NCBI GenBank assembly: GCA_965203355.1
Contig: OZ241889.1
Coordinates: 1,952,001 to 2,016,000, forward strand
Source of the DNA: Candidatus Latescibacterota bacterium
Lineage (GTDB): Bacteria; Latescibacterota; UBA2968; UBA8231
DNA length: 64,000 nucleotides
Reading direction: 5' to 3'
Positions 1-64,000 of this stretch are shown here, piece after piece. The stretch's first letter is position 1. Each line of letters begins with the position of its first letter. The translations under genes and the position numbers were made by a program. Under the pieces are notes generated by a model, which saw only the letters and a list, made by a program, of their open reading frames with translations, did no database searches and had not been told where the DNA came from.

Positions 1-393
1 GTATGCCATGCAGGCGACCGCGTTGCCGGGAAAGGCCGTCACTATGGAGTCAAAAAGGGCGCGGGCCTCGGCTTGGCGTCCGAGTTTGCTCAGCGTTTGG
101 GCCAACTGCAATCGGGGTTCGATGCGGTCGGGCGCGCGCCGCTGCGCGAGGCCGAGCGGCGATAAGGCTTGTTGGTAGCGCTTTTGCCGCAAGTAGATTT
201 GCCCGAGCGCGAGCGCGGCCTCGGGGTGCAGGGTGTCGCGCCGGACGAGTGCTTCGAGCACGTGGGCGGCCGAGTCCAAACGGCCGGCCGCTAGGTGTTG
301 GCGGGCCTGTTCGTAGCGCTGGGCGCTCTGTGCGGGTAGGGGCGGCTCGGAGGCGCAGCCCAACAAGGCGGCAAACGCGATCCCTAGGCGCAT
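1..393 (-). CDS. TPR-repeat lipoprotein, N-terminal part (runs off the left edge)
   Basis: Not in the ORF track. Manual translation from ATG at 393 gives MRLGIAFAALLGC-ASEPP...YEQARQHLAAGRLDSAAHVLE...PEAALALGQIYLRQKRYQQA..., a lipobox plus TPR-like helices, open to base 1. Confidence 0.8.
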   Translation of the reverse strand, partial: MRLGIAFAALLGCASEPPLPAQSAQRYEQARQHLAAGRLDSAAHVLEALVRRDTLHPEAALALGQIYLRQKRYQQALSPLGLAQRRAPDRIEPRLQLAQTLSKLGRQAEARALFDSIVTAFPGNAVACMAY

Positions 394-541
394 TGGCGTC
401 TTTGGCAGTTCGTACATTTTGCGCTGCATAGTGTACGAACTGAGGGGCAAATTGGCGAATGGCATCGGCGCAAAGCGGTTGATTCGCGGTGCGTTGTGCC
501 CTATACTTTTGCCGAATGAAAACTCTGTGGAGGTAGTCGCA

Positions 542-994
542 ATGAAACAATGGACATGGTTGGCCCTCGCGGGTCTGTTGACCACCCTGAGTTGCGGTTC
601 TGAAGAAGCCGTTCAACCGACGCCCGATTACGCCGATGATTGGGTCGGCGAATACGAGGGCAGCGGGAATTTTGCTCTATCCAATGGCGTCAGCGGAGAA
701 GACCGCCCCGTTACCATGAGTATTGTGCGGGTTTCTCCTAAGCAAGTTACCGTGTCTGCCACGTTGGTTTATGGCGAGGGCCGCAACGATTTCATTCAGG
801 CGATCGACATCCTGCAACCCGACGATCCCGAGCGGCTCACCTTGGAAGTGCGCTACCTCAGTGCTAGGACGGTTTATGCCTTTGCACAAAAAGAAGGCAC
901 GATCACCGGATCCATCGCGACGAGTTCGCTGCGGCTTGGAGGAACTTGGGGCCAGGATCAGATTATGACCGAGATAGAGGTCGTCCGGCAGTAG
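542..994 (+). CDS. Hypothetical lipoprotein
   Basis: GGAGG upstream of ATG 542; MKQWTWLALAGLLTTLSC lipobox; beta-rich mature region (WVGEYEG). Confidence 0.75.
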   Translation: MKQWTWLALAGLLTTLSCGSEEAVQPTPDYADDWVGEYEGSGNFALSNGVSGEDRPVTMSIVRVSPKQVTVSATLVYGEGRNDFIQAIDILQPDDPERLTLEVRYLSARTVYAFAQKEGTITGSIATSSLRLGGTWGQDQIMTEIEVVRQ

Positions 995-1010
995 GATTTT
1001 GCTGTATGAA

Positions 1011-2270
1011 ATGGCCCGTACTAAAAGGAACCGCGAGCGAGTGCCGCGCCGTCGCTTCTTTTATCTAGGAGCCGCCGCGCTGACGATTGCCCTCGGCGTG
1101 GTCGGCTCGTATTGGTATTTGCAGGACCGCGCAATCACCGCGCAAAAAGCCGTCGAGCGCGGCGACCGCTTGCTCGGCAAGGGCCAAATGGACGAAGCGA
1201 TCCGCTATTACCAGCAGGCCATTGAACTGGATCCAGACCTCGCCCAAGCCCATAGCAACTTAGGCGCGACGCACGCGGCACTGGAGCACTTTGCCGAGGC
1301 GATCCCCCACTTCAAACAGGCACTAACGCTAGCCCCCGATCACTTTGAGGCGCGGATTGGCCTCGCTGTTTCGCTCGATGGATTGGGCCGTTTTTTAGCC
1401 GCCGAGGATAGCTATAAGAAGGCGCTGGCCCTCCGGCCCGACTTTGGGGCGGTGTACTACAATCTCGGCTATCTCTACCAGCAACAGGGCCTGTACGCCG
1501 AGGCCGCCACCCAGTACGAGGAAGCCGTGCGCTTGCTGCCGGGCTTTCTACAAGCTCGGGCCAACTTGGGGAGGGTCTATCACTTGCAGCACCGCTTGGG
1601 CGAAGCTATTGCCGAATACCAGCGCACCCTCGCAGACCACCCGGAGGAAGGGCGGGTACACGCCCTTCTAGGCGAGAGTTACATGGCCTTGAGCCAATAT
1701 GAAGAAGCTAGGGGGGCCTATCGGCGGGCTATGGAACTCGGCGTCGAGACCGCGAGTGCGTTTTACGACCTCGGCGTTATCAGTGAGCAGGAAGGCAAGC
1801 TCGAAGCGGCGCGGAGTTACTTTCACCAGGCCCTGCTCAACAATGCGGCCCACGCCGCCGCCTATCACCGCTTGGGCGCGGTGACGGCTAAGTTGGGGCA
1901 CGAGGAACAGGCGGCTACATACTATTTGGAAGCCATTAAGCGCGACCCCGGCCACGCGGGTGCTCACTACAGCTTGGCCCAGCTTTACCTCAAGCAGGGG
2001 CGCGGCGACGAGGGGCGCGAGCTAATGCAGGTCTTTGCCAAGCTCAAGGAATACGAGGGCCGGCTGGCCAGCCTCAAGCGGGCTGCGAGCCGGTCGCCAC
2101 GCTCACCGGAGGCCAGCTACAACGTGGGGCTGCTCCACCTAGAGTTCGGGTATGTCAGCAAGGCCGCCGCGGCCTTTGAGCAACTCCTCAAACTCCATCC
2201 CGAATTTTCCGCCGCGCAGGATCGGCTCGCCGAAATTGAGCGAGTGCGGGCCGCGCACAGCGCGGGTTGA
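1011..2270 (+). CDS. Membrane-anchored TPR-repeat protein
   Basis: Basic N-terminus, one TM helix, then many canonical TPRs (AHSNLGA, YYNLGY, ARANLGR, FYDLGV, SYNVGL). Start could be TTG 999. Confidence 0.9.
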   Translation: MARTKRNRERVPRRRFFYLGAAALTIALGVVGSYWYLQDRAITAQKAVERGDRLLGKGQMDEAIRYYQQAIELDPDLAQAHSNLGATHAALEHFAEAIPHFKQALTLAPDHFEARIGLAVSLDGLGRFLAAEDSYKKALALRPDFGAVYYNLGYLYQQQGLYAEAATQYEEAVRLLPGFLQARANLGRVYHLQHRLGEAIAEYQRTLADHPEEGRVHALLGESYMALSQYEEARGAYRRAMELGVETASAFYDLGVISEQEGKLEAARSYFHQALLNNAAHAAAYHRLGAVTAKLGHEEQAATYYLEAIKRDPGHAGAHYSLAQLYLKQGRGDEGRELMQVFAKLKEYEGRLASLKRAASRSPRSPEASYNVGLLHLEFGYVSKAAAAFEQLLKLHPEFSAAQDRLAEIERVRAAHSAG

Positions 2271-2279
2271 GCTCCATAA

Positions 2280-3959
2280 CTAAAAAGGATTCGCGCCGAG
2301 TTCGAGCAGGGTGTGTCCCTGCCCTTGGCGGACGACTAAGAGCTTGTTGGCGGGCACGTTGTCGACCGCGTAGGTGCTGCTGTTGGGATAGGTGATTTCG
2401 ACGCGGGCGACCGTTTGCGCCGCGCCCAAGCCGAAGTAGGAGCGCAAGTCGCTGTGCGAAAGATAGCTGGCCGCGCCATGGACCGTGCGCCACTGGTGCT
2501 GGCCGGCTGCTCGTAGGCTGATGCGCGTACCGACCCCATCGCGATTGTCCTCGCGGCCAAAGACCTGTACCACGAGATAGTTCCCGGCGTTTCCGCCTTC
2601 GTTGCGCAGTAAAGTTGGCGCGTCGTTGAGCTCAACGACGAAGAGGTCGATATCGCCGTCGTCGTCGTAGTCGCCAAAGCTGGTGCCGCGGCTGACTTTG
2701 GCCGGTGCCAGCCCAAGGCCGGCTGACACCGGGGCGAAGCGGCCACCGCCCTCGTTGCGGAAGAGTTGGTTGGGCTGGCGGTACGTGGTGCCGGTGGCGG
2801 CTTGGTCGACTTGCGGATATACGTGGCCGTTGGCGACGAAAAGGTCGAGACGCCCATCGTTGTCGTAGTCGAAAAAGCGCGTTCCCCAACCGAGCAACTC
2901 TACCGTGGCCGCCGCGAGACCCGCGGTGGTCGTGACGTCGGTGAAGCGGCCGCCGCCCTCGTTGCGGTAGAGCGTATTGGTCTCGGTAAAAAAGTGCGTC
3001 ACGTACAGGTCTGGGTCGCCGTCTTGATCGTAGTCGCCAAAGTCCGCGCCCATACCGGCTTCGACGTCGCCGTCGCCGTTGTACGCCACCCCGGCGATGA
3101 GAGCGATGTCTTGAAAGGTGCCGTCGCCTTGGTTTTGGAAGAGCACGTTGGGGGTTTCGTCGTTGGCGACAAAGAGGTCGCTATCGCCATCGGAATCGAA
3201 ATCGGTCGGTACCACGCCCAAGCCGTAGTAGCGGTTGGCGGTGGCCACGCCGGACGCTTGGGTGACGTCGGTAAACGCGCCGTCGCCGTCGTTGCGATAG
3301 AGCACATCCGGTGCGCCGACTAGGCCCTTGGGACCGCAATAGACGCGGAGGCCGCTAAAAAAGGTGCAGAGCGGCGGCTCAGCCGGCCGGTGCTCGGCAT
3401 CAAAGACGACGTAGTTGACCACGTACAAGTCGAGGTCGCCGTCGTGGTCGTAGTCGAAGAAGGCGGCGCTAGCACTGTATTGATCGCCGCCAATGCCTGC
3501 TTCTTGAGTCGCATCGACAAAGCGGTCGCTGCCGCGATTGCGGTAGAGCACGTTGGCCCCGTAGTTGGTCGCGTAGAGGTCGGGGCGGCCATCGTTGTCC
3601 ATGTCGCCCACGGCCACGCCACCGCCCCAACCGGCGTCGCCGACCCCGGCTTTTCGCGTGATTTCCACAAAAGTGCCGTCGCCGCGATTGCGGTAGAGCG
3701 CGTTGCCCGGCCCCGAGCGGTCGCGGTAGGTGGCAAAGGTAGCCCCGTTGACTATGTAGAGGTCGAGGTCGCCATCGGAGTCGTGGTCGAAGAAGGCCGC
3801 GCCGCTGCCGTGGGACTCTAGAATGTAGTGCTTTTCTGGGCCGCCAAATACATTGCGGTACGCGATGCCAGCCGCCGCGGTTTGGTCGCTAAATTGGGGC
3901 TGGGCGTGCAGGGGGAGGGCGCCCAGCAGTGCCGCGCAAAACAGCGGAAAGACGCGCAA
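2280..3959 (-). CDS. CRTAC1-family protein (FG-GAP repeats + ASPIC/UnbV domain)
   Basis: Signal peptide; repeated DxDxDGDLDL...N.LYRN.GDG.F.D motifs; C-terminal NRDGVG...YLSHSD...FGLG ASPIC/UnbV signature. Confidence 0.92.
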   Translation of the reverse strand: MRVFPLFCAALLGALPLHAQPQFSDQTAAAGIAYRNVFGGPEKHYILESHGSGAAFFDHDSDGDLDLYIVNGATFATYRDRSGPGNALYRNRGDGTFVEITRKAGVGDAGWGGGVAVGDMDNDGRPDLYATNYGANVLYRNRGSDRFVDATQEAGIGGDQYSASAAFFDYDHDGDLDLYVVNYVVFDAEHRPAEPPLCTFFSGLRVYCGPKGLVGAPDVLYRNDGDGAFTDVTQASGVATANRYYGLGVVPTDFDSDGDSDLFVANDETPNVLFQNQGDGTFQDIALIAGVAYNGDGDVEAGMGADFGDYDQDGDPDLYVTHFFTETNTLYRNEGGGRFTDVTTTAGLAAATVELLGWGTRFFDYDNDGRLDLFVANGHVYPQVDQAATGTTYRQPNQLFRNEGGGRFAPVSAGLGLAPAKVSRGTSFGDYDDDGDIDLFVVELNDAPTLLRNEGGNAGNYLVVQVFGREDNRDGVGTRISLRAAGQHQWRTVHGAASYLSHSDLRSYFGLGAAQTVARVEITYPNSSTYAVDNVPANKLLVVRQGQGHTLLELGANPF

Positions 3960-3960
3960 G

Positions 3961-4779
3961 TTAAGGGGCGACCGCGTAGTTTAGGCCCGTGAGCAGGTGC
4001 AATGCTTCTTTTGCGGCCTCGTGGTCGGGACCGGTGCGCTCGGCGAACATGCGCTCTAACGGCCCCACAGCCGTGGTGTCGCCGATGCGGCCGAGGGTGC
4101 GGGCACTCTCCACGCGGACCCAGAGGTTGTCGTCGGTCAAGGCGAGGCACAGCGCGTCGAGGGCGCGGTGCGTCCGGTGGTGTCCCAATAGCTGCGCGGC
4201 GACATAGCGCACGTTGGCGTCGCGGTCGCGCAGCGCGGCGAGGGCGGCGGCGGCGGCGTCTGAAGTCCACAGAAACTGAAGCGCGGCCAGGGCCTGCCGA
4301 CGCACCGCCGGGATGGTATCGGCCAAGGCGCGCACCAGTGCGGGCACGGCGGTGGTGTCGCGGAGATTGCCCAAGCTCCAAGCGGCCGCGCCGCGCACCT
4401 CGGGGGCCGAGTCGCGGGAGAGGACGCTGGCCAAGGTGGCGTGGAGGCGGGAATCGTCGAGCTGGCCGAGGGCGCGGACGGCCTGTTCGCGGACATGGCG
4501 ATTGTCGTTGCCGAGGAGCGATTTGAGGAAGGGGATGGCGCGTCGGTCGCCGATTTGGCCGAGGATTTGCGCGGCAATGTAGCGCAAGCTATCGCTGCCA
4601 GCGGCCGCGCGGTTCAGCAAAGGATCGACCGCCGCGCCGCCTATCTGCACCAAAGCGTGGCTGGCGTCGAGGCGAACTTGACGCCGGGCATCGGCGAGTT
4701 GGTCAATGTGGTATTCGGCTCGTTGGGCGGCGCAACTCAAAAGGCTGGCACAGAGGGTTGCTAGGGCGAGCTTGGGCAT
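3961..4779 (-). CDS. HEAT-repeat lipoprotein
   Basis: Lipobox LLSC; repeated VR..AA..LG.IGD..A.P.L PBS-lyase/HEAT motifs. Confidence 0.88.
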   Translation of the reverse strand: MPKLALATLCASLLSCAAQRAEYHIDQLADARRQVRLDASHALVQIGGAAVDPLLNRAAAGSDSLRYIAAQILGQIGDRRAIPFLKSLLGNDNRHVREQAVRALGQLDDSRLHATLASVLSRDSAPEVRGAAAWSLGNLRDTTAVPALVRALADTIPAVRRQALAALQFLWTSDAAAAALAALRDRDANVRYVAAQLLGHHRTHRALDALCLALTDDNLWVRVESARTLGRIGDTTAVGPLERMFAERTGPDHEAAKEALHLLTGLNYAVAP

Positions 4780-4790
4780 GGCGGCGGTTT

Positions 4791-4830
4791 AAGTGAAAGC
4801 AGGGGTCAAGCGTTAGACCGGACCCCTGCC
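4791..4830 (-). terminator. Possible intrinsic terminator or attenuator hairpin
   Basis: GCAGGGGTC (4799-4807) / GACCCCTGC (4821-4829) inverted repeat followed by TTTCACTT on the minus strand. Confidence 0.45.
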
Positions 4831-4856
4831 TTGGCGTTGGCTGTGCAACAAAAAGC

Positions 4857-6074
4857 CTAGTTGACCATCTGCATGAGGCGTTGGGTAATCGACCCTTCTT
4901 GGGTCAGGGCGTAGATGATGATGTTGACCGCTAGTTGGAGCTGACGGGTCGAGTCGCCGCCGCGTTGGTCGTTTTCCCAGCCCCAGCCCCCGGTGTCGCC
5001 GGGCGTGACGCTCGCCAGCCTACCTTTGATGTAATGGCCGCGCAGATAGTTCCAGGTCCTAACGCCTGATTTGCCCTGCCCTAGCGAGGGAGGATAGCCA
5101 AAAGGTACGCCGCCACTTAGATCGAAGAAGGAGGTGTAAACGGGGTGATTTTCCGGCAGGCGCTCGGACCAGAAGTCCTTGCCGCGGACTAGGCCACCGT
5201 ATTTTTCGAGGGCTTCCTCGTAGATCCCGTTGAACGTAAAACCGCCCGCCATTAAGTACTCGGCCAAGTTGGCCATTTCGGTGTCGTTGGGGGTGCCTTG
5301 GGGCTCGACGAGGACGGGTACTTCGAGCAGGCGCGGATCGTCAAACGTGATAAAGCCGAGGAATTCGGCCTTGAGGCCGGTGTACTCGTTGAGTACGTCG
5401 CGTAGCCGGTCGATGGTTTTGACGCGGAGCGTGACCGTGCCGTAGCCAGAGGTACCACCGGCCAGCGCGCGCGAGGACATGACTTGGGCCAGTTTGACAA
5501 ACCCCTTGATGGCCTGCTTGTCGGTGGCGTCTTGGACGATAATGGCGCGGTAGCGACCGGTGTCCATGTTGTCGACGTCGAGCATCTCCAAGCCCATGTC
5601 GATCTTGTGCTCGGAGGTGCGGGTGCTGGTCACGGCCGCGGCTGTCAACTTCGGCTCGATCGTCATACCGCTCGTCGCGCTGAAGGCGGATTGCCCGGAC
5701 AGGCGGATCCCGGATCCGCTGACGCCGGCGATTAGGCTGCGGGTGTTGAACGAGGCGGTGGCCTGCACTTGGTCCATGCGTGCTTGCGCTAGCTGGACTT
5801 CGCGGCGTGCGAGCTGGCGTTTGGGCTGGGGGATTTTGCGCAGCTCCAGTGGCTTGGTCAGCCGCGGCTCGCGCTTGATGAACTTGGTCGTCAGCGGTCG
5901 CGGCGTCTTTTTCTCGCCCTCTTGAAAGGGGTTGATCGCCACGACGATGAGCAGGAGGGCTGCCGCCGAGGCTAGGGCGATAACAAAGCCTCGGCGCAGG
6001 CGGCGAACTAGACTGTCGAGCTCAAAATCTTGCGTGGGCGAAGCAAAGCGCGTGGAGCCCCATTTCTCATTCAT
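4857..6074 (-). CDS. Single-TM protein with Pro/Lys-rich stalk and C-terminal DUF4159-like domain
   Basis: TM FVIALASAAALLLIVVAI; stalk KTPRPLTTKFIKREPRLTKPLELRKIPQPK; C-terminal NLAEYLMAGGF, LPENHPVYTSFFD, QLAVNIIIYALTQ typical of DUF4159. Confidence 0.75.
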   Translation of the reverse strand: MNEKWGSTRFASPTQDFELDSLVRRLRRGFVIALASAAALLLIVVAINPFQEGEKKTPRPLTTKFIKREPRLTKPLELRKIPQPKRQLARREVQLAQARMDQVQATASFNTRSLIAGVSGSGIRLSGQSAFSATSGMTIEPKLTAAAVTSTRTSEHKIDMGLEMLDVDNMDTGRYRAIIVQDATDKQAIKGFVKLAQVMSSRALAGGTSGYGTVTLRVKTIDRLRDVLNEYTGLKAEFLGFITFDDPRLLEVPVLVEPQGTPNDTEMANLAEYLMAGGFTFNGIYEEALEKYGGLVRGKDFWSERLPENHPVYTSFFDLSGGVPFGYPPSLGQGKSGVRTWNYLRGHYIKGRLASVTPGDTGGWGWENDQRGGDSTRQLQLAVNIIIYALTQEGSITQRLMQMVN

Positions 6075-6197
6075 CGCGGATTTCTCCTCGGTGGTAATGC
6101 CCTACTCGTGCGACGAGCGACTGGTAGGGCGCGGGGATTCGAGGCGGCGGAGCAAGGGCGACCATTTTCTGCCGAATAGCCGCTCGTGGAAACTCGG

Positions 6198-7208
6198 TCA
6201 CAATGACTTCCTCGAAGGACGTTTGAGGGAAATAACTCGGTCTTGGATCTGTAGGCCCTCTCGGCGTTTTTTGAGCTTCTTATCGAGTTGGCGCAGCCGG
6301 GCGATGGCCGTGGTAGAATCCACGTCAACCACCTCTATTTGCCCGACTTTTTGCTGCGATGGCCTAGGGCGCCACACATCGAACCGCATGCGCTTTGTCA
6401 GCCCGTGCCAGGCCCCGATGTTTAGCTGGACGTGGGGTTTGCCTTTCCGTTTGGGTAAGACGGCTGCTATGCGGCCCTCTAGCGGCAAATTCGCGTCTAG
6501 GTCGGGTGCGAGATCGTCGGCCAACCCCTTTAACACGCCGCGGATAACGGTGAGATCGCTACTGGGATTCGAGATGAACCAACGCTCGGCGACGTTGAGT
6601 GCGCGTTCTGTGGCGGGATCGGCCATTTGCAAGCGGAGAAGATCGGCTAAAAAAACGCGCGTCAAACCAGGATGCGACGCGCCCGGATACTTCCAAGTAT
6701 TATAAATGAATAGGTGTTGGTCATAAGGTATCACGGCTGATGAGTCGCGCAAGTCCGACCAGAAGATTTTGTCTCGGTGCCGATCCTCCAGCTTGACTTC
6801 AAGTTGACAGACGATGGAAGGCAGGGAAATCACTTCATAGGAACGGTCTGCGCTCGGCCCGCTGTCGTCGAATAGGCCCGGATCCGCATGGTAGTGAATG
6901 ACTTGGTTGTGGTATGTTTTGTGGGCTTTGTTGAACGCGAAGTGAGCGATGTAGTCAATGGATTCTTGCCCCGTGCGGATGCTCGGCAAGCGCACGACGC
7001 GAAAGCGGCCTAAGTCGGCAAAAGCGTCTCCGATCGCGCGCTCGATTTCCAACATCAGGCGGGGATGCTGCTCGGCGAGGTGGACGGGCAGGATCGCTGG
7101 ATCGACGAGATTGGTAAAGACCAAGCCGATGGTGTAGATGTGCGGTTGGGCGTTGGTCGGCTGGCCGCCGAGTGCGAGGGCCACTCCAATGAGAAAGAGA
7201 GACTTCAC
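6198..7208 (-). CDS. Exported hypothetical protein with FlgT-C-like beta domain
   Basis: GTG start, signal peptide; C-terminus PLEGRI...VQLNIGAWHGL...FDV...KVGQIEVVDV...A.A...IQDRV resembles FlgT/CsgG-associated C-terminal domains. Confidence 0.6.
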   Translation of the reverse strand: MKSLFLIGVALALGGQPTNAQPHIYTIGLVFTNLVDPAILPVHLAEQHPRLMLEIERAIGDAFADLGRFRVVRLPSIRTGQESIDYIAHFAFNKAHKTYHNQVIHYHADPGLFDDSGPSADRSYEVISLPSIVCQLEVKLEDRHRDKIFWSDLRDSSAVIPYDQHLFIYNTWKYPGASHPGLTRVFLADLLRLQMADPATERALNVAERWFISNPSSDLTVIRGVLKGLADDLAPDLDANLPLEGRIAAVLPKRKGKPHVQLNIGAWHGLTKRMRFDVWRPRPSQQKVGQIEVVDVDSTTAIARLRQLDKKLKKRREGLQIQDRVISLKRPSRKSL

Positions 7209-7300
7209 GGGATTAAGTCATGTGCGATTGTTGCGAGAAATCGGTGTATTGTGTCTGCTTAATGATATAACTGGGGCGATCTCGCCGAGCAACTTTTTTC

Positions 7301-7330
7301 TTGACAGCCCTTTGACAGGGGTTTTATTAT
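7301..7330 (+). promoter_or_regulatory. Sigma70-type promoter for the 7384 gene
   Basis: TTGACA (7301-7306), N18, TATTAT (7325-7330); AGGAG RBS before ATG 7384. Confidence 0.65.
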
Positions 7331-7383
7331 CAGCCGTTCAGAGCAAATTGCTCGTCCACTTCTCAAGCTAAGGAGATGCAGTA

Positions 7384-8337
7384 ATGAAGAAGCTGACCCT
7401 TTTGGCTGCGATCGCAGCCTTTTGCGTTACGACGCTGGCCCACGCCCAGCCCCCCGTGCGCTACTTCGACCTGCCCAAGTTCACCCAAGCCCCCACGCTC
7501 GATGGCGACCGCATGACAGTCCCGGATGAGTGGGCTGGTGCGCTGGAATTTAACTGCTCGCCGAGCCAGATTCAGCAAGACGGCCAAGAGTTTGGCTGGC
7601 GCAATATCGAGCAGCAATCTAGCGAGGTAAGCACCAACCAGCTCAACGAAAACGGCGAGACCGAAGTCGCGGGTGAAGGCCGCACGGATGCCGATGTTTC
7701 TTCGATGATCTGGCAGGCATGGGACGATGACGCGCTGTACTACATCACCGAGGTTAGCGATAACGTCCGCGACACCGAGGGAGGTGGTGAGGCACATGCT
7801 TGGTGGGAGCGCGATAGCATGTCCCTGTATCTCGATATGAACAACGAGGATCACCCGGGTGGCGACCCCACCGGCGAGTACGTCAATCTGAATGTGGTCA
7901 ACTTCATGGCCGTGCCTTTTGGTGCAAACGATCTGTCCGTCTGCTACATCACCACCGTGCAGAATCAGCGCGTGAATGTCCACGATCCCGAAGCAATTGA
8001 GGGTTTTGAGTACGGTTTCCGCGATGCCGGCGACGAGTTTGGCGACGAAGGGGATGCCGACTACGTGATCGAGGGGCGGATGGAGTGGGACACCTTCTTG
8101 CGCAATGGCAATCTCTTTGAAGCCCCCACGGCTGGTTCTGAGATGGGCTTTACTTGGCTGTTGGTTGACCCGGATGGCGAAGACGCCTATGGCGGTCAGA
8201 TCCAGTGCGTGGCTTGGGCCGGCGGCAATCAGTCCGAATTTGCCAACTATGTCTTTGTGGACACACCGGCTGGTCCATCAGGCACCGCGGTCGAAGAAGA
8301 TTCTTGGGGCCGCGTAAAGGCGACCTTCGTTCAGTAG
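7384..8337 (+). CDS. Secreted CBM9/DOMON-like sugar-binding protein with C-terminal TAVE-SWGRVK motif
   Basis: Signal peptide; APTLDGD...EW, AWDDDALY...VSDN, WERDSMSLYLD, YVIEGRM.W, GFT.L.D.D match the CBM9-like pattern; very acidic; ends GTAVEEDSWGRVKATFVQ. Confidence 0.78.
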   Translation: MKKLTLLAAIAAFCVTTLAHAQPPVRYFDLPKFTQAPTLDGDRMTVPDEWAGALEFNCSPSQIQQDGQEFGWRNIEQQSSEVSTNQLNENGETEVAGEGRTDADVSSMIWQAWDDDALYYITEVSDNVRDTEGGGEAHAWWERDSMSLYLDMNNEDHPGGDPTGEYVNLNVVNFMAVPFGANDLSVCYITTVQNQRVNVHDPEAIEGFEYGFRDAGDEFGDEGDADYVIEGRMEWDTFLRNGNLFEAPTAGSEMGFTWLLVDPDGEDAYGGQIQCVAWAGGNQSEFANYVFVDTPAGPSGTAVEEDSWGRVKATFVQ

Positions 8338-8368
8338 TCAATAACTTCTGGCTAGACTTGAATAGAAA

Positions 8369-8407
8369 GCGGGAAGTGGGCTTGACGCCTGCTTCCCGTT
8401 TTTTTTT
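8369..8407 (+). terminator. Rho-independent terminator
   Basis: Stem GCGGGAAGTGGGC / GCCTGCTTCCCGT followed by a run of about 9 T, just after the stop at 8337. Confidence 0.85.
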
Positions 8408-8408
8408 C

Positions 8409-8438
8409 TTGACGCGCGCGTTCTGGCAAATATATGTT
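8409..8438 (+). promoter_or_regulatory. Candidate promoter of the long envelope operon
   Basis: TTGACG (8409-8414), N18, TATGTT (8433-8438), directly after the terminator. Confidence 0.45.
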
Positions 8439-8491
8439 TTCGCCCGTCAATTTTTAGGTCGCTCAATCAACATGACCCGCAAGGGGTTGTC

Positions 8492-11461
8492 ATGCTGTGT
8501 GTTATAAAGTGCCGTGTTGTCAAGCACTGGGTGGTCTTGTCCGCGCTGATTGGCGCTGGCTTGTTCGCGCCGACGGAGGCGCAGCGTCACCCCGAATCGG
8601 CCGGCCCGCTGCCCTATTACGACCCTTCGCCCGGTACGCCAAAGGATCCCCCGTGGAAAAAGCGTCCTCCCTTCCTGCGCGGTCCACAAGATCGCTACGA
8701 CCGAGGGTTGGGGAGGGCGTTCCTCAACACCGCAGTTAGCGTCCCTTATCTCAACTACGCCGACGAAAAGTACATTGCGTACTACCGCGAGACCGTTGCT
8801 TGGGCTACCCCGTCGGGTCGTCCTCTGAAAACCCGCAATGTGGGTTGGGACCGGATGGGCAACTACATGGGTGGCGGCTATCAGCGTCTGCTGACGATAG
8901 AAGAGTCGCGCAGCGGCAACGACTTTAGTGGATATAGCTACATTGACCACAAGAATCGGTCGTTTCGGATCGGCCACTACACGCACAAGGATTTGCACTG
9001 GACCGCCACGCTGGGCAACGTAGGCACCCAAGGCGGTGCGACGGATATCCGCACCATCTTCACACCGCTCACGCTAGTCAACAGCAAGATGAGTGCGTTG
9101 CGCATGGACATCAACTACAAGGAGCGCGACCGCGCGACGCTGCTCTACTCGCGGGGCGGCGATCACTCCGGTGCCCAGCTATTCTCCAAATGGGCAATTG
9201 GCCAAGAAGGCGACGACGCTTGGGACAACGCGCCAGTGTTGCTTTTTGGCGGCCACTATCAGCGCGAAGTCGGCCGTTTTGCCAGCGTTGGTGGAACGCT
9301 AGTCAACCAAATTATGGCTTCGCCGGATCTGTCGCGCTCCAGTGCTTGGCGCGGCGATTTGCCCTATCAGATGCTCGCTCCTAAGACCATCCGCGTCTTT
9401 GTGGCCGATGACTCGCCCGACGACGCGCGGGCCAATGCCATTGTCTATGGGGTGGACATCGTCCTCGAGGGCACACGCGGTACAGAGCCGATGCGCCTGA
9501 CCAGCCTCGACGACGATCCAGACTACGACCCAATGCTAGAAGCCGGGCCGCCGGAGGGCGGGGCTGTCCACGCGGGCGGCGGGCGCGAAGCCGAGGGCAA
9601 GGTGCCGGTGGTGTACACTTTCGTCCTTCCGGCCGACGTGACGGTGCGCTCGGCGCGCTTTGTCGCAGATGTAGCGGGCGATTATCGGGTCGGCGTCAGC
9701 CAGGTCCACGACTTCTTCAATGTTGATCGCCGAGGCAACGCGGCTATCACCGAGGTGGCTTGGCCCGCTCCCATCGCCAGCGCAGGTGAGCGGGCCATAC
9801 GGCGTCCGTTCAAATGGTACACAGCCGAAGATGAGCAACTCTACTACACCATCATCCGCGCCGATGGTAGCGATGGCAGCGGTGCAAACCGGCGGATGGT
9901 CTCCTTTGACTACGGCATTCCCACCGGGCAGAGCTTGGCCTCCATCAACTATCAGGTCGAGTTAGTGGGGCTGGAAGTCAGTGGCGAGGTGGCGCATAAC
10001 CTGCAAAACTTCATGTTCCCAATCGGCAACAACGAGGGCGTGCGCAGCCGTGAACGCGCCTTGGCGTGGTGGATCAAGGGCGTCAAGGATCTAGCCGGTG
10101 GCCTAGCGCTGGGCGGCGAACTGTACCGCATGGAGCCGAACTACGGCGGCGGCTACGATAGCTATCGCGGCGGCATGGCCTTCCACTACGATGGGCAGCC
10201 GGCCCCCGGCGGCAGAATCTCTACGGTCACCGAGGAGTATCCCCTCCACGAGGACAACGACGATCACGATCGCTTCCCCGACGAACACGTTAGCGATACG
10301 GCTATTGCCGAGCCGCGGACGCTGTATCCGGGTTTCCCCAACGCCCAGGTGTACCCCGGTCTCGACGAGAACGTCGATAACACCCCCGACGTGGACCGCA
10401 ACGAAAACTTCATCGTCGATTGGGAAGAAGCGTTTCTAACCTACGATTCAGAGCCACCCGAATTTGTCTATGGCATTGACTTCAACAACAACAATGTGCC
10501 CGACTTCCGCGAAAACGACGACAAGCCAGACTACCCCTATCCGCGCGACCAAAAGGGCCAGCACATCTTCCTCCGCTACGACCGCTTGGGACGCTGGGGT
10601 GAGTTCGTCAGCATAGGCCGCTACGACAACCGCCAGATCGCTGGCCCGGGCAAGTCCGAGGGAATTTACTTCCGCTACGCCTATGAGGTGGAAAAGCGCG
10701 GAGTTGGTGCGCTGCAAATCAACTTTGACGCCAAGCAGGTCAAAGACGACATCCCGGATCACACCTATGTGTACCGAGTGCCCATTGACGATGTTGAGGC
10801 CATAAACTGGTTTAACGAGCCGGACGGCCCGCCCGAGCGTGCAGGTTTTTGGCGACCGGCAACGCCAGACGAGTTGTCAATGCGCGACAGCTTTGTGCAT
10901 CTCCTCTTTTTCGACAGCACCTATCAAGGCTTTCGCGGCTTCAACCTTGAAAACGGCTTCCTGTGGCAGCGCAACAGCCAAGCCGAAATTGAGTTCAAAG
11001 ACGGCAGCGGACTGTTGCAGCCCCAAGACGTGCGCTCGCGTTTTTCCATGGTCAATAAGATCGACTACACCCATAGCTGGGGTGCCTTCAGCGTTACGCC
11101 TAAGTTGAAGCATCGGACGATCGTTGAGCAGGTCGATAGCGAGGATGCGCCGCGGCAATCGTACAGCGATTTTATCCCCATCGTAATGGGAGAGTACAAG
11201 CTCACGCCCAAGACCAGTTTTCAACTAGGCATACAAGGGCTGCCCTTGCTGCCGTTTAAGCACTGGGATCGCGCCTTTGAGGACGAGACGTACAGCCAGA
11301 CCGATTATATGGTTATGCTGAGCATCACCGCAGACTACTTTGGCATCCGCGACAATTCGCTATTTTTCGGCTACCAGCGTACGCGGCGGGATTTTAGCCA
11401 TGCCGGGCGGTCCGACGCCAAGCAAGGCATCCTCTTCGTAGAGCTGATATCACCCTTCTAA
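8492..11461 (+). CDS. Large predicted outer-membrane protein, paralog A (unknown family)
   Basis: Signal peptide; amphipathic beta-strand pattern; Asp-rich central repeats; ends ...LFVELISPF with terminal Phe; colinear motifs shared with 15450-18371. Exact start uncertain. Confidence 0.8.
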   Translation: MLCVIKCRVVKHWVVLSALIGAGLFAPTEAQRHPESAGPLPYYDPSPGTPKDPPWKKRPPFLRGPQDRYDRGLGRAFLNTAVSVPYLNYADEKYIAYYRETVAWATPSGRPLKTRNVGWDRMGNYMGGGYQRLLTIEESRSGNDFSGYSYIDHKNRSFRIGHYTHKDLHWTATLGNVGTQGGATDIRTIFTPLTLVNSKMSALRMDINYKERDRATLLYSRGGDHSGAQLFSKWAIGQEGDDAWDNAPVLLFGGHYQREVGRFASVGGTLVNQIMASPDLSRSSAWRGDLPYQMLAPKTIRVFVADDSPDDARANAIVYGVDIVLEGTRGTEPMRLTSLDDDPDYDPMLEAGPPEGGAVHAGGGREAEGKVPVVYTFVLPADVTVRSARFVADVAGDYRVGVSQVHDFFNVDRRGNAAITEVAWPAPIASAGERAIRRPFKWYTAEDEQLYYTIIRADGSDGSGANRRMVSFDYGIPTGQSLASINYQVELVGLEVSGEVAHNLQNFMFPIGNNEGVRSRERALAWWIKGVKDLAGGLALGGELYRMEPNYGGGYDSYRGGMAFHYDGQPAPGGRISTVTEEYPLHEDNDDHDRFPDEHVSDTAIAEPRTLYPGFPNAQVYPGLDENVDNTPDVDRNENFIVDWEEAFLTYDSEPPEFVYGIDFNNNNVPDFRENDDKPDYPYPRDQKGQHIFLRYDRLGRWGEFVSIGRYDNRQIAGPGKSEGIYFRYAYEVEKRGVGALQINFDAKQVKDDIPDHTYVYRVPIDDVEAINWFNEPDGPPERAGFWRPATPDELSMRDSFVHLLFFDSTYQGFRGFNLENGFLWQRNSQAEIEFKDGSGLLQPQDVRSRFSMVNKIDYTHSWGAFSVTPKLKHRTIVEQVDSEDAPRQSYSDFIPIVMGEYKLTPKTSFQLGIQGLPLLPFKHWDRAFEDETYSQTDYMVMLSITADYFGIRDNSLFFGYQRTRRDFSHAGRSDAKQGILFVELISPF

Positions 11462-11468
11462 ACTACAC

Positions 11469-12236
11469 ATGCGACTTATAGCAAAACACATTCGCGTCTT
11501 CCTGTGCTTCGCCTTGGCCGTCGGGGGGTGCGCTACCCTTAGGTCGCTCGAATCCCAGGCAAAGCGGGAGTACTTCATTGACCTGGAGTCGGTCCTGCCC
11601 GATGGCGATACCTATTACATCGATCCGATCGACAGTTCGGTCGTGTGGAGCGAGCAAGGGGTGCAAGTCAAGGTCAAGTTCTACGACGATGCCATGCTCG
11701 ACGCCGAATACGGCACTCAATTCACGCCCTATACGCTCACGGGCGTCGAGATTCCCGGCTTAGACTATACGCCGCCGCTGTGGACCGTTTTTGAAGTAAC
11801 CGTGATCAACCGCACTCGCGAGCGGGTGGAGCTAGATCCCACGCAGACTATTCTGCGCTTGGACGACGGTAGCCGTCTGCTCTGTCGCCAAGGAGTGGGA
11901 GGGTGGTACGACAAGGACGAATTCTTCGACTATTCCTATTTAAAGTGGGGAGGACGAGAAGGTAATGTGCGCTATCACGCCAGCTTGGACCGCGATCCTA
12001 TTTGGGAGAAGAGCGAGTACCACCGGGAAAAGCCCGTGCGCAAAGGGTCCAGATACGTTGGCAAGTTGACCTTTCCACCGCTGCCGGCCGAGACGAAGTC
12101 GTTCACCCTTGAAGTACACGACTTCATTCTGGCCTTTGATCGGTTTGAAGTGGGGTACGGCAATCCGGTGGAATTTACCGACCTGAACTTCCACTTCAAC
12201 GTCGATCACGGAGTGCGTTGGGTGGAGAACAAATAG
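11469..12236 (+). CDS. Hypothetical lipoprotein, paralog of 23278-24045
   Basis: Lipobox VGGC; shares IDP.DSS, PYT, PP..TVFEV.VIN.T, F.L.FD, NP.E..D..F.F.VD.G with the 23278 protein. Confidence 0.82.
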   Translation: MRLIAKHIRVFLCFALAVGGCATLRSLESQAKREYFIDLESVLPDGDTYYIDPIDSSVVWSEQGVQVKVKFYDDAMLDAEYGTQFTPYTLTGVEIPGLDYTPPLWTVFEVTVINRTRERVELDPTQTILRLDDGSRLLCRQGVGGWYDKDEFFDYSYLKWGGREGNVRYHASLDRDPIWEKSEYHREKPVRKGSRYVGKLTFPPLPAETKSFTLEVHDFILAFDRFEVGYGNPVEFTDLNFHFNVDHGVRWVENK

Positions 12237-12237
12237 A

Positions 12238-12894
12238 ATGAAAAAGATGGTAAAATATCTCGGCGTGGTGCTGCTTGTCGGCGCGGCGGCCTGCACGTTG
12301 AAATACGAGGCCCTCAAGGATACTAGTTTGCCCAACCCGCCGTCGCTGCCGGTCAAAATATACATCAAGGAATTTCCGGTCGACAGCAAGGCCAACGTGG
12401 TCGATCCGCGGAGCGCCACTTCGGTCGTTGCTCAAGGAAACCAGTACAGTACTAACGCCCTCGCCAGTGAGGGAAATAAACTGGTGCAAATTACTCGGCC
12501 TTCGCGCATTGAAGATTTGTCTGGGGCCTTGTTGCGCGAACTGCGCCAGGATAAGGTGCGGATCTTCACCCAGACGGATCGGGTCGAGGTGTTAGACGAA
12601 AACAGCGTACGACAAGTACATAATCCCTTCGCGCTCGTCTCCGAGGACTCGGACGAAGCCGACTTAGAAGTGAGCGGCACGGCGCTGATTACCAGTCAGC
12701 GGGTTCGCAAAGTGTTCTCTTCGCAAACGCACCGAGTGCAGATTGAGGTTTCCGTCAAGGATCTCAAAACCGGCAAAGAAAGCAAGAAAAGCCCGGTGGA
12801 TGCCGGCATTGTCATGACCTTCAACTCCAAGGAGTTGGAGGAGGCCCTCGCCATTGCCGTGGTGACCAGTCTGACGCAGAGACTGCTATTCTGA
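12238..12894 (+). CDS. Hypothetical lipoprotein
   Basis: Lipobox AAAC; alpha/beta pattern (IYIKEF...ADLEVSG...IEVSVKDLKTGK) loosely like LptE/CsgG/TolB-N folds. Confidence 0.75.
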   Translation: MKKMVKYLGVVLLVGAAACTLKYEALKDTSLPNPPSLPVKIYIKEFPVDSKANVVDPRSATSVVAQGNQYSTNALASEGNKLVQITRPSRIEDLSGALLRELRQDKVRIFTQTDRVEVLDENSVRQVHNPFALVSEDSDEADLEVSGTALITSQRVRKVFSSQTHRVQIEVSVKDLKTGKESKKSPVDAGIVMTFNSKELEEALAIAVVTSLTQRLLF

Positions 12895-12895
12895 A

Positions 12896-14554
12896 GTGCT
12901 GAGGCTGGGCGCACTTTTGCTGTTATTTGGCTTCAGTCCGTGTCGCGCTGAATTAAAGACTTGGGTGGTAGATGCGGTCGAAACATTTGCTTTGGGAACG
13001 ACCCAAGGCGTTGAGATACATCCAGATAGTCTCGTCATTCTGGCGCAGTTGGAAGAGGATGTAAACGTGGCCTTAGGACGATTGGTGCTAGACGATTTTG
13101 ACAAGCCTGTGCCCCTAACGGATGGCGCGATTGACCTCGTGCGGAGCGAGTGGATTTCGGGCACCAATCGCGTGTTCGACAAGCGGTTTACCGTCGATCT
13201 CGGGCTGGATCGGGCGATCAAGCGGGTGCGAGTGCTGGCTGGCGAGACAGCGCTGAATCAGCCCGAATATTTCATGCGCGGCTACCGGCTCGAAACCGCC
13301 GCCCAAGCGGCACCGCAAGTCTGGCATCTGTTAGCCGAGCAGCCGGACAATTTCGTCCTCAATGTGGATACGAGCGCGGATTCTACTTGGGCTGCGACTG
13401 ACGAGCGCGGTGCGGTGATCCCGCGCCAGGGTCGCTTCGTGCGGCTGACCCTGATCCGCCAAGACCGCAGCAACTGGGTCGCCCTTGGAGAAATTGAGGT
13501 GTTCGGCGTGGGCTACGTTAGCGAAGGCTTCATAGAGGGTCGCTTCGCTCCGCCTGCTCCAGTCAACGTAGGGCGGATCCGCTGGCAAGCCGAGCGTCCA
13601 GAGCGCACGGGCATTGAATTGCAAGTGCGCGGAGTGGCCGTAGGGGGTGTAGCCGAGCCTTGGGGAAGCGTGGCCGCGTACGCGGACGAGGAATTTTTCT
13701 ACAGTGGAGCCGAGCCGGTCGCGCGGTTGGCGTACCGGGCCAATTTGACGAACTCGGCCCCCTTTGTCAGCCCGGTGCTCAAGCGCATTGCCATTGACTA
13801 CGATCCGGTCTTGGTCGCCCGGCAACTTGAGGCCGAGATCGCGGTATCCGATTCGCTGCGCAAGGGCGAAGAGGCGACGCTGATCTACCGGGTGGAGATC
13901 GCGGCTGGCGTTGGTGATTACGGGGTCGATCTCTTGCGCGTCCAAGGCCCTTTGCTTCGCGTAACCGCCGTGCGCGTCGATGGTCGAGAACTCGTACCGA
14001 CACAAGGCCACACTTGGGGCCCGACGCCCGATCGCGAGGGCATGTTAGTAGAGCTGGCACCTAGCGAGCGGATTAGCGCGATGGCGACCGTTGAAATTGA
14101 GGGGCCAGCGCTCTTTGTGCGCGACAAGACTGCCATGCGCTTTGAGGCTGGCAACAAGGCCCAAGGCGACAGGGACGGCTACGTGAACTGGCAGCAGGGA
14201 CGAGCAAAGCCGGGGGCCACTTGGACGGTACTGGCTGCGGGGGTGCCGCTGCCGCTTTTGGGCGAAGTAAAGGTGCAGCCGCGCCCGTTCTCTCCGTTTG
14301 CCGACGAATATGCGTGCTTTGCCTTTGTGGTCGGCAATATCGAAGCCGGCCGGGAAGTCGTGCTAAAAATTTACAACCTGACGGGTCGGCCAATTCGCCA
14401 GTTGGCGCAGATCGGAAGCGCCCGAACCTATCAGTTCGAGTGGGACGGTCGCGATGCGAGCGGGCGCGTTGTCGAGCCGGGGCTCTATCTGTACGAAGCA
14501 GGGATAGCAGGAAGCGATAAGGCGCGCCGAGGTACTTTTGTGGTGGCGTACTAG
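12896..14554 (+). CDS. Secreted protein with discoidin-like domain and C-terminal FlgD-Ig-like domain
   Basis: NVALG, FTVDLG, GRFVRL, LGEIEVFG (F5/8-type C-like); C-terminal PRPFSP...LKIYNLTGRPIRQL...WDGRDASGRVVEPGLYLY (FlgD_ig / T9SS-CTD-like). Confidence 0.82.
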   Translation: MLRLGALLLLFGFSPCRAELKTWVVDAVETFALGTTQGVEIHPDSLVILAQLEEDVNVALGRLVLDDFDKPVPLTDGAIDLVRSEWISGTNRVFDKRFTVDLGLDRAIKRVRVLAGETALNQPEYFMRGYRLETAAQAAPQVWHLLAEQPDNFVLNVDTSADSTWAATDERGAVIPRQGRFVRLTLIRQDRSNWVALGEIEVFGVGYVSEGFIEGRFAPPAPVNVGRIRWQAERPERTGIELQVRGVAVGGVAEPWGSVAAYADEEFFYSGAEPVARLAYRANLTNSAPFVSPVLKRIAIDYDPVLVARQLEAEIAVSDSLRKGEEATLIYRVEIAAGVGDYGVDLLRVQGPLLRVTAVRVDGRELVPTQGHTWGPTPDREGMLVELAPSERISAMATVEIEGPALFVRDKTAMRFEAGNKAQGDRDGYVNWQQGRAKPGATWTVLAAGVPLPLLGEVKVQPRPFSPFADEYACFAFVVGNIEAGREVVLKIYNLTGRPIRQLAQIGSARTYQFEWDGRDASGRVVEPGLYLYEAGIAGSDKARRGTFVVAY

Positions 14555-15398
14555 CGTCCTGTTGCTGGCTTTCGTCCCCCCGGTCGGCGCTGCTTTTGAA
14601 TTTTCGGGACGGGGTGCCCAGAGCGCGGCACTCGGTGGCGCTTTCGCCGCGCGCATTCAGACGGCTGAGGCCGTTTGGTACAATCCGGCTGGCAACGCCC
14701 AGCAACAAAAGTGGCAGGCTGGCACGACACACGCGTTGCTTTACCCCGGGTTGGCGCAAAGCCCGGCCCTAAACGGCCTGTCGGTCGCCGGTCCTTTACG
14801 GGGTGGGGGCTTTCAACTCGGCCTTTCGTTTCTCGGGGCCGATGGCTGGGGCGAAGAAGTGATTGCCTTGGGCTACGGACGGCCATTGCACGAGCGATTC
14901 GCCTTGGGCGGCGGCTTGCGTACCAGTACTTGGAAAGCGGGCGATTTATCGCAGCGGGCTTGGCACCTCGATGTGGGAGCGACTTGGGAAGTAGGTTTCA
15001 TTCATCCGCGGGCGTATTTGCGCTTGGCGTTGGTCGCCAAAGGCTTAAACAGGGCCAACATCGCCGCGGGTGGCCAAGCCGCAGGTGAAGGAAAGCCGGC
15101 TGTGGTTGCCGGGGCCTTGCTCAACTGGGCCGGGCGAGAGGTCCTGCTCGACATTGAACACCGCGATGGGCGGACCGAGTTCAGCGTGGGGTACGAGACG
15201 CGGACGGTAAGCCTCAATGGCGCTCGGTTCCGCATGGGTGGGGCCGCAGTGGGTGCGAGTTTTGACGAAAGAGAGCTCAACGTGGGTCTCGGACACAACT
15301 TAAAGCAATGGCATTTTGATTATGCGTATTCCTACCCCTTGCACCTCTCCGGCTATGGAGGCGTACATCGGTTCAGCGTTGGTTATCGCCAGCCCTGA
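14538..15398 (+). CDS. PorV/PorQ-like (FadL-superfamily) outer-membrane beta-barrel
   Basis: GAQSAALGGAFAA...AVWYNPAG N-terminal motif; C-terminal FDYAY...GGVHRFSVGY strands; overlaps the previous gene. Confidence 0.8.
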   Translation: MWWRTSVLLLAFVPPVGAAFEFSGRGAQSAALGGAFAARIQTAEAVWYNPAGNAQQQKWQAGTTHALLYPGLAQSPALNGLSVAGPLRGGGFQLGLSFLGADGWGEEVIALGYGRPLHERFALGGGLRTSTWKAGDLSQRAWHLDVGATWEVGFIHPRAYLRLALVAKGLNRANIAAGGQAAGEGKPAVVAGALLNWAGREVLLDIEHRDGRTEFSVGYETRTVSLNGARFRMGGAAVGASFDERELNVGLGHNLKQWHFDYAYSYPLHLSGYGGVHRFSVGYRQP

Positions 15399-15449
15399 GT
15401 TGGAAGGCAACTGAAGACCGAATCTCTACACTGCATGAGGATAGCTGCC

Positions 15450-18371
15450 ATGAGTAGTACTGCGAGAAAAAGCCTGGTGAGGACCGCGCTACTAGCGCTT
15501 GTGGGATTGGGAATGCTGGGCACCGAAGCCGAAGCGCAGACCTTTCTGCGCAACCGGGATTTCCTCAACCTCGGCCATCCCGAACCGTATTTGAACTACG
15601 GGCGCAAGGAGTACGATCCCTATCCCTCGGTGATCAACGCACGCAATCGCTACGACCGCTTAGGCAATTACCTGTCGCGCGGTTTCAATGTCTTCACGTG
15701 GGAGTTTTCCCGCCCCGGGGAAAGCAATATCAACACCCGTACCGCCCAGTACTTAGGATGGTTCGCCAATCTAGTGATGCTCAACGACTCGTACAAGGGC
15801 TGGAATTACCGAGTGACCTTAGGCGAGGACATCCGCGCCAAGTTTTCCGATCTGACTTTTAGCGATCCGCGCTTCTTTGGCATCCTACTCGACGGTGCTT
15901 CCTCAGATAACAGGTTCACCCTGATGCTGAGCCAAGGCGGCGACCTGTTGAACTACGCCAAGTTTTCGACCTTCAAAGCGACGCGGGAGACCTCGCCCGT
16001 GTTGATTTTTGGCGGTCATTGGGAGACCAAGCTGGGCAATGTGCTGCGCCTGGGGGCCACGTACTTCAACCAGCATATGGCCAATACCGCCGATGAGAAC
16101 GGCTCTTTTCTCAAGGGCGATACCCCCTACAGCATGCTGCCACCCTCTTTCATCGAAGTCATCATCGAGGACGATTCGCCCGACGATATAGGTCGGGTGG
16201 CCACCGTCTATGACGTAGATGTGGTGGTCATCGGCGAGTCGCAGGGGCAGCGGGTGCGTCTGACCAGCATTGAAGGCGATCCCGAATACGACTCGAGTTT
16301 GAAGATGATCGATCCGGTCGGTGGAATCGATGGGGGGTTGTCGGTCGCGGGCGGCGAGCAAGCGATCTTCCGCTTCCAGATGCCGCAATTCAACTTGCCG
16401 GATGCCGAGGTGTACTCGGCCGATCCCGACGGATTTGCTCCGGGGCTGACGATGAAGGCCGTGCGCTTCTTGGCCGATGTCGAGGGCGATTATCGCATTT
16501 TGGTGCGCCAACAGCACTTGTTCTTCGACCAGAGTGCCCACCAGAAAAACGTGGACAAAGTGGCCGAAGGGGACGACAGATACGCTCCGGGCGGCAGGAG
16601 TTACGTCAATCCCTTTACTGGGCTGAAAGGCGATGACGCGATCAAGCCGATCGAAGATGTGCTAGTAGAAAATCCCGACGCCTTCAAGCAGTGGCCGGTG
16701 GCACCGGACCCGAGCACGACTCAGGCTTCGCCGTTTTTGCAATACAAGTGGGATTTGCTCGATCCGACCCGGGTGGGCTATACGGTGCTGCGCTCCGACG
16801 GCAGCGACTCAGGCCGCAAGGTGGTCGAGTTCGACTACGGCATCCCCACCGGCCAGGCACTCTACGGATTGGACTGGGACTTAAATTTCAAAGGGCTAAA
16901 AGTAAAGGGCGAGTTGGTCGCCAATCCCCAGTATTTCCTCTTCCCAGTGGGCAGCAATGCCGGCCAGCGTTTTGACAAGCAAGCCCTCGGCTATTTTCTC
17001 ACGGCCCAAAAGGAAATAGGCCCAATCGAGATCGGGGGCGAAGTTTTCAACCTAGACCCGGACTACAGCGGCAACTACGACAGCGACCGCGGCGGGGTAG
17101 CCTTCTTCAGCGACGATTGCTTCGTGTGTCCGCAGATGCAGGAAATGTCCGTCATGACCGATAATGACGACAACGACCAGTGGCCAGACGAGATGCTCAA
17201 CGAGTTGCCTAGCGCCGAGAAAACGGATTCGGGCATTTTTCCAGGGCTAGACGAAAACAACGACCTAATCCCGGACAGCGACCAGAATTTCAACGGGATC
17301 CCGGACTGGACGGAGCCCATCCTCTTTTACGACGCCGATCCGCCGGATTTCATCTACGGCATTGACTTCAACAACAACGGCGTGGTTGATTACCGCGAAA
17401 ACGACGCTTTGCCCGACTATCCCTACCCCCGCGACCGCCGAGGCGCCCACTTAGTGGCCACCAAGAAAGGCTTGGGGCGTTGGGGCCAATGGGCCTCAGT
17501 CGGCTATTACACCATGGAGGAACCGGCTGGCGGCGGTAAGGCCAAAGCCATGTACGCCCGCTATGAGCACAACTTCACCTCGCCCTATCTGGGTAAAATC
17601 CGCATTAACGAGGACATCAAGCAGGTCCAAGACGACATTCGCGACGATGTGTACATCTGGGAAGATGTGGGTTTTACCCAGCGGATACCCAGCCCTTTTC
17701 CGCACTTGAAAGGTCCGATGATTGAGGCGCGGGATCTCAATTCGCAGATTTTTCCGCCGGATGTCGATCCGCTGAACATGCGCAATAGCTTGGTCAATAC
17801 CTTGTTCATCAGTTCGACGTTTAGGCAGCTTTCCAATCTCAACGTCGTCAACAGCGTCCAATGGATTCGCAACAGCCAAGCCGAAGACGAGTTCGACGAC
17901 AACACCCGACAGGATGCCGGGGTGCTCTCGACCTTTGCGATGGTCAACCGGCTCGACTATACGATCAACGCCGGCAACATTAACATCCGCCCGATGTTCA
18001 AGCACCTGTTGTTGCGCGAGCATTCGAGCATACTCGAAGACGCCACGGGCGACGGCAGTGTTCGTTCGTTCTCGATTTACGCACCCATCGTCAGGACCCG
18101 CTTTGACCTAACGGCCAAGTCCAATCTGCAACTCGGATTTCAGGGTTTTCCCTTCTGGCGGCACACGAGCTTGGACCGGGTGGACGAGCGCAACGATTTT
18201 AAGGAGTGGACGCTGGTGCTGATGATGAGCAACCGCTCGGATCACTACGGCTACAATCTCGCTTCTCAATTCGGCTTTATCCGAACCAGCCGGGAGTACG
18301 ACGATGCCACACGCGCTTCCGATAGCTTCGACAACTCGCGCCTGTTCTTTGATATTGTGGCCGGGTTCTAG
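15450..18371 (+). CDS. Large predicted outer-membrane protein, paralog B (unknown family)
   Basis: Signal peptide ending EAEA-Q; colinear with paralog A (DRLGNY, FGGH, PY.ML.P, DDSPDD, FDYGIPTGQ, PGLDEN, YGIDFNNN, PDYPYPRD); ends FDIVAGF. Confidence 0.82.
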   Translation: MSSTARKSLVRTALLALVGLGMLGTEAEAQTFLRNRDFLNLGHPEPYLNYGRKEYDPYPSVINARNRYDRLGNYLSRGFNVFTWEFSRPGESNINTRTAQYLGWFANLVMLNDSYKGWNYRVTLGEDIRAKFSDLTFSDPRFFGILLDGASSDNRFTLMLSQGGDLLNYAKFSTFKATRETSPVLIFGGHWETKLGNVLRLGATYFNQHMANTADENGSFLKGDTPYSMLPPSFIEVIIEDDSPDDIGRVATVYDVDVVVIGESQGQRVRLTSIEGDPEYDSSLKMIDPVGGIDGGLSVAGGEQAIFRFQMPQFNLPDAEVYSADPDGFAPGLTMKAVRFLADVEGDYRILVRQQHLFFDQSAHQKNVDKVAEGDDRYAPGGRSYVNPFTGLKGDDAIKPIEDVLVENPDAFKQWPVAPDPSTTQASPFLQYKWDLLDPTRVGYTVLRSDGSDSGRKVVEFDYGIPTGQALYGLDWDLNFKGLKVKGELVANPQYFLFPVGSNAGQRFDKQALGYFLTAQKEIGPIEIGGEVFNLDPDYSGNYDSDRGGVAFFSDDCFVCPQMQEMSVMTDNDDNDQWPDEMLNELPSAEKTDSGIFPGLDENNDLIPDSDQNFNGIPDWTEPILFYDADPPDFIYGIDFNNNGVVDYRENDALPDYPYPRDRRGAHLVATKKGLGRWGQWASVGYYTMEEPAGGGKAKAMYARYEHNFTSPYLGKIRINEDIKQVQDDIRDDVYIWEDVGFTQRIPSPFPHLKGPMIEARDLNSQIFPPDVDPLNMRNSLVNTLFISSTFRQLSNLNVVNSVQWIRNSQAEDEFDDNTRQDAGVLSTFAMVNRLDYTINAGNINIRPMFKHLLLREHSSILEDATGDGSVRSFSIYAPIVRTRFDLTAKSNLQLGFQGFPFWRHTSLDRVDERNDFKEWTLVLMMSNRSDHYGYNLASQFGFIRTSREYDDATRASDSFDNSRLFFDIVAGF

Positions 18372-18388
18372 GCTAGGAGGTTGACGCC

Positions 18389-21300
18389 ATGATTCTGGTA
18401 AATCTGCTGCTAATCGCAGCCGTTGGCGCGGTCGCCAGCCTGAGTACGCGCTTTTTCTCGCCAGTGGAATTGCAAGACCGTTTCGAGGAGGGACAGAAGC
18501 TCTATGCGCTCGGGGACTACGACAAAGCCATTGAGCGCTATGAGGTCATTCTCTCCACCGAAAGCAATGCCATGATCAACGTGGAGGATGTAACCGTAGC
18601 GGTGGACGAGTTCATTCTGCCGGTGCGCGTGGGGGCCACCTACCAGCTAGGCAATACCTATAACAAGCTGGGTCTCGAAAAGTTGCAGCGCTCGCAGTTT
18701 TTGCGCTCAGAGCAAAAGGAAGCCGAGGCCGATGCTCGCTACGAGGAGGCCCTACAAGATCTCAACAAAAGCCGAGACCTCTTCCGCAGCCTAGCCGCGG
18801 ACGAGCGCGTTGATGATCGCACTCGGGTGATGGCGCAGTACCAGATGATTCAGACCAGTTATCAACTTAAGGAGTACGAGCAGGTCATCGAGGAAGGGAA
18901 CCAACTGCTGCACAACTTCTCCCACAGCCTGTACGAGGCATCGGTTCACTACGACCGAGCGTGGTCCTATTTTGAGTTGGAGCGCTATGACGAGGCCATC
19001 GCCAGTTTCAAGCAGGTGTTGATCTTGGCTCCCAGAGGCTCTAACGCCGACCGCTCGCTCTTCCAGATCGCCGAGAGCTACGACAAGCTAGGGCAATATG
19101 AAGATGCGCTGGAGTACCTCGACCGCCTCATCGCCCGCTACGATTTCGCGCAGATGACCGAGGAAGAAATCATCGAAATGACCACCCTCAAGCTCAAGGG
19201 GTTGGTCAAGGAGACCGCGCGCGAGCTAGTCGCCAAAGCTCACCTGAAAAAGGGCGATATTTACGCGCGCAACAGCGAGGTCGCCAAGGCGCTCGCCGCC
19301 TATGCCGTAATCCCGGCCGAATACGCGGTTGAGCCGATCTTGGTGCAAAATAGCTATATCCGCACCGCCGAATTGGTGCAGAAGGAACGGGGCACGACAG
19401 CGGCCATCGCCGCGTACAAGGATGCCATCGAAAAGGTCGAAGACAAGCTGTTTCAGGCGCGTACGCAGCTAACGGTCGCCCTGATGCTTTTCGACCAACA
19501 GCAGTACCGCAAGTCGGCCCAAGAGTACGAGATATACCTCAATGCCTACGGCGATGTGGCCCAGCGCATCGGCTTCGACCGCTACAAGGTTCTCTTTCGC
19601 ATCGCCCAGTGCCACCAAGAATACGGGCGGCAGATTCGCGGCGCAGATCCGGCTAGCGCAGACGAGGAGATCGCCAAGGCACTCGAAGGCTACGACCAGC
19701 TTTTGAGCCAGCGCGAGGACCATGTCCTGATACCGGACGTGCTTTTTAACGCGGGCTTTGCCAACCAAATCCTCGAGAAAAACGAAGTAGCGCGGCCGCT
19801 GTACCAGCGGTTAGTCGATGAATATGCAGACCATCCGGCGGCGCCCAACGGCCTTTTGCAGTTGGCCCGCATCGCCTATGCTGCCTCCGATCTCAAGCGG
19901 GCCGAGGATCTCTATAAATCCTTCCTCAACCGCTTCCCGGATTCGCAACTGCGCCATACGACGCGGATGGAGTTGGGGCTCACCTACAAGCGCCTTGAGG
20001 ACTCAGATAACGCCATCGCCGCCTATGAGACGGTGGAAGAGGGTTGGGACAAGTGGCCCACCGTGCAGGTCGAGTTGGCCGAGCTATACCTGGGCAAACG
20101 AGAATACGAAAAGGCGCGCCAGGCCCTAGTGCGCGCCTTGGATCGAGCCGGTGACGACACCCTAAAGAGCCAGATGTACTACACCTTGGCCCGAGTGCAT
20201 TTTGCCGAGGATAATTTCGCCGGTGCGATCCGCGCTTGGGGACAGGCCATTGCGCTGAATCCGCCTGAGCACCTCTTGCAAAATTCGCTGCTGGCCCGCG
20301 GCGGTGCGTACTACGAGGTCGCCAAACAGCAAGACGCGGTCGGCGACACGGCCCAAGCGCGCGTAAGTTATGAGGCATCGCTGGCGGACATGAAGGCCCT
20401 GCTCGAAAGCGCGCCCGCACCCCAGATAAAGGACAGCGCCTTCCGCACCCTCGGCGCGGGCATGATCCGCTTGGGGCGGCAAGAAGAGGCGGCTAGCTAC
20501 TATCGAGAACTCATTGCCGCGTCGGGCGACCCGCAAGAGCAGGCGACCTTTAGCATGCTCCTGACGGAGCTGTACTACGATCAGCAGGACTTTGTCCAAG
20601 CCGAAAAGTTCGCTCGTCAGCTCCTCGACATGCCGTTTGAAGACGACAATCAGGCGGGTTACTACCGCAAAGAACGCGCCTATTCCATCATCGGCAATGC
20701 GCTGCTACAGCAAAAGGAGTACGAGGAAGCGGCCCGCGTCTTTGCCCAAGGGCTCAAGCGCTATCCGAATTCGGGCGAGAGCGGCAACTTGGCCTTCTCC
20801 AAGGGTTTTGCCGAAATCAGCTACGGCAACTACGATACAGCAGCCAAGAGCTTCAAATCCTTTGTCGACACCTATCCGCGCAACGCCAACCGCATTCACG
20901 GCCAGTACTATCTGGCCCACAGCCTCCAAGCCCTGACGCGGTTTAAGGAGGCCGCGGCCGCTTTTAGCGAACTGGTCGAGCGCGATCGCCAGTCCCAATA
21001 CGAAGAAGAAGCGCTTTTTCTCATCGGCGAAAACCACTACAACGATCAAGCCTTTGCCGCGGCCGCGACCGCATACCAAGCACTCTTGGCCAAATATCCC
21101 CAAGGGCCATACGGCGGGTCGGCGCAGTACGCGTTGGCTTGGTCTTTTGTCGAACAAGAGGAGATGGAGCAAGCAGTAGGCGCGATGCAAGGCCTAGTTG
21201 CCAATTACCCCGAGAGCGAATTTGCCCCCAAAGCGCAGTTTACCATTGGCGACTACTACTACAATATCCAGTCTTATGACGAGGCCATGACGGCCTACGA

Positions 21301-21661
21301 GAAAGTACTCAAGCTATATCCCAACTCCGAAGAGGCGTCGCGGGCCACGGCGTTGGTAGCAGAGCTACGCGAGATCCAAGCCAGCTTTAGCTACAACGAG
21401 GCCATGAAGCTCTTTGAAGCCAAAGACTACGAGCGGGCCGTGCCCGCGCTACAGAAAATCATCCGCGATTATCCCGGCACCCATACCGAATTGGCGGCCT
21501 ACTGCAACTTGGGGCTGGTCTATGAAATCACGCGCCAGTGGTCGCAGGCCGTGGAAAAGTATCAGGTCGTGGAAGAAAAGGGTGGGGACGATCCGGAAAA
21601 CGCCGACGTGGTCGGTTTTGCCAAGCTACACCGAGAATGGATTGTGGAAAATCGGCTCTAG
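18389..21661 (+). CDS. 1090-aa periplasmic TPR protein with N-terminal anchor (BamD/CpoB-like repeats)
   Basis: AGGAGG RBS; N-terminal hydrophobic helix; many TPRs of the Y..L...YP.S....A type. Confidence 0.9.
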   Translation: MILVNLLLIAAVGAVASLSTRFFSPVELQDRFEEGQKLYALGDYDKAIERYEVILSTESNAMINVEDVTVAVDEFILPVRVGATYQLGNTYNKLGLEKLQRSQFLRSEQKEAEADARYEEALQDLNKSRDLFRSLAADERVDDRTRVMAQYQMIQTSYQLKEYEQVIEEGNQLLHNFSHSLYEASVHYDRAWSYFELERYDEAIASFKQVLILAPRGSNADRSLFQIAESYDKLGQYEDALEYLDRLIARYDFAQMTEEEIIEMTTLKLKGLVKETARELVAKAHLKKGDIYARNSEVAKALAAYAVIPAEYAVEPILVQNSYIRTAELVQKERGTTAAIAAYKDAIEKVEDKLFQARTQLTVALMLFDQQQYRKSAQEYEIYLNAYGDVAQRIGFDRYKVLFRIAQCHQEYGRQIRGADPASADEEIAKALEGYDQLLSQREDHVLIPDVLFNAGFANQILEKNEVARPLYQRLVDEYADHPAAPNGLLQLARIAYAASDLKRAEDLYKSFLNRFPDSQLRHTTRMELGLTYKRLEDSDNAIAAYETVEEGWDKWPTVQVELAELYLGKREYEKARQALVRALDRAGDDTLKSQMYYTLARVHFAEDNFAGAIRAWGQAIALNPPEHLLQNSLLARGGAYYEVAKQQDAVGDTAQARVSYEASLADMKALLESAPAPQIKDSAFRTLGAGMIRLGRQEEAASYYRELIAASGDPQEQATFSMLLTELYYDQQDFVQAEKFARQLLDMPFEDDNQAGYYRKERAYSIIGNALLQQKEYEEAARVFAQGLKRYPNSGESGNLAFSKGFAEISYGNYDTAAKSFKSFVDTYPRNANRIHGQYYLAHSLQALTRFKEAAAAFSELVERDRQSQYEEEALFLIGENHYNDQAFAAAATAYQALLAKYPQGPYGGSAQYALAWSFVEQEEMEQAVGAMQGLVANYPESEFAPKAQFTIGDYYYNIQSYDEAMTAYEKVLKLYPNSEEASRATALVAELREIQASFSYNEAMKLFEAKDYERAVPALQKIIRDYPGTHTELAAYCNLGLVYEITRQWSQAVEKYQVVEEKGGDDPENADVVGFAKLHREWIVENRL

Positions 21662-21709
21662 TGAGGTTTTAACGCAACGCACAGTAGGACACAATACCGG
21701 GAGGTTGTA

Positions 21710-22384
21710 ATGGAGCAGAATTTTTTAGTCGACCAGTTTTTCAAGGGCGGGCCTATCATGTGGCCCCTGTTGCTCTGCTTGCTGATCGCCCTAGCCATCA
21801 TCATCGAACGGCTGTGGCGGCTGCTGACGGTCCCGGGCGAAGAGGAAGCCGAACAGCAGCTCAACCAGGCCGAGGACGTGCTCAGAAGCCAAGGCGAAGG
21901 CGGGGCCGTTGAGCTGTTTCGCGACGGCCGTGGCGTGCTCAACTTCATCTTTGCCGCGTTGGTGAAGCGCTACGATACCTTGGTGCTCGAAAATCGCACG
22001 GATCTAGAGGACATGCGCCAAGAGTTGATTTTGGCCACTGAGGAAGCCGGCGAGATGTATCTCGGCCGGCTGCTCAACGCGCTCGGAACCATTGGCGTCC
22101 TTTCTCCGCTGATGGGGTTGTTGGGCACGATCATGGGTATGATTAATGCCTTTGACGCGATTGCCCGCGCTGGGGCTGGCGATCCGGCGGCGGTGGCCAG
22201 TGGTATTTCCGAAGCCCTGATCACGACGGCCAGCGGCCTCATCGTCGCCATTCCGACCATCGTCTTCCACCGCTACCTCTCCGGCCGGGCGGAAAAGGTT
22301 TTCAAGAGCGTGGAGCTGTACTGCCACGCCTTCGCCAATACCCTGCTGGTGCGCTTCCAAGCTAGTCAGCGGGAGGCCAGTTAG
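21710..22384 (+). CDS. exbB: MotA/TolQ/ExbB proton channel
   Basis: GGPIMWPL, IIIER, SPLMGLLGTIMGMINAF, VASGISEALITTASGLIVAIP. Confidence 0.95.
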   Translation: MEQNFLVDQFFKGGPIMWPLLLCLLIALAIIIERLWRLLTVPGEEEAEQQLNQAEDVLRSQGEGGAVELFRDGRGVLNFIFAALVKRYDTLVLENRTDLEDMRQELILATEEAGEMYLGRLLNALGTIGVLSPLMGLLGTIMGMINAFDAIARAGAGDPAAVASGISEALITTASGLIVAIPTIVFHRYLSGRAEKVFKSVELYCHAFANTLLVRFQASQREAS

Positions 22385-22402
22385 GCAGAAAGAGACGCGG
22401 CC

Positions 22403-22822
22403 ATGCGGCAGAGACGAAAGAGCGGATTTGGCAAAAGGGCCTTTAAGACCTCGGAAAACCCGGATCTGACTCCGCTGATCAACTGCATGTTCTTGCTGTT
22501 GGTTTTCTTTATGGTGGCGACCACCTTCGTCAATCCCAAGGGGTTGAGCGTAGATCTGCCAGGGGGCGAAGGCGAGTCGAGAGCGACCAAGGACATGAAC
22601 ATCGTGATCGACCCGGATCAGACGATCCAAGTCAACGGCGAGGTCACGGATAAGGCGCGGTTGGCGGAAAAGATCCGGCAAGTCATTGAGACGGACAACA
22701 CCAAGAACGTGATTTTGGAGTCCGCGCGCTCAATACCGCACGCCTACGTGGTGCAGGTGATGGACATCGCCCGCGGCGAGGGCATTGAGGCCATTGCTTT
22801 CGCCAAGAGCGGAGAAGGATAG
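22403..22822 (+). CDS. exbD: ExbD/TolR family protein (conserved TM Asp replaced by Asn)
   Basis: DLTPLINCMFLLLVFFMV, VDLP, VVQVMDIAR; the canonical motif is PxxD. Confidence 0.9.
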   Translation: MRQRRKSGFGKRAFKTSENPDLTPLINCMFLLLVFFMVATTFVNPKGLSVDLPGGEGESRATKDMNIVIDPDQTIQVNGEVTDKARLAEKIRQVIETDNTKNVILESARSIPHAYVVQVMDIARGEGIEAIAFAKSGEG

Positions 22823-22826
22823 CGCC

Positions 22827-23246
22827 ATGGCTAAACGGAGACAATCGCTGGCCGAAAAAGCGGGCGAGTTTGAGCTGAACCTGACGCCGATGATCGACGC
22901 CGTGTTCCTGCTGCTGATCTTCTTTATGACCACCACGGTCTTTGTCAAGGCCACCCAGCTCAAGATCGAGCTGCCCGACTCGGTTCACTACGACCAACTC
23001 AAAGCCGAAAAGAAGCTGAATCTGCGCATCTCAAGCGAGGGCCAGCTTGAGATCAACGGCCAGTTCGTGGCGATGGGGCAGCTCGCGCGCTGGTTAGAGC
23101 GAGAAAAGGTCCGCACCGGTTCAGCGACGCTGATTATCACCGCGGACGCGGACGCGGCGCACGGCCATATCATCGACGCCATGGAAATGGCCACCATGGC
23201 GGGCGTAGAAAAAATCGACATTGAAACCGAGGAACCAACCAATTGA
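22827..23246 (+). CDS. exbD: ExbD/TolR family protein
   Basis: NLTPMIDAVFLLLIFFM, IELP, IITAD..A.HG. Confidence 0.93.
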   Translation: MAKRRQSLAEKAGEFELNLTPMIDAVFLLLIFFMTTTVFVKATQLKIELPDSVHYDQLKAEKKLNLRISSEGQLEINGQFVAMGQLARWLEREKVRTGSATLIITADADAAHGHIIDAMEMATMAGVEKIDIETEEPTN

Positions 23247-23277
23247 CGACTGGTAGCAAAACGGGAGTTGCAATTTT

Positions 23278-24045
23278 ATGAGAGCAAAGTACATGGGGCT
23301 CGTCGGCTTAGTGGCGCTCGGGTTGGTCTGGAGCTGCGGGGGGCTGGTGCCGCCCGAAATGGTGTACGATCTGCATGTGATGCCCGTCCCGCCCGCAGGC
23401 CGCGGCGACTACACCATCGATCCAGACGACAGCTCGATGGTCTTTAGCAAAGAGGGGCTTTTAATCCGGGTGCGACACCTGAGCGACGCCGAGCTCAACG
23501 GGCGCTTCCCGCCCCTGTACGACGGTCGCCACGTCAACCCCTACACCCGCGACGACCTTGATCCCGAAAAGGGCTACATCCCTCCGAGATTCACCGTTTT
23601 TGAAGTCGAGGTCATAAACAAGACCTATGCCAAGATCGAGTTCGATCCGGCCAAGGCGATCATGGAATCGGGCGGCGAGACCTATCGCTACTACGATCCC
23701 GGGCGCGAAGGGGCTGTCGTGGAGGGAGGCAACAGCTTCACCAAGTACTACAAAATGGAGCTGGGCACTTCGGGCAATGAGCGCGAAATCAACTTGGAGC
23801 GCATGGGCATTATCTACAAGACGGTCTTTCATCGCGATCGACCGATCTTCCGCGATAGCCGCCAAAAAGGCATGTTGGTCTTTGATCCATTGCTGCCGGA
23901 AAACGACGAGTTGCTGCTCACATTCCGCGAATTCGTGCTTTCGTTTGACGCCAGTGGCAATCCCGAAGAGACCATTGACGTCGAGTTCCGTTTTGCCGTG
24001 GACCAAGGAACGAGGGAAAAGGCTGGCGCGAGCGGAGCGGGTTGA
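23278..24045 (+). CDS. Hypothetical lipoprotein, paralog of 11469-12236
   Basis: Lipobox VWSC; motifs colinear with the 11469 protein. Confidence 0.82.
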   Translation: MRAKYMGLVGLVALGLVWSCGGLVPPEMVYDLHVMPVPPAGRGDYTIDPDDSSMVFSKEGLLIRVRHLSDAELNGRFPPLYDGRHVNPYTRDDLDPEKGYIPPRFTVFEVEVINKTYAKIEFDPAKAIMESGGETYRYYDPGREGAVVEGGNSFTKYYKMELGTSGNEREINLERMGIIYKTVFHRDRPIFRDSRQKGMLVFDPLLPENDELLLTFREFVLSFDASGNPEETIDVEFRFAVDQGTREKAGASGAG

Positions 24046-24107
24046 ATATCACTATGGCAGGACATCTCATTGCGAGGGGCTGGACCTTCCGTCTAGCTCC
24101 TCTTTTT

Positions 24108-25760
24108 ATGCACAAAACGCGGTTGGTCGGCCTGCTAGTCGGGGCCTGCATTAGCTGTGGCCAAGAGCGGCCGGACAACGCCCATCTGTTGGCCAAAGTC
24201 GGCGCGGTCGAGATTACCGCGTCCGATCTCCACGCCTTTGAAGCCAACCTCAAAACAGCCGCCTTGCGCGCCGAGCACCGGAACAATTTGCAGACGCTCA
24301 TTGACCGCGAGGTGTTGCTCTTGGCGGCCAATGCACGCGCGTTGCAGCGCGACCAAGCGGTCTTAGCCGAACTTGCCAAGCGCGAGACCAAAGCCCTCGC
24401 CGATGCGATGTTGCAGCGCAATGTCGAGGCTAAGATCGCGGTGACTAAAGACGACATCGAAAAAGCCTATGCGCGGCCGGGATGGTCAGAAAAGGTCACC
24501 ACTATGGAGATTTTTGTGCCCGACCGAAAACAGGCGCGGCAGGTAACAAGTGCTTTGGCACAGGGCGAGGATTTTGCGGAAGTGGGCCGTCAATTCGCCG
24601 CGGATCCCTATTATGGCGTGCATACTGGTGAAGTCCGGCAGGTGGCCTATTCACCTTTTGATAGTCCCCGCGCCCTAGCCCAAGCCGTCTTTGCCCTACC
24701 CGTGGGCGGCGCGACCGAGCCGATACCTTTTCACGGTGGATTCGTCATCGCCAAAGTGGCGGAGCGTCGTCGCGCCGAATTGATCGAGGTCGAGGACGGC
24801 ATCCGCGAGGCGCTCGGCGACGAGCAGCAAAAGCAACGGCGCGAATCGTACCTGCGGCATCTCAAGTGGGACTTGGAGACGGTTTTTGACGCCGAAGGCA
24901 TGGATATTGTAGTAAGCGTCTTACAGGGCGCGGCTAAACTGGTGGACTTGGGCGAGGCCGAGCGCCAGCACCCGGTCTATGCTTTCGAGGGCTTGCAGAT
25001 GGATGTGGCCGAGGTCTTAGAAGCCGTGCGGCCATCGGGCCGATTGTGGCCGGAAGCCACGGCCGACGCCGTCAACGAGAAACTATCCGCGGACCACTTT
25101 CCCAACCGCCTTATGGCCCACGACGCCCGGCGCAAGGGCCTTGATAAAACCGAGGCTTTTGCGCGTGCGCACGAACTAGCGTTGGGCAATCTGATGCTGA
25201 TAGCGCTGCGCGAGCAGATCTTGGCCGAGGCTCCCGCGCCGACCGAGGACGAGCTACGGGCCTTCTACGAGGAGCACAAGCACCGCTTTCGCACGCCCGC
25301 GCACGCCCGTTTAGAGGAAATCTTGCTCGAAACCCCGAGCGAGGCGCGTCAGATTGCAGCGCAGATTGCGGCCGGTGCCGAGTGGGCGGAATTGGCCCGC
25401 GTCCACAGCGTGCGCCGCAACGCCGAAGACGGCCTCCTGTACGTGTCCGAATCACAGGCTCCCTTTTTGGGGGAGGCTTGGATGAATGCGGTGATGAACG
25501 CCGAACTGAATCAACTCCAAGGGCCGATCCAAACGAGGGGAGGCTATTCGATCTTTCGGGTTATCGAACGCTCCCCAGCGGTTTATCACGACCTAGCGCT
25601 AGCGCGGGTGCGGAATTCGGTGGAGCGGGACGTGCGAGAGCGCGTGGAGCGGGCGTTCTTCAATAGCTATCTGCGCGATTTGCGCCAAAAATACGCCGAG
25701 CAGATTGACGTGTACGAAGAACACCTGCGGCATTTAGACGACGAGTCGGTGCAGAACTGA
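24108..25760 (+). CDS. PpiC/parvulin-type foldase (SurA/PrsA-like, duplicated)
   Basis: Lipobox ISC; LAKVG..EIT, LIDREVLL, GEDFAEV, FALPVG..TEPI; second copy GAEWAELARVHS, GPIQTRGGYSIFRV. Confidence 0.85.
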   Translation: MHKTRLVGLLVGACISCGQERPDNAHLLAKVGAVEITASDLHAFEANLKTAALRAEHRNNLQTLIDREVLLLAANARALQRDQAVLAELAKRETKALADAMLQRNVEAKIAVTKDDIEKAYARPGWSEKVTTMEIFVPDRKQARQVTSALAQGEDFAEVGRQFAADPYYGVHTGEVRQVAYSPFDSPRALAQAVFALPVGGATEPIPFHGGFVIAKVAERRRAELIEVEDGIREALGDEQQKQRRESYLRHLKWDLETVFDAEGMDIVVSVLQGAAKLVDLGEAERQHPVYAFEGLQMDVAEVLEAVRPSGRLWPEATADAVNEKLSADHFPNRLMAHDARRKGLDKTEAFARAHELALGNLMLIALREQILAEAPAPTEDELRAFYEEHKHRFRTPAHARLEEILLETPSEARQIAAQIAAGAEWAELARVHSVRRNAEDGLLYVSESQAPFLGEAWMNAVMNAELNQLQGPIQTRGGYSIFRVIERSPAVYHDLALARVRNSVERDVRERVERAFFNSYLRDLRQKYAEQIDVYEEHLRHLDDESVQN

Positions 25761-25773
25761 GCAAACGAGGGGA

Positions 25774-27759
25774 GTGATTTTGTCGTCGGCCAACGTCCAA
25801 GAGCGCTTCGCGATCATGCCCGCCGATGCCTCTTTTGAACCGGGCTTTAATGCAAAGACCCTGTGGGCGGCGCTCTTCGTCGGCTTTGTCATGCTGCCCG
25901 GCGCGATTTACCTCGGGTTGGTGACCGGGATGAGCATGGCCGGAGGGGCCGAATGGGTGACGCTCATTCTCTTCATCGAAATGGCCAAGCGCACCTTCGT
26001 ATCCCTGCGGACTCAGGAGATCATCATCCTCTACTGGGTGGCCGGCGGCTTGGTAATGATGGGCGGCAAGCTGGGCACCGGGGCCGATCTCTTCGGCGGC
26101 CCATTCGGCGTGTTGATCTGGGATCAGTATTTGATCCAATCGCCGCAAGCCGACGGACTGGCCGAGCACATTCCAACTTGGGTCGTGCCTCCGCGTGGCT
26201 CGGCCGCTCTCTTAGAGCGCAGCTTCCTAGACAGCGCGTGGCTCAAGCCCATCGTCATCCTCCTCTGCGCCGTTGCCTTGCAGCGCGTCAACGCCCTGTC
26301 GCTGGGCTACGTGCTCTTCCGCATCACCCACGACATTGAGCGCCTGCCCTTTCCCATGGCCTATGTGCAGGCCGGAGGGGCGACCGCCCTCGCTGAAACC
26401 TCAGCCAAGCAGGAGGGGTGGCGCTGGCACGTGTTCAGCACCGGGGCTTTTATCGGGGCTGTGTGGGGCGTATTCTACGTGGTGGTGCCGACGCTGTCGT
26501 CGGTTTTTTTGACCGAAACCGTGTCGATCTTGCCGATTCCCTTCATCGACTTCACCGTGCTGCTAAAGGCCGTTTTACCCGCTGCCGTCATCGGCTTGGC
26601 TACGGATTTGATCCACGTGCTATTCGGCCTCGTACTGCCGTTCTGGGTGGTCGTAGGGGTGTTTGCCTCGTCGATCTTGGTCAACTTGGTCGCCAATCCC
26701 ATCCTCTATGCCTACGGCATCTTGCACACTTGGGAGCCGGGCATGTCGTCGATCCCCACCCAGATTGCCAATACCTTTGACTTCTGGCTGAGCTTTTCGC
26801 TAGGGGGGGCCATCGTGGTCGCGGCTATGGGTTTCTATACCGCAGGTAAAGTCTTGCTCGCCGCTGGCAAGGTTCGGGAAACGGTTCGAGAGCCTGGCCC
26901 CGAGCGCGGCGACATCCGCATGGTCGTGGCCTTGGGAATCTGGGCGGTGAGCACGCTGTGCTTCGTGCTGATGGTGTACTATTTGGTGCCCGATTTCCCT
27001 TGGTGGATCACCGCGCTCTTTGGCTTTGTGTGGACGCCGATTTACTCGTACATCGGCACGCGGATGATCGGCCTGACCGGGTCGCCGCAGGGGGTAACTT
27101 TTCCCTATCTGCGCGAGGCCAGCTTCTATTTGTCCGGCTACCAAGGGGCCGGGATCTGGTTCGCGCCGGTGCCGATCTTCCAGTGGGGCTACGAGGCGCA
27201 AGTGTTCAAGCAGCTGGAGCTGACGCGCACTCGCTTTGGCAGCATCGTCAAGATGACGGCCCTGACTTTGGCTGTCATGTTCGCGTGTAGCTTTCTGTTC
27301 TGGTCGCTGATATGGAAGCTGGGGCCGATTCCTTCCTCGGCGTACCCATTCGTGCAAAAGATGTGGCCTTTCCACGCCACCATGCAGGCGTTCTGGGCCA
27401 AGTCAACTCTGCCGGGCGCGGGCCAGAGCTTGGTAACGCAAATTATTCGCTGGGATTACATCGGGATTGGGCTGGTCTTTAGCGGCGCGTTGTACGCACT
27501 GCTGAGCGCACTCAGCGCACCGCTGGGGATTTTCTATGGTTTTGTCGCGGGCCTCGGCGGCTGGCCGCACTTTGCCATCCTCAACTTCCTTGGTGCTCTG
27601 CTGGGCCGCTTCTACTTGCAAAAGCGCTTTGGCCCGGAGCGGTGGTACGCGTACGCGCCCATCGTGCTGGCCGGGTACTCGTGCGGTGTGGGGCTGATCG
27701 GCATGACGGCCATTGCCATTGCGCTGATTTCCAAGGCCGTATCGCAGGTCGTGTTCTGA
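25774..27759 (+). CDS. OPT-superfamily-like polytopic transporter
   Basis: Many TM segments; FEPGF, PGAIYLGLV.G, AEWVT.ILF.E, ERLPFPMA...A.GATALAE (OPT-like LPFP motif). Confidence 0.72.
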   Translation: MILSSANVQERFAIMPADASFEPGFNAKTLWAALFVGFVMLPGAIYLGLVTGMSMAGGAEWVTLILFIEMAKRTFVSLRTQEIIILYWVAGGLVMMGGKLGTGADLFGGPFGVLIWDQYLIQSPQADGLAEHIPTWVVPPRGSAALLERSFLDSAWLKPIVILLCAVALQRVNALSLGYVLFRITHDIERLPFPMAYVQAGGATALAETSAKQEGWRWHVFSTGAFIGAVWGVFYVVVPTLSSVFLTETVSILPIPFIDFTVLLKAVLPAAVIGLATDLIHVLFGLVLPFWVVVGVFASSILVNLVANPILYAYGILHTWEPGMSSIPTQIANTFDFWLSFSLGGAIVVAAMGFYTAGKVLLAAGKVRETVREPGPERGDIRMVVALGIWAVSTLCFVLMVYYLVPDFPWWITALFGFVWTPIYSYIGTRMIGLTGSPQGVTFPYLREASFYLSGYQGAGIWFAPVPIFQWGYEAQVFKQLELTRTRFGSIVKMTALTLAVMFACSFLFWSLIWKLGPIPSSAYPFVQKMWPFHATMQAFWAKSTLPGAGQSLVTQIIRWDYIGIGLVFSGALYALLSALSAPLGIFYGFVAGLGGWPHFAILNFLGALLGRFYLQKRFGPERWYAYAPIVLAGYSCGVGLIGMTAIAIALISKAVSQVVF

Positions 27760-27770
27760 GGGTTCGCCCG

Positions 27771-28592
27771 GTGAGTCGCGCACTAATGTGCATGGCCTTG
27801 TTGGCGCTGGGTTGCGGTCAACAGGCCTCAGGGCCGCCGAGCGCGCGCGGCGAGCGCGTTGTTGCGCCCACTGCGCCCGGCGAGGCTCCTACGCCCGTCG
27901 CTGAAACCGACCAAGCCGATCACGCCATGGTCCTCGTACCCGAAGGGCTCTTCGTGATGGGTTGGGACGCGGGCGACCCGGACGAGCGGCCGCCGCACCC
28001 GGTCTTTCTCTCCGCGTACTACATCGATCAGTTCGAGGTCACCATAGGCCGATACCGGCAGTGCGTGGAGGCCGGGGCCTGCGAAGAGCCAGCCTACGCG
28101 CCTAACTGCAACTGGGACAAAGAGATAGAAGACACGCATCCCATCAACTGCACGAACCGTCAACACGCGATCGACTATTGCGCGTGGGCGGGTCTGCGAC
28201 TGCCGACCGAGGCCGAGTGGGAGAAGGCCGCGCGCGGAACCGATGGGCGCGTGTATCCTTGGGGATACGAGTTGGCAGGAGACGAGGCCAACTTTCGCTT
28301 TATCGCCGGAGCGACCGAGCCGGTGGGCAGCCGTCCGGCTGGTGCGTCGCCATACGGGGCACACGACATGGCGGGCAACGTGTGGGAGTGGGTGTCCGAT
28401 TGGTACGGAGACCTGTACTATGCCGAGAGTCCACGCGATAATCCGCCGGGGCCGCTGCGCGGGGAGTTTGGAGTGCTGCGGGGCGGGTCGTGGTGGTTTG
28501 AAAAGGAGTCCCTGCCAGCGGCGAATCGGGAAGCCTATCATCCCCTGTTGACTGATATAGATATTGGGATCCGGTGTGCGCGGGATTTTTGA
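27771..28592 (+). CDS. FGE/SUMF1-domain lipoprotein
   Basis: Lipobox ALGC; F.MG, DE.P.H.V, FEVT, RLPTEAEWEKAARG, SPYG.HDMAGNVWEW, RGGSW, GIRCA. Confidence 0.9.
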   Translation: MSRALMCMALLALGCGQQASGPPSARGERVVAPTAPGEAPTPVAETDQADHAMVLVPEGLFVMGWDAGDPDERPPHPVFLSAYYIDQFEVTIGRYRQCVEAGACEEPAYAPNCNWDKEIEDTHPINCTNRQHAIDYCAWAGLRLPTEAEWEKAARGTDGRVYPWGYELAGDEANFRFIAGATEPVGSRPAGASPYGAHDMAGNVWEWVSDWYGDLYYAESPRDNPPGPLRGEFGVLRGGSWWFEKESLPAANREAYHPLLTDIDIGIRCARDF

Positions 28593-29361
28593 GCGCGCGA
28601 TCTTGCCGTTGCTGGTCGCGCTGGCAGGCTGTGGCAAGGCCCCGGTCGCGCCGGTCGTCTTGGCCGAGGGCGTTGTCATTGCGTCGTCAGCCGACATTGC
28701 GGCCCTGCGCGAAAAAGGCGGTGCTGCGTACATCATCGACGGCGACCTACAGATCGTCGGGAGCAGCTTAGTCGCGCTGACCGGTTTGGAAGGGCTGAGG
28801 CGCGTTGAGGGCAGCGTCGAAATTTGGTTTAACGACCGCTTGGCAAGCCTCGCGGGATTGGAGGGGCTTGAAAGCGTGGGCGCAGGGTTAGGCCCGGCAG
28901 ACGCATCGCCGCCCTTACCCACGCCGGTGGCTGGCAAAGCCGCGCACGTGGTGGAAGGGCTGTTGATCTTTGAAAATAGAGCACTGCGCTCGCTCAAAGG
29001 GCTGGAGAATTTGGCCTCTGTCAACGGGGGATTGGCACTCGTCCGCAATGAGTCGCTTACGTCCCTGACGGACATGCCGCATCTCGTGGCGATCGAAGGC
29101 AGCGTGGACATCTGGTTCAACGACGCGCTGCAAAGCCTAGCGGGCCTGCACTTGGCGCGGGTGCGGGACTTTTTGGAAGTCAGCGGCAACAGCGCACTGC
29201 AAAGCCTAGACGGGCTGGGCGGTGTCCGCCACGTGGGGGCGGATTTGATCATCAGCAACAACGCGCTACTGCCTCAATCCGAGGTGTGGGCCTTTGCCGA
29301 GCGAATGGTAGATGAGGGATTTGCCGGGGCGGTGGTGGTCGAGGGCAATCGGGGGGATTAA
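28576..29361 (+). CDS. Receptor L-domain / LRR-like lipoprotein
   Basis: Lipobox LAGC; repeats L.GLEGL..V.G.L.I..N..L.SL. Confidence 0.8.
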   Translation: MRGIFERAILPLLVALAGCGKAPVAPVVLAEGVVIASSADIAALREKGGAAYIIDGDLQIVGSSLVALTGLEGLRRVEGSVEIWFNDRLASLAGLEGLESVGAGLGPADASPPLPTPVAGKAAHVVEGLLIFENRALRSLKGLENLASVNGGLALVRNESLTSLTDMPHLVAIEGSVDIWFNDALQSLAGLHLARVRDFLEVSGNSALQSLDGLGGVRHVGADLIISNNALLPQSEVWAFAERMVDEGFAGAVVVEGNRGD

Positions 29362-30542
29362 TGGCCACTGGCTACTATGCGGATGCGGTGGTTGCGGGTG
29401 TCGGCGATGTAGAGATTGTCGTCCGCGTCCAATTCAATTCCATACGGGCGGTTCAGCCGCGCAGCCTGCGGGGGGCCGCCGTCGCCGCTGTCGCCGGATT
29501 GGCCGCATTGGCCCGCTACGGTGTGCATGGTACCGTCGAGGTCAATGCGGCGGATGCAGTGGTTGAAGGTGTCGGCGACAAAGACGCGCCCTTCCGAGTC
29601 AATGGCCACGTCGCAGGGCCAGTACAGAGAAACCGCGCGCGCGTCAGTCCCCCCTTCAGCATTCTCGGGTGCGGGGGAGAAGGTGGTGTAGTCGGCAATA
29701 GTGATGGGGTCGTTGCGCTGGCGGCATCTGGCGGCGGGATTCAAATCGTTACCGGCAATGGTCGTGATAATGCCCGTGGTCGCTTCCACCTTGCGGATGC
29801 GGTTGTTGCAGGTGTCGGCAAGGTAGAGGTTGCCGAATTCGTCGGTGGCGATGCGGCTCGTAGGCGGGGCGGCTTGGCTTACAGGTGCCCAGATTTGGGC
29901 TTGGTCCGCGGCCCCCCCATCGCCGGAAAAACCCGGTTCGCCCGTGCCGACGACCGTGCGTATGGTGCCGTCGAGGTCGACCATGCGGATGCGTTGGTTT
30001 TCCTGGTCGGAGATGTACATGCGTCCGAGCGGGTCGAAGGCGGTAGCGCTTGGCAGATTGATGGTCGCCTGTGCGGCGGGACCGTCGTCGCCGCTATAGG
30101 TCCGCTCGCCCGTGCCGCAGATCGGCTCGACATAGTCGGTGGCAAAGTCGTAGCGCAGGATCATGGAATTGTGCCAAGCCGAGAGTATCAGGCGTCCGAG
30201 TGGGTCAAAAGAGATGTGAGTGGGATGGTTGAGGCCGATCGCCCGCGCCCGGCCGGCCGGGGCATCGCCGAGTTCGCCGGTGCCGATCAGGGTGCTGATG
30301 CGGCCGTCGGCGACCACGCGGACGCGGTGGTTGTTCCAGTCGAGGATGTAGAGCCGCCCGTCGGGGCCGTAGGTCAGGTCTTGCGGCAGGTAGAAGAGCG
30401 CTTGACGCAACTCCGCTTCTTCCGGGCCTTTGCCGGCTTCGCCGGTGCCGGCAAAGGTTTCGATGCGTCCGTAGGGACCGCTAGGGCCAGTAGGCGGTTC
30501 TCCGCAGGCGGATAGGATGAGTAAGAGGGCTAGGTAGATCAT
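29358..30542 (-). CDS. NHL-repeat lipoprotein
   Basis: Lipobox LSAC; repeats GDGG.A..A.LN.P......G.LYIADT.NHRIR. Shares TTAA at 29358-29361 with the convergent gene's stop. Confidence 0.9.
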   Translation of the reverse strand: MIYLALLLILSACGEPPTGPSGPYGRIETFAGTGEAGKGPEEAELRQALFYLPQDLTYGPDGRLYILDWNNHRVRVVADGRISTLIGTGELGDAPAGRARAIGLNHPTHISFDPLGRLILSAWHNSMILRYDFATDYVEPICGTGERTYSGDDGPAAQATINLPSATAFDPLGRMYISDQENQRIRMVDLDGTIRTVVGTGEPGFSGDGGAADQAQIWAPVSQAAPPTSRIATDEFGNLYLADTCNNRIRKVEATTGIITTIAGNDLNPAARCRQRNDPITIADYTTFSPAPENAEGGTDARAVSLYWPCDVAIDSEGRVFVADTFNHCIRRIDLDGTMHTVAGQCGQSGDSGDGGPPQAARLNRPYGIELDADDNLYIADTRNHRIRIVASGH

Positions 30543-31708
30543 GGCAAGACGACGCGGCGGATGCGGTGGTTGTACGCGTCGGCAATGTAAAGCCGCCCCT
30601 GCGGGTCAAAGTCGAGTCCGGTCGGTCGGTTGAGGGCGGCGCGGCGGGCCGGGCCGCCATCGCCGGAAAACCCCGCCTCGCCGCTGCCGACAACGGTCTC
30701 AATAATGCCGGTCGCGAGGTCGAGGGCGCGGATGCGGTGGTTGAGTTCGTCGGCAATGTAAAGCCGCCCGTCGGGGCCAAAAACCAAGTCGCGCGGGTTG
30801 TTGAGGGCGGCGCGGCGGGCCGGCCCCCCGTCGCCGCTGCCATCGGGTGCGCCCGTCCCGGCCACGGTTTCGATCCGGTCCCGGTCGAAGTCAACGCGGC
30901 GGATGCGGTGGTTGAGGGCGTCGGCAATGTAGAGCCGCCCCTGCGGCCCAAAGACTAAGCTGCCCGCTGGCGGCGGATTGGCACCGGCTGGCAGATTCAG
31001 TTGCGCGTCGCGCGGCCGGCCGCCATCGCCAGCAAATCCGGCTTCACCGGTGCCGACGACCGTAGTGATAATGCCGTCCGGGGCTATTTTGCGCACCCGT
31101 TGGTTGCGCTGGTCGAGGATGTACAGCCCGCCGTCGGGGCCTAAGACCGTTTGCGGTGGCTGGCTCAGGAGCGCGTCGCGGGCGGGTCCGCCGTCGCCGG
31201 CAAACCCCGGACCGGCGCCGCAGATGACTTGGACAAGCCCGGTCTGCGGGTCGTAGAGGCGCAGCTTGTGATTGTGCCAAGCCGTCAGGAGCAGGGTGCC
31301 GTCGGCCAGCGGTAGGATGTGGGTCGGGTGGTTGAGGTGGACTTCAGTGCCGGGCGCGCCGGGCGGCCCTTGATCGGATTCGTCGTACGGACCATCGCCG
31401 ACGAAGTCCGTGCCGATGACGGTGACGAGCGTGCCTGCTGGGGTTGCGCGGCGCACGCGGTGGTTGTTCCAGTCGAGGAGGTAGGCGCCCGAGGGAGTGA
31501 AGGTGAGATCGACCGGCCAGTACAGCGACGAGGCCAGCAGCGGTTGGCCGTCGCCATTGAAGCCAGCTTCGCCCGTACCGGCCCAAGTGCAGATGGTGCC
31601 GGGTGCTTCTGTGCAGCGGGCTTGCGGGCTGCCATTCGGCCCGGTGCTGTTGGAACAAGCCGTCAGCAGCAGGGCGAGGAGAAAGGGTATGAAGCGGTCT
31701 ATTGACAT
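30539..31708 (-). CDS. NHL-repeat lipoprotein (tandem paralog)
   Basis: MSIDRFIPFLLALLLTAC lipobox; same NHL repeats plus shared LDWNNHRVR, LNHPTHI, AWHN; ATGA overlap with the downstream paralog. Confidence 0.9.
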   Translation of the reverse strand: MSIDRFIPFLLALLLTACSNSTGPNGSPQARCTEAPGTICTWAGTGEAGFNGDGQPLLASSLYWPVDLTFTPSGAYLLDWNNHRVRRATPAGTLVTVIGTDFVGDGPYDESDQGPPGAPGTEVHLNHPTHILPLADGTLLLTAWHNHKLRLYDPQTGLVQVICGAGPGFAGDGGPARDALLSQPPQTVLGPDGGLYILDQRNQRVRKIAPDGIITTVVGTGEAGFAGDGGRPRDAQLNLPAGANPPPAGSLVFGPQGRLYIADALNHRIRRVDFDRDRIETVAGTGAPDGSGDGGPARRAALNNPRDLVFGPDGRLYIADELNHRIRALDLATGIIETVVGSGEAGFSGDGGPARRAALNRPTGLDFDPQGRLYIADAYNHRIRRVVLP

Positions 31709-31773
31709 ACTAAGCAGTAAATATACAAAAAAATGAACGCTGTAAATCATCGCTTGGACAGCGGCGGTACAAC

Positions 31774-33678
31774 ATGACGCTGCGCTCGGCCTTGTTGGGC
31801 CTGGGGGTCGTAGTGGCCATTGTCGTGGGAGCGCCCTATTCGATTTGGATGGTGCGCTCTTCGGAGATTACGTGGTCGTATTTTCCAACGAGCGCTGGCT
31901 TTTGCTTTGTGGTAATTCTGCTGGCGAATGCGCTGGTGCGGTGGCTGCGGCCGGCCTGGGCGTTGCGGCCGGCCGAGTTGGCTATCATTGCGATCATGGG
32001 CTTGGCGGCGACCGGGATTCCGACCTTTATCGTCGGCACCTTGCTGGCGATTATTTCATCGCCGTATTACGGAGCGACCGCGGAAAACGACTGGGCGGGC
32101 AACATCCATCCCTACCTGCCCGATTGGGTCATTCCCCGCGCTGACGGCGATGCCATGCGTTGGTTCTACGAGGGGCTGCCCAAGGGCCAAGCCCTGCCGT
32201 TCGAGGTCTGGATCGGGCCGCTGTTTTGGCTGTTGAGTCTGATCCTGACTGTGTACTTCGCCTGCTTTTGCTTGGTCGTGATCTTCCGCCGCCAGTGGGT
32301 CGAGCACGAGCGGCTGGTTTTCCCGCTGATGGAAATGCCGAGGTTGCTAATCGACGACGACGGGCGGGCGATTGTGCGCTCCAAAGGGTTTTGGATTGGC
32401 GCGGCGATTCCATTGGCGATGATCCTGTTCAACATCATTGGCTCGTTCTACATCGGCTTTCCCAAGATCAACTTCAACCACGCCGTTAATCTGCAACTGA
32501 GCCGGGAATTTCCCACCATCAGTCTGATGCTTTACTTCCCGGTGATCGGCTTTATGTACTTGGTCAGCACCAGCGTTTCGTTCAGCATCGTGTTCTTTTA
32601 TTTGGTGGCTGTGGTGCAAGAGGGCATTACCAACCGCATCGGTTACGACGTGACGCGGCCCGACGCTTTCGTCTGGGGAATGCAGTCGCTTTCTTGGCAG
32701 GCGTGGGGCGGCTTTACGGCGATGGTGTTGTTGAGCTTGTGGATGGCGCGGGGGCATGTACTCGCTGTCGTGCGCCAAGCCTTGGGGGGACGCCGGACGA
32801 TAGATGACCGCGAGGAAATGGTTTCCTATCGCACGGCGGTTTGCGGATTCACGGCCGCGTTGGGGTACATGCTCGGCTGGCTGTGGCGGTCTGGGATGGA
32901 TCTCCACCTGGCCGCGCTTTTTGTCTTTGGCGTGTTGGTCGCCTACTACGGCATCACGCGCTTGGTGGTGCAGGCCGGGGTCTATTTTTTGACGCCGCCG
33001 GTGGGTGCTCAGGCTTTTGCTCTGGCGATAACCGGCACCGGGATCGGGGGGCACGGTTTAGTGGCGTTGGGGGTTTCCTATACTTGGTTCGGCGATGTGC
33101 AATCGCTTTTCATGCCCGCGGCCGCGCACGGCGCCCGGCTCGGTGAACTGTACCGGGTGCGCCGGTCCATGGCCTTGGCGCTGGGCCTTGCTGCGGTCGT
33201 CGGCTTCACTACTTGCCTCTATTTCGTCCTTTCGCTGTGCTACAAATACGGCGCGGGCAATTTTGGTTCTTGGTATTTTATCGCTGGTGGCGGTGCCGGC
33301 GGCATGGCGTACAACGGAGTGATCCGCCACTTTAACGATCCTTGGCCGACCGACTGGAACAAGCTGTCTTACTTTGGGATCGGCATGGTGGCGTACTCGA
33401 TTTTGGCCTTCCTCCAGTATCGCTTTCACTGGTGGCCGCTACACCCGGTGGGCATTGCGGTAGCCCCGCTGTGGATGACTCGACTCATTGCGTTTTCAGT
33501 CTTGCTGGCGTGGGTGGCTAAGAGCGCGATTATGCGCTATGGCGGGATCGCGGCCTACCGTCAGGCGCGGCCGTTTTTCATGGGGTTGATCGCCGGGTAT
33601 TTCTTGGGCGTTGGCATGTCGTATTTGGTGGATATTTTTTGGTTTATGGGCGAAGGGCATGCGTACTTTCACGGGTGA
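31774..33678 (+). CDS. Polytopic membrane protein, DUF6785/DUF6784-like (OPT-related)
   Basis: Many TMs; FYEG, W..PL, RRQWVEHERLVFPL, WWPLHPVG, K..I.RYGG...YR...PFF.GLI.G. Confidence 0.72.
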   Translation: MTLRSALLGLGVVVAIVVGAPYSIWMVRSSEITWSYFPTSAGFCFVVILLANALVRWLRPAWALRPAELAIIAIMGLAATGIPTFIVGTLLAIISSPYYGATAENDWAGNIHPYLPDWVIPRADGDAMRWFYEGLPKGQALPFEVWIGPLFWLLSLILTVYFACFCLVVIFRRQWVEHERLVFPLMEMPRLLIDDDGRAIVRSKGFWIGAAIPLAMILFNIIGSFYIGFPKINFNHAVNLQLSREFPTISLMLYFPVIGFMYLVSTSVSFSIVFFYLVAVVQEGITNRIGYDVTRPDAFVWGMQSLSWQAWGGFTAMVLLSLWMARGHVLAVVRQALGGRRTIDDREEMVSYRTAVCGFTAALGYMLGWLWRSGMDLHLAALFVFGVLVAYYGITRLVVQAGVYFLTPPVGAQAFALAITGTGIGGHGLVALGVSYTWFGDVQSLFMPAAAHGARLGELYRVRRSMALALGLAAVVGFTTCLYFVLSLCYKYGAGNFGSWYFIAGGGAGGMAYNGVIRHFNDPWPTDWNKLSYFGIGMVAYSILAFLQYRFHWWPLHPVGIAVAPLWMTRLIAFSVLLAWVAKSAIMRYGGIAAYRQARPFFMGLIAGYFLGVGMSYLVDIFWFMGEGHAYFHG

Positions 33679-33781
33679 GGGGGTACTTGCGAGTTGCTAA
33701 ATGGTTCCTTACGCTTTCGCTCAGTACGCGAAAAGCGCACGTGGGAAGCAATATCCTGAAATCGACGAAAAGGAGCGGAAC

Positions 33782-34558
33782 ATGAGCAGACTTCAAGTTT
33801 ATTTATCTTTCTTAGTAACGGCTTTTGTTTTTGTAAGCTACGCAGAGTCAGAGGATGCGGCGTCCGCGCCCGCGCAGACCGAGTGGGGATACGGTGCCGA
33901 GAACGGACCAGCCGTTTGGGGGCGGCTCAGCCCAGAGTATGTCCTTTGTGCGGAGGGAACAGCGCAATCGCCGATCGACCTAGTAAATCCTACGTCGGCA
34001 GAGCTTCCTGCCATCGCCTTCAACTACCAGTCCACAGATCTGCACATCCACCACAATGGACACGCAATTGAAGTGGCATCCTCGGGTGTAAACTGGATTG
34101 AAGTGGATAGTACGCGGTATGAACTCCGGCAATTCCATTTCCACGCCCCGAGCGAGCACACCTTAGCAGGCCAATCGTCTGCCATGGAGATGCACCTCGT
34201 CCACCAAAGTGAGGACGGCGCGTTGGCGGTCCTTGGGGTGCTCATTGAGCGCGGTAGTGAACAGGCCGCGTTCAAACCGCTGCTGTCGCATTTGCCAAGT
34301 GCTCCAAGCGAAATGCAACGTGTTGAGCAGGTGAATGCAGGCGATTTGTTACCGGCTGCGAGGTCCTCCTATCGCTACAATGGCTCGTTGACTACGCCGC
34401 CTTGTTCGCAAGGCGTCCAATGGTTGGTGCTGACGACGCCCATTGAATTGTCTGAAGCGCAAATCGCCGCGTTTGTCGCTGTCGTCAATGGCAACAATCG
34501 GCCGGTACAGCCGCTGAATGGGCGCGAACTTTTTACGGATGGTTCTGCCAGTCAGTAG
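33782..34558 (+). CDS. cah: Periplasmic alpha-carbonic anhydrase
   Basis: AAGGAG RBS, signal peptide, WGY...GP..W, QSPID, NGH, QFHFH.PSEH, EMHLVH, Y.GSLTTPPC, NNRPVQPLNGR. Confidence 0.95.
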   Translation: MSRLQVYLSFLVTAFVFVSYAESEDAASAPAQTEWGYGAENGPAVWGRLSPEYVLCAEGTAQSPIDLVNPTSAELPAIAFNYQSTDLHIHHNGHAIEVASSGVNWIEVDSTRYELRQFHFHAPSEHTLAGQSSAMEMHLVHQSEDGALAVLGVLIERGSEQAAFKPLLSHLPSAPSEMQRVEQVNAGDLLPAARSSYRYNGSLTTPPCSQGVQWLVLTTPIELSEAQIAAFVAVVNGNNRPVQPLNGRELFTDGSASQ

Positions 34559-34674
34559 AATTGCCCATTGATCGATGGACGGATAGCGGCCCTGGCAAAA
34601 AGCCCGCCGGTCTTATTGGGCTTTTACCCTATCTTGACAGCCGCTCGTCCCATTCCACAGACAAAGCGAATCTC

Positions 34675-37600
34675 ATGGCCAAACCCAAACTACTCAATGC
34701 GCTTTTCTTGCTGTTTGCCGCTGCCATGATTGCGGTCGTCGGCTTCGGCGATCCGGGCGCGGTCAATCGCGCGGTCAACGATTTCTTCGGCTGGGCACCC
34801 AACCCGCCCGTAGAGGCGCGGATGGTAGAACCCGCGCAAGCGGCCGCGCTGCGCGCCTTGGTCGCCGACATAGACGAAGCGGAGATTGCGGCTGAGATTG
34901 CGCGCTTTGCTGCTTTTGGCTCGCGCGTACCGGGGTATGCCGGGGAACGGCAGGCCCGCGACTACGTGCGCCAGCGGTTTGAGGCGCTGGGGCTGGAGGA
35001 CGTGCAGAGCGAGGCATTTAAGGTGGCCGTGCCCATTGATCGCGGCGGCGAGTTAGTGGTGCAAGGCGGCGACAGCAAGCGGCTCTACAGCCTGTGGCCC
35101 AACAGCGTACGCACGCCCTCGCTGGGGCCGGACGGCGTGCGCGGCCCCCTGATCTACGGCGGCCAAGGTGCGCTCGAAGCATTGGACGGCCAGCGCGTGG
35201 AGGGCAGCGTGGTGCTGTTGGATTTTGCCAGCGGCCAAAACTACCTCCATGCCGCATCGCTGGGCGCCAAGGCCATCGTCTTTTTCGACAACGGCGGCGT
35301 CAACCGCGAGCAGGCCGCGGACAAGTTCCTCAAGGTGCCGGTCGACATCCCGCGATTTTGGCTTGAGCGACAAGATGCGCTCGACTTGCTGGCGCGCTGG
35401 CGAGATGGGCCGGTTGCCGTCCACTTGAATGCTCGGATGGATTGGGAAGGGGTGGAGGCGCACAACGTGTATGGGTACCTGCCCGGATCGCCCGAGATGC
35501 TGCCGGCCAAGAGCCGCGAAAAGCCACAGGCGTGGCGCGATCAAACCATCGTCGTCCAAGCCTATTACGACGCGATCTCGGTGGTGCCGGCCCTCGCGCC
35601 CGGCGCGGAAAACGCGGCCGGGATCGTGGCCTTGCTCCAGCTAGTGGAACTGCTCAAAGCATATCGCCCGCACTACTCGGTGCTTTTTTTGGCGACCTCC
35701 GGGCACTTTGAGGGCCTGTCTGGGATCAACGATTTCCTCTACCGCCACAGCCGCCGCAGCGACTATTTCCGCGAACGCATGAGCGAAGCCGAGCGCATCG
35801 ACTTCGACCTGATGTTATCGCTGGATCTGTCGAGCCACGCCGCCGGTACGGTCAGCTTTGGCATGGGCACTTTTTACAATCCCAAGTGGCGCACCGACAA
35901 CTACATCAAATACATGTTGACGCCCTATTCCAAGCGGCTGAGCCTGGCGGTCGAAGAAACGTTTGGCGACACCACGCGCCACTACGAGGGCCTGGCCCCG
36001 CCCAAGCGCACGTGGAAAAACTTCATGCCCATTCCGCTCGCTTTTGCCAGCGAGGCCGCGGCTTTCGTCGGCCAGAAAGCCCTCGCCCTGGCCACGGCCA
36101 ACGACGCGCGCGAGCGGATCGACACGCCGCTCGATTTGCCAGAAGCCGTGGACGCGCAAAACCTCACTCGGCAGATCCAGACGCTGGGGGCCATGGTGGC
36201 GTGGGCTGGCCGAGACGCCGCGCTGCTCAAGCCGACCAAACTGGAGCTGGAGGACTACGGCCACAGTTTGGCAGGTGCGATCTATTGGTTTGACCGCGAC
36301 GTCAATTTTGCCGTGCCCAAAAAGCCCGTGCCGCAAGCCCTCGTGACCTATCAACAGCTCGGCCCGAACTCGGTCGGCGGGGTGCGCACCTTGATCGCCC
36401 AAGAGGCCGACGACGCGGGTCGCTTTCGCTTTGACATCATGCGCAACCGATTGAGCAACGCCATCCGCGCGTACGAACTCAGTCCCCACGGTGAAATCAT
36501 CTCGGCACCGGACCTGGGCCAAGAGGGCGACGAGACGTACCCGACTGTGCATCCGTGGGGCTGGTGGGAAAACGAGATGCTGCAAGTGCTCTTCAAATGC
36601 CGGGCACTGAGTTTGTTTGAGACGGTTGACTCGCGCTACCTGTCGGTTTTGGATCACGTGACCGTGCTCGACGAGCGCGACGGCGTGCCGCAGTCGTGGG
36701 GAGCCGACTTTGTCGAAAGGCAGAGCCATGAGGAGAGCAAGGTAACGCTCGCGGCGGTGGTGTACGCCCAGCCCGGCACTCAGGTCAAAGCGCTGATGAG
36801 TACGAGCCTCTTCGGCGTGCGCTACCTGCTGAGCGGTGCGCCCGCCGCCTGGGTGGCTGATCCGGTGCGCCCAGCCGACGTGGATGCGGCGACGATGAAG
36901 CAAGCGCTCGGGCGCGGCTATCCCGTGGATCGAGGGGTGGTGCTGCGTCCTGGGTATGCGGCCGCGCGCGACATGTGGGTCCTCGACGACGTGCGGATCA
37001 AGCAGTTGGCGCGCTACGGGGTGCGCAACGACAAGTTCATGCGTCTGCACGAAGAGGCGCGCTTGGCCCTGTTGGAGGCCGAAGAGCACTTGCAGGCGCG
37101 GCGCTACAGCGAGTTCAAGCGGGCCACGCGCAAGGCGTGGGGCCTTGAAGGGCGGGGCTACCCAGACATCAAATCGACGGCGGACGACACGGTCTATGGG
37201 GTCATTTTCTACTTCGCGCTGCTACTGCCGTTTTCGTTTTGCTGCGAGCGGTTGTTTTTCGGCTTTGCCGACATTCGCCGTCAGGTGGCCGGCGCGGCGT
37301 TTTTCTTTTTGGCGATTTTCCTCATCATGCGCGTCATCCATCCGGCCTTTAAGCTGAGTTCGTCGCCGTACATCATCTTTTTGGCCTTTGTCATCTTTGC
37401 GATTGGCGGCACGGCCTTGCTGATGATCTTAGGTCGCTTTACCCGCGCTGTCGGCCAGCGCAAGCGGGCGGCGGCGGGCGTCCACGAAGCGGACATCGGT
37501 CGTCTCAGCGCCACGGCCGCGGCCGCGTCGTTGGGCATTTCCAATCTCCGCAAGCGCAAGCTGCGCACCGCGCTGACGGTCGTCACGCTGACGCTGTTGA

Positions 37601-39282
37601 CCTTTACGGCTCAAGCCTTCACCTCGGTGCAGAGCTATCTCAAGTTCTATCAGATCCCCCGCCCGAATGCGCCCAGCTACGAGGGGGCTCTGCTGCGCGA
37701 CCGGGGCTGGAAGGGCTTGCAGCTATCGGTGCTCGACTACGCGAAAAGCGCGTTTGGCAACCAAGCGCAGGTGCTGCCGAGGTCGTGGATTACTTCCAAG
37801 GTCATTGGCGAGCGGGCCTATATCGACATTGAACGCGAGCCAACGCAGAAGAAGAGTTTTGCCTCGGCGCTGCTCGGGGTGACGCCGGGCGAGGGGGCGC
37901 TGATGGGGCTGGAAGGGCTGTTGGTGGGGCCGGCGAGCCGCTGGTTTGCGGCAGATGAGCGCGACGTGTGTATCCTGCCGGTGGCTATGGCGGCGATCTT
38001 GGGCATTGGCCCGGCCGATGTGGGCACGGCCCAGATTGGGCTGATGGGACGGTCTTATCGAGTCATTGGCTTAATCGACGGCGAAGTCATCGACGGCCTG
38101 CGCGACTTGGACAACGAAAGCCCGATGCCGGTGGATACGGTCGCCGAGGCCAAGAAGATGGAGCAAATGGCCGACTTAGATCCGCGCCTGATGGACACGG
38201 CTGCGATTGAGACCTTTACCCATCTGCTGGCCAACAACGTGGCGTTTTTGCCCTACCAGCAGGTCGTCGATTTGGGCGGTACGCTGCGCTCCATTGCCAT
38301 CGCGGGCTTTGCCGATCGGGAGACCTTGCTCGCCGCGGTGGAGGAGTTTGTGTCGCGGGTGGCGGTGCCGCTTTTTGTCGGGGCCGACGACCGCGTGCGG
38401 GTGTACACGTCTATGGGATCGGCGTCCTTAGCCGGGATTGGCAATCTCTTTGTGCCCTTGTTGATTGCCTCGCTGATCGTGCTCAACACCATGCTCGGAG
38501 CCGTGTACGAGCGCGCTGGCGAGATCGGCGTGTACTCGTCGGTGGGGCTGGCCCCGAGCCACATTGCCGCGCTCTTCATCGCCGAGGCCCTCGTGTTTGC
38601 CATTGTCGGCGCGGTGTTGGGCTATTTGGTCGGGCAGACGACGACGCTGCTGCTGGCGCACTACGCGCTCTTGGGCGGGATGTTTCTCAATTACTCGTCG
38701 TTGTCGGCGATTTTCTCGACCTTGGTGGTGATGGTGGTAGTGGTGCTCTCGACCTTGTATCCAGCGCGCAAGGCCGCCAACATGGCCGTGCCCGACGTGA
38801 CGCGGCGCTGGGAGTTCCCGCCGCCCGATGGCGACGACTGGTGCTTTGATTTTCCCTTTACGCTGGGTAAGGGCGATGCCTTAGGCTCGTGCGCGTACCT
38901 GCATCGAGTTTTCTCGTCGTATGGCGAGGGATCGGTGGGCGACTTTATGACCGAGGGCGTGGATTTTCACTTGGAGCAGGGCGGCGCGCAGCCGGTCTAT
39001 CGGCTGGAACTGATGGTGTGGCTGGCGCCCTACGATTTGGGCGTGAGTCAGCGGGTGTGCTTGCGCACCTTGCCGACCGACGACATGCCGGGCATTTACC
39101 GCATTGAGATGCACTTGCAGCGCGTCAGCGGCGATGTGGTGAGCTGGCAGCGGCTCAATACCAGCTTCCTCAATGTGCTGCGCAAGCGCTTCTTGGTCTG
39201 GCGGACGATTGCGCCCGAGGTGCGGGAGGAATACTTGGCGGCGGGTGAGAAGTTGGCGGCGGGGATGGGGGTGGCGGTTTAG
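34675..39282 (+). CDS. Fusion of PA + degenerate M28-peptidase-like ectodomain with FtsX/MacB-like permease
   Basis: N-terminal TM; GSRVPGY.G, PA-like insert, AYYD...APGAE; later TM bundle, GISNLRKRKLRTALT, and VYERAGEIGVYSSVGLAP.HI..LF.AE (FtsX-type motif). Confidence 0.82.
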   Translation: MAKPKLLNALFLLFAAAMIAVVGFGDPGAVNRAVNDFFGWAPNPPVEARMVEPAQAAALRALVADIDEAEIAAEIARFAAFGSRVPGYAGERQARDYVRQRFEALGLEDVQSEAFKVAVPIDRGGELVVQGGDSKRLYSLWPNSVRTPSLGPDGVRGPLIYGGQGALEALDGQRVEGSVVLLDFASGQNYLHAASLGAKAIVFFDNGGVNREQAADKFLKVPVDIPRFWLERQDALDLLARWRDGPVAVHLNARMDWEGVEAHNVYGYLPGSPEMLPAKSREKPQAWRDQTIVVQAYYDAISVVPALAPGAENAAGIVALLQLVELLKAYRPHYSVLFLATSGHFEGLSGINDFLYRHSRRSDYFRERMSEAERIDFDLMLSLDLSSHAAGTVSFGMGTFYNPKWRTDNYIKYMLTPYSKRLSLAVEETFGDTTRHYEGLAPPKRTWKNFMPIPLAFASEAAAFVGQKALALATANDARERIDTPLDLPEAVDAQNLTRQIQTLGAMVAWAGRDAALLKPTKLELEDYGHSLAGAIYWFDRDVNFAVPKKPVPQALVTYQQLGPNSVGGVRTLIAQEADDAGRFRFDIMRNRLSNAIRAYELSPHGEIISAPDLGQEGDETYPTVHPWGWWENEMLQVLFKCRALSLFETVDSRYLSVLDHVTVLDERDGVPQSWGADFVERQSHEESKVTLAAVVYAQPGTQVKALMSTSLFGVRYLLSGAPAAWVADPVRPADVDAATMKQALGRGYPVDRGVVLRPGYAAARDMWVLDDVRIKQLARYGVRNDKFMRLHEEARLALLEAEEHLQARRYSEFKRATRKAWGLEGRGYPDIKSTADDTVYGVIFYFALLLPFSFCCERLFFGFADIRRQVAGAAFFFLAIFLIMRVIHPAFKLSSSPYIIFLAFVIFAIGGTALLMILGRFTRAVGQRKRAAAGVHEADIGRLSATAAAASLGISNLRKRKLRTALTVVTLTLLTFTAQAFTSVQSYLKFYQIPRPNAPSYEGALLRDRGWKGLQLSVLDYAKSAFGNQAQVLPRSWITSKVIGERAYIDIEREPTQKKSFASALLGVTPGEGALMGLEGLLVGPASRWFAADERDVCILPVAMAAILGIGPADVGTAQIGLMGRSYRVIGLIDGEVIDGLRDLDNESPMPVDTVAEAKKMEQMADLDPRLMDTAAIETFTHLLANNVAFLPYQQVVDLGGTLRSIAIAGFADRETLLAAVEEFVSRVAVPLFVGADDRVRVYTSMGSASLAGIGNLFVPLLIASLIVLNTMLGAVYERAGEIGVYSSVGLAPSHIAALFIAEALVFAIVGAVLGYLVGQTTTLLLAHYALLGGMFLNYSSLSAIFSTLVVMVVVVLSTLYPARKAANMAVPDVTRRWEFPPPDGDDWCFDFPFTLGKGDALGSCAYLHRVFSSYGEGSVGDFMTEGVDFHLEQGGAQPVYRLELMVWLAPYDLGVSQRVCLRTLPTDDMPGIYRIEMHLQRVSGDVVSWQRLNTSFLNVLRKRFLVWRTIAPEVREEYLAAGEKLAAGMGVAV

Positions 39283-39312
39283 CTGACCGAGCGAGACGCT
39301 ACTTTTCTGTTG

Positions 39313-39747
39313 TCATTCCTCTTTTACAGTGCCCAATTGTACCGCTGGGTTCTCGGTTTTTTCTTTTGCGGCGGCGGTAGCGAGTTTTTGGTCGAAGGTC
39401 GCCAGCTTGGCCTTGCGGCGGATGGCTGTTTCTAAGTAGCTAGCATCGTATATAGTTAGGTCATGGCGTTGTGCAAGCTCCAAAACCGCCGTTTCGTCGT
39501 GTTCGTCGTCCACAGTGAACGAGAAATCTTGGGTAAGTTGAAGCAAGCAATCATTCAGGTCGCTTTGTTTGATTCGCCCCCTTTTCATCGCCATCAGTAG
39601 GACGTTGCGTACCTCATACCAGAAAATAGCTGGCGTCATACAGTCTCCGGCAGGTAAATTTTTCACTATTTCTTTGGCCGATTGATTGTGCTCTTCGTCT
39701 TTCAACAGAGCGGCAATCATCACTGATGCGTCGAGCACGGTAAGCAT
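39313..39747 (-). CDS. vapC: PIN-domain (VapC-like) ribonuclease toxin
   Basis: MLTVLDASV, YEVRNVL, LTIYDASYL, LATFDQKL with the acidic tetrad intact; ATG overlaps the res stop (TGATG at 39749-39745). Confidence 0.92.
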   Translation of the reverse strand: MLTVLDASVMIAALLKDEEHNQSAKEIVKNLPAGDCMTPAIFWYEVRNVLLMAMKRGRIKQSDLNDCLLQLTQDFSFTVDDEHDETAVLELAQRHDLTIYDASYLETAIRRKAKLATFDQKLATAAAKEKTENPAVQLGTVKEE

Positions 39748-42590
39748 CAGCGTCTCCCCTCGTCTCTCCAAGCCCGTATCTCATCCTGTGTTACGGGATC
39801 CATTCTTCTGAGTCGCTCATTGGCAACCTTGAACGCTTGCGCCATGACTAGTTCTTGCAGCGTCGGGTGATGGTCCGAAAATTCTGACTGATTGATGCGC
39901 GTGTATTTCCAAGGCTTTCCAGTGATTTCGCTTACGCGTTTGCACCAGTCCCGTGCGGCGGCGTCCTTTTCGACAGTGCCTTCCCATACTCGGCCTTTGG
40001 TTTCGAGGATCCAATGCACTAGACCGTCCCGCGCCTTCTGCACAGCGATCCAGTCAGGATAGTAGAAGCCGATGGCCCCACTGGGCTTTAGGTAATCGAT
40101 GCGGAACACGGTTCCAGATGCGCCCTGTTCTGTCGTTCCAAGCGCGGCAAAGCTAAGGATGTCTTGGGCTTTGTCGAGGAATTCGGCAAAGCTGCGCTCA
40201 AAGGCGTTGTACGTGGCCACGAAGTTGAAGATGGTCTTTTTTGCTTCCAATGGCGGCAAGTTGCGCCGCCAGCTAAAGGCTTTTGTCAGGGATAGAAGAG
40301 CATTCTCATGCTCAAGTTCGACAGTACGCCGCTCAATGGTAAGCGTAGCGACCTCGCGGGCGATGTATTTGGCAATGCCCTCCTGCAATTCTAGTCGGGC
40401 CAGATGAGAGCGGACGGTTTCATCGGTCAGTTCGATTTTTCGCCCAAAACAACGGTTCACGACGTAGTCTTGCACAATCGGATACATCTCCGCAAAGCGG
40501 TTGGTCAGCTTAGCACGGTCAGCGGCTTTGTTGGCGATGCTCGCCAGAAGTTCTTGGGCGGGACGTGGCTCAACAGCAATGTCGGTTTGATGGACCTCGG
40601 TCTCCGTGGTAGTAAATTCCATCTTCAGACTGATTCGGAATGGTTCGGCTAGTTCTTCTTGATTGAAAATCGCTTCAAGCGAACACACATCCAAGGTGGA
40701 CAGCTTGCGGAAATTATGCTTTAGGTTCGGCTTGGTTATAGGCAGGGCAATGTCGTATTGAAGCCGTTCTTGCATGGGTTTGACGACGACTGGACGCGGC
40801 GGATTTTCCTTCGTGTCCATCACGCCAACGCCCTCGGCTTCGAGTTGTTCGCGCAGGACTTTGAGCAGGTTGCGCGTACCAAGTACCTCAAGCGTCTGCG
40901 TTTGGTCTGGGCTTACCTGTGCCATCAGGCGCAGGCCACGCCCGATCACCTGCTCCGGGAGTATTTCGGCTTTCGCGGTGAAAGGTCGCAGCCCAAGCAC
41001 AACCGTCACGTTGCGGACGTCCCAGCCTTCGCGCAGCATCATTACACTGACAATCGCCTTGATCTTGCTCGTGGCCTTGTCGATGTCTCGCGCTGCTTGT
41101 CGGGCTTTGTCAAGGTCTCCTTGCCGAACTTCTCCGGTATTGTCCGTGTGGATAACGAGTACCTCGGATTCCTTGAAGCCGAATGCCGGTGTTGTCCACA
41201 GGTATTTTCCCAAGGCGTCCGCATAGACATTTTTCTCGGCCATGATAAAGAGCACCGGCCTCGTGTTGAGCTGTTTGTAAACTGTCCAGTGTTCCTGCCA
41301 GCGTTGCACGGCAGCCTGCAACCAGTAGCTATACTTCTCTGCCACGTTTTCTTTTGTAATCCCGGCCGGATCTTCGTTTGGCTGATTCGGGTCGTCCGCC
41401 TTGGTTACGATGAGTGGTGCTTTGACGATTTTATCTTCTACGGCTTGGGCTAACGGGTAGTCCACGACCGTCCATGGGAAGTACATGCCGTTCTGGTCTT
41501 TTGGCGTGGCCGAAAAGTCGAGCCAAGCGCAGAGACCTTGCGGCAGCGTTTTGTGAATGGCTAATAATGATTTATTCCAAGCCAAGTCGTCTTGGTGGAC
41601 GTGATGCGCTTCGTCATTTAGCACGACGAGATCCTGCAAAGACTTCACACGCTCTAGCATGGAACGCTGGCTGGATGATGCGAGGTCTTTTTCGGGCTTC
41701 CGGCCTAAAAGGGCATCAACGGCGTTTGCCAGTATCCTCTCCTCGTCGCGAGATTCGTAGAGTTGGTGGATGTTGGAGAGGAACAAGTTCCCGGAGGGGG
41801 CCGGTTCGGGCGTCTCGCCGCGCAAGATCACCTTTTGCGCGAAGTGGCCTTTCCACTCAGGTGGAATCAGGGGCAACTCGTGGAATATGCGATTGTTGGC
41901 AAAGTCCTTTTCTAGCCGCTGATAGACGATCACGTTGGGGGCTACGATGAGAAAATTGGTGGAGAGTTCCGAGCCGGGGACGCGCTGCTTGTGGAAGCGG
42001 GACCAGACGATGGCCATGGCCATCACCCAAGTTTTACCCGAACCAGTGGCCATTTTGAAGGCGAAGCGGCGCAGGTTTTCGGGTGGAAGGTCCTGTTCGC
42101 CATCTCGGTTTAGTTCCGGCACATAACGGCGAATTTGCCGCTGACCGTTCATCGTGGTCTGAAATTCGATATTACTTGAGAATAAGTCTTTCTGAGTGAT
42201 TTTTCCGTATGTCTCGATGAGGGCCTTGACATCTCGCTGATTGGCGATCTCTACCAGCCACACCAGCGTCTCAATCGCTTCGCGTTGGCAAAAGTAATAG
42301 CGGAACGGCGCGTTAAATCCGCTGATTTCGTGGTCCTCGTCAAACCAATACTCAAACAAGCGGCGAGTGACTTCGGATGCACCTGTATAGTCACTGTCGC
42401 GCCAAGCATCTACTTTGTCGCGGATTTTCGGCACCAATAGGATATTGCTCGGGCGTCGGCCGGATGTATCCTCGCGCCAGCCGGAAGGTACGGCAGCATC
42501 TTTGACCAAGTGGGACGTGGGTCTTTCCCACGGACAGCGATCGCGGATTTCCGGCAGGTCCTGGTCGTAATTAATGACGGCTTGTGCCAT
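39747..42590 (-). CDS. res: Type III restriction Res subunit (SF2 helicase + nuclease) with extra C-terminal tail
   Basis: YFCQREAIET, MATGSGKT (Walker A), DEAHH, FSATP, MLREGWDV, QVIGRGLR, PDW...ILETKG (PD-ExK nuclease). Confidence 0.92.
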   Translation of the reverse strand: MAQAVINYDQDLPEIRDRCPWERPTSHLVKDAAVPSGWREDTSGRRPSNILLVPKIRDKVDAWRDSDYTGASEVTRRLFEYWFDEDHEISGFNAPFRYYFCQREAIETLVWLVEIANQRDVKALIETYGKITQKDLFSSNIEFQTTMNGQRQIRRYVPELNRDGEQDLPPENLRRFAFKMATGSGKTWVMAMAIVWSRFHKQRVPGSELSTNFLIVAPNVIVYQRLEKDFANNRIFHELPLIPPEWKGHFAQKVILRGETPEPAPSGNLFLSNIHQLYESRDEERILANAVDALLGRKPEKDLASSSQRSMLERVKSLQDLVVLNDEAHHVHQDDLAWNKSLLAIHKTLPQGLCAWLDFSATPKDQNGMYFPWTVVDYPLAQAVEDKIVKAPLIVTKADDPNQPNEDPAGITKENVAEKYSYWLQAAVQRWQEHWTVYKQLNTRPVLFIMAEKNVYADALGKYLWTTPAFGFKESEVLVIHTDNTGEVRQGDLDKARQAARDIDKATSKIKAIVSVMMLREGWDVRNVTVVLGLRPFTAKAEILPEQVIGRGLRLMAQVSPDQTQTLEVLGTRNLLKVLREQLEAEGVGVMDTKENPPRPVVVKPMQERLQYDIALPITKPNLKHNFRKLSTLDVCSLEAIFNQEELAEPFRISLKMEFTTTETEVHQTDIAVEPRPAQELLASIANKAADRAKLTNRFAEMYPIVQDYVVNRCFGRKIELTDETVRSHLARLELQEGIAKYIAREVATLTIERRTVELEHENALLSLTKAFSWRRNLPPLEAKKTIFNFVATYNAFERSFAEFLDKAQDILSFAALGTTEQGASGTVFRIDYLKPSGAIGFYYPDWIAVQKARDGLVHWILETKGRVWEGTVEKDAAARDWCKRVSEITGKPWKYTRINQSEFSDHHPTLQELVMAQAFKVANERLRRMDPVTQDEIRAWRDEGRR

Positions 42591-42591
42591 G

Positions 42592-44442
42592 CTATTTCAC
42601 CTCCACGTCAAGAGCTTGCGAGGTATCGTTGCCGAAGATGTCGATTACCTTGACTAGCACTCGGTATTTGCCAGGTTGCCCGTATGTGTGGGGATCGGAA
42701 GCGAGCAGGAGGGTGCGGTTTTTGCGGGTGCGGTAGGAGACCCAGCCCTGCATGAAGGTGTCGTTTTGAAAGTCCCAGTCAACGGCCCAGTAGTCGATGT
42801 AGTCGGACCACTTCGCAACTTTGTCGCGCACTTCGTCGGGGATGAGTTCCGAGTTGGGGATGACGAAGTTTTGCAGTTTCACTTGCGCGGTGAGTTTCTG
42901 CGGTTTTTTGACCGTTGCCTTTAGATAAGCCAGCTCGAAGAAGCGGACATCGCCTTTAGCGGTCGCCTGTTCTTCCATGACTTCGCGGGGGATTTGCAAC
43001 AGCGAAAGGTTGACGCCTTTGTTTTTTGCTGCTGGCACCACGAGGTTTTGTAAGCCCATTTCCCATTCCCAGCCGAGGATATGCAGGTCTTTTTGCTTGA
43101 GCTTGGTGCATTCTTCCACGGCGTTGTCGATTTCGTCTAAGGTCACAGGCGCGTCTACTGCGCCGATGTGGATTAAGGCGCGGCCTTTTTTGCCGTGTAG
43201 ATGCGCTAGGCCCGAAAGCGGCTGTGCGCCGTAGAGTTTGAGGATGAAGGCGAGGTATTCGTAGAGTGCTTGCTCGGATGGCGGCTGATTTGCGTTACCA
43301 AACGTCACACCTTGCCAGTACTGGCGCTCGTATTTGCCGAGATTGAGAATCTCGAAGGGCTTGCAGTTTTCAATGCCGAGCAGACGCTTGCGGGTGACGT
43401 GGATGCCCCAGCGACCCAAGTCGCAGCCGATCCAGCGGCGGCCTAGTTTTTCGGCGACGGCGAGCGTGGTGCCAGAGCCGCAGAAGAAGTCGGCGACGAT
43501 ATCATTCGGGTTAGAGCATGTTTCGATGATTCTGCGAAGTAGAGCCTCTGGTTTCTGCGTTGGATAACCCGTTCTTTCGTTTCCAACGCCCGCGATGATG
43601 GAGATGTCCCATACGTCTCGAAGGGGTAGTCCTTTAGTAGGTTCATCAATTGTGATTTTTCTTGTTCTTGTTTCTGGATCAAGAATCTGCGTTTTCCCCC
43701 CGAATCTCTTTTCGTAGCTCTCCGATACATCTTCATATTGCTTATGGAATCGGTGCTCCTGATGTTTAGAGGTTTTGCGATAAAACAGTATATCGTCGTG
43801 CATTTTCTGAAATACTGATTGAGTACCTGGCCATCTCTTATAGCTCCATATTATATGGTTGCAGAATTGGCTTGAGCCCATGATCTCGTCCATTATTTGA
43901 CGAACCGTGGCCGATGTCGTTGAGTCCAAGTGAACAAACATTGAGCCATGTGGTGCAAGTAGTTCTCTCATTATCATAACGCGAGAAGAAATCATGCTGA
44001 AAAATGAAGAAAGTCCTTTTCCCCACGTATCCCTGTACGCCTTTTCTTCAATTATAGATTGTTCCTTTGGAATTTTTTCATTTGACTCTCCAATCTGAGC
44101 CATAAACGAAAAATCCGCTCCTGTCGCAAAAGGCGGGTCTATGTAGATCAGGTCAATTTTCCCAGCGAATTTTTCTAGCAACGAACTCATCACCAGCAGG
44201 TTGTCGCCCCAAACGAGCTTGTTCTTCCAGCCATCTTCAAAGGTGTCGCCTTCATTACCTTCGTACATGTCGAATAGTGACAATCCTTTAGTTTTTTGTA
44301 CCTCGCGCGTGGCGCGGCTTTCATTGACCGTCTCAATCACTTGAAAAGGCAGATTAACTCGCGGAACCTCCCTGAGTGTACCATCCTCGTCGTACTTGCC
44401 GGGCCATACTAGTTCCGTCTTGGTGATGTCGATTTTTGCCAT
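42592..44442 (-). CDS. mod: Type III Mod, beta-class adenine methyltransferase
   Basis: WGDNL, IYIDPPF (motif IV), YPTQKPEALL, DFFCGSGTT (motif I), C-terminal VKVIDIFGND; AAGGAG RBS; 1 bp from res. Confidence 0.94.
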   Translation of the reverse strand: MAKIDITKTELVWPGKYDEDGTLREVPRVNLPFQVIETVNESRATREVQKTKGLSLFDMYEGNEGDTFEDGWKNKLVWGDNLLVMSSLLEKFAGKIDLIYIDPPFATGADFSFMAQIGESNEKIPKEQSIIEEKAYRDTWGKGLSSFFSMISSRVMIMRELLAPHGSMFVHLDSTTSATVRQIMDEIMGSSQFCNHIIWSYKRWPGTQSVFQKMHDDILFYRKTSKHQEHRFHKQYEDVSESYEKRFGGKTQILDPETRTRKITIDEPTKGLPLRDVWDISIIAGVGNERTGYPTQKPEALLRRIIETCSNPNDIVADFFCGSGTTLAVAEKLGRRWIGCDLGRWGIHVTRKRLLGIENCKPFEILNLGKYERQYWQGVTFGNANQPPSEQALYEYLAFILKLYGAQPLSGLAHLHGKKGRALIHIGAVDAPVTLDEIDNAVEECTKLKQKDLHILGWEWEMGLQNLVVPAAKNKGVNLSLLQIPREVMEEQATAKGDVRFFELAYLKATVKKPQKLTAQVKLQNFVIPNSELIPDEVRDKVAKWSDYIDYWAVDWDFQNDTFMQGWVSYRTRKNRTLLLASDPHTYGQPGKYRVLVKVIDIFGNDTSQALDVEVK

Positions 44443-44549
44443 TGTATTGCTCCTTAAATTTCTCAGAGCCTCGTTCGGCTGCTGATTCCCTATTCGCAGT
44501 TTTAGGAACGTTTCTCAGATGAGGATGTCAAAACCAACGAGTGCAAGGC

Positions 44550-45239
44550 TCATAATAGCCCGGCCTTGCTAAAACTGAAAGTCTGCGACTCCGACACGAT
44601 CAGGTGGTCGGCAACCCGCAAGCCAATGGTTTCGGCGGCGAGCACGATAGCACGCGTGACCAGTTTGTCTTGCTCGCTCGGCTCGACGTTGCCGTTTGGA
44701 TGGTTATGCGCGAGTACAAGGGCCGCCGCTTGGCGTTTGAGCGCGGCTTCTACGACGCGGCGTGGATACACCGCTGCGCGATCAATTGTACCTTCCTGAA
44801 GCATTTCGACGCCATTGTGAAGTAGCCGATATGCCGAGTCGAGGTACGCCACGGCAAATACTTCGTGCTTGAGGTGGCCGATCTGCATACGCCAGAAGTT
44901 ACTGATCCGCTCCGGGTCACTCAGCACTTCCGCTTCTTCTGATACTTCCTGCAAGTAGCGCGTCGCCGCTCCGCGGATGACCTTTAGGGAGATCGCGGTG
45001 ACCTCGCCGATACCCTTGACTGACCGCAATTCGGCTAGGGGCGCGTCCAAAATCCCTCGCAGACTGCCGAAGCGATTGAGCAGGGCCTTGGCTTGTTGCT
45101 TCACGTCCGAGCGAGGGATGGCCAAGGTCAATAGCAATTCAACGACCTCGTGTTCGGCGAATCCGTCAAAGCCGCTCTTGAGGAAGCGATCGCGGAGCCG
45201 CTTGCGGTGCCCGTGGTAGTGCGGTTCAATCTTCGCCAT
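44550..45239 (-). CDS. radC: RadC/JAB-domain protein
   Basis: GHRKRLR, HhH VKGIG, EVF, VYPR, AHNHPNG..EPSEQD, DHLIV. Confidence 0.93.
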   Translation of the reverse strand: MAKIEPHYHGHRKRLRDRFLKSGFDGFAEHEVVELLLTLAIPRSDVKQQAKALLNRFGSLRGILDAPLAELRSVKGIGEVTAISLKVIRGAATRYLQEVSEEAEVLSDPERISNFWRMQIGHLKHEVFAVAYLDSAYRLLHNGVEMLQEGTIDRAAVYPRRVVEAALKRQAAALVLAHNHPNGNVEPSEQDKLVTRAIVLAAETIGLRVADHLIVSESQTFSFSKAGLL

Positions 45240-45678
45240 TATCCTGCTCTTTAGATTTGTTCAAACATTCGCGCCCGGCTGTCGTCAGGCGATAGCGTTG
45301 CTTGCTGCTGCGCGGCTTGTCGGGAATCGTCATTTCGATTAGACCGGCTTGCAGGGCGGGGAGCAGGTAGGTTGCTCGGAAATGATCCTCGTGCTTCAAG
45401 TTGAGAGCGTCTTGGATTTGTCGTCTGCTCATTTCGCCTGACATTACATCTAGCAGACGCACTTCCCCGGTAACTTCCCCGGTAACTTCCCCGGTAACTT
45501 TCCCGGTAACTTGATCTTCTAGTTCCCGCACTTCGGGATCCGGCCGAAAAATAACGACGAAAAATGCTCCCCGGACCTTGAATTCCGGTTCTGGGCAACC
45601 TTGTTCCCGCGCTTCGTCCCGAATACGGCGGATGCCAGTGCCTTGCTGGATGAGCATATCAAGATCCGCAGATTTCAT
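45226..45678 (-). pseudogene. Probably internally deleted AlbA_2/HATPase-wHTH regulator remnant (still an open frame)
   Basis: MKSADLDMLIQQG (AlbA_2-like start) joined to TGIRRI...PEPEF (end of HATPase_c_4-like domain), VTGE repeats, and C-terminal YLLPAL..GLIEMTIPDKPRSSKQRYRLT wHTH. Confidence 0.6.
45461..45512. repeat. 12-bp tandem repeat, about 4.3 copies (ACTTCCCCGGTA)
   Basis: Three perfect units, one with a single mismatch, one partial; encodes VTGK/VTGE on the minus strand. Confidence 0.92.
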
Positions 45679-45835
45679 AGATTCTGAGGCCGCCGGTGTC
45701 GCTTGGTTGTGGAATGGACCTGCGTTGCGCGATGAGACTGCTCAATTGATAGGGTTTGCACGCTTGATGTCAAGCTGTGGGGGTGTTCTGCTATTGTCTC
45801 GGCCCGGCCGTCCCATACTTTAAGGCAGGCAAAAA

Positions 45836-46843
45836 ATGGAAAACCGCGCAGATTACACGTTGTTGCACCTCGACCAGCCCGAAGCGTTGGCCGAGTACGC
45901 GCGCGCTCGGGGATGGCTTTTGCCGACGGAATCAGTGCGCGAGTTGGGCCGCGCTGGCGAGGGCAATATGAACCTCACCCTGCGCGTGCAGACCGCCGAG
46001 CGTTCCTTCATACTCAAGCAAGCGCGGCCTTGGGTCGAGAAGTACCCGGCCATTCCGGCGCCCAAGGAACGGGTGCTGGTGGAGGCCGCTTTTTACCAAG
46101 CTGTGGCCGATTGCCCGCTGGTGGCCGAGCGCATGCCCGGCTTCTTGGGTTGGGACGAAGAGCATTTTGTCGCCGCGTTTGCCGACTTGGGGGAGACCGC
46201 GGATTGTACGGATTTGTACCAGGATGGCCGGGCCGCGTTTGCGCCTTTGCCGGGCCTGTGCCACTGGTTGGCGGCCCTGCACCAAGCGCCCTTTGACGAG
46301 CCGACCCGAGCGCGCTTGGAAAACCGCGCCATGCGTCAGCTCAACCACGAGCATTTGTACTGCTTCCCGCTGCGCCCGGACAACGGCCTCGACCTCGACG
46401 CGATCACGCCCGGGCTGGCGCGGGCCGCTCGGGCCTTGCAAGAGGACGCGGCGTATGGTCGCGCCCTGGCCGAGTTGGGTGCGCTCTACTTGGAAAATGG
46501 CCCCTGCCTGTTGCACGGGGATTTCTATCCAGGCAGTTGGGTGCGCGCTGGCGGGCAGGTGTGGATCATCGATCCGGAGTTTTGCTTTTTTGGCCCGCCG
46601 GAATTCGATGTGGGTATTCTCATCGGCCACTTGTTGCTCGCCGGTCGTCCCTTGGAACTGGCGCAGTCGGCGTTTGCCCACTACGGCACCGAGCCCCCGC
46701 TTTCCCATAGCTTGACGCTACAATTTGCCGGCATGGAGATCATGCGGCGACTCATCGGCGTAGCCCAGTTGCCGCTAACGGCTGACCTGCGGCGCAAGGA
46801 GGGGCTATTGGCGATCTCGCGGGAGTTGGTGTTGGGACGTTAG
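45836..46843 (+). CDS. APH-superfamily phosphotransferase, methylthioribose-kinase-like
   Basis: GEGNMN, ILKQARPW, LLHGDF, IIDPEFCFFGPPEFD.G, EIMRRLIG.A. Confidence 0.8.
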   Translation: MENRADYTLLHLDQPEALAEYARARGWLLPTESVRELGRAGEGNMNLTLRVQTAERSFILKQARPWVEKYPAIPAPKERVLVEAAFYQAVADCPLVAERMPGFLGWDEEHFVAAFADLGETADCTDLYQDGRAAFAPLPGLCHWLAALHQAPFDEPTRARLENRAMRQLNHEHLYCFPLRPDNGLDLDAITPGLARAARALQEDAAYGRALAELGALYLENGPCLLHGDFYPGSWVRAGGQVWIIDPEFCFFGPPEFDVGILIGHLLLAGRPLELAQSAFAHYGTEPPLSHSLTLQFAGMEIMRRLIGVAQLPLTADLRRKEGLLAISRELVLGR

Positions 46844-46845
46844 GG

Positions 46846-47784
46846 ATGGCTGCATTGCCCGATGTCATTCCGTTGACGCCCTATTACCGGGCGATGGTGT
46901 GGGGCGGACGCCGCTTAGCCACGCTCTACGGCAAAGCCCTGCCAGACGATGCGCTCATTGGCGAGTCCTTTGAGTTGTCGGCGTACCAAGGGCGCGAGAG
47001 CCGGGCGGTGGACGGTCGGTCGCTGCGCGAGTTGGTGGAAACGCATCGCGCCGACTTGGTCGGTGCGGCGGTGTGGGCGCGCTACCGGGGGCGTTTCCCT
47101 TTGCTTGTTAAACTGCTCGACGCGCAGCAAAACTTGTCGATCCAAGTGCATCCCAACGACGAGTACGCCCAGCGCCATGGATTGGGCGATAGCGGCAAGA
47201 TGGAGGCGTGGTACGTGCTGCAATCAGACGGCGGTCGCGTGGTTTGCGGGCTGGCCGAGGGCGTGGGGCGTGCCGAGTTCGTCGCCGCCCACGCGGCCAA
47301 CCGCGTCGCTGAGGTCGTCCGCTTTTATCCGGTGGCGCGAGGCGATGTGCTCTTTTTGCCGCCGGGCACGGTACACGCCCTGTGCCGGGGGGTCGTCCTG
47401 TACGAGGTGCAGCAAACGAGCGACCTGACCTTCCGCATTTACGACTACGGCCGGCCGCGGGTGCTGCACTGGGAGCAGGCCCTGGCGGTCATCGACTTTG
47501 CCCAAGGCCAGCCCAAGCCGGTGTCTCATCCGGTGCTGCGCGGCCAAGTGCTGGTAGAGTCCGAGCATTTTGTGCTGCGCGGTTGTGGCCTAGCGGGCGG
47601 CCAAGCCGAGCATGGGGCTGAGGGCGCGTTTCTGTCGCTGACGGTCGTCCGCGGGCGGGCGCGGGTGGGCGCGTGGGCCTTGGCCGCGGGCGAGACCGCG
47701 CTGGTGCCGGCCGGGCGGGCTTGTGCTGTCGCGCCGTTAGGTGGCGAAAGATTGGAGTATTTGATCGCTTCAGTACCCAGCTAA
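46846..47784 (+). CDS. manA: Mannose-6-phosphate isomerase, class I
   Basis: VWGG, IGES, FPLLVKLLDA, LSIQVHPND, K.EAWY, PGTVHA, EVQQTSDLTFRIYDYGR. Confidence 0.88.
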   Translation: MAALPDVIPLTPYYRAMVWGGRRLATLYGKALPDDALIGESFELSAYQGRESRAVDGRSLRELVETHRADLVGAAVWARYRGRFPLLVKLLDAQQNLSIQVHPNDEYAQRHGLGDSGKMEAWYVLQSDGGRVVCGLAEGVGRAEFVAAHAANRVAEVVRFYPVARGDVLFLPPGTVHALCRGVVLYEVQQTSDLTFRIYDYGRPRVLHWEQALAVIDFAQGQPKPVSHPVLRGQVLVESEHFVLRGCGLAGGQAEHGAEGAFLSLTVVRGRARVGAWALAAGETALVPAGRACAVAPLGGERLEYLIASVPS

Positions 47785-47854
47785 AAAGCCTTGCTGGAAC
47801 GCCCGTCCCGATTATCATTAACCAACGCAACCAACAACAACAAAGGAGTGCATT

Positions 47855-48658
47855 GTGAATCTATTTTCGCTCGCGGGAAAAGTCGCCCTAGTCACCGGCG
47901 CGAGTCGCGGCATTGGCCGCGGCGTAGCCCTGGGCATGGCGGAGGCCGGTGCTACGGTTATCTGTGCCGCCCGCACCCGCAGCCAACTCGACGAAGCCGT
48001 CGCGGCCATTGAGGCCGCCGGGGGCGCGGCGTGTGCGGTTGAGTTGGATATGGCCGACCTAGCGGGCATGGACGCGGCCTTGGAGCCATGCGGCCCCATA
48101 GACATCTTGTTCAACAACGCTGGCATGAACATCCGCCAGCCCATCGTCGAGGTCTCAGAGGAAAACTACGACCAGATCATGGCCGTCAACCTCAAGGGCC
48201 TGTACTTCCTCAGCCAGAAGGTCGGTCGCCAGATGATCGAGCGCGGCCAAGGCGGCAAGATCATCAACATTGGCTCGCTGACCACCGGCTACGCCTTGGC
48301 CAACGTGTCGGTGTACACCGCGACCAAAGGGGCTGTCGGCCAGCTTACCAAGGGCCAAGCCATTGAGTTCGGGCCGCACAACATCCAAGTCAATGCGATC
48401 TGCCCGGGCTTTGTGCTCACCTCGCTCACCGAGAAGATGTGGGCCGATTCGACCATGCGCGCTTGGGGCGAGGGGCGGGTCGCGCTCAATCGCTTGGGGA
48501 CGCCCGCCGATTTGGTTGGCACGGCCATTTTTCTCGCCGCGCCCGCCTCGGATTACGTCACCGGTCAGTGCCTCTACGTCGATGGCGGCTTTATGGCTGG
48601 CGACGAGTGGCCCTTGCCGCCGGCGGCTGGTGCGAATGCCGCGAGGAAAGCGGTATAA
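47855..48658 (+). CDS. Classical SDR oxidoreductase (gluconate-5-DH/KduD-like)
   Basis: TGASRGIG, NNAG, YTATK, NAICPG, YVTGQ.LYVDGG; AAGGAG RBS before GTG. Confidence 0.9.
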   Translation: MNLFSLAGKVALVTGASRGIGRGVALGMAEAGATVICAARTRSQLDEAVAAIEAAGGAACAVELDMADLAGMDAALEPCGPIDILFNNAGMNIRQPIVEVSEENYDQIMAVNLKGLYFLSQKVGRQMIERGQGGKIINIGSLTTGYALANVSVYTATKGAVGQLTKGQAIEFGPHNIQVNAICPGFVLTSLTEKMWADSTMRAWGEGRVALNRLGTPADLVGTAIFLAAPASDYVTGQCLYVDGGFMAGDEWPLPPAAGANAARKAV

Positions 48659-48694
48659 CCGCAGATTTTCCACCCCAATAAGGAGTTAGCTTGC

Positions 48695-50650
48695 ATGTCT
48701 GAAGTCTATGAGCCCAAGGCCGATGTACGCGCCCGCGCTCACGTCAAAAGCATGGACCAGTATCGGGAAGAGTACGCGCACTCCATCGCCGACCCAGCGG
48801 CTTTTTGGGCCGCCAAGGCCGAGGCGTTCCACTGGTTCAAAAAGTGGGATACCGTGCGGTCGTACAACTACGACATGGACGCCGGGCCGATTGCGATTGA
48901 GTGGTTTGTCGGCGGCCAGACCAACATCGCGTACAATTGCCTCGACCGGCACCTCGCGGCCAAAGGCGATCAGGTCGCCATCATCTGGGAGGGCAACGAG
49001 CCGGGGGAAGAGGCCACGCTGACCTATAAAGAGCTACACGAACAGGTCTGCAAGTTCGCCAACGTGCTCAAGGCGCGTGGCGTGGCCAAGGGCGATCGCG
49101 TCTCCATCTACCTGCCGATGGTACCCGAACTGGCCATTGCCATGCTGGCCTGCGCTCGCATTGGCGCGATTCACTCGATCGTGTTCGGCGGCTTTTCCGC
49201 GGACGCGCTGGCCGACCGCATTGTCGATTCCACCTGTACCACGGTCATCACCTGCAACGGTACGCATCGCGGCGACAAGCCCATTCTGATGAAACCCGTG
49301 GCGGACCAAGCCATGGCCGACGCGGCCGCGCGCATGGACGCCGAGGTAGCTACCTGCATCGTGGTTGACCGTGCGGACTTTGCCGTGGAGATGCAGGACG
49401 GCCGCGACTGCTGGTGGCACGAGCTGATGGCTGATGCAGACGCCGACTGCGCTTGCGCGGTCATGGACGCCGAGGACCCGCTCTTCATCCTCTATACCTC
49501 GGGCTCCACCGGCAAACCCAAGGGAGTCCAGCACACAGTCGGCGGGTACATGGTCTATACCGGCACTACGCACAAGTACGTCTTCGACTACCACGACGGC
49601 GACATCTACTTCTGCGCGGCCGACATCGGCTGGGTCACCGGCCACTCGTACATCATATACGGTCCGCTGGCCAACGGCGCGACCACCGTGATGTTTGAAG
49701 CCATTCCCACCTATCCCAACCCGGACCGCTATTGGCAGACTATTGAGAAGTGGAACGTCAATCAGTTCTACACGGCCCCGACCGCCATCCGCGCAATTGC
49801 CGCGGCGGGCGAGGAATGGCCGGCCGGCTACGAGATGCCTTCCCTGCGCCTGCTGGGCACGGTCGGCGAGCCGATCAACCCCGAAGCTTGGCGCTGGTAT
49901 CACAAAAACGCCGGCAAGGAGCGCTGCCCCATCGTCGATACGTGGTGGCAGACCGAGACCGGCGGTATCCTCATCACGCCGCTGCCCGGCGCGACCCCCA
50001 CCAAGCCCGGTTCGGCCACTTTTCCCTTCTTCGGCATTGAGCCGGTCGTGCTCGACCCGGAGAGCGGCACCGAGATCGAAGGCAACGGCGTCGCGGGTGT
50101 CTTGGCCCTGCGCGCCCCTTGGCCGGGGCAAATGCGCACGGTGTACGGCGATCACGAGCGCTTTGAGCAGACCTATTTCCAGCAGTACAAAGGCTACTAC
50201 TTTACCGGCGATGGCTGTCGGCGCGACGAGGATGGCTACTATTGGATCACCGGCCGCGTCGACGACGTAATCAATGTCTCGGGCCACCGCATGGGCACGG
50301 CCGAGGTCGAGAGCGCGTTGGTGCTACACGCCAAGGTAGCCGAGGCCGCGGTCGTTGGTTTTCCGCACGCCATCAAGGGCGAGGGTATTTACGCCTACGT
50401 GACGCTCAATGCCGGCGAGGAATACACCGACGCGCTCAAAGGCGAACTCAAGCAACAGGTGCGCACGGCCATCGGCCCAATCGCCACCCCGGATGTCATT
50501 CACTGGGCGCCGGGTTTGCCCAAGACGCGCTCGGGCAAAATCATGCGCCGCATCCTGCGCAAAATTGCCACCGGCGAGACCGACTCCATCGGCGACACGT
50601 CAACGCTAGCCGAACCAGCGGTTGTAGAATCGCTTATGGCCAATAAGTAG
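48695..50650 (+). CDS. acs: Acetyl-CoA synthetase (AMP-forming)
   Basis: [66 protein letters not shown]. Confidence 0.97.
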
Positions 50651-52620
50651 TGAGGGCAGCAATACCCGAAAGCAACGCGGACCCCTTCTCGCACGAGTGG
50701 CTGGAGACCAACGGCTTGGGTGGCTGGGCTTCCTCCACAGTGAGCGGGGCGCACACGCGGCGCTACCACGGCCTACTGGTTGTGGCGACCTGTCCGCCGG
50801 TTGGCCGGGCGGTGTTGCTGTCGCGGCTCGACGAGACCTTGGTCTTGCCCACCGGCCGGGTCGAGCTAAGTTGCCGCATTTTCCCCGGGGCCATTCATCC
50901 CCGGGGCGACCAATGGCTGACTGACTTCGCACTGGAACCGGTGCCGACGTGGACGTACGCGGGCGATGGGTGGGTATTGCGCAAGCGGCTGGCTTTGCTC
51001 GCGGGCGAGCACGCCTTGGTCGTCGCGTACGAGCTAGTGGAAGCGTCTGAGCCGCTTTGTTTGGCGTTGCGTCCCTTTTTCGCGGGCCGGGACTATCACC
51101 ACTTGATGCAGGCCAACGATCGAGTGGCAACAACAGCCGATTGGGCTGAGGACGTGTTGATCTATCGCCCCTATCGGGCGTGGCCGGCCACGCACCTCCG
51201 CGCGTCAGGGGCGGCCTGGGAAGCCGATCCAGACTGGTACTACAACTTCCAATATCCGCGCGAGGAAGAACGCGGCCTCGATCACCGCGAAGACCTGTTT
51301 ACGCCCGGCTACCTGCGTTTGCCGCTCGTCCCCAGCGCGACCGTTGGCGTACTGGCGGCTACTCAACCGCCCGCCTGCCGCGACCCCCTCGCACTCCTGG
51401 CCGCCGAAATCGACCGCCGTCAGCGGGTGGCGGGGTGCGCTCCTTGGGCGGCCGATCCGTTGCTGCGGTCGCTGGCGCGGGCGGCCGATCAGTTTGTGGT
51501 GCGGCGCGGCGATGGCCTACACACCATTGTCGCAGGCTATCACTGGTTCACGGATTGGGGCCGCGACACCATGATCGCGCTGCCCGGCCTCTGCTTGGTC
51601 ACCGGGCGCTTTGCCGAGGCGCGGGGCATCTTCGCGGCGTTTGCCGAGCACGTCAGCGAAGGCATGATCCCCAACCGCTTTCCCGACGCGGGCGCGGCGC
51701 CAGAATACCACGCTGTGGATGCGACCTTGTGGTTTTTTGTCGCACTCTACAAGTATTTGCAGTACACCGGGGATTACGAGTTTGCCCGTGTGCTATGGCC
51801 GACGCTAGCGGACATAGTCGCTTGGCACGAGCGCGGTACGCGCTATCAGATACGAGTTGATGCCGACGGCCTGCTCGCGGCTGGGGAGCCGGGGGTGCAA
51901 TTGACGTGGATGGATGCCAAGATCGGCGATTGGGTGGTCACGCCGCGCACGGGCAAGCCGGTGGAGGTCAATGCGCTCTGGTACAATGCGCTCAAAATTT
52001 TACAACACTTGGCCGAGACCTTGGGTCAACGCGCCGATTACGGCCCGCGCGCCGCTGAGGTGTTGGCGTCCTTTGAGCACCTGTTCTGGTGCGAAGAACG
52101 CGGCTACCTCTGCGATGTGGTCGCGCCCGAGGGGCCAGATTGGGCCATCCGCCCCAATCAAGTTTTCGCGCTCTCGTTGCCTTTTCCACTCGTCGAGGGA
52201 ACGCGGGCGCGGCGGATTTTATCGGTAATTGACCAACACTTGCTGACCCCGCGCGGTCTGCGCAGCCTAGCGCCGAGCGATCCGGCGTACTGCGCTCAGT
52301 ATGCGGGCGGCCCTTGGGAACGCGACAGCGCGTATCACCAAGGCACGGTTTGGGGGTGGCTCCTCGGCCCGTACATCACCGCTCTCTGCCGCTGCCACGG
52401 TCGCGCGGGTCGCCAGCGCGGACGCGCCCTGCTCGACGGCTTTGCCGCGCACCTGAACGAGGCGGGCTTGGGCATGGTCTCAGAGATATTTGACGCCGAG
52501 CCGCCTTTCGCGCCGCGCGGCTGCATTGCCCAGGCATGGAGCGTGGCCGAGTTGTTGCGGGCTGGGGTCGAGGATGTGGGGGCCTTGGTTGCATACCGAA
52601 AACGTCCCGAGACCACTTGA
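50650..52620 (+). CDS. Amylo-alpha-1,6-glucosidase / glycogen debranching enzyme (GDE_N + GDE_C)
   Basis: EWLETNGLGG.AS, TRRYHGLL, AGYHWFTDWGRDTMIALPGL, TWMDAK, YHQGTVW.WL, AQAWSVAE. Confidence 0.92.
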   Translation: MRAAIPESNADPFSHEWLETNGLGGWASSTVSGAHTRRYHGLLVVATCPPVGRAVLLSRLDETLVLPTGRVELSCRIFPGAIHPRGDQWLTDFALEPVPTWTYAGDGWVLRKRLALLAGEHALVVAYELVEASEPLCLALRPFFAGRDYHHLMQANDRVATTADWAEDVLIYRPYRAWPATHLRASGAAWEADPDWYYNFQYPREEERGLDHREDLFTPGYLRLPLVPSATVGVLAATQPPACRDPLALLAAEIDRRQRVAGCAPWAADPLLRSLARAADQFVVRRGDGLHTIVAGYHWFTDWGRDTMIALPGLCLVTGRFAEARGIFAAFAEHVSEGMIPNRFPDAGAAPEYHAVDATLWFFVALYKYLQYTGDYEFARVLWPTLADIVAWHERGTRYQIRVDADGLLAAGEPGVQLTWMDAKIGDWVVTPRTGKPVEVNALWYNALKILQHLAETLGQRADYGPRAAEVLASFEHLFWCEERGYLCDVVAPEGPDWAIRPNQVFALSLPFPLVEGTRARRILSVIDQHLLTPRGLRSLAPSDPAYCAQYAGGPWERDSAYHQGTVWGWLLGPYITALCRCHGRAGRQRGRALLDGFAAHLNEAGLGMVSEIFDAEPPFAPRGCIAQAWSVAELLRAGVEDVGALVAYRKRPETT

Positions 52621-52642
52621 GATTTCAACACGCACCACTACC
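52592..52642 (+). repeat. 51-bp direct repeat, copy 1 (overlaps the GDE stop codon)
   Basis: CATACCGAAAACGTCCCGAGACCACTTGAGATTTCAACACGCACCACTACC; 47/51 identical to copy 2. Confidence 0.92.
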
Positions 52643-52652
52643 CGATTTCCAT

Positions 52653-52693
52653 TTGACAGGTCTTGACTGAATACTTATAAAATAAGCTATAAT
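52653..52693 (+). promoter_or_regulatory. Overlapping near-consensus sigma70 promoters
   Basis: TTGACA (52653), N17, TATAAA (52676); and TTGACT (52663), N19, TATAAT (52688). Confidence 0.65.
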
Positions 52694-52885
52694 TCACAGC
52701 GGCGGGTATACAACCTCCGCCGTTTGCGGCACTCTTAGTCGGATTAACAGGACATGGGCACAGCGTCAATATCACAAAGCATATCATCGTTGGGATCGGT
52801 GCTTGATGCGATGACAGTGCCTTGTTTTGCGCTTGAAATAACGCCGAGTCTTAAATCTCATAGGTCGTTAAAAAACAATGACTTA

Positions 52886-52901
52886 CCCCCCCCCCCCCCC
52901 C
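52886..52901. repeat. Poly-C homopolymer (16 C)
   Basis: ...GACTTA CCCCCCCCCCCCCCCC TCAATT... in non-coding DNA. Confidence 0.9.
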
Positions 52902-53094
52902 TCAATTTTCTCGGGCATTAAGCTCTAAATTCATTCATCAGCCTCTTCCCTCAGTTTCCCTTCCTCAGCGGAAGCGGGAAGAGGTATTGCTCTGCCGCAT
53001 CGGCCTGTCCCACCGGCCACCTAATAAACGAAAACCATCCTCGGTATTCCTAGCGGTTGTCGGCCGGGAGGTCGTAGCACTGGGCGGTCCAAGA

Positions 53095-53145
53095 CATACC
53101 GAAAACGTCCCGAGACCGCTTGAGATTTCAAAGCGTACCACTACC
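53095..53145 (+). repeat. 51-bp direct repeat, copy 2
   Basis: CATACCGAAAACGTCCCGAGACCGCTTGAGATTTCAAAGCGTACCACTACC, 503 bp after copy 1. Confidence 0.92.
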
Positions 53146-53183
53146 AAACATGATAAGCCCGTAACTACTTACTCCAAAAAGTA

Positions 53184-54431
53184 ATGCAAGATTGGAATTG
53201 GGATAAGAACGCTTGGACTTGTTCCAAGGATAACCGCGAACATCATGCGCTCGCTAATTTTTGTGCGGTTTGCGGCGTTGCTGTCGAGAGCAAACCTGTC
53301 GATTGCATGGCCGACGTACCTCCTGGAAATAGCAAAGACAGTGCCGTCGAGAAGCTGCCGGTCATTATGGACCAAGTCGACGACCTCTTTAACGTATTCG
53401 GCCAGCCTCTATTAGTGAGTAAATCTAGTGGAAAAATGAGTACCTACATAGAGAGCGAATCACGCGCCCTGCCTCAACTCAATGGGGCTTCTTTGCGTCA
53501 GGTGGATTTTGACCGCTGGTGGATTTACGCGCTCACTGAGGAGGGAACGCTTCAAGTATTTCCGACCCCTGCATTATTGAACGACGATATGCTTCAAGCC
53601 GCTCGGTGGAAGCAGATTGCCGTGGAACATGAGCGCATCAAGAACATTGCCTTTGGCCGGGATCGGCTTTTCCTACTCGACCAAGAGGCATTGACTATTC
53701 ATGTATATAGTGTAGATAAAGCAAGTTGCCATCGATACTGGAAGAAAGAGACAGACATCTTCGACCAATTGAAAGAGCCATACGAGAATTCGTCGCCTAT
53801 CGAAGAAATGATTCCAATTCGGGGAAGCGAATCCTATCTGGGCTTAATAGAAGAGCAAAACAGGGTTGCTTTCTTGGATTTAGAACAAGGAGAGAAAATT
53901 CCGTATATGGACCCACTCGGCGACACATTAGAAGCCTGGGCGGGAGTGATGTACGGCGAAGAGCCGAAAAAGCCGTCAATATGGCTATTGACTAAAGAGG
54001 GTGACCTAGCGGCCCTAAATTTAGTCGGCCAACAGGTGAGAAAAGATATACTTAGCCAAGGCGAGGTGTGGGCCCTACAGGTATTGCGGATCGAATCCGA
54101 CTATTGGTATGTGGCGATGGAGCACAATCGAATGCTGTTGTTCGATCCATTGGATCGGCAAATTAAGTCCGAATTGGAGTGTAGTCCCGGATATTACTTG
54201 GAGCAAATCCATAAGACTAAAGGCATGGGCGGCTTGATCACCAACTTCCAAAAAGGGGGAGTGGGAGCTAATACGTCATTCCATCTTTCCCGTCTTGATG
54301 AACGGGGAGGGATGCCCTTGCGCAGCTATCCTTTCGGAGAAGAGCCGGTTGCGCCGCCAGCGGGTTTCGGCAAGTACGTGTACGTGCTGACTAAGGATCA
54401 TCTATATCGCTATGATCTATTGGCCATTTGA
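53184..54431 (+). CDS. Zn-ribbon + probable beta-propeller protein
   Basis: WTC..(x)..NFCAVCG Zn-ribbon; repeated short beta-strand units; ends PVAPPAGFGKYVYVLTKDHLYRY. Confidence 0.65.
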   Translation: MQDWNWDKNAWTCSKDNREHHALANFCAVCGVAVESKPVDCMADVPPGNSKDSAVEKLPVIMDQVDDLFNVFGQPLLVSKSSGKMSTYIESESRALPQLNGASLRQVDFDRWWIYALTEEGTLQVFPTPALLNDDMLQAARWKQIAVEHERIKNIAFGRDRLFLLDQEALTIHVYSVDKASCHRYWKKETDIFDQLKEPYENSSPIEEMIPIRGSESYLGLIEEQNRVAFLDLEQGEKIPYMDPLGDTLEAWAGVMYGEEPKKPSIWLLTKEGDLAALNLVGQQVRKDILSQGEVWALQVLRIESDYWYVAMEHNRMLLFDPLDRQIKSELECSPGYYLEQIHKTKGMGGLITNFQKGGVGANTSFHLSRLDERGGMPLRSYPFGEEPVAPPAGFGKYVYVLTKDHLYRYDLLAI

Positions 54432-56031
54432 AAACCAGCGACTCTGGTACGTTGCTCTGCTGTGTTGCCTAGCGTTTAGCGGCCCTCGTGCCGCCGCGGA
54501 GACCAATGTCAGCATCTTGGTTGATGGCTCTGGTTCAATGGAGGGCTTCCAACAAACAGGTGAGCTACAGAAACTGCTGGTCTCGCTAGAAAAAGCTTGC
54601 CAAGACCATCAACTGGAGGCGCGCACTTTATTTTTTGTATCCCAACACCCGGACTCGCTAGTGTGGAACAAGGCGGAGTCGTACCAGACTCAAGGCGCAC
54701 AATGGGGCAGCTATACCAATTTGCTCAGGGCTTTTGAAGAAGGGCTTGGATGGGCACCTATTACCTTTTTTCTTACCGACAATGTCCAAGCGACCACCAA
54801 TGACGAGGATGTTCGGGGGCTTTATACACGTTTTGCCGAGGATGTGGTACAAGTACTGTGGGCGGTGCCGCTGAATCTGTCCTTCGACGGGAGGTTGTTC
54901 AATCACCCGGACAAGGCTTACCATCAAGGCCGGCGTGGGGCGGTCCTTTATGCCTATCTCACAGAAGAAAGTCAACGTGCTAGATTCGGCAAACTCATCT
55001 CCCAACTCAGCGCTGGCGGCTTGGAACCGATGCTGATGAAACCGCTAGACCACCGCATTGTTCTACATCGCAAACGCAGTACCCCTTCGGACCAGCCGAT
55101 CGACATCGGCATGGACGAATACGAGGCGATAAATTTTTCCTTTACGCTAGAGTCGCAATTGAGCTATCTGAATATTGATCCAACGGATGAGCATGGTAAT
55201 CAAGTCCGGTTGAAGACGAGCCAGCCTAGGATCGATCCCATGAAGGCTGAGGATCGGCGGTATTGGATTCGAGCTAGCGGGAAAGGACGAGTTACTCCAC
55301 CCCGCCTTGAAGAGAAACTGGAGCATAAAACCCAGAACAAATATCGCTATTCGTGCCGGGTCCGCCTAGGCCCGTTCTTGCCCAGCGAAGTTGGCTTCTT
55401 CGACCAGCTTGACATGGCGCGTACAAGCCCGATTCCAGTGCAATATATGTTCAAGGTCGTCTTGGAGATACCGCCTGGCTCGTTTCGCATGACTCCGGTT
55501 TATAAGGAGAAATACTTTACCGACAACCCCCAAGAAGTCGAGCGTATCTATACGCCAGACGATCTGATACACTTCCTGCACCGAGACCGAGAAGGCTTGG
55601 AAGTGGTACCCAAGGGAGGAGCCATAAGAGGCAGGTTACAAGTCCGTTCCCCGCTCTATCTGTGGCGGGCTTGGGTCGCGGTGATCTTGCTACCCTTCGC
55701 TGTGATAGCTGCCGGGGGAATGGTTTATTTTAGGAGGCTGGTTTATCGGCTAGCAGACGTCAAATACAAGCACTGGATGCGCCCCGGCACTCAAAAGGAA
55801 TTGGAGTACACAAACCAAAGCGGAAAGGATATTGTTTTGGGATATTTGCGGCGAGACAGCCTGTTCAAATGCAAATACCGCTTACTGCCGGTCGAAGAGG
55901 GCGACGAAAGGGCTGAACTAAGAAATCGGATGGACGATCCGGTCGGAAAGGAGGGGGTGGCTTTTGAAAGGGATGAAAAATGGGTTTTCAACCACAAGGG
56001 CAATGAATTTAAACTGGAACGCCTCAAATAA
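54412..56031 (+). CDS. Exported vWA-like protein with C-terminal TM and cytoplasmic tail
   Basis: Signal peptide; ILVDGSGSM (MIDAS DxSxS), YTNL, FLTDN; TM AWVAVILLPFAVIAAGGMVYF followed by RR. Confidence 0.72.
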   Translation: MIYWPFENQRLWYVALLCCLAFSGPRAAAETNVSILVDGSGSMEGFQQTGELQKLLVSLEKACQDHQLEARTLFFVSQHPDSLVWNKAESYQTQGAQWGSYTNLLRAFEEGLGWAPITFFLTDNVQATTNDEDVRGLYTRFAEDVVQVLWAVPLNLSFDGRLFNHPDKAYHQGRRGAVLYAYLTEESQRARFGKLISQLSAGGLEPMLMKPLDHRIVLHRKRSTPSDQPIDIGMDEYEAINFSFTLESQLSYLNIDPTDEHGNQVRLKTSQPRIDPMKAEDRRYWIRASGKGRVTPPRLEEKLEHKTQNKYRYSCRVRLGPFLPSEVGFFDQLDMARTSPIPVQYMFKVVLEIPPGSFRMTPVYKEKYFTDNPQEVERIYTPDDLIHFLHRDREGLEVVPKGGAIRGRLQVRSPLYLWRAWVAVILLPFAVIAAGGMVYFRRLVYRLADVKYKHWMRPGTQKELEYTNQSGKDIVLGYLRRDSLFKCKYRLLPVEEGDERAELRNRMDDPVGKEGVAFERDEKWVFNHKGNEFKLERLK

Positions 56032-56046
56032 CACTAGGGAGTCGAG

Positions 56047-57096
56047 ATGAAACGGCACATTGCGCTCGGATTCATACTGGCTATCGGCTGGATGGGGTGT
56101 GGCGGATCGGGACAAAGCGGCTCCACGTTTACCCAGCAGATTGCCAAGGAAGAGAAGGGAAGCGTGGTATTCCTCAAGGTCTCTACCAATGAGGGAGAAG
56201 GCCTGGGGAGCGGAATCATTGTTAAGTCAACGGGCCAAATTCTCACGGCGCACCATGTGATCAAGGGGATCAAAGAAGGATGGGCCAAGCCCTTCAAAGG
56301 GGCTTGGATGCCGATTACGGGTGTTGTCGCCCAAGACGAACTCAAGGATCTGGCGGTGATAAACGTCGATCCGGGCAACCAATTCCTACAGCAGTCTAGG
56401 CTTGGATCGGGAGAGTATATAAGTTCGGGCGATCCCGTAGTGGCAATAGGCAACCCGTTGGGGCTAGAGTACTCGGTTACCGAAGGAATTATCTCCGAGG
56501 TTCGCACTACCCCGGAGGGGCTCAGGCTGATTCAGACGGATGCTGCCGTATCGCCGGGCAATAGCGGCGGCCCCTTATTCGACCAGAACGGGGAGGTCAT
56601 TGGTGTGGTAAGTTTTAATCTAAGCTCTAGCCGCGACGAGGGGCAGAATCTCAATTTTGCGGTCTCAATTGATGAAGCTAGACCCCTGTTGGGGCTCCCC
56701 TCGGACCAATTTGAACCTGTTCGGGTAGGAGTCCCGCCACCGGAGACTAGGTCGCAGGCCTCCTTTCGTTACGTGGGGATTGTACGCATCGTCTGTATTT
56801 TGGTATTTTCTGTAACCTTATATCTCTTTTCGGCCTACATAGTCTTTAGCGGGCTCATCAAGAACCGAGACAAGCACCCGGCCACGGCTTTTGGCATATC
56901 CGCCCTCTTATCGTGGGGGGGCTTTGCGTTGATTGCCGCCTTTGTGTTGAGTGGCCTTTTTGATTTTTTAATGGGCTGGGTGTCAGATTCGCAAATTGAA
57001 TGGAGAATCTTCATCGCCGGACTGGTGTTCGCACTTTTCATCGTGGTGATAGTAAGACTTGTTTCCCGGCCATCGACCGTTAAAGATTCAGAATGA
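56047..57096 (+). CDS. Trypsin-like (S1C) serine protease lipoprotein with three C-terminal TMs, no PDZ
   Basis: Lipobox WMGC; GSG, TAHHV, DLA, AIGNPLG, IQTDAAVSPGNSGGPL; three hydrophobic helices at the C-terminus. Confidence 0.9.
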   Translation: MKRHIALGFILAIGWMGCGGSGQSGSTFTQQIAKEEKGSVVFLKVSTNEGEGLGSGIIVKSTGQILTAHHVIKGIKEGWAKPFKGAWMPITGVVAQDELKDLAVINVDPGNQFLQQSRLGSGEYISSGDPVVAIGNPLGLEYSVTEGIISEVRTTPEGLRLIQTDAAVSPGNSGGPLFDQNGEVIGVVSFNLSSSRDEGQNLNFAVSIDEARPLLGLPSDQFEPVRVGVPPPETRSQASFRYVGIVRIVCILVFSVTLYLFSAYIVFSGLIKNRDKHPATAFGISALLSWGGFALIAAFVLSGLFDFLMGWVSDSQIEWRIFIAGLVFALFIVVIVRLVSRPSTVKDSE

Positions 57097-57187
57097 GAGA
57101 CGACCGCCGGAGACTTCGACCTGAGCGCGGCCGAAGATTTTCAGGCCACATCTAATACCCGTTGGAGCAAAATTGAAGGAGAACGCT

Positions 57188-60100
57188 ATGCCTGAAGTCA
57201 GTACTCTATTTCAAGCAAAAGAAGACAAGAAAAAGATCAATATCCGTCCCACGCTTTTGATTGGTTTGGGCGGCACGGGAAAGGAAGTACTGCGGCGACT
57301 GCGGCGGATGTTCTACGAGAAGTACAGAGTCGTGGGTTTACCCGTCATGGAGTACCTATGGTTCGATACTGATATCCGCAATGAGTCTCTGAGTGGGGAG
57401 GCTCCAGACGAGTTAGACAAACGCATTGACCTTGCTACTTCACAGAAGATTGATGGGCGGATTCAGCCTGAGGAGTTGGCTGGATACCGACGTAACAAGA
57501 ATGCCTATCCGCATATATGGGAATGGTTGCCCAGCCAACTAGACGCGCTACCCGACAATGCCATCACACAAGGGGCCGGGCAGATCCGTTCCTTCGGACG
57601 GTTGGCTTTCTTCCACCATTATGCAAAAATTCGCAACGCCATCAGCACATTGGGGGAAAATGTCCGTGCCGGAGAGGCCGTCGAGGCCATGAACCGCCAT
57701 TACCCTGATTATGAGGTGGATACTACCACCTTGGAGATCATTACTGTGTCTTCCCTCGGTGGTGGAACGGGGTCTGGTTGCTTTATCGACATCGGATTTC
57801 TATGTCGTTCTTTGTTCTCGGCTTCTACGCGCACGACTTTTCTTGCCATGCCCACGGTTTTCGACGGGGTGGTGGGTCCCACAGGGGTAGAGGCCGTCCA
57901 TGCCAACGGCTTCGCCGCGCTCAAGGAACTCGAGTACTTCATGCAGCCCCGGTTCAACACAGACGAGGAGACAAGTGAGTACTCTACTCACCGATTTAAT
58001 TGGGATGGAACTACACAGGACGTGCCAGCTCCGCCTTTTTCTACGGTCTATATGCTCGACAAGAAGAATAGGGCTGGAGAACACATTGATGAATTCACCG
58101 ATACATTCCAGATGATTGCTGAGTTTCTGCTGCTGGATTTCGACAAGACCGGATTCGCTACTCAAAAGCGCAGCGTACGTTCCAATATGGAGCAGTACCT
58201 ACAGAACGTGACCACCTTCCGCAGCGGAGAATATGTCCAGTATTTTCCATGCCGATACGCATCTTTTGGACTCTCCCAGATTGAATTGAATCAGCCTCGT
58301 CTGGCCAATGCGGCTGCCAACCGTTGTGCTCAGTATCTGGTAGAACTCATCATAGCCAAGGACAACAGAATCCCCCAAGGTTATGATGATGCCGATGTCA
58401 AGCCCCGCATGGAGCAAATGGGCCTGACTAAGGAACTCTTTTTGCAACGCTGCCTGGTCAAGCCAGGAAAGGATTTCACCTTGATTGACGAGGTCGTCAA
58501 CGAGTTGATCGAACCGGAGTTTAATAAGTTGCGGGACGAGCTGTACGCGGCACCGGTAGTAGAGGACCAAAAGGTTTTGGAGCACCAAGTGGAACAAACG
58601 CGGCAGCAGGTGGATGAATTGGTCCGCCAAGTACGGGAACGAGTAGGGGAAAGACTGTTGCAGCAAGGGACCAGAAAGGGTGATGGTGTGACGCAGATTT
58701 TGGAAAATATCGGCGAGAACCGTCCTATGCTCGAAAAGCGAGTAGAGGATGAATGCCTGAGATTGCTGTGCGACCCCTTGGAGTTTGGCCCCAAATTCAT
58801 GGTTGAGTGGCTGAAGATCGCCGTCCCTGCACTGGAGCGAGTCAAAGAGGAATTGCAGGCCATGGAGAATCGGCACATAGAAGCTCCAGAGGCTCCGCCG
58901 ATCAAAATCGAATTTTCCGACGAGTACAATAAGTACGAGGCTCTCCTACGAGCGGCTCGGCAGGAGATGCCCTTTGCCTTCTTAACGAAACGCATTGCTA
59001 TCAACCATTACCAAGAACGCAAACGGAAGTCTTTTAATCAGAATGCCCAACTCATCACCCGTAATCTGGTGGAGCAGGTAGAGGCCGTCAGGGACCAACT
59101 CAAGCAATGGGTCACCGATCGCTATGAGCAGGAGGCAGCCCGCCGGCTGCTCAATCCCAATTCCGGGAGACATAAGCAGGAAAAGGGCCTGCTTGACAAT
59201 ATAATCGGTTTTGTTGGCCAACAGACCGAAGTCCGGGGTGCCGATGGCGAGCTTCAGGTGGAACTCAGTGGTTTGCTAGCCAAGGTGGAGAAGTTTCAAG
59301 AGCATCTTCAAGAGATGGCTAACCGCTTTAAGGGCTTCCATCGTTCTTATAGCAAACGGGAGTCTCGTGTTCGCAATCTTAATCTCATGCCTAAACTTAA
59401 CTACCGCGAGGAAATAGAGACGTACCTGCGCGAGAAAAAAGGACGGACAGGTGCCGGTTTCAATGAAGTTTTGCAAGGTGTTTTGGGGATGTATTTCCTC
59501 TCGGAAGAGGCCCAGTCGCTGTTTGCTGAATACGCTACTCGCGAAGGGAACGAGATCGATGCCATACGCGATTGTACCCGCATTATCTTCGATCGCTCTG
59601 CTAATAGGGATAATATATCTCGTGCTTGGGAAGAGGTAGAGGATTCATTGAGTAAGTTCGCGTTTGGCCTATTTAAGGAGTTCTATGCTGATAGAAACGC
59701 CGTTCAAGAGGTGCAAAACCAGAACTATAATGAGAAAGATGAGATCCAAAAAAGATCAAGGCTGGCCGAACCCCGGATGTCCGAGTCAACACCACGTTTC
59801 TTGGGTATGGATCCTCATATTCAGATAACAATAGGACATCCTCCAGGTGAAGACAGATGGGAAACGCTAATCAAACAAAACGTGCAAGACCCTCAACCGG
59901 AGAACCACGCTCCCGATTCGGTTATATTTGTTAGCCAATGGATGGCCTTTCCTTTATTCGCTATCGACAATTTGCGGCAACTACACGAAGCATATGAAAA
60001 AAACCTTATGACGCCACAAAATGTATACCGTCGGTATACGACCAAGGACTATATCAAATACCCGGAGATTCTACCGCCTAAAGACGACTACGAAGCGCGA

Positions 60101-60637
60101 AAGCTAGTGGATGCCTTACAGCCACTCATTGATGGTATCCTACTCGGGATAGTGATTTATGACGACGACCGAGGATTCTACCGAACCTACCGCGCACAGG
60201 GCCGAAGGCACGAAGACCATTACGGACTAGATCTCGAGGGGGCACGCCGGACTTTGGCCCGAGACCAGAATATACGAGATCGGCTGCGCCAAGAGGTACA
60301 AAACATTAAGGATAACTGGCAATTGAATGGCAATAACCTCGCTTTTAAGCAGTACTTGGCCCTCCGAAGCCATATAATGGATAAGGTGTATCCCTCTAAC
60401 AAAGTTATGATGCGCGGCGAGCGTGCGAAGGCGGATGGCTTATTCCACGACCTGCTCGGGAAGGCTTTCGAAGAGGCTTTCAAGGATGTGCGAGAGTGCT
60501 TGGGCATCAGTACCCGCGAGTTGGACGATCTTGTAGAGCAATACCTGAATGACAAAGATAATTTTGCCAAACGCCTGGACTATCGCGATCCGCACTGCAA
60601 AGACGCCATATATGTGATGACGGCTACCGATGTTTAG
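57188..60637 (+). CDS. Large tubulin/FtsZ-like GTPase (Tubulin_2 / FtsZl1 type) with long helical C-terminus
   Basis: GAAGGAG RBS; IGLGGTG, GAGQIRSFGRL, SLGGGTGSG signature, ANGFAALKEL; then about 750 aa of helical/coiled-coil sequence. Confidence 0.9.
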   Translation: MPEVSTLFQAKEDKKKINIRPTLLIGLGGTGKEVLRRLRRMFYEKYRVVGLPVMEYLWFDTDIRNESLSGEAPDELDKRIDLATSQKIDGRIQPEELAGYRRNKNAYPHIWEWLPSQLDALPDNAITQGAGQIRSFGRLAFFHHYAKIRNAISTLGENVRAGEAVEAMNRHYPDYEVDTTTLEIITVSSLGGGTGSGCFIDIGFLCRSLFSASTRTTFLAMPTVFDGVVGPTGVEAVHANGFAALKELEYFMQPRFNTDEETSEYSTHRFNWDGTTQDVPAPPFSTVYMLDKKNRAGEHIDEFTDTFQMIAEFLLLDFDKTGFATQKRSVRSNMEQYLQNVTTFRSGEYVQYFPCRYASFGLSQIELNQPRLANAAANRCAQYLVELIIAKDNRIPQGYDDADVKPRMEQMGLTKELFLQRCLVKPGKDFTLIDEVVNELIEPEFNKLRDELYAAPVVEDQKVLEHQVEQTRQQVDELVRQVRERVGERLLQQGTRKGDGVTQILENIGENRPMLEKRVEDECLRLLCDPLEFGPKFMVEWLKIAVPALERVKEELQAMENRHIEAPEAPPIKIEFSDEYNKYEALLRAARQEMPFAFLTKRIAINHYQERKRKSFNQNAQLITRNLVEQVEAVRDQLKQWVTDRYEQEAARRLLNPNSGRHKQEKGLLDNIIGFVGQQTEVRGADGELQVELSGLLAKVEKFQEHLQEMANRFKGFHRSYSKRESRVRNLNLMPKLNYREEIETYLREKKGRTGAGFNEVLQGVLGMYFLSEEAQSLFAEYATREGNEIDAIRDCTRIIFDRSANRDNISRAWEEVEDSLSKFAFGLFKEFYADRNAVQEVQNQNYNEKDEIQKRSRLAEPRMSESTPRFLGMDPHIQITIGHPPGEDRWETLIKQNVQDPQPENHAPDSVIFVSQWMAFPLFAIDNLRQLHEAYEKNLMTPQNVYRRYTTKDYIKYPEILPPKDDYEARKLVDALQPLIDGILLGIVIYDDDRGFYRTYRAQGRRHEDHYGLDLEGARRTLARDQNIRDRLRQEVQNIKDNWQLNGNNLAFKQYLALRSHIMDKVYPSNKVMMRGERAKADGLFHDLLGKAFEEAFKDVRECLGISTRELDDLVEQYLNDKDNFAKRLDYRDPHCKDAIYVMTATDV

Positions 60638-63600
60638 GGAAGTGAGTCAAGAGTGGGCCGACAAGGTGATGGGTGCTTGTCCTGTTTGTCAGTGGCCTTA
60701 TGGCAGTCGAATCATCTTTTGCAGCAGTTGCGGGATTCAACTTGCCCGTCTAAAGGTATCTCCCAAGCCCGGTGAGTCGTTGACGCTTTTCGCAGGCTTT
60801 CCAGTCATCATGCGGTTCGAGAATACCGGGAAAATACCGGTGAAACTGGAACGTCTCGACGGAGTGGAATGGGGAGAATGGGTTTCGGAAACGGATTGGC
60901 CAGTCTCCTTGGGGCCAGAGGAAAAAATAGAAATACGCCGGCAGCATACCGGGCGTCTCGGTCAACGGGGACGGTTGACCCTGCACTCCACGGTGCCACC
61001 GATCTTATTTTCTTACCGAGTCCAAAAAGCTCCCCGAATCTGGCTGACTGACGAGCAGGGGCGGGAGTTTGCCCAAGGTACTGATGGTGCCCAGTTGTGG
61101 CCGGTAAATCGGGAAGCCCAAAGGCACGATTTAGTCCTTCACACCACAAGCGAAGTGGTTTTGGAAAAGCCTCCCCGTCTGGCCAAGGGAAATCAGGTGG
61201 TGAGTATAATGCCGGTGGAAGAGGTAAGCTATCCTTTCCGCTTAGGGCCAGATAATTCCCTTTCGATAAGGCTTACCCAAGATCAGCCGCTGTCTGAAGA
61301 AGATCATTCAGTACATCTCGTTTTCCCAATCCAGAACATAGGTGATGTCGATTTTCATCTCAATCTAAAGCACAGTCTTCGGCCAGTGATCAAGGTGGAG
61401 TTCAATCCGCTGAGTTTCACCGGTGATAATGCACTTATCAGTGGAAGCCGAAAACAGAAGAATGTGAGTACTACCATTACGCACTTACGGGGCGCACCAC
61501 TACGCATAAATATCGTGACTAGCGATACGTCTTGGTTGCAGGTCGTCGACACGAAAGAGACCCCGATTACCCTGAACTCTCAGAATTCAACGGCGGGAAC
61601 CGATGAGAAAAGTATGCTGGATCTCCAGTTGCAAATAAAGACTATCGACATCCCCCGGGTAACAGAATCAAAGCATTTTAGACCCGAGATCATTGTCAAG
61701 GGGGAGGCTATAAGCGAGGAAGATTCGGCGTTCGAAGATAGGTATTCTCTCTCTGTCGAAGTAAGACCGCCCAAAAAGTTAGACTATCCTATTGGCATAG
61801 ATTTTGGGACGACCAATTCCTGCTTGGCCTATTATGATGAAGATGAAGAAATAATCTTGGCAAAACTCGAGCTGAGTGAATCTCGTGACGAAGTGCCGAC
61901 TGTTTTTCAGTTTCTGGCAATAAATGATAAAACGGAACGGTTGGAATTTTCCAAACCTCTGGCTCCTAATGAGCATCACTTGATGGCGACCGAGAACAAA
62001 GAAGCCATCATGCGCTTTGGGCGTCAGCCATTTCAGCAGATTAACGATCATTCTATGAGCAGTATCTGTTGGAATTTCAAATATGCTCTCAGTCAACCCA
62101 ACGATCGGAATATCTATATTTCTACCGGGATGTCGGAAGGTATCTTGATCAACGGACATCCCCCCATCAATAGGCGGGACATTAGTCTGACTCCGGTGGA
62201 CCAAGTAGCTATTTATCTTCGATTTATGGTAGAACACTTCATTGGAGAATCCAGGTATTTGCCTAGCGAGTGTGTGCTGACTTATCCGGCGGTATTCAAT
62301 CGCCAAAAACAGGCTCTGCAAGACGCCGCCGAAAAGGCCTTGCAGGATCGCGATATTAAGTTTCACTTGGCCATTAGTGAACCTGAAGCTGTTGCGGTGT
62401 ATTATGCGTGGAAGCAGCTTGAAGAAGAAGATGGTGATATAGGTGAGATCATTGGGGTATTCGACTGTGGTGGGGGAACGACCGATATGTCCATCGTCCG
62501 TTATACTGATGATGGCAATGGAGCGCAGATGGAGATTCTCGGTTCCGATGGCGACAACCAGCTGGGAGGAAACCTGCTGACATTTCACTTGGCTAAATAC
62601 TTCTACGAGCAACTCGTCCCTGAGCAGCACCGCAGTCGCTATCCCTTTGCAAAAGATCTACGTGATGGCTTACGGACACAAGATTCCATTGTGAAAAAGA
62701 ACTTTCTGTATCTTTATGATTTAGCTGAGGAGATCAAGAAAAACAGCAAGACCTATGAGAGATTCGATGAATGTTTTTCCCAAGCTCGCTACAAGGAACT
62801 GAACCAGACAAAAGATAAGGGGGTGCTGGACCTGCTAGACAGTGACAAAAAACTGAATTGGCCCAGGATTGAGTTGGTAGGCCGGGAAGAGGGCGATGAG
62901 TTTCTCGCGGGAGGATTAAAGCGCAGCATAAACGGCGAGAGCTTGCCAGAGGAACTTAGCTCTATGGATTATCAAGCTATTCGCTCTGTGCTCAGCGAAC
63001 AATTGAAACAGGGTTTCGAAAAACTAGCTATGATGCAGAAGGAGCTTTACGACCGAAAGATTATATCGGAGCGCAGGCTGGACCAGCTGATCTTGGCTGG
63101 TAATTCGTCTAAACTGCCGATTGTGAAAGAGGTCGCCCGGGAGATGATAGAAGCTAAAAAGTTCTCGGACTCTGCTCTTTCTTCAGAGGCGGGCTCCAAT
63201 GATGGCTTGAAGGCGAGCGTGGCTTCGGGAGCGACTATTTACAGCAGGTCTCAACGTGATCCAGAGTCCAGACTCCGAGTCCTTGGGATAAACAAGCTAA
63301 ATTATCCGATAGGTTCCCACAGTCCAATGCGAGGTTTCAGCCCCATTTTCGACCGTTGGATTTCCCTAAGTGAGGGGGAGGTACATTCCTATGCGAGCAA
63401 GGTTTTCTCCAAGGATCGACTTTCTCATATATTACTGTACGAATTTTTCGATTGGAACTATAAAAATCGGAAAGTAAAGCCACGTAAAGTAGCGGATATT
63501 CCCATGCCGGTAAAGGACGGAGCTTTTAACCAGGTCTCTTATTGGCAGTACAAGCTTGAGCTTCGAGGCGACAAAGACAATATCGGTCGGCTCTATTATA

Positions 63601-63689
63601 ATTTCGCGGCAGGACAGGAAGAGGATGGGAGTGATTTTGAAGAAGTCTATGATGAATACCTGGAGTGTGAGGATTTTAGTTATAGTTGA
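60630..63689 (+). CDS. Atypical Hsp70-family ATPase with N-terminal double Zn-ribbon and Ig-like domains
   Basis: CPVC...CSSC; beta-rich segment; IGIDFGTTNS, TYPAVF, SEPEAVA, FDCGGGTTD, LGG, AEEIK, LAGNSSKLP, VASGA. Confidence 0.88.
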   Translation: MFREVSQEWADKVMGACPVCQWPYGSRIIFCSSCGIQLARLKVSPKPGESLTLFAGFPVIMRFENTGKIPVKLERLDGVEWGEWVSETDWPVSLGPEEKIEIRRQHTGRLGQRGRLTLHSTVPPILFSYRVQKAPRIWLTDEQGREFAQGTDGAQLWPVNREAQRHDLVLHTTSEVVLEKPPRLAKGNQVVSIMPVEEVSYPFRLGPDNSLSIRLTQDQPLSEEDHSVHLVFPIQNIGDVDFHLNLKHSLRPVIKVEFNPLSFTGDNALISGSRKQKNVSTTITHLRGAPLRINIVTSDTSWLQVVDTKETPITLNSQNSTAGTDEKSMLDLQLQIKTIDIPRVTESKHFRPEIIVKGEAISEEDSAFEDRYSLSVEVRPPKKLDYPIGIDFGTTNSCLAYYDEDEEIILAKLELSESRDEVPTVFQFLAINDKTERLEFSKPLAPNEHHLMATENKEAIMRFGRQPFQQINDHSMSSICWNFKYALSQPNDRNIYISTGMSEGILINGHPPINRRDISLTPVDQVAIYLRFMVEHFIGESRYLPSECVLTYPAVFNRQKQALQDAAEKALQDRDIKFHLAISEPEAVAVYYAWKQLEEEDGDIGEIIGVFDCGGGTTDMSIVRYTDDGNGAQMEILGSDGDNQLGGNLLTFHLAKYFYEQLVPEQHRSRYPFAKDLRDGLRTQDSIVKKNFLYLYDLAEEIKKNSKTYERFDECFSQARYKELNQTKDKGVLDLLDSDKKLNWPRIELVGREEGDEFLAGGLKRSINGESLPEELSSMDYQAIRSVLSEQLKQGFEKLAMMQKELYDRKIISERRLDQLILAGNSSKLPIVKEVAREMIEAKKFSDSALSSEAGSNDGLKASVASGATIYSRSQRDPESRLRVLGINKLNYPIGSHSPMRGFSPIFDRWISLSEGEVHSYASKVFSKDRLSHILLYEFFDWNYKNRKVKPRKVADIPMPVKDGAFNQVSYWQYKLELRGDKDNIGRLYYNFAAGQEEDGSDFEEVYDEYLECEDFSYS

Positions 63690-63768
63690 ATGCTTTGTCG
63701 TAATGTATCTGAGTGAGTAATACATAGAAAGATAAAGACCTAAAAAAACGAAACCGAGTGAGATAGCT

Positions 63769-64000
63769 ATGGCAGAATTCCAAGAAAAAGTTGACGCCCT
63801 AGGCAACGAAACTGCCCACTGGGAAAAAGAGCTCCAAGCTCTGCAGGAAATAGTATCCAAGACAAAACAGATCCGTGAAGAACTACACAAAAGAGATCTC
63901 AGCGATCTTGGCTTCGCGCAGACCCTTGATATAGCCAAGTGCTTCGATGGAGTGGAAGAGACCGTTGTGAAGAGGATAGGCGGGTTCTTATATCATATGA
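63769..64000 (+). CDS. Coiled-coil protein, N-terminal part (runs off the right edge)
   Basis: Not in the ORF track. Manual translation MAEFQEKVDALGNETAHWEKELQALQEIVSKTKQIREELHKRDLSDLGF... stays open to the window end. Confidence 0.65.
   Translation, partial: MAEFQEKVDALGNETAHWEKELQALQEIVSKTKQIREELHKRDLSDLGFAQTLDIAKCFDGVEETVVKRIGGFLYHM

Follow-up and report, generated by a model that had tools for sequence, protein, structure and literature searches.

A Type III-Like Restriction Subunit with a VapB-Like C-Terminal Tail Probably Holds a Translationally Coupled VapC Toxin in Check

RESULTS

Organization of the locus

Three genes on the minus strand of the window (the whole 64,000-nucleotide stretch of DNA analyzed here) form a tightly packed operon: mod (positions 42592 to 44442), res (39747 to 42590, including the stop codon), and a vapC-like PIN toxin gene (39313 to 39747). 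The mod gene encodes a type III DNA methyltransferase of 616 amino acids (Pfam N6_N4_Mtase, 2.5e-48; PADLOC MTase_III, 8.4e-126), and the MTase_III match in its product spans profile positions 17 to 613 of 616. A single nucleotide separates the mod stop codon from the res ATG, and a mod homologue is also found immediately 5' of res in the related loci L001, L030, L039, and L002 to L006. The operon is contained in a low-GC island (GC content of 0.45 to 0.56 across ~39.4 to 45.6 kb versus 0.61 to 0.67 in the flanks) with housekeeping genes on both sides. A RadC-like JAB gene (44550 to 45239, minus strand; Pfam RadC, 3.2e-36) makes up the upstream border of the island and is counted as a neighbor rather than as a part of the system.

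The res product is a type III-like restriction subunit of 947 amino acids (Pfam ResIII, 7.1e-18; PADLOC REase_III, 1.4e-16), in which an SF2 helicase is followed by a C-terminal PD-ExK nuclease and a VapB-like tail. The type III assignment is based on the type III architecture of Mod and on the helicase and nuclease of Res, which is encoded right after mod. Biochemically, type III systems are marked by hemimethylation through Mod and by ATP-dependent cleavage requiring two unmethylated sites in inverse orientation. Res resembles the NCBIfam family BPTD_3080 (4.6e-89; best-scoring stretch ending at residue 900), but neither this family (299.6 of 800 bits) nor PRK15483 (14.6 of 564 bits) reached its equivalog cut-off. 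The catalytic residues of Res and of the PIN protein are intact. In Res, Walker A residues G183/K186/T187, the stretch D326-E327-A328-H329, and the residues P845-D846...E863-T864-K865 are invariant in 30 relatives.

The 144-amino-acid product of the third gene matches Pfam PIN (3.5e-18) with 66.8 bits (cut-off, 23.6) and NCBIfam TIGR00028 with just 19.4 of the 73.6 bits required. Its acidic residues D6, E45, D101, and D119 are invariant across 54 aligned relatives, in line with a preliminary description of this DNA, made from the sequence alone, which had regarded them as intact. Foldseek searches with the AlphaFold2 model (pLDDT, 92) yielded PAE0151 as the top match (E, 1.3e-8; TM, 0.69/0.76), followed by PAE2754, VapBC26 of Mycobacterium tuberculosis (5x3t), FitB, and VapC20, all at TM values of 0.65 to 0.76. 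The protein thus has the four conserved acidic residues of the PIN domain and a predicted VapC-like fold.

The res stop codon TGA (39749 to 39747) and the PIN start codon ATG (39747 to 39745) have one base in common in the junction TGATG (39745 to 39749, minus strand), as had been noted previously. The earlier remark that no antitoxin ORF lies beside the toxin gene also holds: no separate antitoxin ORF adjoins the PIN gene, which is bordered by Res directly on one side and, 30 nucleotides beyond its stop codon, by the end of a convergent gene (39282) on the other, and just short antisense ORFs overlap the locus.

The Res tail resembles the C-terminal end of VapB antitoxins

Res ends in ...WKYTRINQSEFSDHHPTLQELVMAQAFKVANERLRRMDPVTQDEIRAWRDEGRR*. 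The preliminary description had assigned about 44 amino acids after the NQSEF motif to an antitoxin-like tail. The extension exists and comprises 43 residues, but tail-less relatives also run 10 to 25 amino acids beyond the NQxEF motif and usually end 54 to 69 amino acids past the ETKG motif, as against 85 in the window Res, so the truly added piece is only about 25 to 30 amino acids long. This VapB-like tail, residues 918 to 947 (QAFKVANERLRRMDPVTQDEIRAWRDEGRR; 39750 to 39839, minus strand), was delimited by hhalign comparison with stand-alone antitoxins. Neither Pfam nor NCBIfam matched anything in the last 54 amino acids of Res, and no small protein having three 5-mers in common with the tail turned up in a word-based search. 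However, when Res C-termini were compared with 40 stand-alone antitoxins, which were chosen for having the motif described below, hhalign gave a probability of 96.85% (E, 2.1e-10) over 30 columns, with both C-termini aligned end to end, which agrees with the VapB-like character proposed earlier. The tail core motif, residues 932 to 947 (PVTQDEIRAWRDEGRR; 39750 to 39797, minus strand), was recognized by BLASTP and conservation and is identical at 14 of 16 positions (E, 1e-9) to the end of a metagenomic PhdYeFM antitoxin (locus L084). Homology of the Res tail to the C-terminal end of Phd/YefM-type VapB antitoxins is well supported by these comparisons.

Residues E937, G945, and R946 of the tail are unchanged across 30 Res relatives, and the tail codons vary synonymously from locus to locus, with the amino acids conserved in at least 114 clusters of proteins of at least 900 amino acids. 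The last tail codons, GAG GGG AGA, double as a Shine-Dalgarno-like GAGGGGAG 5' of the PIN start codon. Since codons for EG (GAR GGN) necessarily spell the Shine-Dalgarno-like GARGG, some of this conservation may reflect a role in translation and not in binding.

Metagenomes scanned with the tail yielded one Res locus and seven loci (L084 to L090) that encode proteins of 79 to 80 amino acids ending in QP(T/V)TQ(E/D)EIRAW(R/I)(D/E)EGRR(Y). A PIN gene comes after each of these genes, either overlapping it or, in L088 to L090, closely abutting it. The three small proteins scanned (L084, L085, and L088) scored above the Pfam cut-off as PhdYeFM_antitox; the downstream gene of L084, the only one scanned, encodes a PIN protein with 39% identity to that of the window (BLASTP E, 5e-26). 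In such Phd/YefM-type VapB-VapC pairs (L084 to L090 and family representatives P0250 to P0398), the upstream protein ends in ...(T/S)xEEIxxW(R/K)(D/E)EGR(R), as does Res, and the ending ...I..W.(D/E)EGRR, which the preliminary description had given from recall, is indeed found in stand-alone antitoxins of this type preceding V(L/I)DAS PIN toxins. The pairs also have the 1-nucleotide TGATG overlap with the PIN gene, as at res; this junction was seen between the stand-alone antitoxin and PIN genes in L084, L085, and L086 and between res and PIN in L001 and L083.

Res lacks the DNA-binding/dimerization domain of Phd/YefM (PF02604), which matched neither the whole protein nor its last 54 amino acids, and we therefore consider Res to be a carrier of the VapB C-terminal module only and not a member of the VapB/Phd-YefM family. 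Where the stand-alone antitoxins have this domain of ~50 residues, a 917-residue restriction enzyme is present here, so antitoxin autoregulation would be lost and expression would follow the mod-res operon. By homology, Res carries a VapB-type toxin-binding segment at its extreme C-terminus, and its gene abuts the toxin gene; it departs from the small, labile, autoregulating type of antitoxin in that the carrier is a 947-amino-acid enzyme without a DNA-binding domain.

Conservation of the tail and its co-occurrence with PIN genes

In a search with the C-terminal region of Res, 963 of 1,446 candidates matched at E values of ≤0.001. The tail is present in all of the best 120 Res relatives listed (119 by the strict or broad motif), which are 60 to 100% identical to the query over residues 780 to 947; the query used for this ranking contained the tail, so tailed proteins were favored. 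The regular expression for the strict motif matched 115 of these 120 relatives and none of 120 control PIN proteins. A profile of the stand-alone antitoxins retrieved 6,690 representatives at E values of ≤0.001, and among the best 150 of them the strict C-terminal motif was found in 54 and the strict or broad motif in 102, as against 0 of the 120 control proteins.

PIN genes, detected with a subfamily HMM (E ≤0.01) in any ORF of at least 40 amino acids, were identified in L001, L030, and L039 alone among 80 loci taken from the wider Res family. A PIN gene therefore accompanied the long tail in three of three loci and was found in none of the 77 others. Beyond those 80 loci, the window and L083 also have both the tail and the PIN gene, and the nearest tail-less relatives (L002 to L006; 60 to 74% identity) have no PIN gene. 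In 14 of the 50 best Res clusters, including that of the window, the longest contig is, as judged by eye, of exactly the same size as that of one of the 43 best PIN clusters, and two more such agreements involve the L001 contig and a member of cluster P0016. Seventy tailed Res clusters at greater distance (P0051 to P0120), with tails reading ...MSREEVRQARDEGRA or ...HEEFLQWRDEGRR, showed no contig-size agreement with any of the best 120 PIN clusters listed.

In a FastTree phylogeny of 55 Res proteins, the tailed sequences form a clade of 39 rows (support, 86), the successive outgroups of which (L004, L005, L002, L003, and L006) are all tail-less. The Res proteins of L030 and L039 are only 33 to 34% identical to that of the window and belong to a distant, actinobacterial clade with tail-less sisters; their tail is different, ending in RLR(D/E)DPR, and the overlap with the PIN gene is 8 nucleotides. 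This suggests a second, independent origin of the tail and the PIN gene, and the VapB likeness of the tail of this clade was not demonstrable by hhalign (just 8.6%). The alignment of homologues, which had been proposed as a check, thus showed that a large Res clade retains the tail and that tail and PIN gene are found together, and the accidental, one-off res-vapB fusion considered in the preliminary description is refuted. None of the observations that had been named as counting against the idea turned up in the data examined.

The Res family is spread over many phyla, and its tailed members, which make up over 100 clusters when grouped at 90% identity, come mostly from uncultured soil and water bacteria. 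Other candidate RNase add-ons were also seen in the family: L047 has a PrrC/RloC-like AAA_13 gene 3' of res, and possible HEPN-like C-terminal domains were noted in L036, L038, L059, and L077.

Predicted complex of the tail and VapC

Prediction of a complex between Res residues 893 to 947 and the PIN protein gave an ipSAE of 0.56 (0.56, 0.58, and 0.53 in three runs), and the best of three controls gave 0.00. At least 90% of the contacts agreed among the runs, and the pLDDT of the partner was 66 to 67. In the calibration of the tool, 58 of the 80 solved complexes passed the ipSAE mark, as did 2 of the 110 mismatched pairs, and passes at ≤0.60 comprised 7 of the 80 solved complexes and both mismatches; this class of result, termed weak support, is wrong more often than it is correct unless the pairing was already likely a priori. 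Modeling of the tail with VapC, another of the checks proposed earlier, thus weakly supports binding of the Res tail to VapC. According to passages of a study on VapKSC (PMC13373217), VapB C-termini obstruct the VapC active site, the conserved arginine of many VapB proteins enters that site, and the C-terminal region of the noncanonical antitoxin VapS is required to neutralize VapC. The entry of the arginine fits the invariant G945-R946 of Res.

DISCUSSION

Because the tail of Res is copied from VapB and the intact vapC gene has no antitoxin gene of its own, it is probably the restriction enzyme that keeps the VapC toxin in check. Our preferred reading, to which we assign a probability of roughly 70%, is that the tail is a grafted VapB toxin-binding module that keeps VapC latent and that loss or engagement of Res frees VapC. 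Approximately the last 30 residues of Res would represent the C-terminal part of a Phd/YefM-type VapB that binds the toxin, placed behind the nuclease domain, with the DNA-binding domain of the antitoxin replaced. With VapC translation coupled to the end of res, the tail would capture, bind, and neutralize the toxin, which would stay latent on the restriction complex under the guard of Res. If Res or its tail were not supplied, were degraded, or were otherwise engaged, as through gene loss, host shut-off, proteolysis, or phage interference, VapC would be freed to cut RNA and arrest growth. The restriction system may in this way gain a built-in second line of defense or an addiction function.

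It is a more tentative proposal that Res acts as a sensor-antitoxin, with VapC carried on the type III complex by the grafted peptide and freed specifically in response to inactivation, degradation, or titration of Res by a phage or to futile restriction. Such a guard of restriction, made by joining an antitoxin peptide to the enzyme under guard, appears to have arisen two or more times in this family. That the folded 108-kDa Res is not obviously a labile antitoxin counts against its being read as the antitoxin. The same property bears on a possible but rather unlikely explanation, in which the tail does inhibit VapC but the captured VapBC module merely stabilizes a mobile mod-res island by addiction and senses neither phage nor anti-restriction. 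The placement of the operon in a low-GC island flanked by housekeeping genes and the scatter of the family over many phyla, as for a mobile selfish element, are in favor of pure addiction, and toxin-antitoxin and restriction-modification systems have both been called addiction modules (in passages of PMC2701414 and PMC5499597). However, restriction-modification systems are already self-stabilizing, and a large enzyme in place of a labile small antitoxin weakens the differential-stability logic that postsegregational killing requires. No evidence presented here separates pure addiction from guarding.

The tight operon, the strict co-occurrence of tail and PIN gene, and the intact catalytic residues would equally suit an active PIN nuclease that is recruited by the tail as an accessory to Res, e.g., for phage transcripts or DNA flaps. 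We regard this as improbable: the tail is homologous to the sole VapB region left for toxin contact in stand-alone systems, and the invariant terminal G-R fits inhibition, given the active-site block by VapB C-termini described in part of PMC13373217. Two further explanations seem to us very improbable. One, which the preliminary description had raised for the ATG at 39845, is an intragenic antitoxin produced from an internal start (Met916 at 39845 or Met930), with full-length Res being irrelevant. In-frame ATGs do occur at 39845 and 39803, and Rpn proteins reportedly have intragenic antitoxins (Zhong et al. 2023 are said to have described them). Nevertheless, Met916 is restricted to the closest relatives (9 of the best 120 listed, counted by eye), and the Met930 column is not conserved, the residue often being replaced (VTVTTEEIL, VILSHEEF) and a ...TTMSREE... 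group having its methionine in another column. Neither ATG is preceded by a convincing Shine-Dalgarno sequence, and no promoter-like site lies near them (two in 6.8 kb versus 3.7 expected from shuffles), so the mini-antitoxin is not supported as a general mechanism. The other treats the tail as a nonfunctional leftover of an ancient fusion, with VapC being nontoxic or otherwise controlled. Pfam and NCBIfam do not recognize the tail, and its binding to VapC is weakly predicted, both of which suit a relic, but the tail is conserved as amino acids despite the synonymous codon changes, the closest tail-less relatives lack tail and PIN gene alike, and a second tailed clade with a PIN gene exists.

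Latency of VapC on a tailed Res would have wider implications. The end of a type II antitoxin that binds the toxin could serve as a portable tag by which a toxin is placed under the control of an unrelated protein, which bears on how defense systems get wired together. Searches for orphan toxins are concerned as well, since annotation would call this VapC antitoxin-less. We found no description of a Res with a VapB-like tail coupled to VapC in the literature searched, in which the tailed Res proteins, a sizeable group, are likewise undescribed.

Restriction is known to be coupled to a suicidal RNase chiefly in PrrC/EcoprrI, and such coupling has also been proposed for HEPN fusions. Among related arrangements, PIN genes occur in type I restriction-modification operons, some of them without an antitoxin, according to a section of Matelska et al. 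2017 (PMC5499597); those arrangements are stated there to be nonconserved, with direct interaction not shown, and the section describes no antitoxin-like tail on a restriction subunit, whereas the operon studied here is of type III. In VapKSC, which has a role in phage defense, the VapC inhibitor is also a different protein with a short C-terminal inhibitory region, but VapS is, in the portions of PMC13373217 concerned, a small, dedicated STAS-domain protein regulated by a kinase, while the carrier here is an enzyme of another defense system. The HEPN fusions of Anantharaman et al. 2013, as outlined in parts of PMC3710099, tie an RNase toxin domain to the nuclease or helicase subunit, never to the methylase, and are proposed to act upon restriction failure. 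They carry the toxin domain itself; in the present operon, it is the antitoxin peptide that is joined to Res, and the toxin remains a separate, translationally coupled protein. The likeness in logic would be to PrrC/EcoprrI, in which, according to passages of PMC3710099 and PMC12707154, an RNase encoded inside the restriction-modification operon is kept inactive by the restriction enzyme, the anticodon nuclease being latent on a type Ic enzyme and freed by the T4 Stp peptide. The PrrC toxin is an ABC-ATPase-HEPN protein of a type Ic hsd locus, whereas a PIN protein and a type III system are combined here, and, unlike in PrrC/EcoprrI, the proposed link to the restriction enzyme is a recognizable antitoxin peptide fused to Res. 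The putative holding device can be read from the sequence as an antitoxin peptide of 30 residues whose type of partner is known, and the idea is therefore directly testable. Judged by these comparisons, the locus appears to be a variant of restriction-modification/toxin coupling that is PrrC-like in its logic.

Organization of the operon and its products

The mod gene (positions 42592 to 44442; 616 aa), the res gene (39747 to 42590; 947 aa), and the PIN gene (39313 to 39747; 144 aa) are all located on the minus strand of the window and follow one another without spacers. The mod stop codon and the res ATG are 1 nt apart, and the res TGA and the PIN ATG overlap by one base (TGATG). The PIN stop codon is 30 nt from the end (39282) of a convergent plus-strand ORF (34561 to 39282; 1573 aa), which combines PA and M28 peptidase regions with a C-terminal FtsX-like permease in an unusual fusion. 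A promoter and terminator scan gave no signal above the shuffled expectation. The operon lies within a GC-poor island of ~6.4 kb (GC, 0.45 to 0.56 versus 0.61 to 0.67), the other contents of which are a RadC-like JAB gene just upstream of mod (44550 to 45239, minus strand; Pfam RadC, 3.2e-36) and a fragment-like ORF of 150 aa that overlaps it (45226 to 45678, minus strand; Fic-like_C and the end of HATPase_c_4). No tRNA gene was found between positions 30 and 52 kb of the window. RadC-like ORFs also adjoin this Res family in five of the loci fetched (L008, L009, L010, L030, and L039), directly after the PIN gene in the last two.

The mod gene encodes a full-length Type III methyltransferase (PADLOC MTase_III, 8.4e-126; Pfam N6_N4_Mtase, 2.5e-48). 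The Mod C terminus (42592 to 42800) contains a weak PKD-like segment (PKD_4, E of 0.001, below the cut-off), and Mod-like endings (...VKVIDI(F/L)GNDT...) were seen in ORFs of the Res-family loci L031 and L035. The mod homologue exists as two consecutive open frames in L002, L006, and L039, which could reflect frameshifts, phase variation, or assembly errors.

The helicase region of Res matched ResIII (Pfam, 7.1e-18) and REase_III (PADLOC, 1.4e-16), and the match to the NCBIfam BPTD_3080 restriction endonuclease model was below the cut-off, with the best-scoring stretch stopping at residue 900. None of the Walker A, DEAH, and PD...ExK residues varies across 30 relatives, so Res appears to be an active enzyme. 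The PIN protein scored above its Pfam cut-off (66.8 versus 23.6 bits) and retains D6, E45, D101, and D119, all four invariant among 54 relatives. Its predicted fold is VapC-like (model pLDDT, 92), with Foldseek matches to PAE0151, PAE2754, VapBC26, FitB, and VapC20 (TM, about 0.65 to 0.76).

The overlap of res with the PIN gene and the presence of a C-terminal tail on Res, both reported in the preliminary description, were confirmed with small corrections. The ~44 aa counted there after the sequence NQSEF are 43, and ~15 of these belong to the ordinary end of the nuclease domain, because Res relatives end 54 to 69 aa past the ETKG motif, whereas the Res of the window ends 85 aa past it. A sequencing frameshift was rejected, as the same junction is present in independent loci.

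Conservation of the Res tail and its co-occurrence with a PIN gene

A search with Res residues 780 to 947 yielded 963 of 1,446 candidates at an E of ≤0.001. The tail was present in all of the best 120 of these 963 relatives (60% to 100% identity over the query residues), a ranking that favors tailed proteins because the tail was part of the query. The PIN search gave 617 matches, with a break after ~43 close ones (identity, 52% or more). When the two tables were compared by eye, the longest contig of 14 of the 50 best Res clusters, including that of the window itself, was exactly as long as the longest contig of a close PIN cluster (for example, 18550, 19042, 4862218, 3773739, and 2632991). 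Further matches of this kind were found for L001 (3813436), for the Res-tail-PIN locus L083 (81973), and for a member of the P0016 cluster (55729), and 70 more distant tailed Res clusters (P0051 to P0120) had no match to the listed PIN clusters.

In a DNA-level scan of one genome per species, at least 590 matching stretches were identified, at least 579 of which were confirmed Res relatives; the closest among the matches listed was L001, from a Gemmatimonadota metagenome-assembled genome. The preliminary description had proposed that Res ends be aligned and that the tail and vapC be followed across genomes. Among the 80 loci retained from the scan, only L001, L030, and L039 have a long Res tail, and these are also the only ones with a match to the subfamily PIN HMM (E of ≤0.01, every ORF of 40 aa or more), so that PIN was found in three of three tailed loci and in none of the 77 others. 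In roughly seven of these 77, the sequence beyond res is shorter than about 320 nt. For 33 ORFs immediately following tail-less res genes, Pfam listed 25 of 35 families, and PIN was not one of them. In the closest tail-less relatives (L002 to L006; 60% to 74% identity), Res stops soon after the nuclease domain and PIN is absent. In these five loci, as in L001, L030, and L039, res is preceded by a mod gene. The conservation of the tail and its co-occurrence with PIN led us to reject an accidental one-off fusion, which had been put forward as an alternative in the preliminary description.

Plasmids contained two distant Res matches, both without the tail, and viral contigs gave no match to three tail alignments. 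In the phylum of genome G001, 1 of 33 genomes was positive, and this was the locus already known.

Relationship of the tail to stand-alone antitoxins

The tail alone matched only DUF4936 in Pfam (E of 0.074) and nothing in NCBIfam, and a word-indexed search of small proteins (29 to 95 aa) with the 54-aa tail as the query gave no candidate with three shared 5-mers. A DNA-pattern scan of metagenome contigs with the tail alignment identified eight loci. One of them is L083, and the other seven (L084 to L090) encode stand-alone proteins of 79 to 80 aa that start with MSVTVKVAEAKTHLS... and end with ...QP(T/V)TQ(E/D)EIRAW(R/I)(D/E)EGRR(Y), each followed by a PIN gene starting with M(S/A)F(V/I)(L/V)DAS. 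PhdYeFM_antitox was above the Pfam cut-off in all three small proteins scanned (L084, L085, and L088), and the gene downstream of the L084 antitoxin is a PIN gene according to Pfam. The Res tail and the L084 antitoxin have 14 of 16 terminal residues in common (E of 1e-9), and the corresponding PIN proteins are 39% identical (E of 5e-26). The TGATG junction is identical in L084, L085, and L086, with synonymous differences in the codons.

A profile of four such antitoxins matched 6,690 proteins at an E of ≤0.001 among 1.84 billion representatives. According to our own regular expressions, the C-terminal motif is present in its strict form in 54 of the best 150 of these matches and in its strict or broad form in 102, compared with 115 and 119, respectively, of 120 Res relatives and none of 120 control PIN proteins. 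Variants of the Res tail (...EGRA, ...EGRRWK, and A or F for W) also occur in stand-alone antitoxins. The top match of the antitoxin profile, P0249 (3428 aa), has 25 separate matches to profile positions 2 to 35, the N-terminal Phd-like segment, which may point to a repeat protein or to an artefact.

The profile comparison of the tail with VapB/Phd antitoxins suggested in the preliminary description, here of Res C termini with 40 motif-bearing antitoxins, gave a probability of 96.85% (E of 2.1e-10). Because this match covers the last 30 columns of both profiles (Res residues 918 to 947), the tail is, on the basis of sequence, the C-terminal module of a Phd/YefM-type VapB, and together with the motif counts it shows that the VapB/Phd C-terminal motif cited in that description is real. 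The N-terminal DNA-binding domain of the antitoxin is missing from Res.

The C-terminal part of VapB and Phd antitoxins is the toxin-binding, inhibitory part. Given this and the conserved arginine that many VapB proteins place in the VapC active site (PMC13373217), the tail region would correspond to the inhibitory part. Residues G945 and R946 of Res are invariant.

Predicted complex of the tail and PIN

A complex was predicted from the PIN alignment and Res residues 893 to 947 of the Res alignment. Its ipSAE was 0.56 (runs, 0.56, 0.58, and 0.53), and the best of three controls scored 0.00. Of 80 solved complexes, 58 reached the mark set for a complex, as did 2 of 110 mismatched pairs; at 0.60 or under, only 7 of the 80 solved complexes and both passing mismatches did so. 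The runs agreed in at least 90% of contacts, with a partner pLDDT of 66 to 67. The prediction hints that the tail may bind PIN.

By sequence, no close solved complex was found: the PIN profile retrieved only the apo PIN structures PAE0151 and PAE2754, and the antitoxin matched only the N-terminal domains of Phd, VapB46, and VapB5 among solved structures. VapBC complexes in general have been solved, so predictor memory may lie behind the score. The AlphaFold2 model of the whole Res, with helices at residues 911 to 929 and 935 to 943, was too poor for use (mean pLDDT, 55.9; 30-row alignment).

A second clade of tailed Res proteins

In a FastTree tree of 55 Res proteins (17 locus proteins and every third of the 114 listed relatives of at least 900 aa), the tail-less L004, L005, L002, L003, and L006 are successive outgroups to a single clade of 39 rows comprising the tailed proteins (support, 86). 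The Actinomycetota proteins of L030 and L039, 33% to 34% identical to the Res of the window, are in a distant clade beside the tail-less L029 and L020. They extend ~45 to 50 aa beyond the usual end and finish with ...EEISRLRDDPRG or ...EAEVRRLREDPRA, and the PIN gene starts 8 nt before the res stop codon (Pfam, 3.9e-13 and 1.3e-6). These two PIN proteins share 51% identity, and their relationship to the PIN protein of the window is only distant (HMM E of 8.5e-6 and 1.5e-4).

The tails of this second clade had an hhalign probability of 8.6% against the antitoxin profile and no match in Pfam. Among 401 genomes of the order of genome G002, the Res end of this clade was detected in two, namely, at G002's own locus and at L093, where Res is tail-less and PIN is missing. 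The PIN of the clade was detected in three of the 401 genomes, and the two new loci (L096 and L097) encode a ribbon-helix-helix-like antitoxin, the end of which has no clear resemblance to the second-clade tail. Since L030 and L039 branch beside tail-less proteins, the tailed Res and PIN architecture appears to have arisen at least twice under midpoint rooting of this quick tree, in which long branches meet in the deep part.

Other additions at the 3' end of res

The region 3' of res appears, in this family, to form a hotspot of accessory defense genes. In L047, a gene for a 759-aa AAA_13 protein (L047 positions 2614 to 4893, plus strand; Pfam, 8.2e-131) starts 12 nt after the stop codon of a tail-less res; we assigned this single AAA_13 member to L047 by its length and the sequence of its N terminus. 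AAA_13 is the ABC-ATPase family of PrrC and RloC, and the gene is another RNase-type addition to this Res family. Tail-less res genes are also directly followed by genes for a nucleotidyltransferase with a weak DruA-like match (L004, 6846 to 7907) and, assigned by ORF length only, a Schlafen AlbA_2/HATPase_c_4 protein (L040, 3977 to 5638) and a YhcG/DUF1016 PD-ExK protein (L043, 6577 to 7566).

In four distant relatives (L036, L038, L059, and L077), Res itself carries an extra C-terminal domain of ~220 to 300 aa with a conserved (F)RN(T/R)xIAHQE stretch and with no Pfam match at an E of ≤0.01. This stretch resembles the HEPN Rx4-6H motif, the sole basis for considering HEPN; if the domain is HEPN, this family would also include a direct fusion of an RNase to Res.

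Proposed function of the tail

What we say of the function of the Res tail and VapC is throughout what we infer from these comparisons. The tail probably neutralizes VapC, which would make Res the antitoxin (a probability of roughly 0.7). A ribosome ending res would reinitiate at the overlapping PIN ATG, and the last res codons spell the Shine-Dalgarno-like GAGGGGAG; VapC would thus be made beside the capturing tail and probably no faster than it. Such coupling would keep the level of Res at or above that of VapC, and a premature stop in res would lower VapC synthesis too, which speaks against the punishment of res mutants as its role. For VapC to be released, the tail would have to be lost or blocked once both proteins have been made. 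This could result from dilution following loss of the genes, from host shut-off if the tail decays faster, from proteolysis, or from a phage factor that targets Res.

If the tail neutralizes VapC, a guard function (abortive infection, PrrC-like) and an addiction function that stabilizes the island are about equally likely. Explanations in which Res is not the antitoxin seem less likely to us: the PIN protein, with its four invariant residues, might be an active accessory nuclease; an intragenic mini-antitoxin might be made from Met916 or Met930; or the tail, conserved and found with PIN as it is, might be an inert relic.

Comparison with known systems

Neutralization of VapC by Res would have relatives among described systems. 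HEPN domains are fused to restriction nucleases and helicases, for which PrrC-like release has been proposed (PMC3710099); Type I operons can contain PIN genes, which "in some cases" lack an antitoxin, and direct interaction is not shown there (PMC5499597); and VapS is a non-canonical inhibitor of VapC (PMC13373217). Full-text literature searches, covering main-text passages of PMC2701414, PMC5499597, PMC3710099, PMC13373217, and PMC12707154 and the opening of the abstract for the other papers listed, gave no description of an antitoxin-like tail or peptide on a restriction subunit. Related operons may be included in Supplementary Figure S7 of PMC5499597 and Additional file 1 of PMC3710099.

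The tether should interest specialists because it can be read in the sequence and tested. The Res of the window is not a member of the VapB family, since the N-terminal domain that defines the family was looked for and is absent. Nor is the system PrrC, from which it differs in both the toxin and the type of restriction-modification system. In its inferred function, however, it would work like both.
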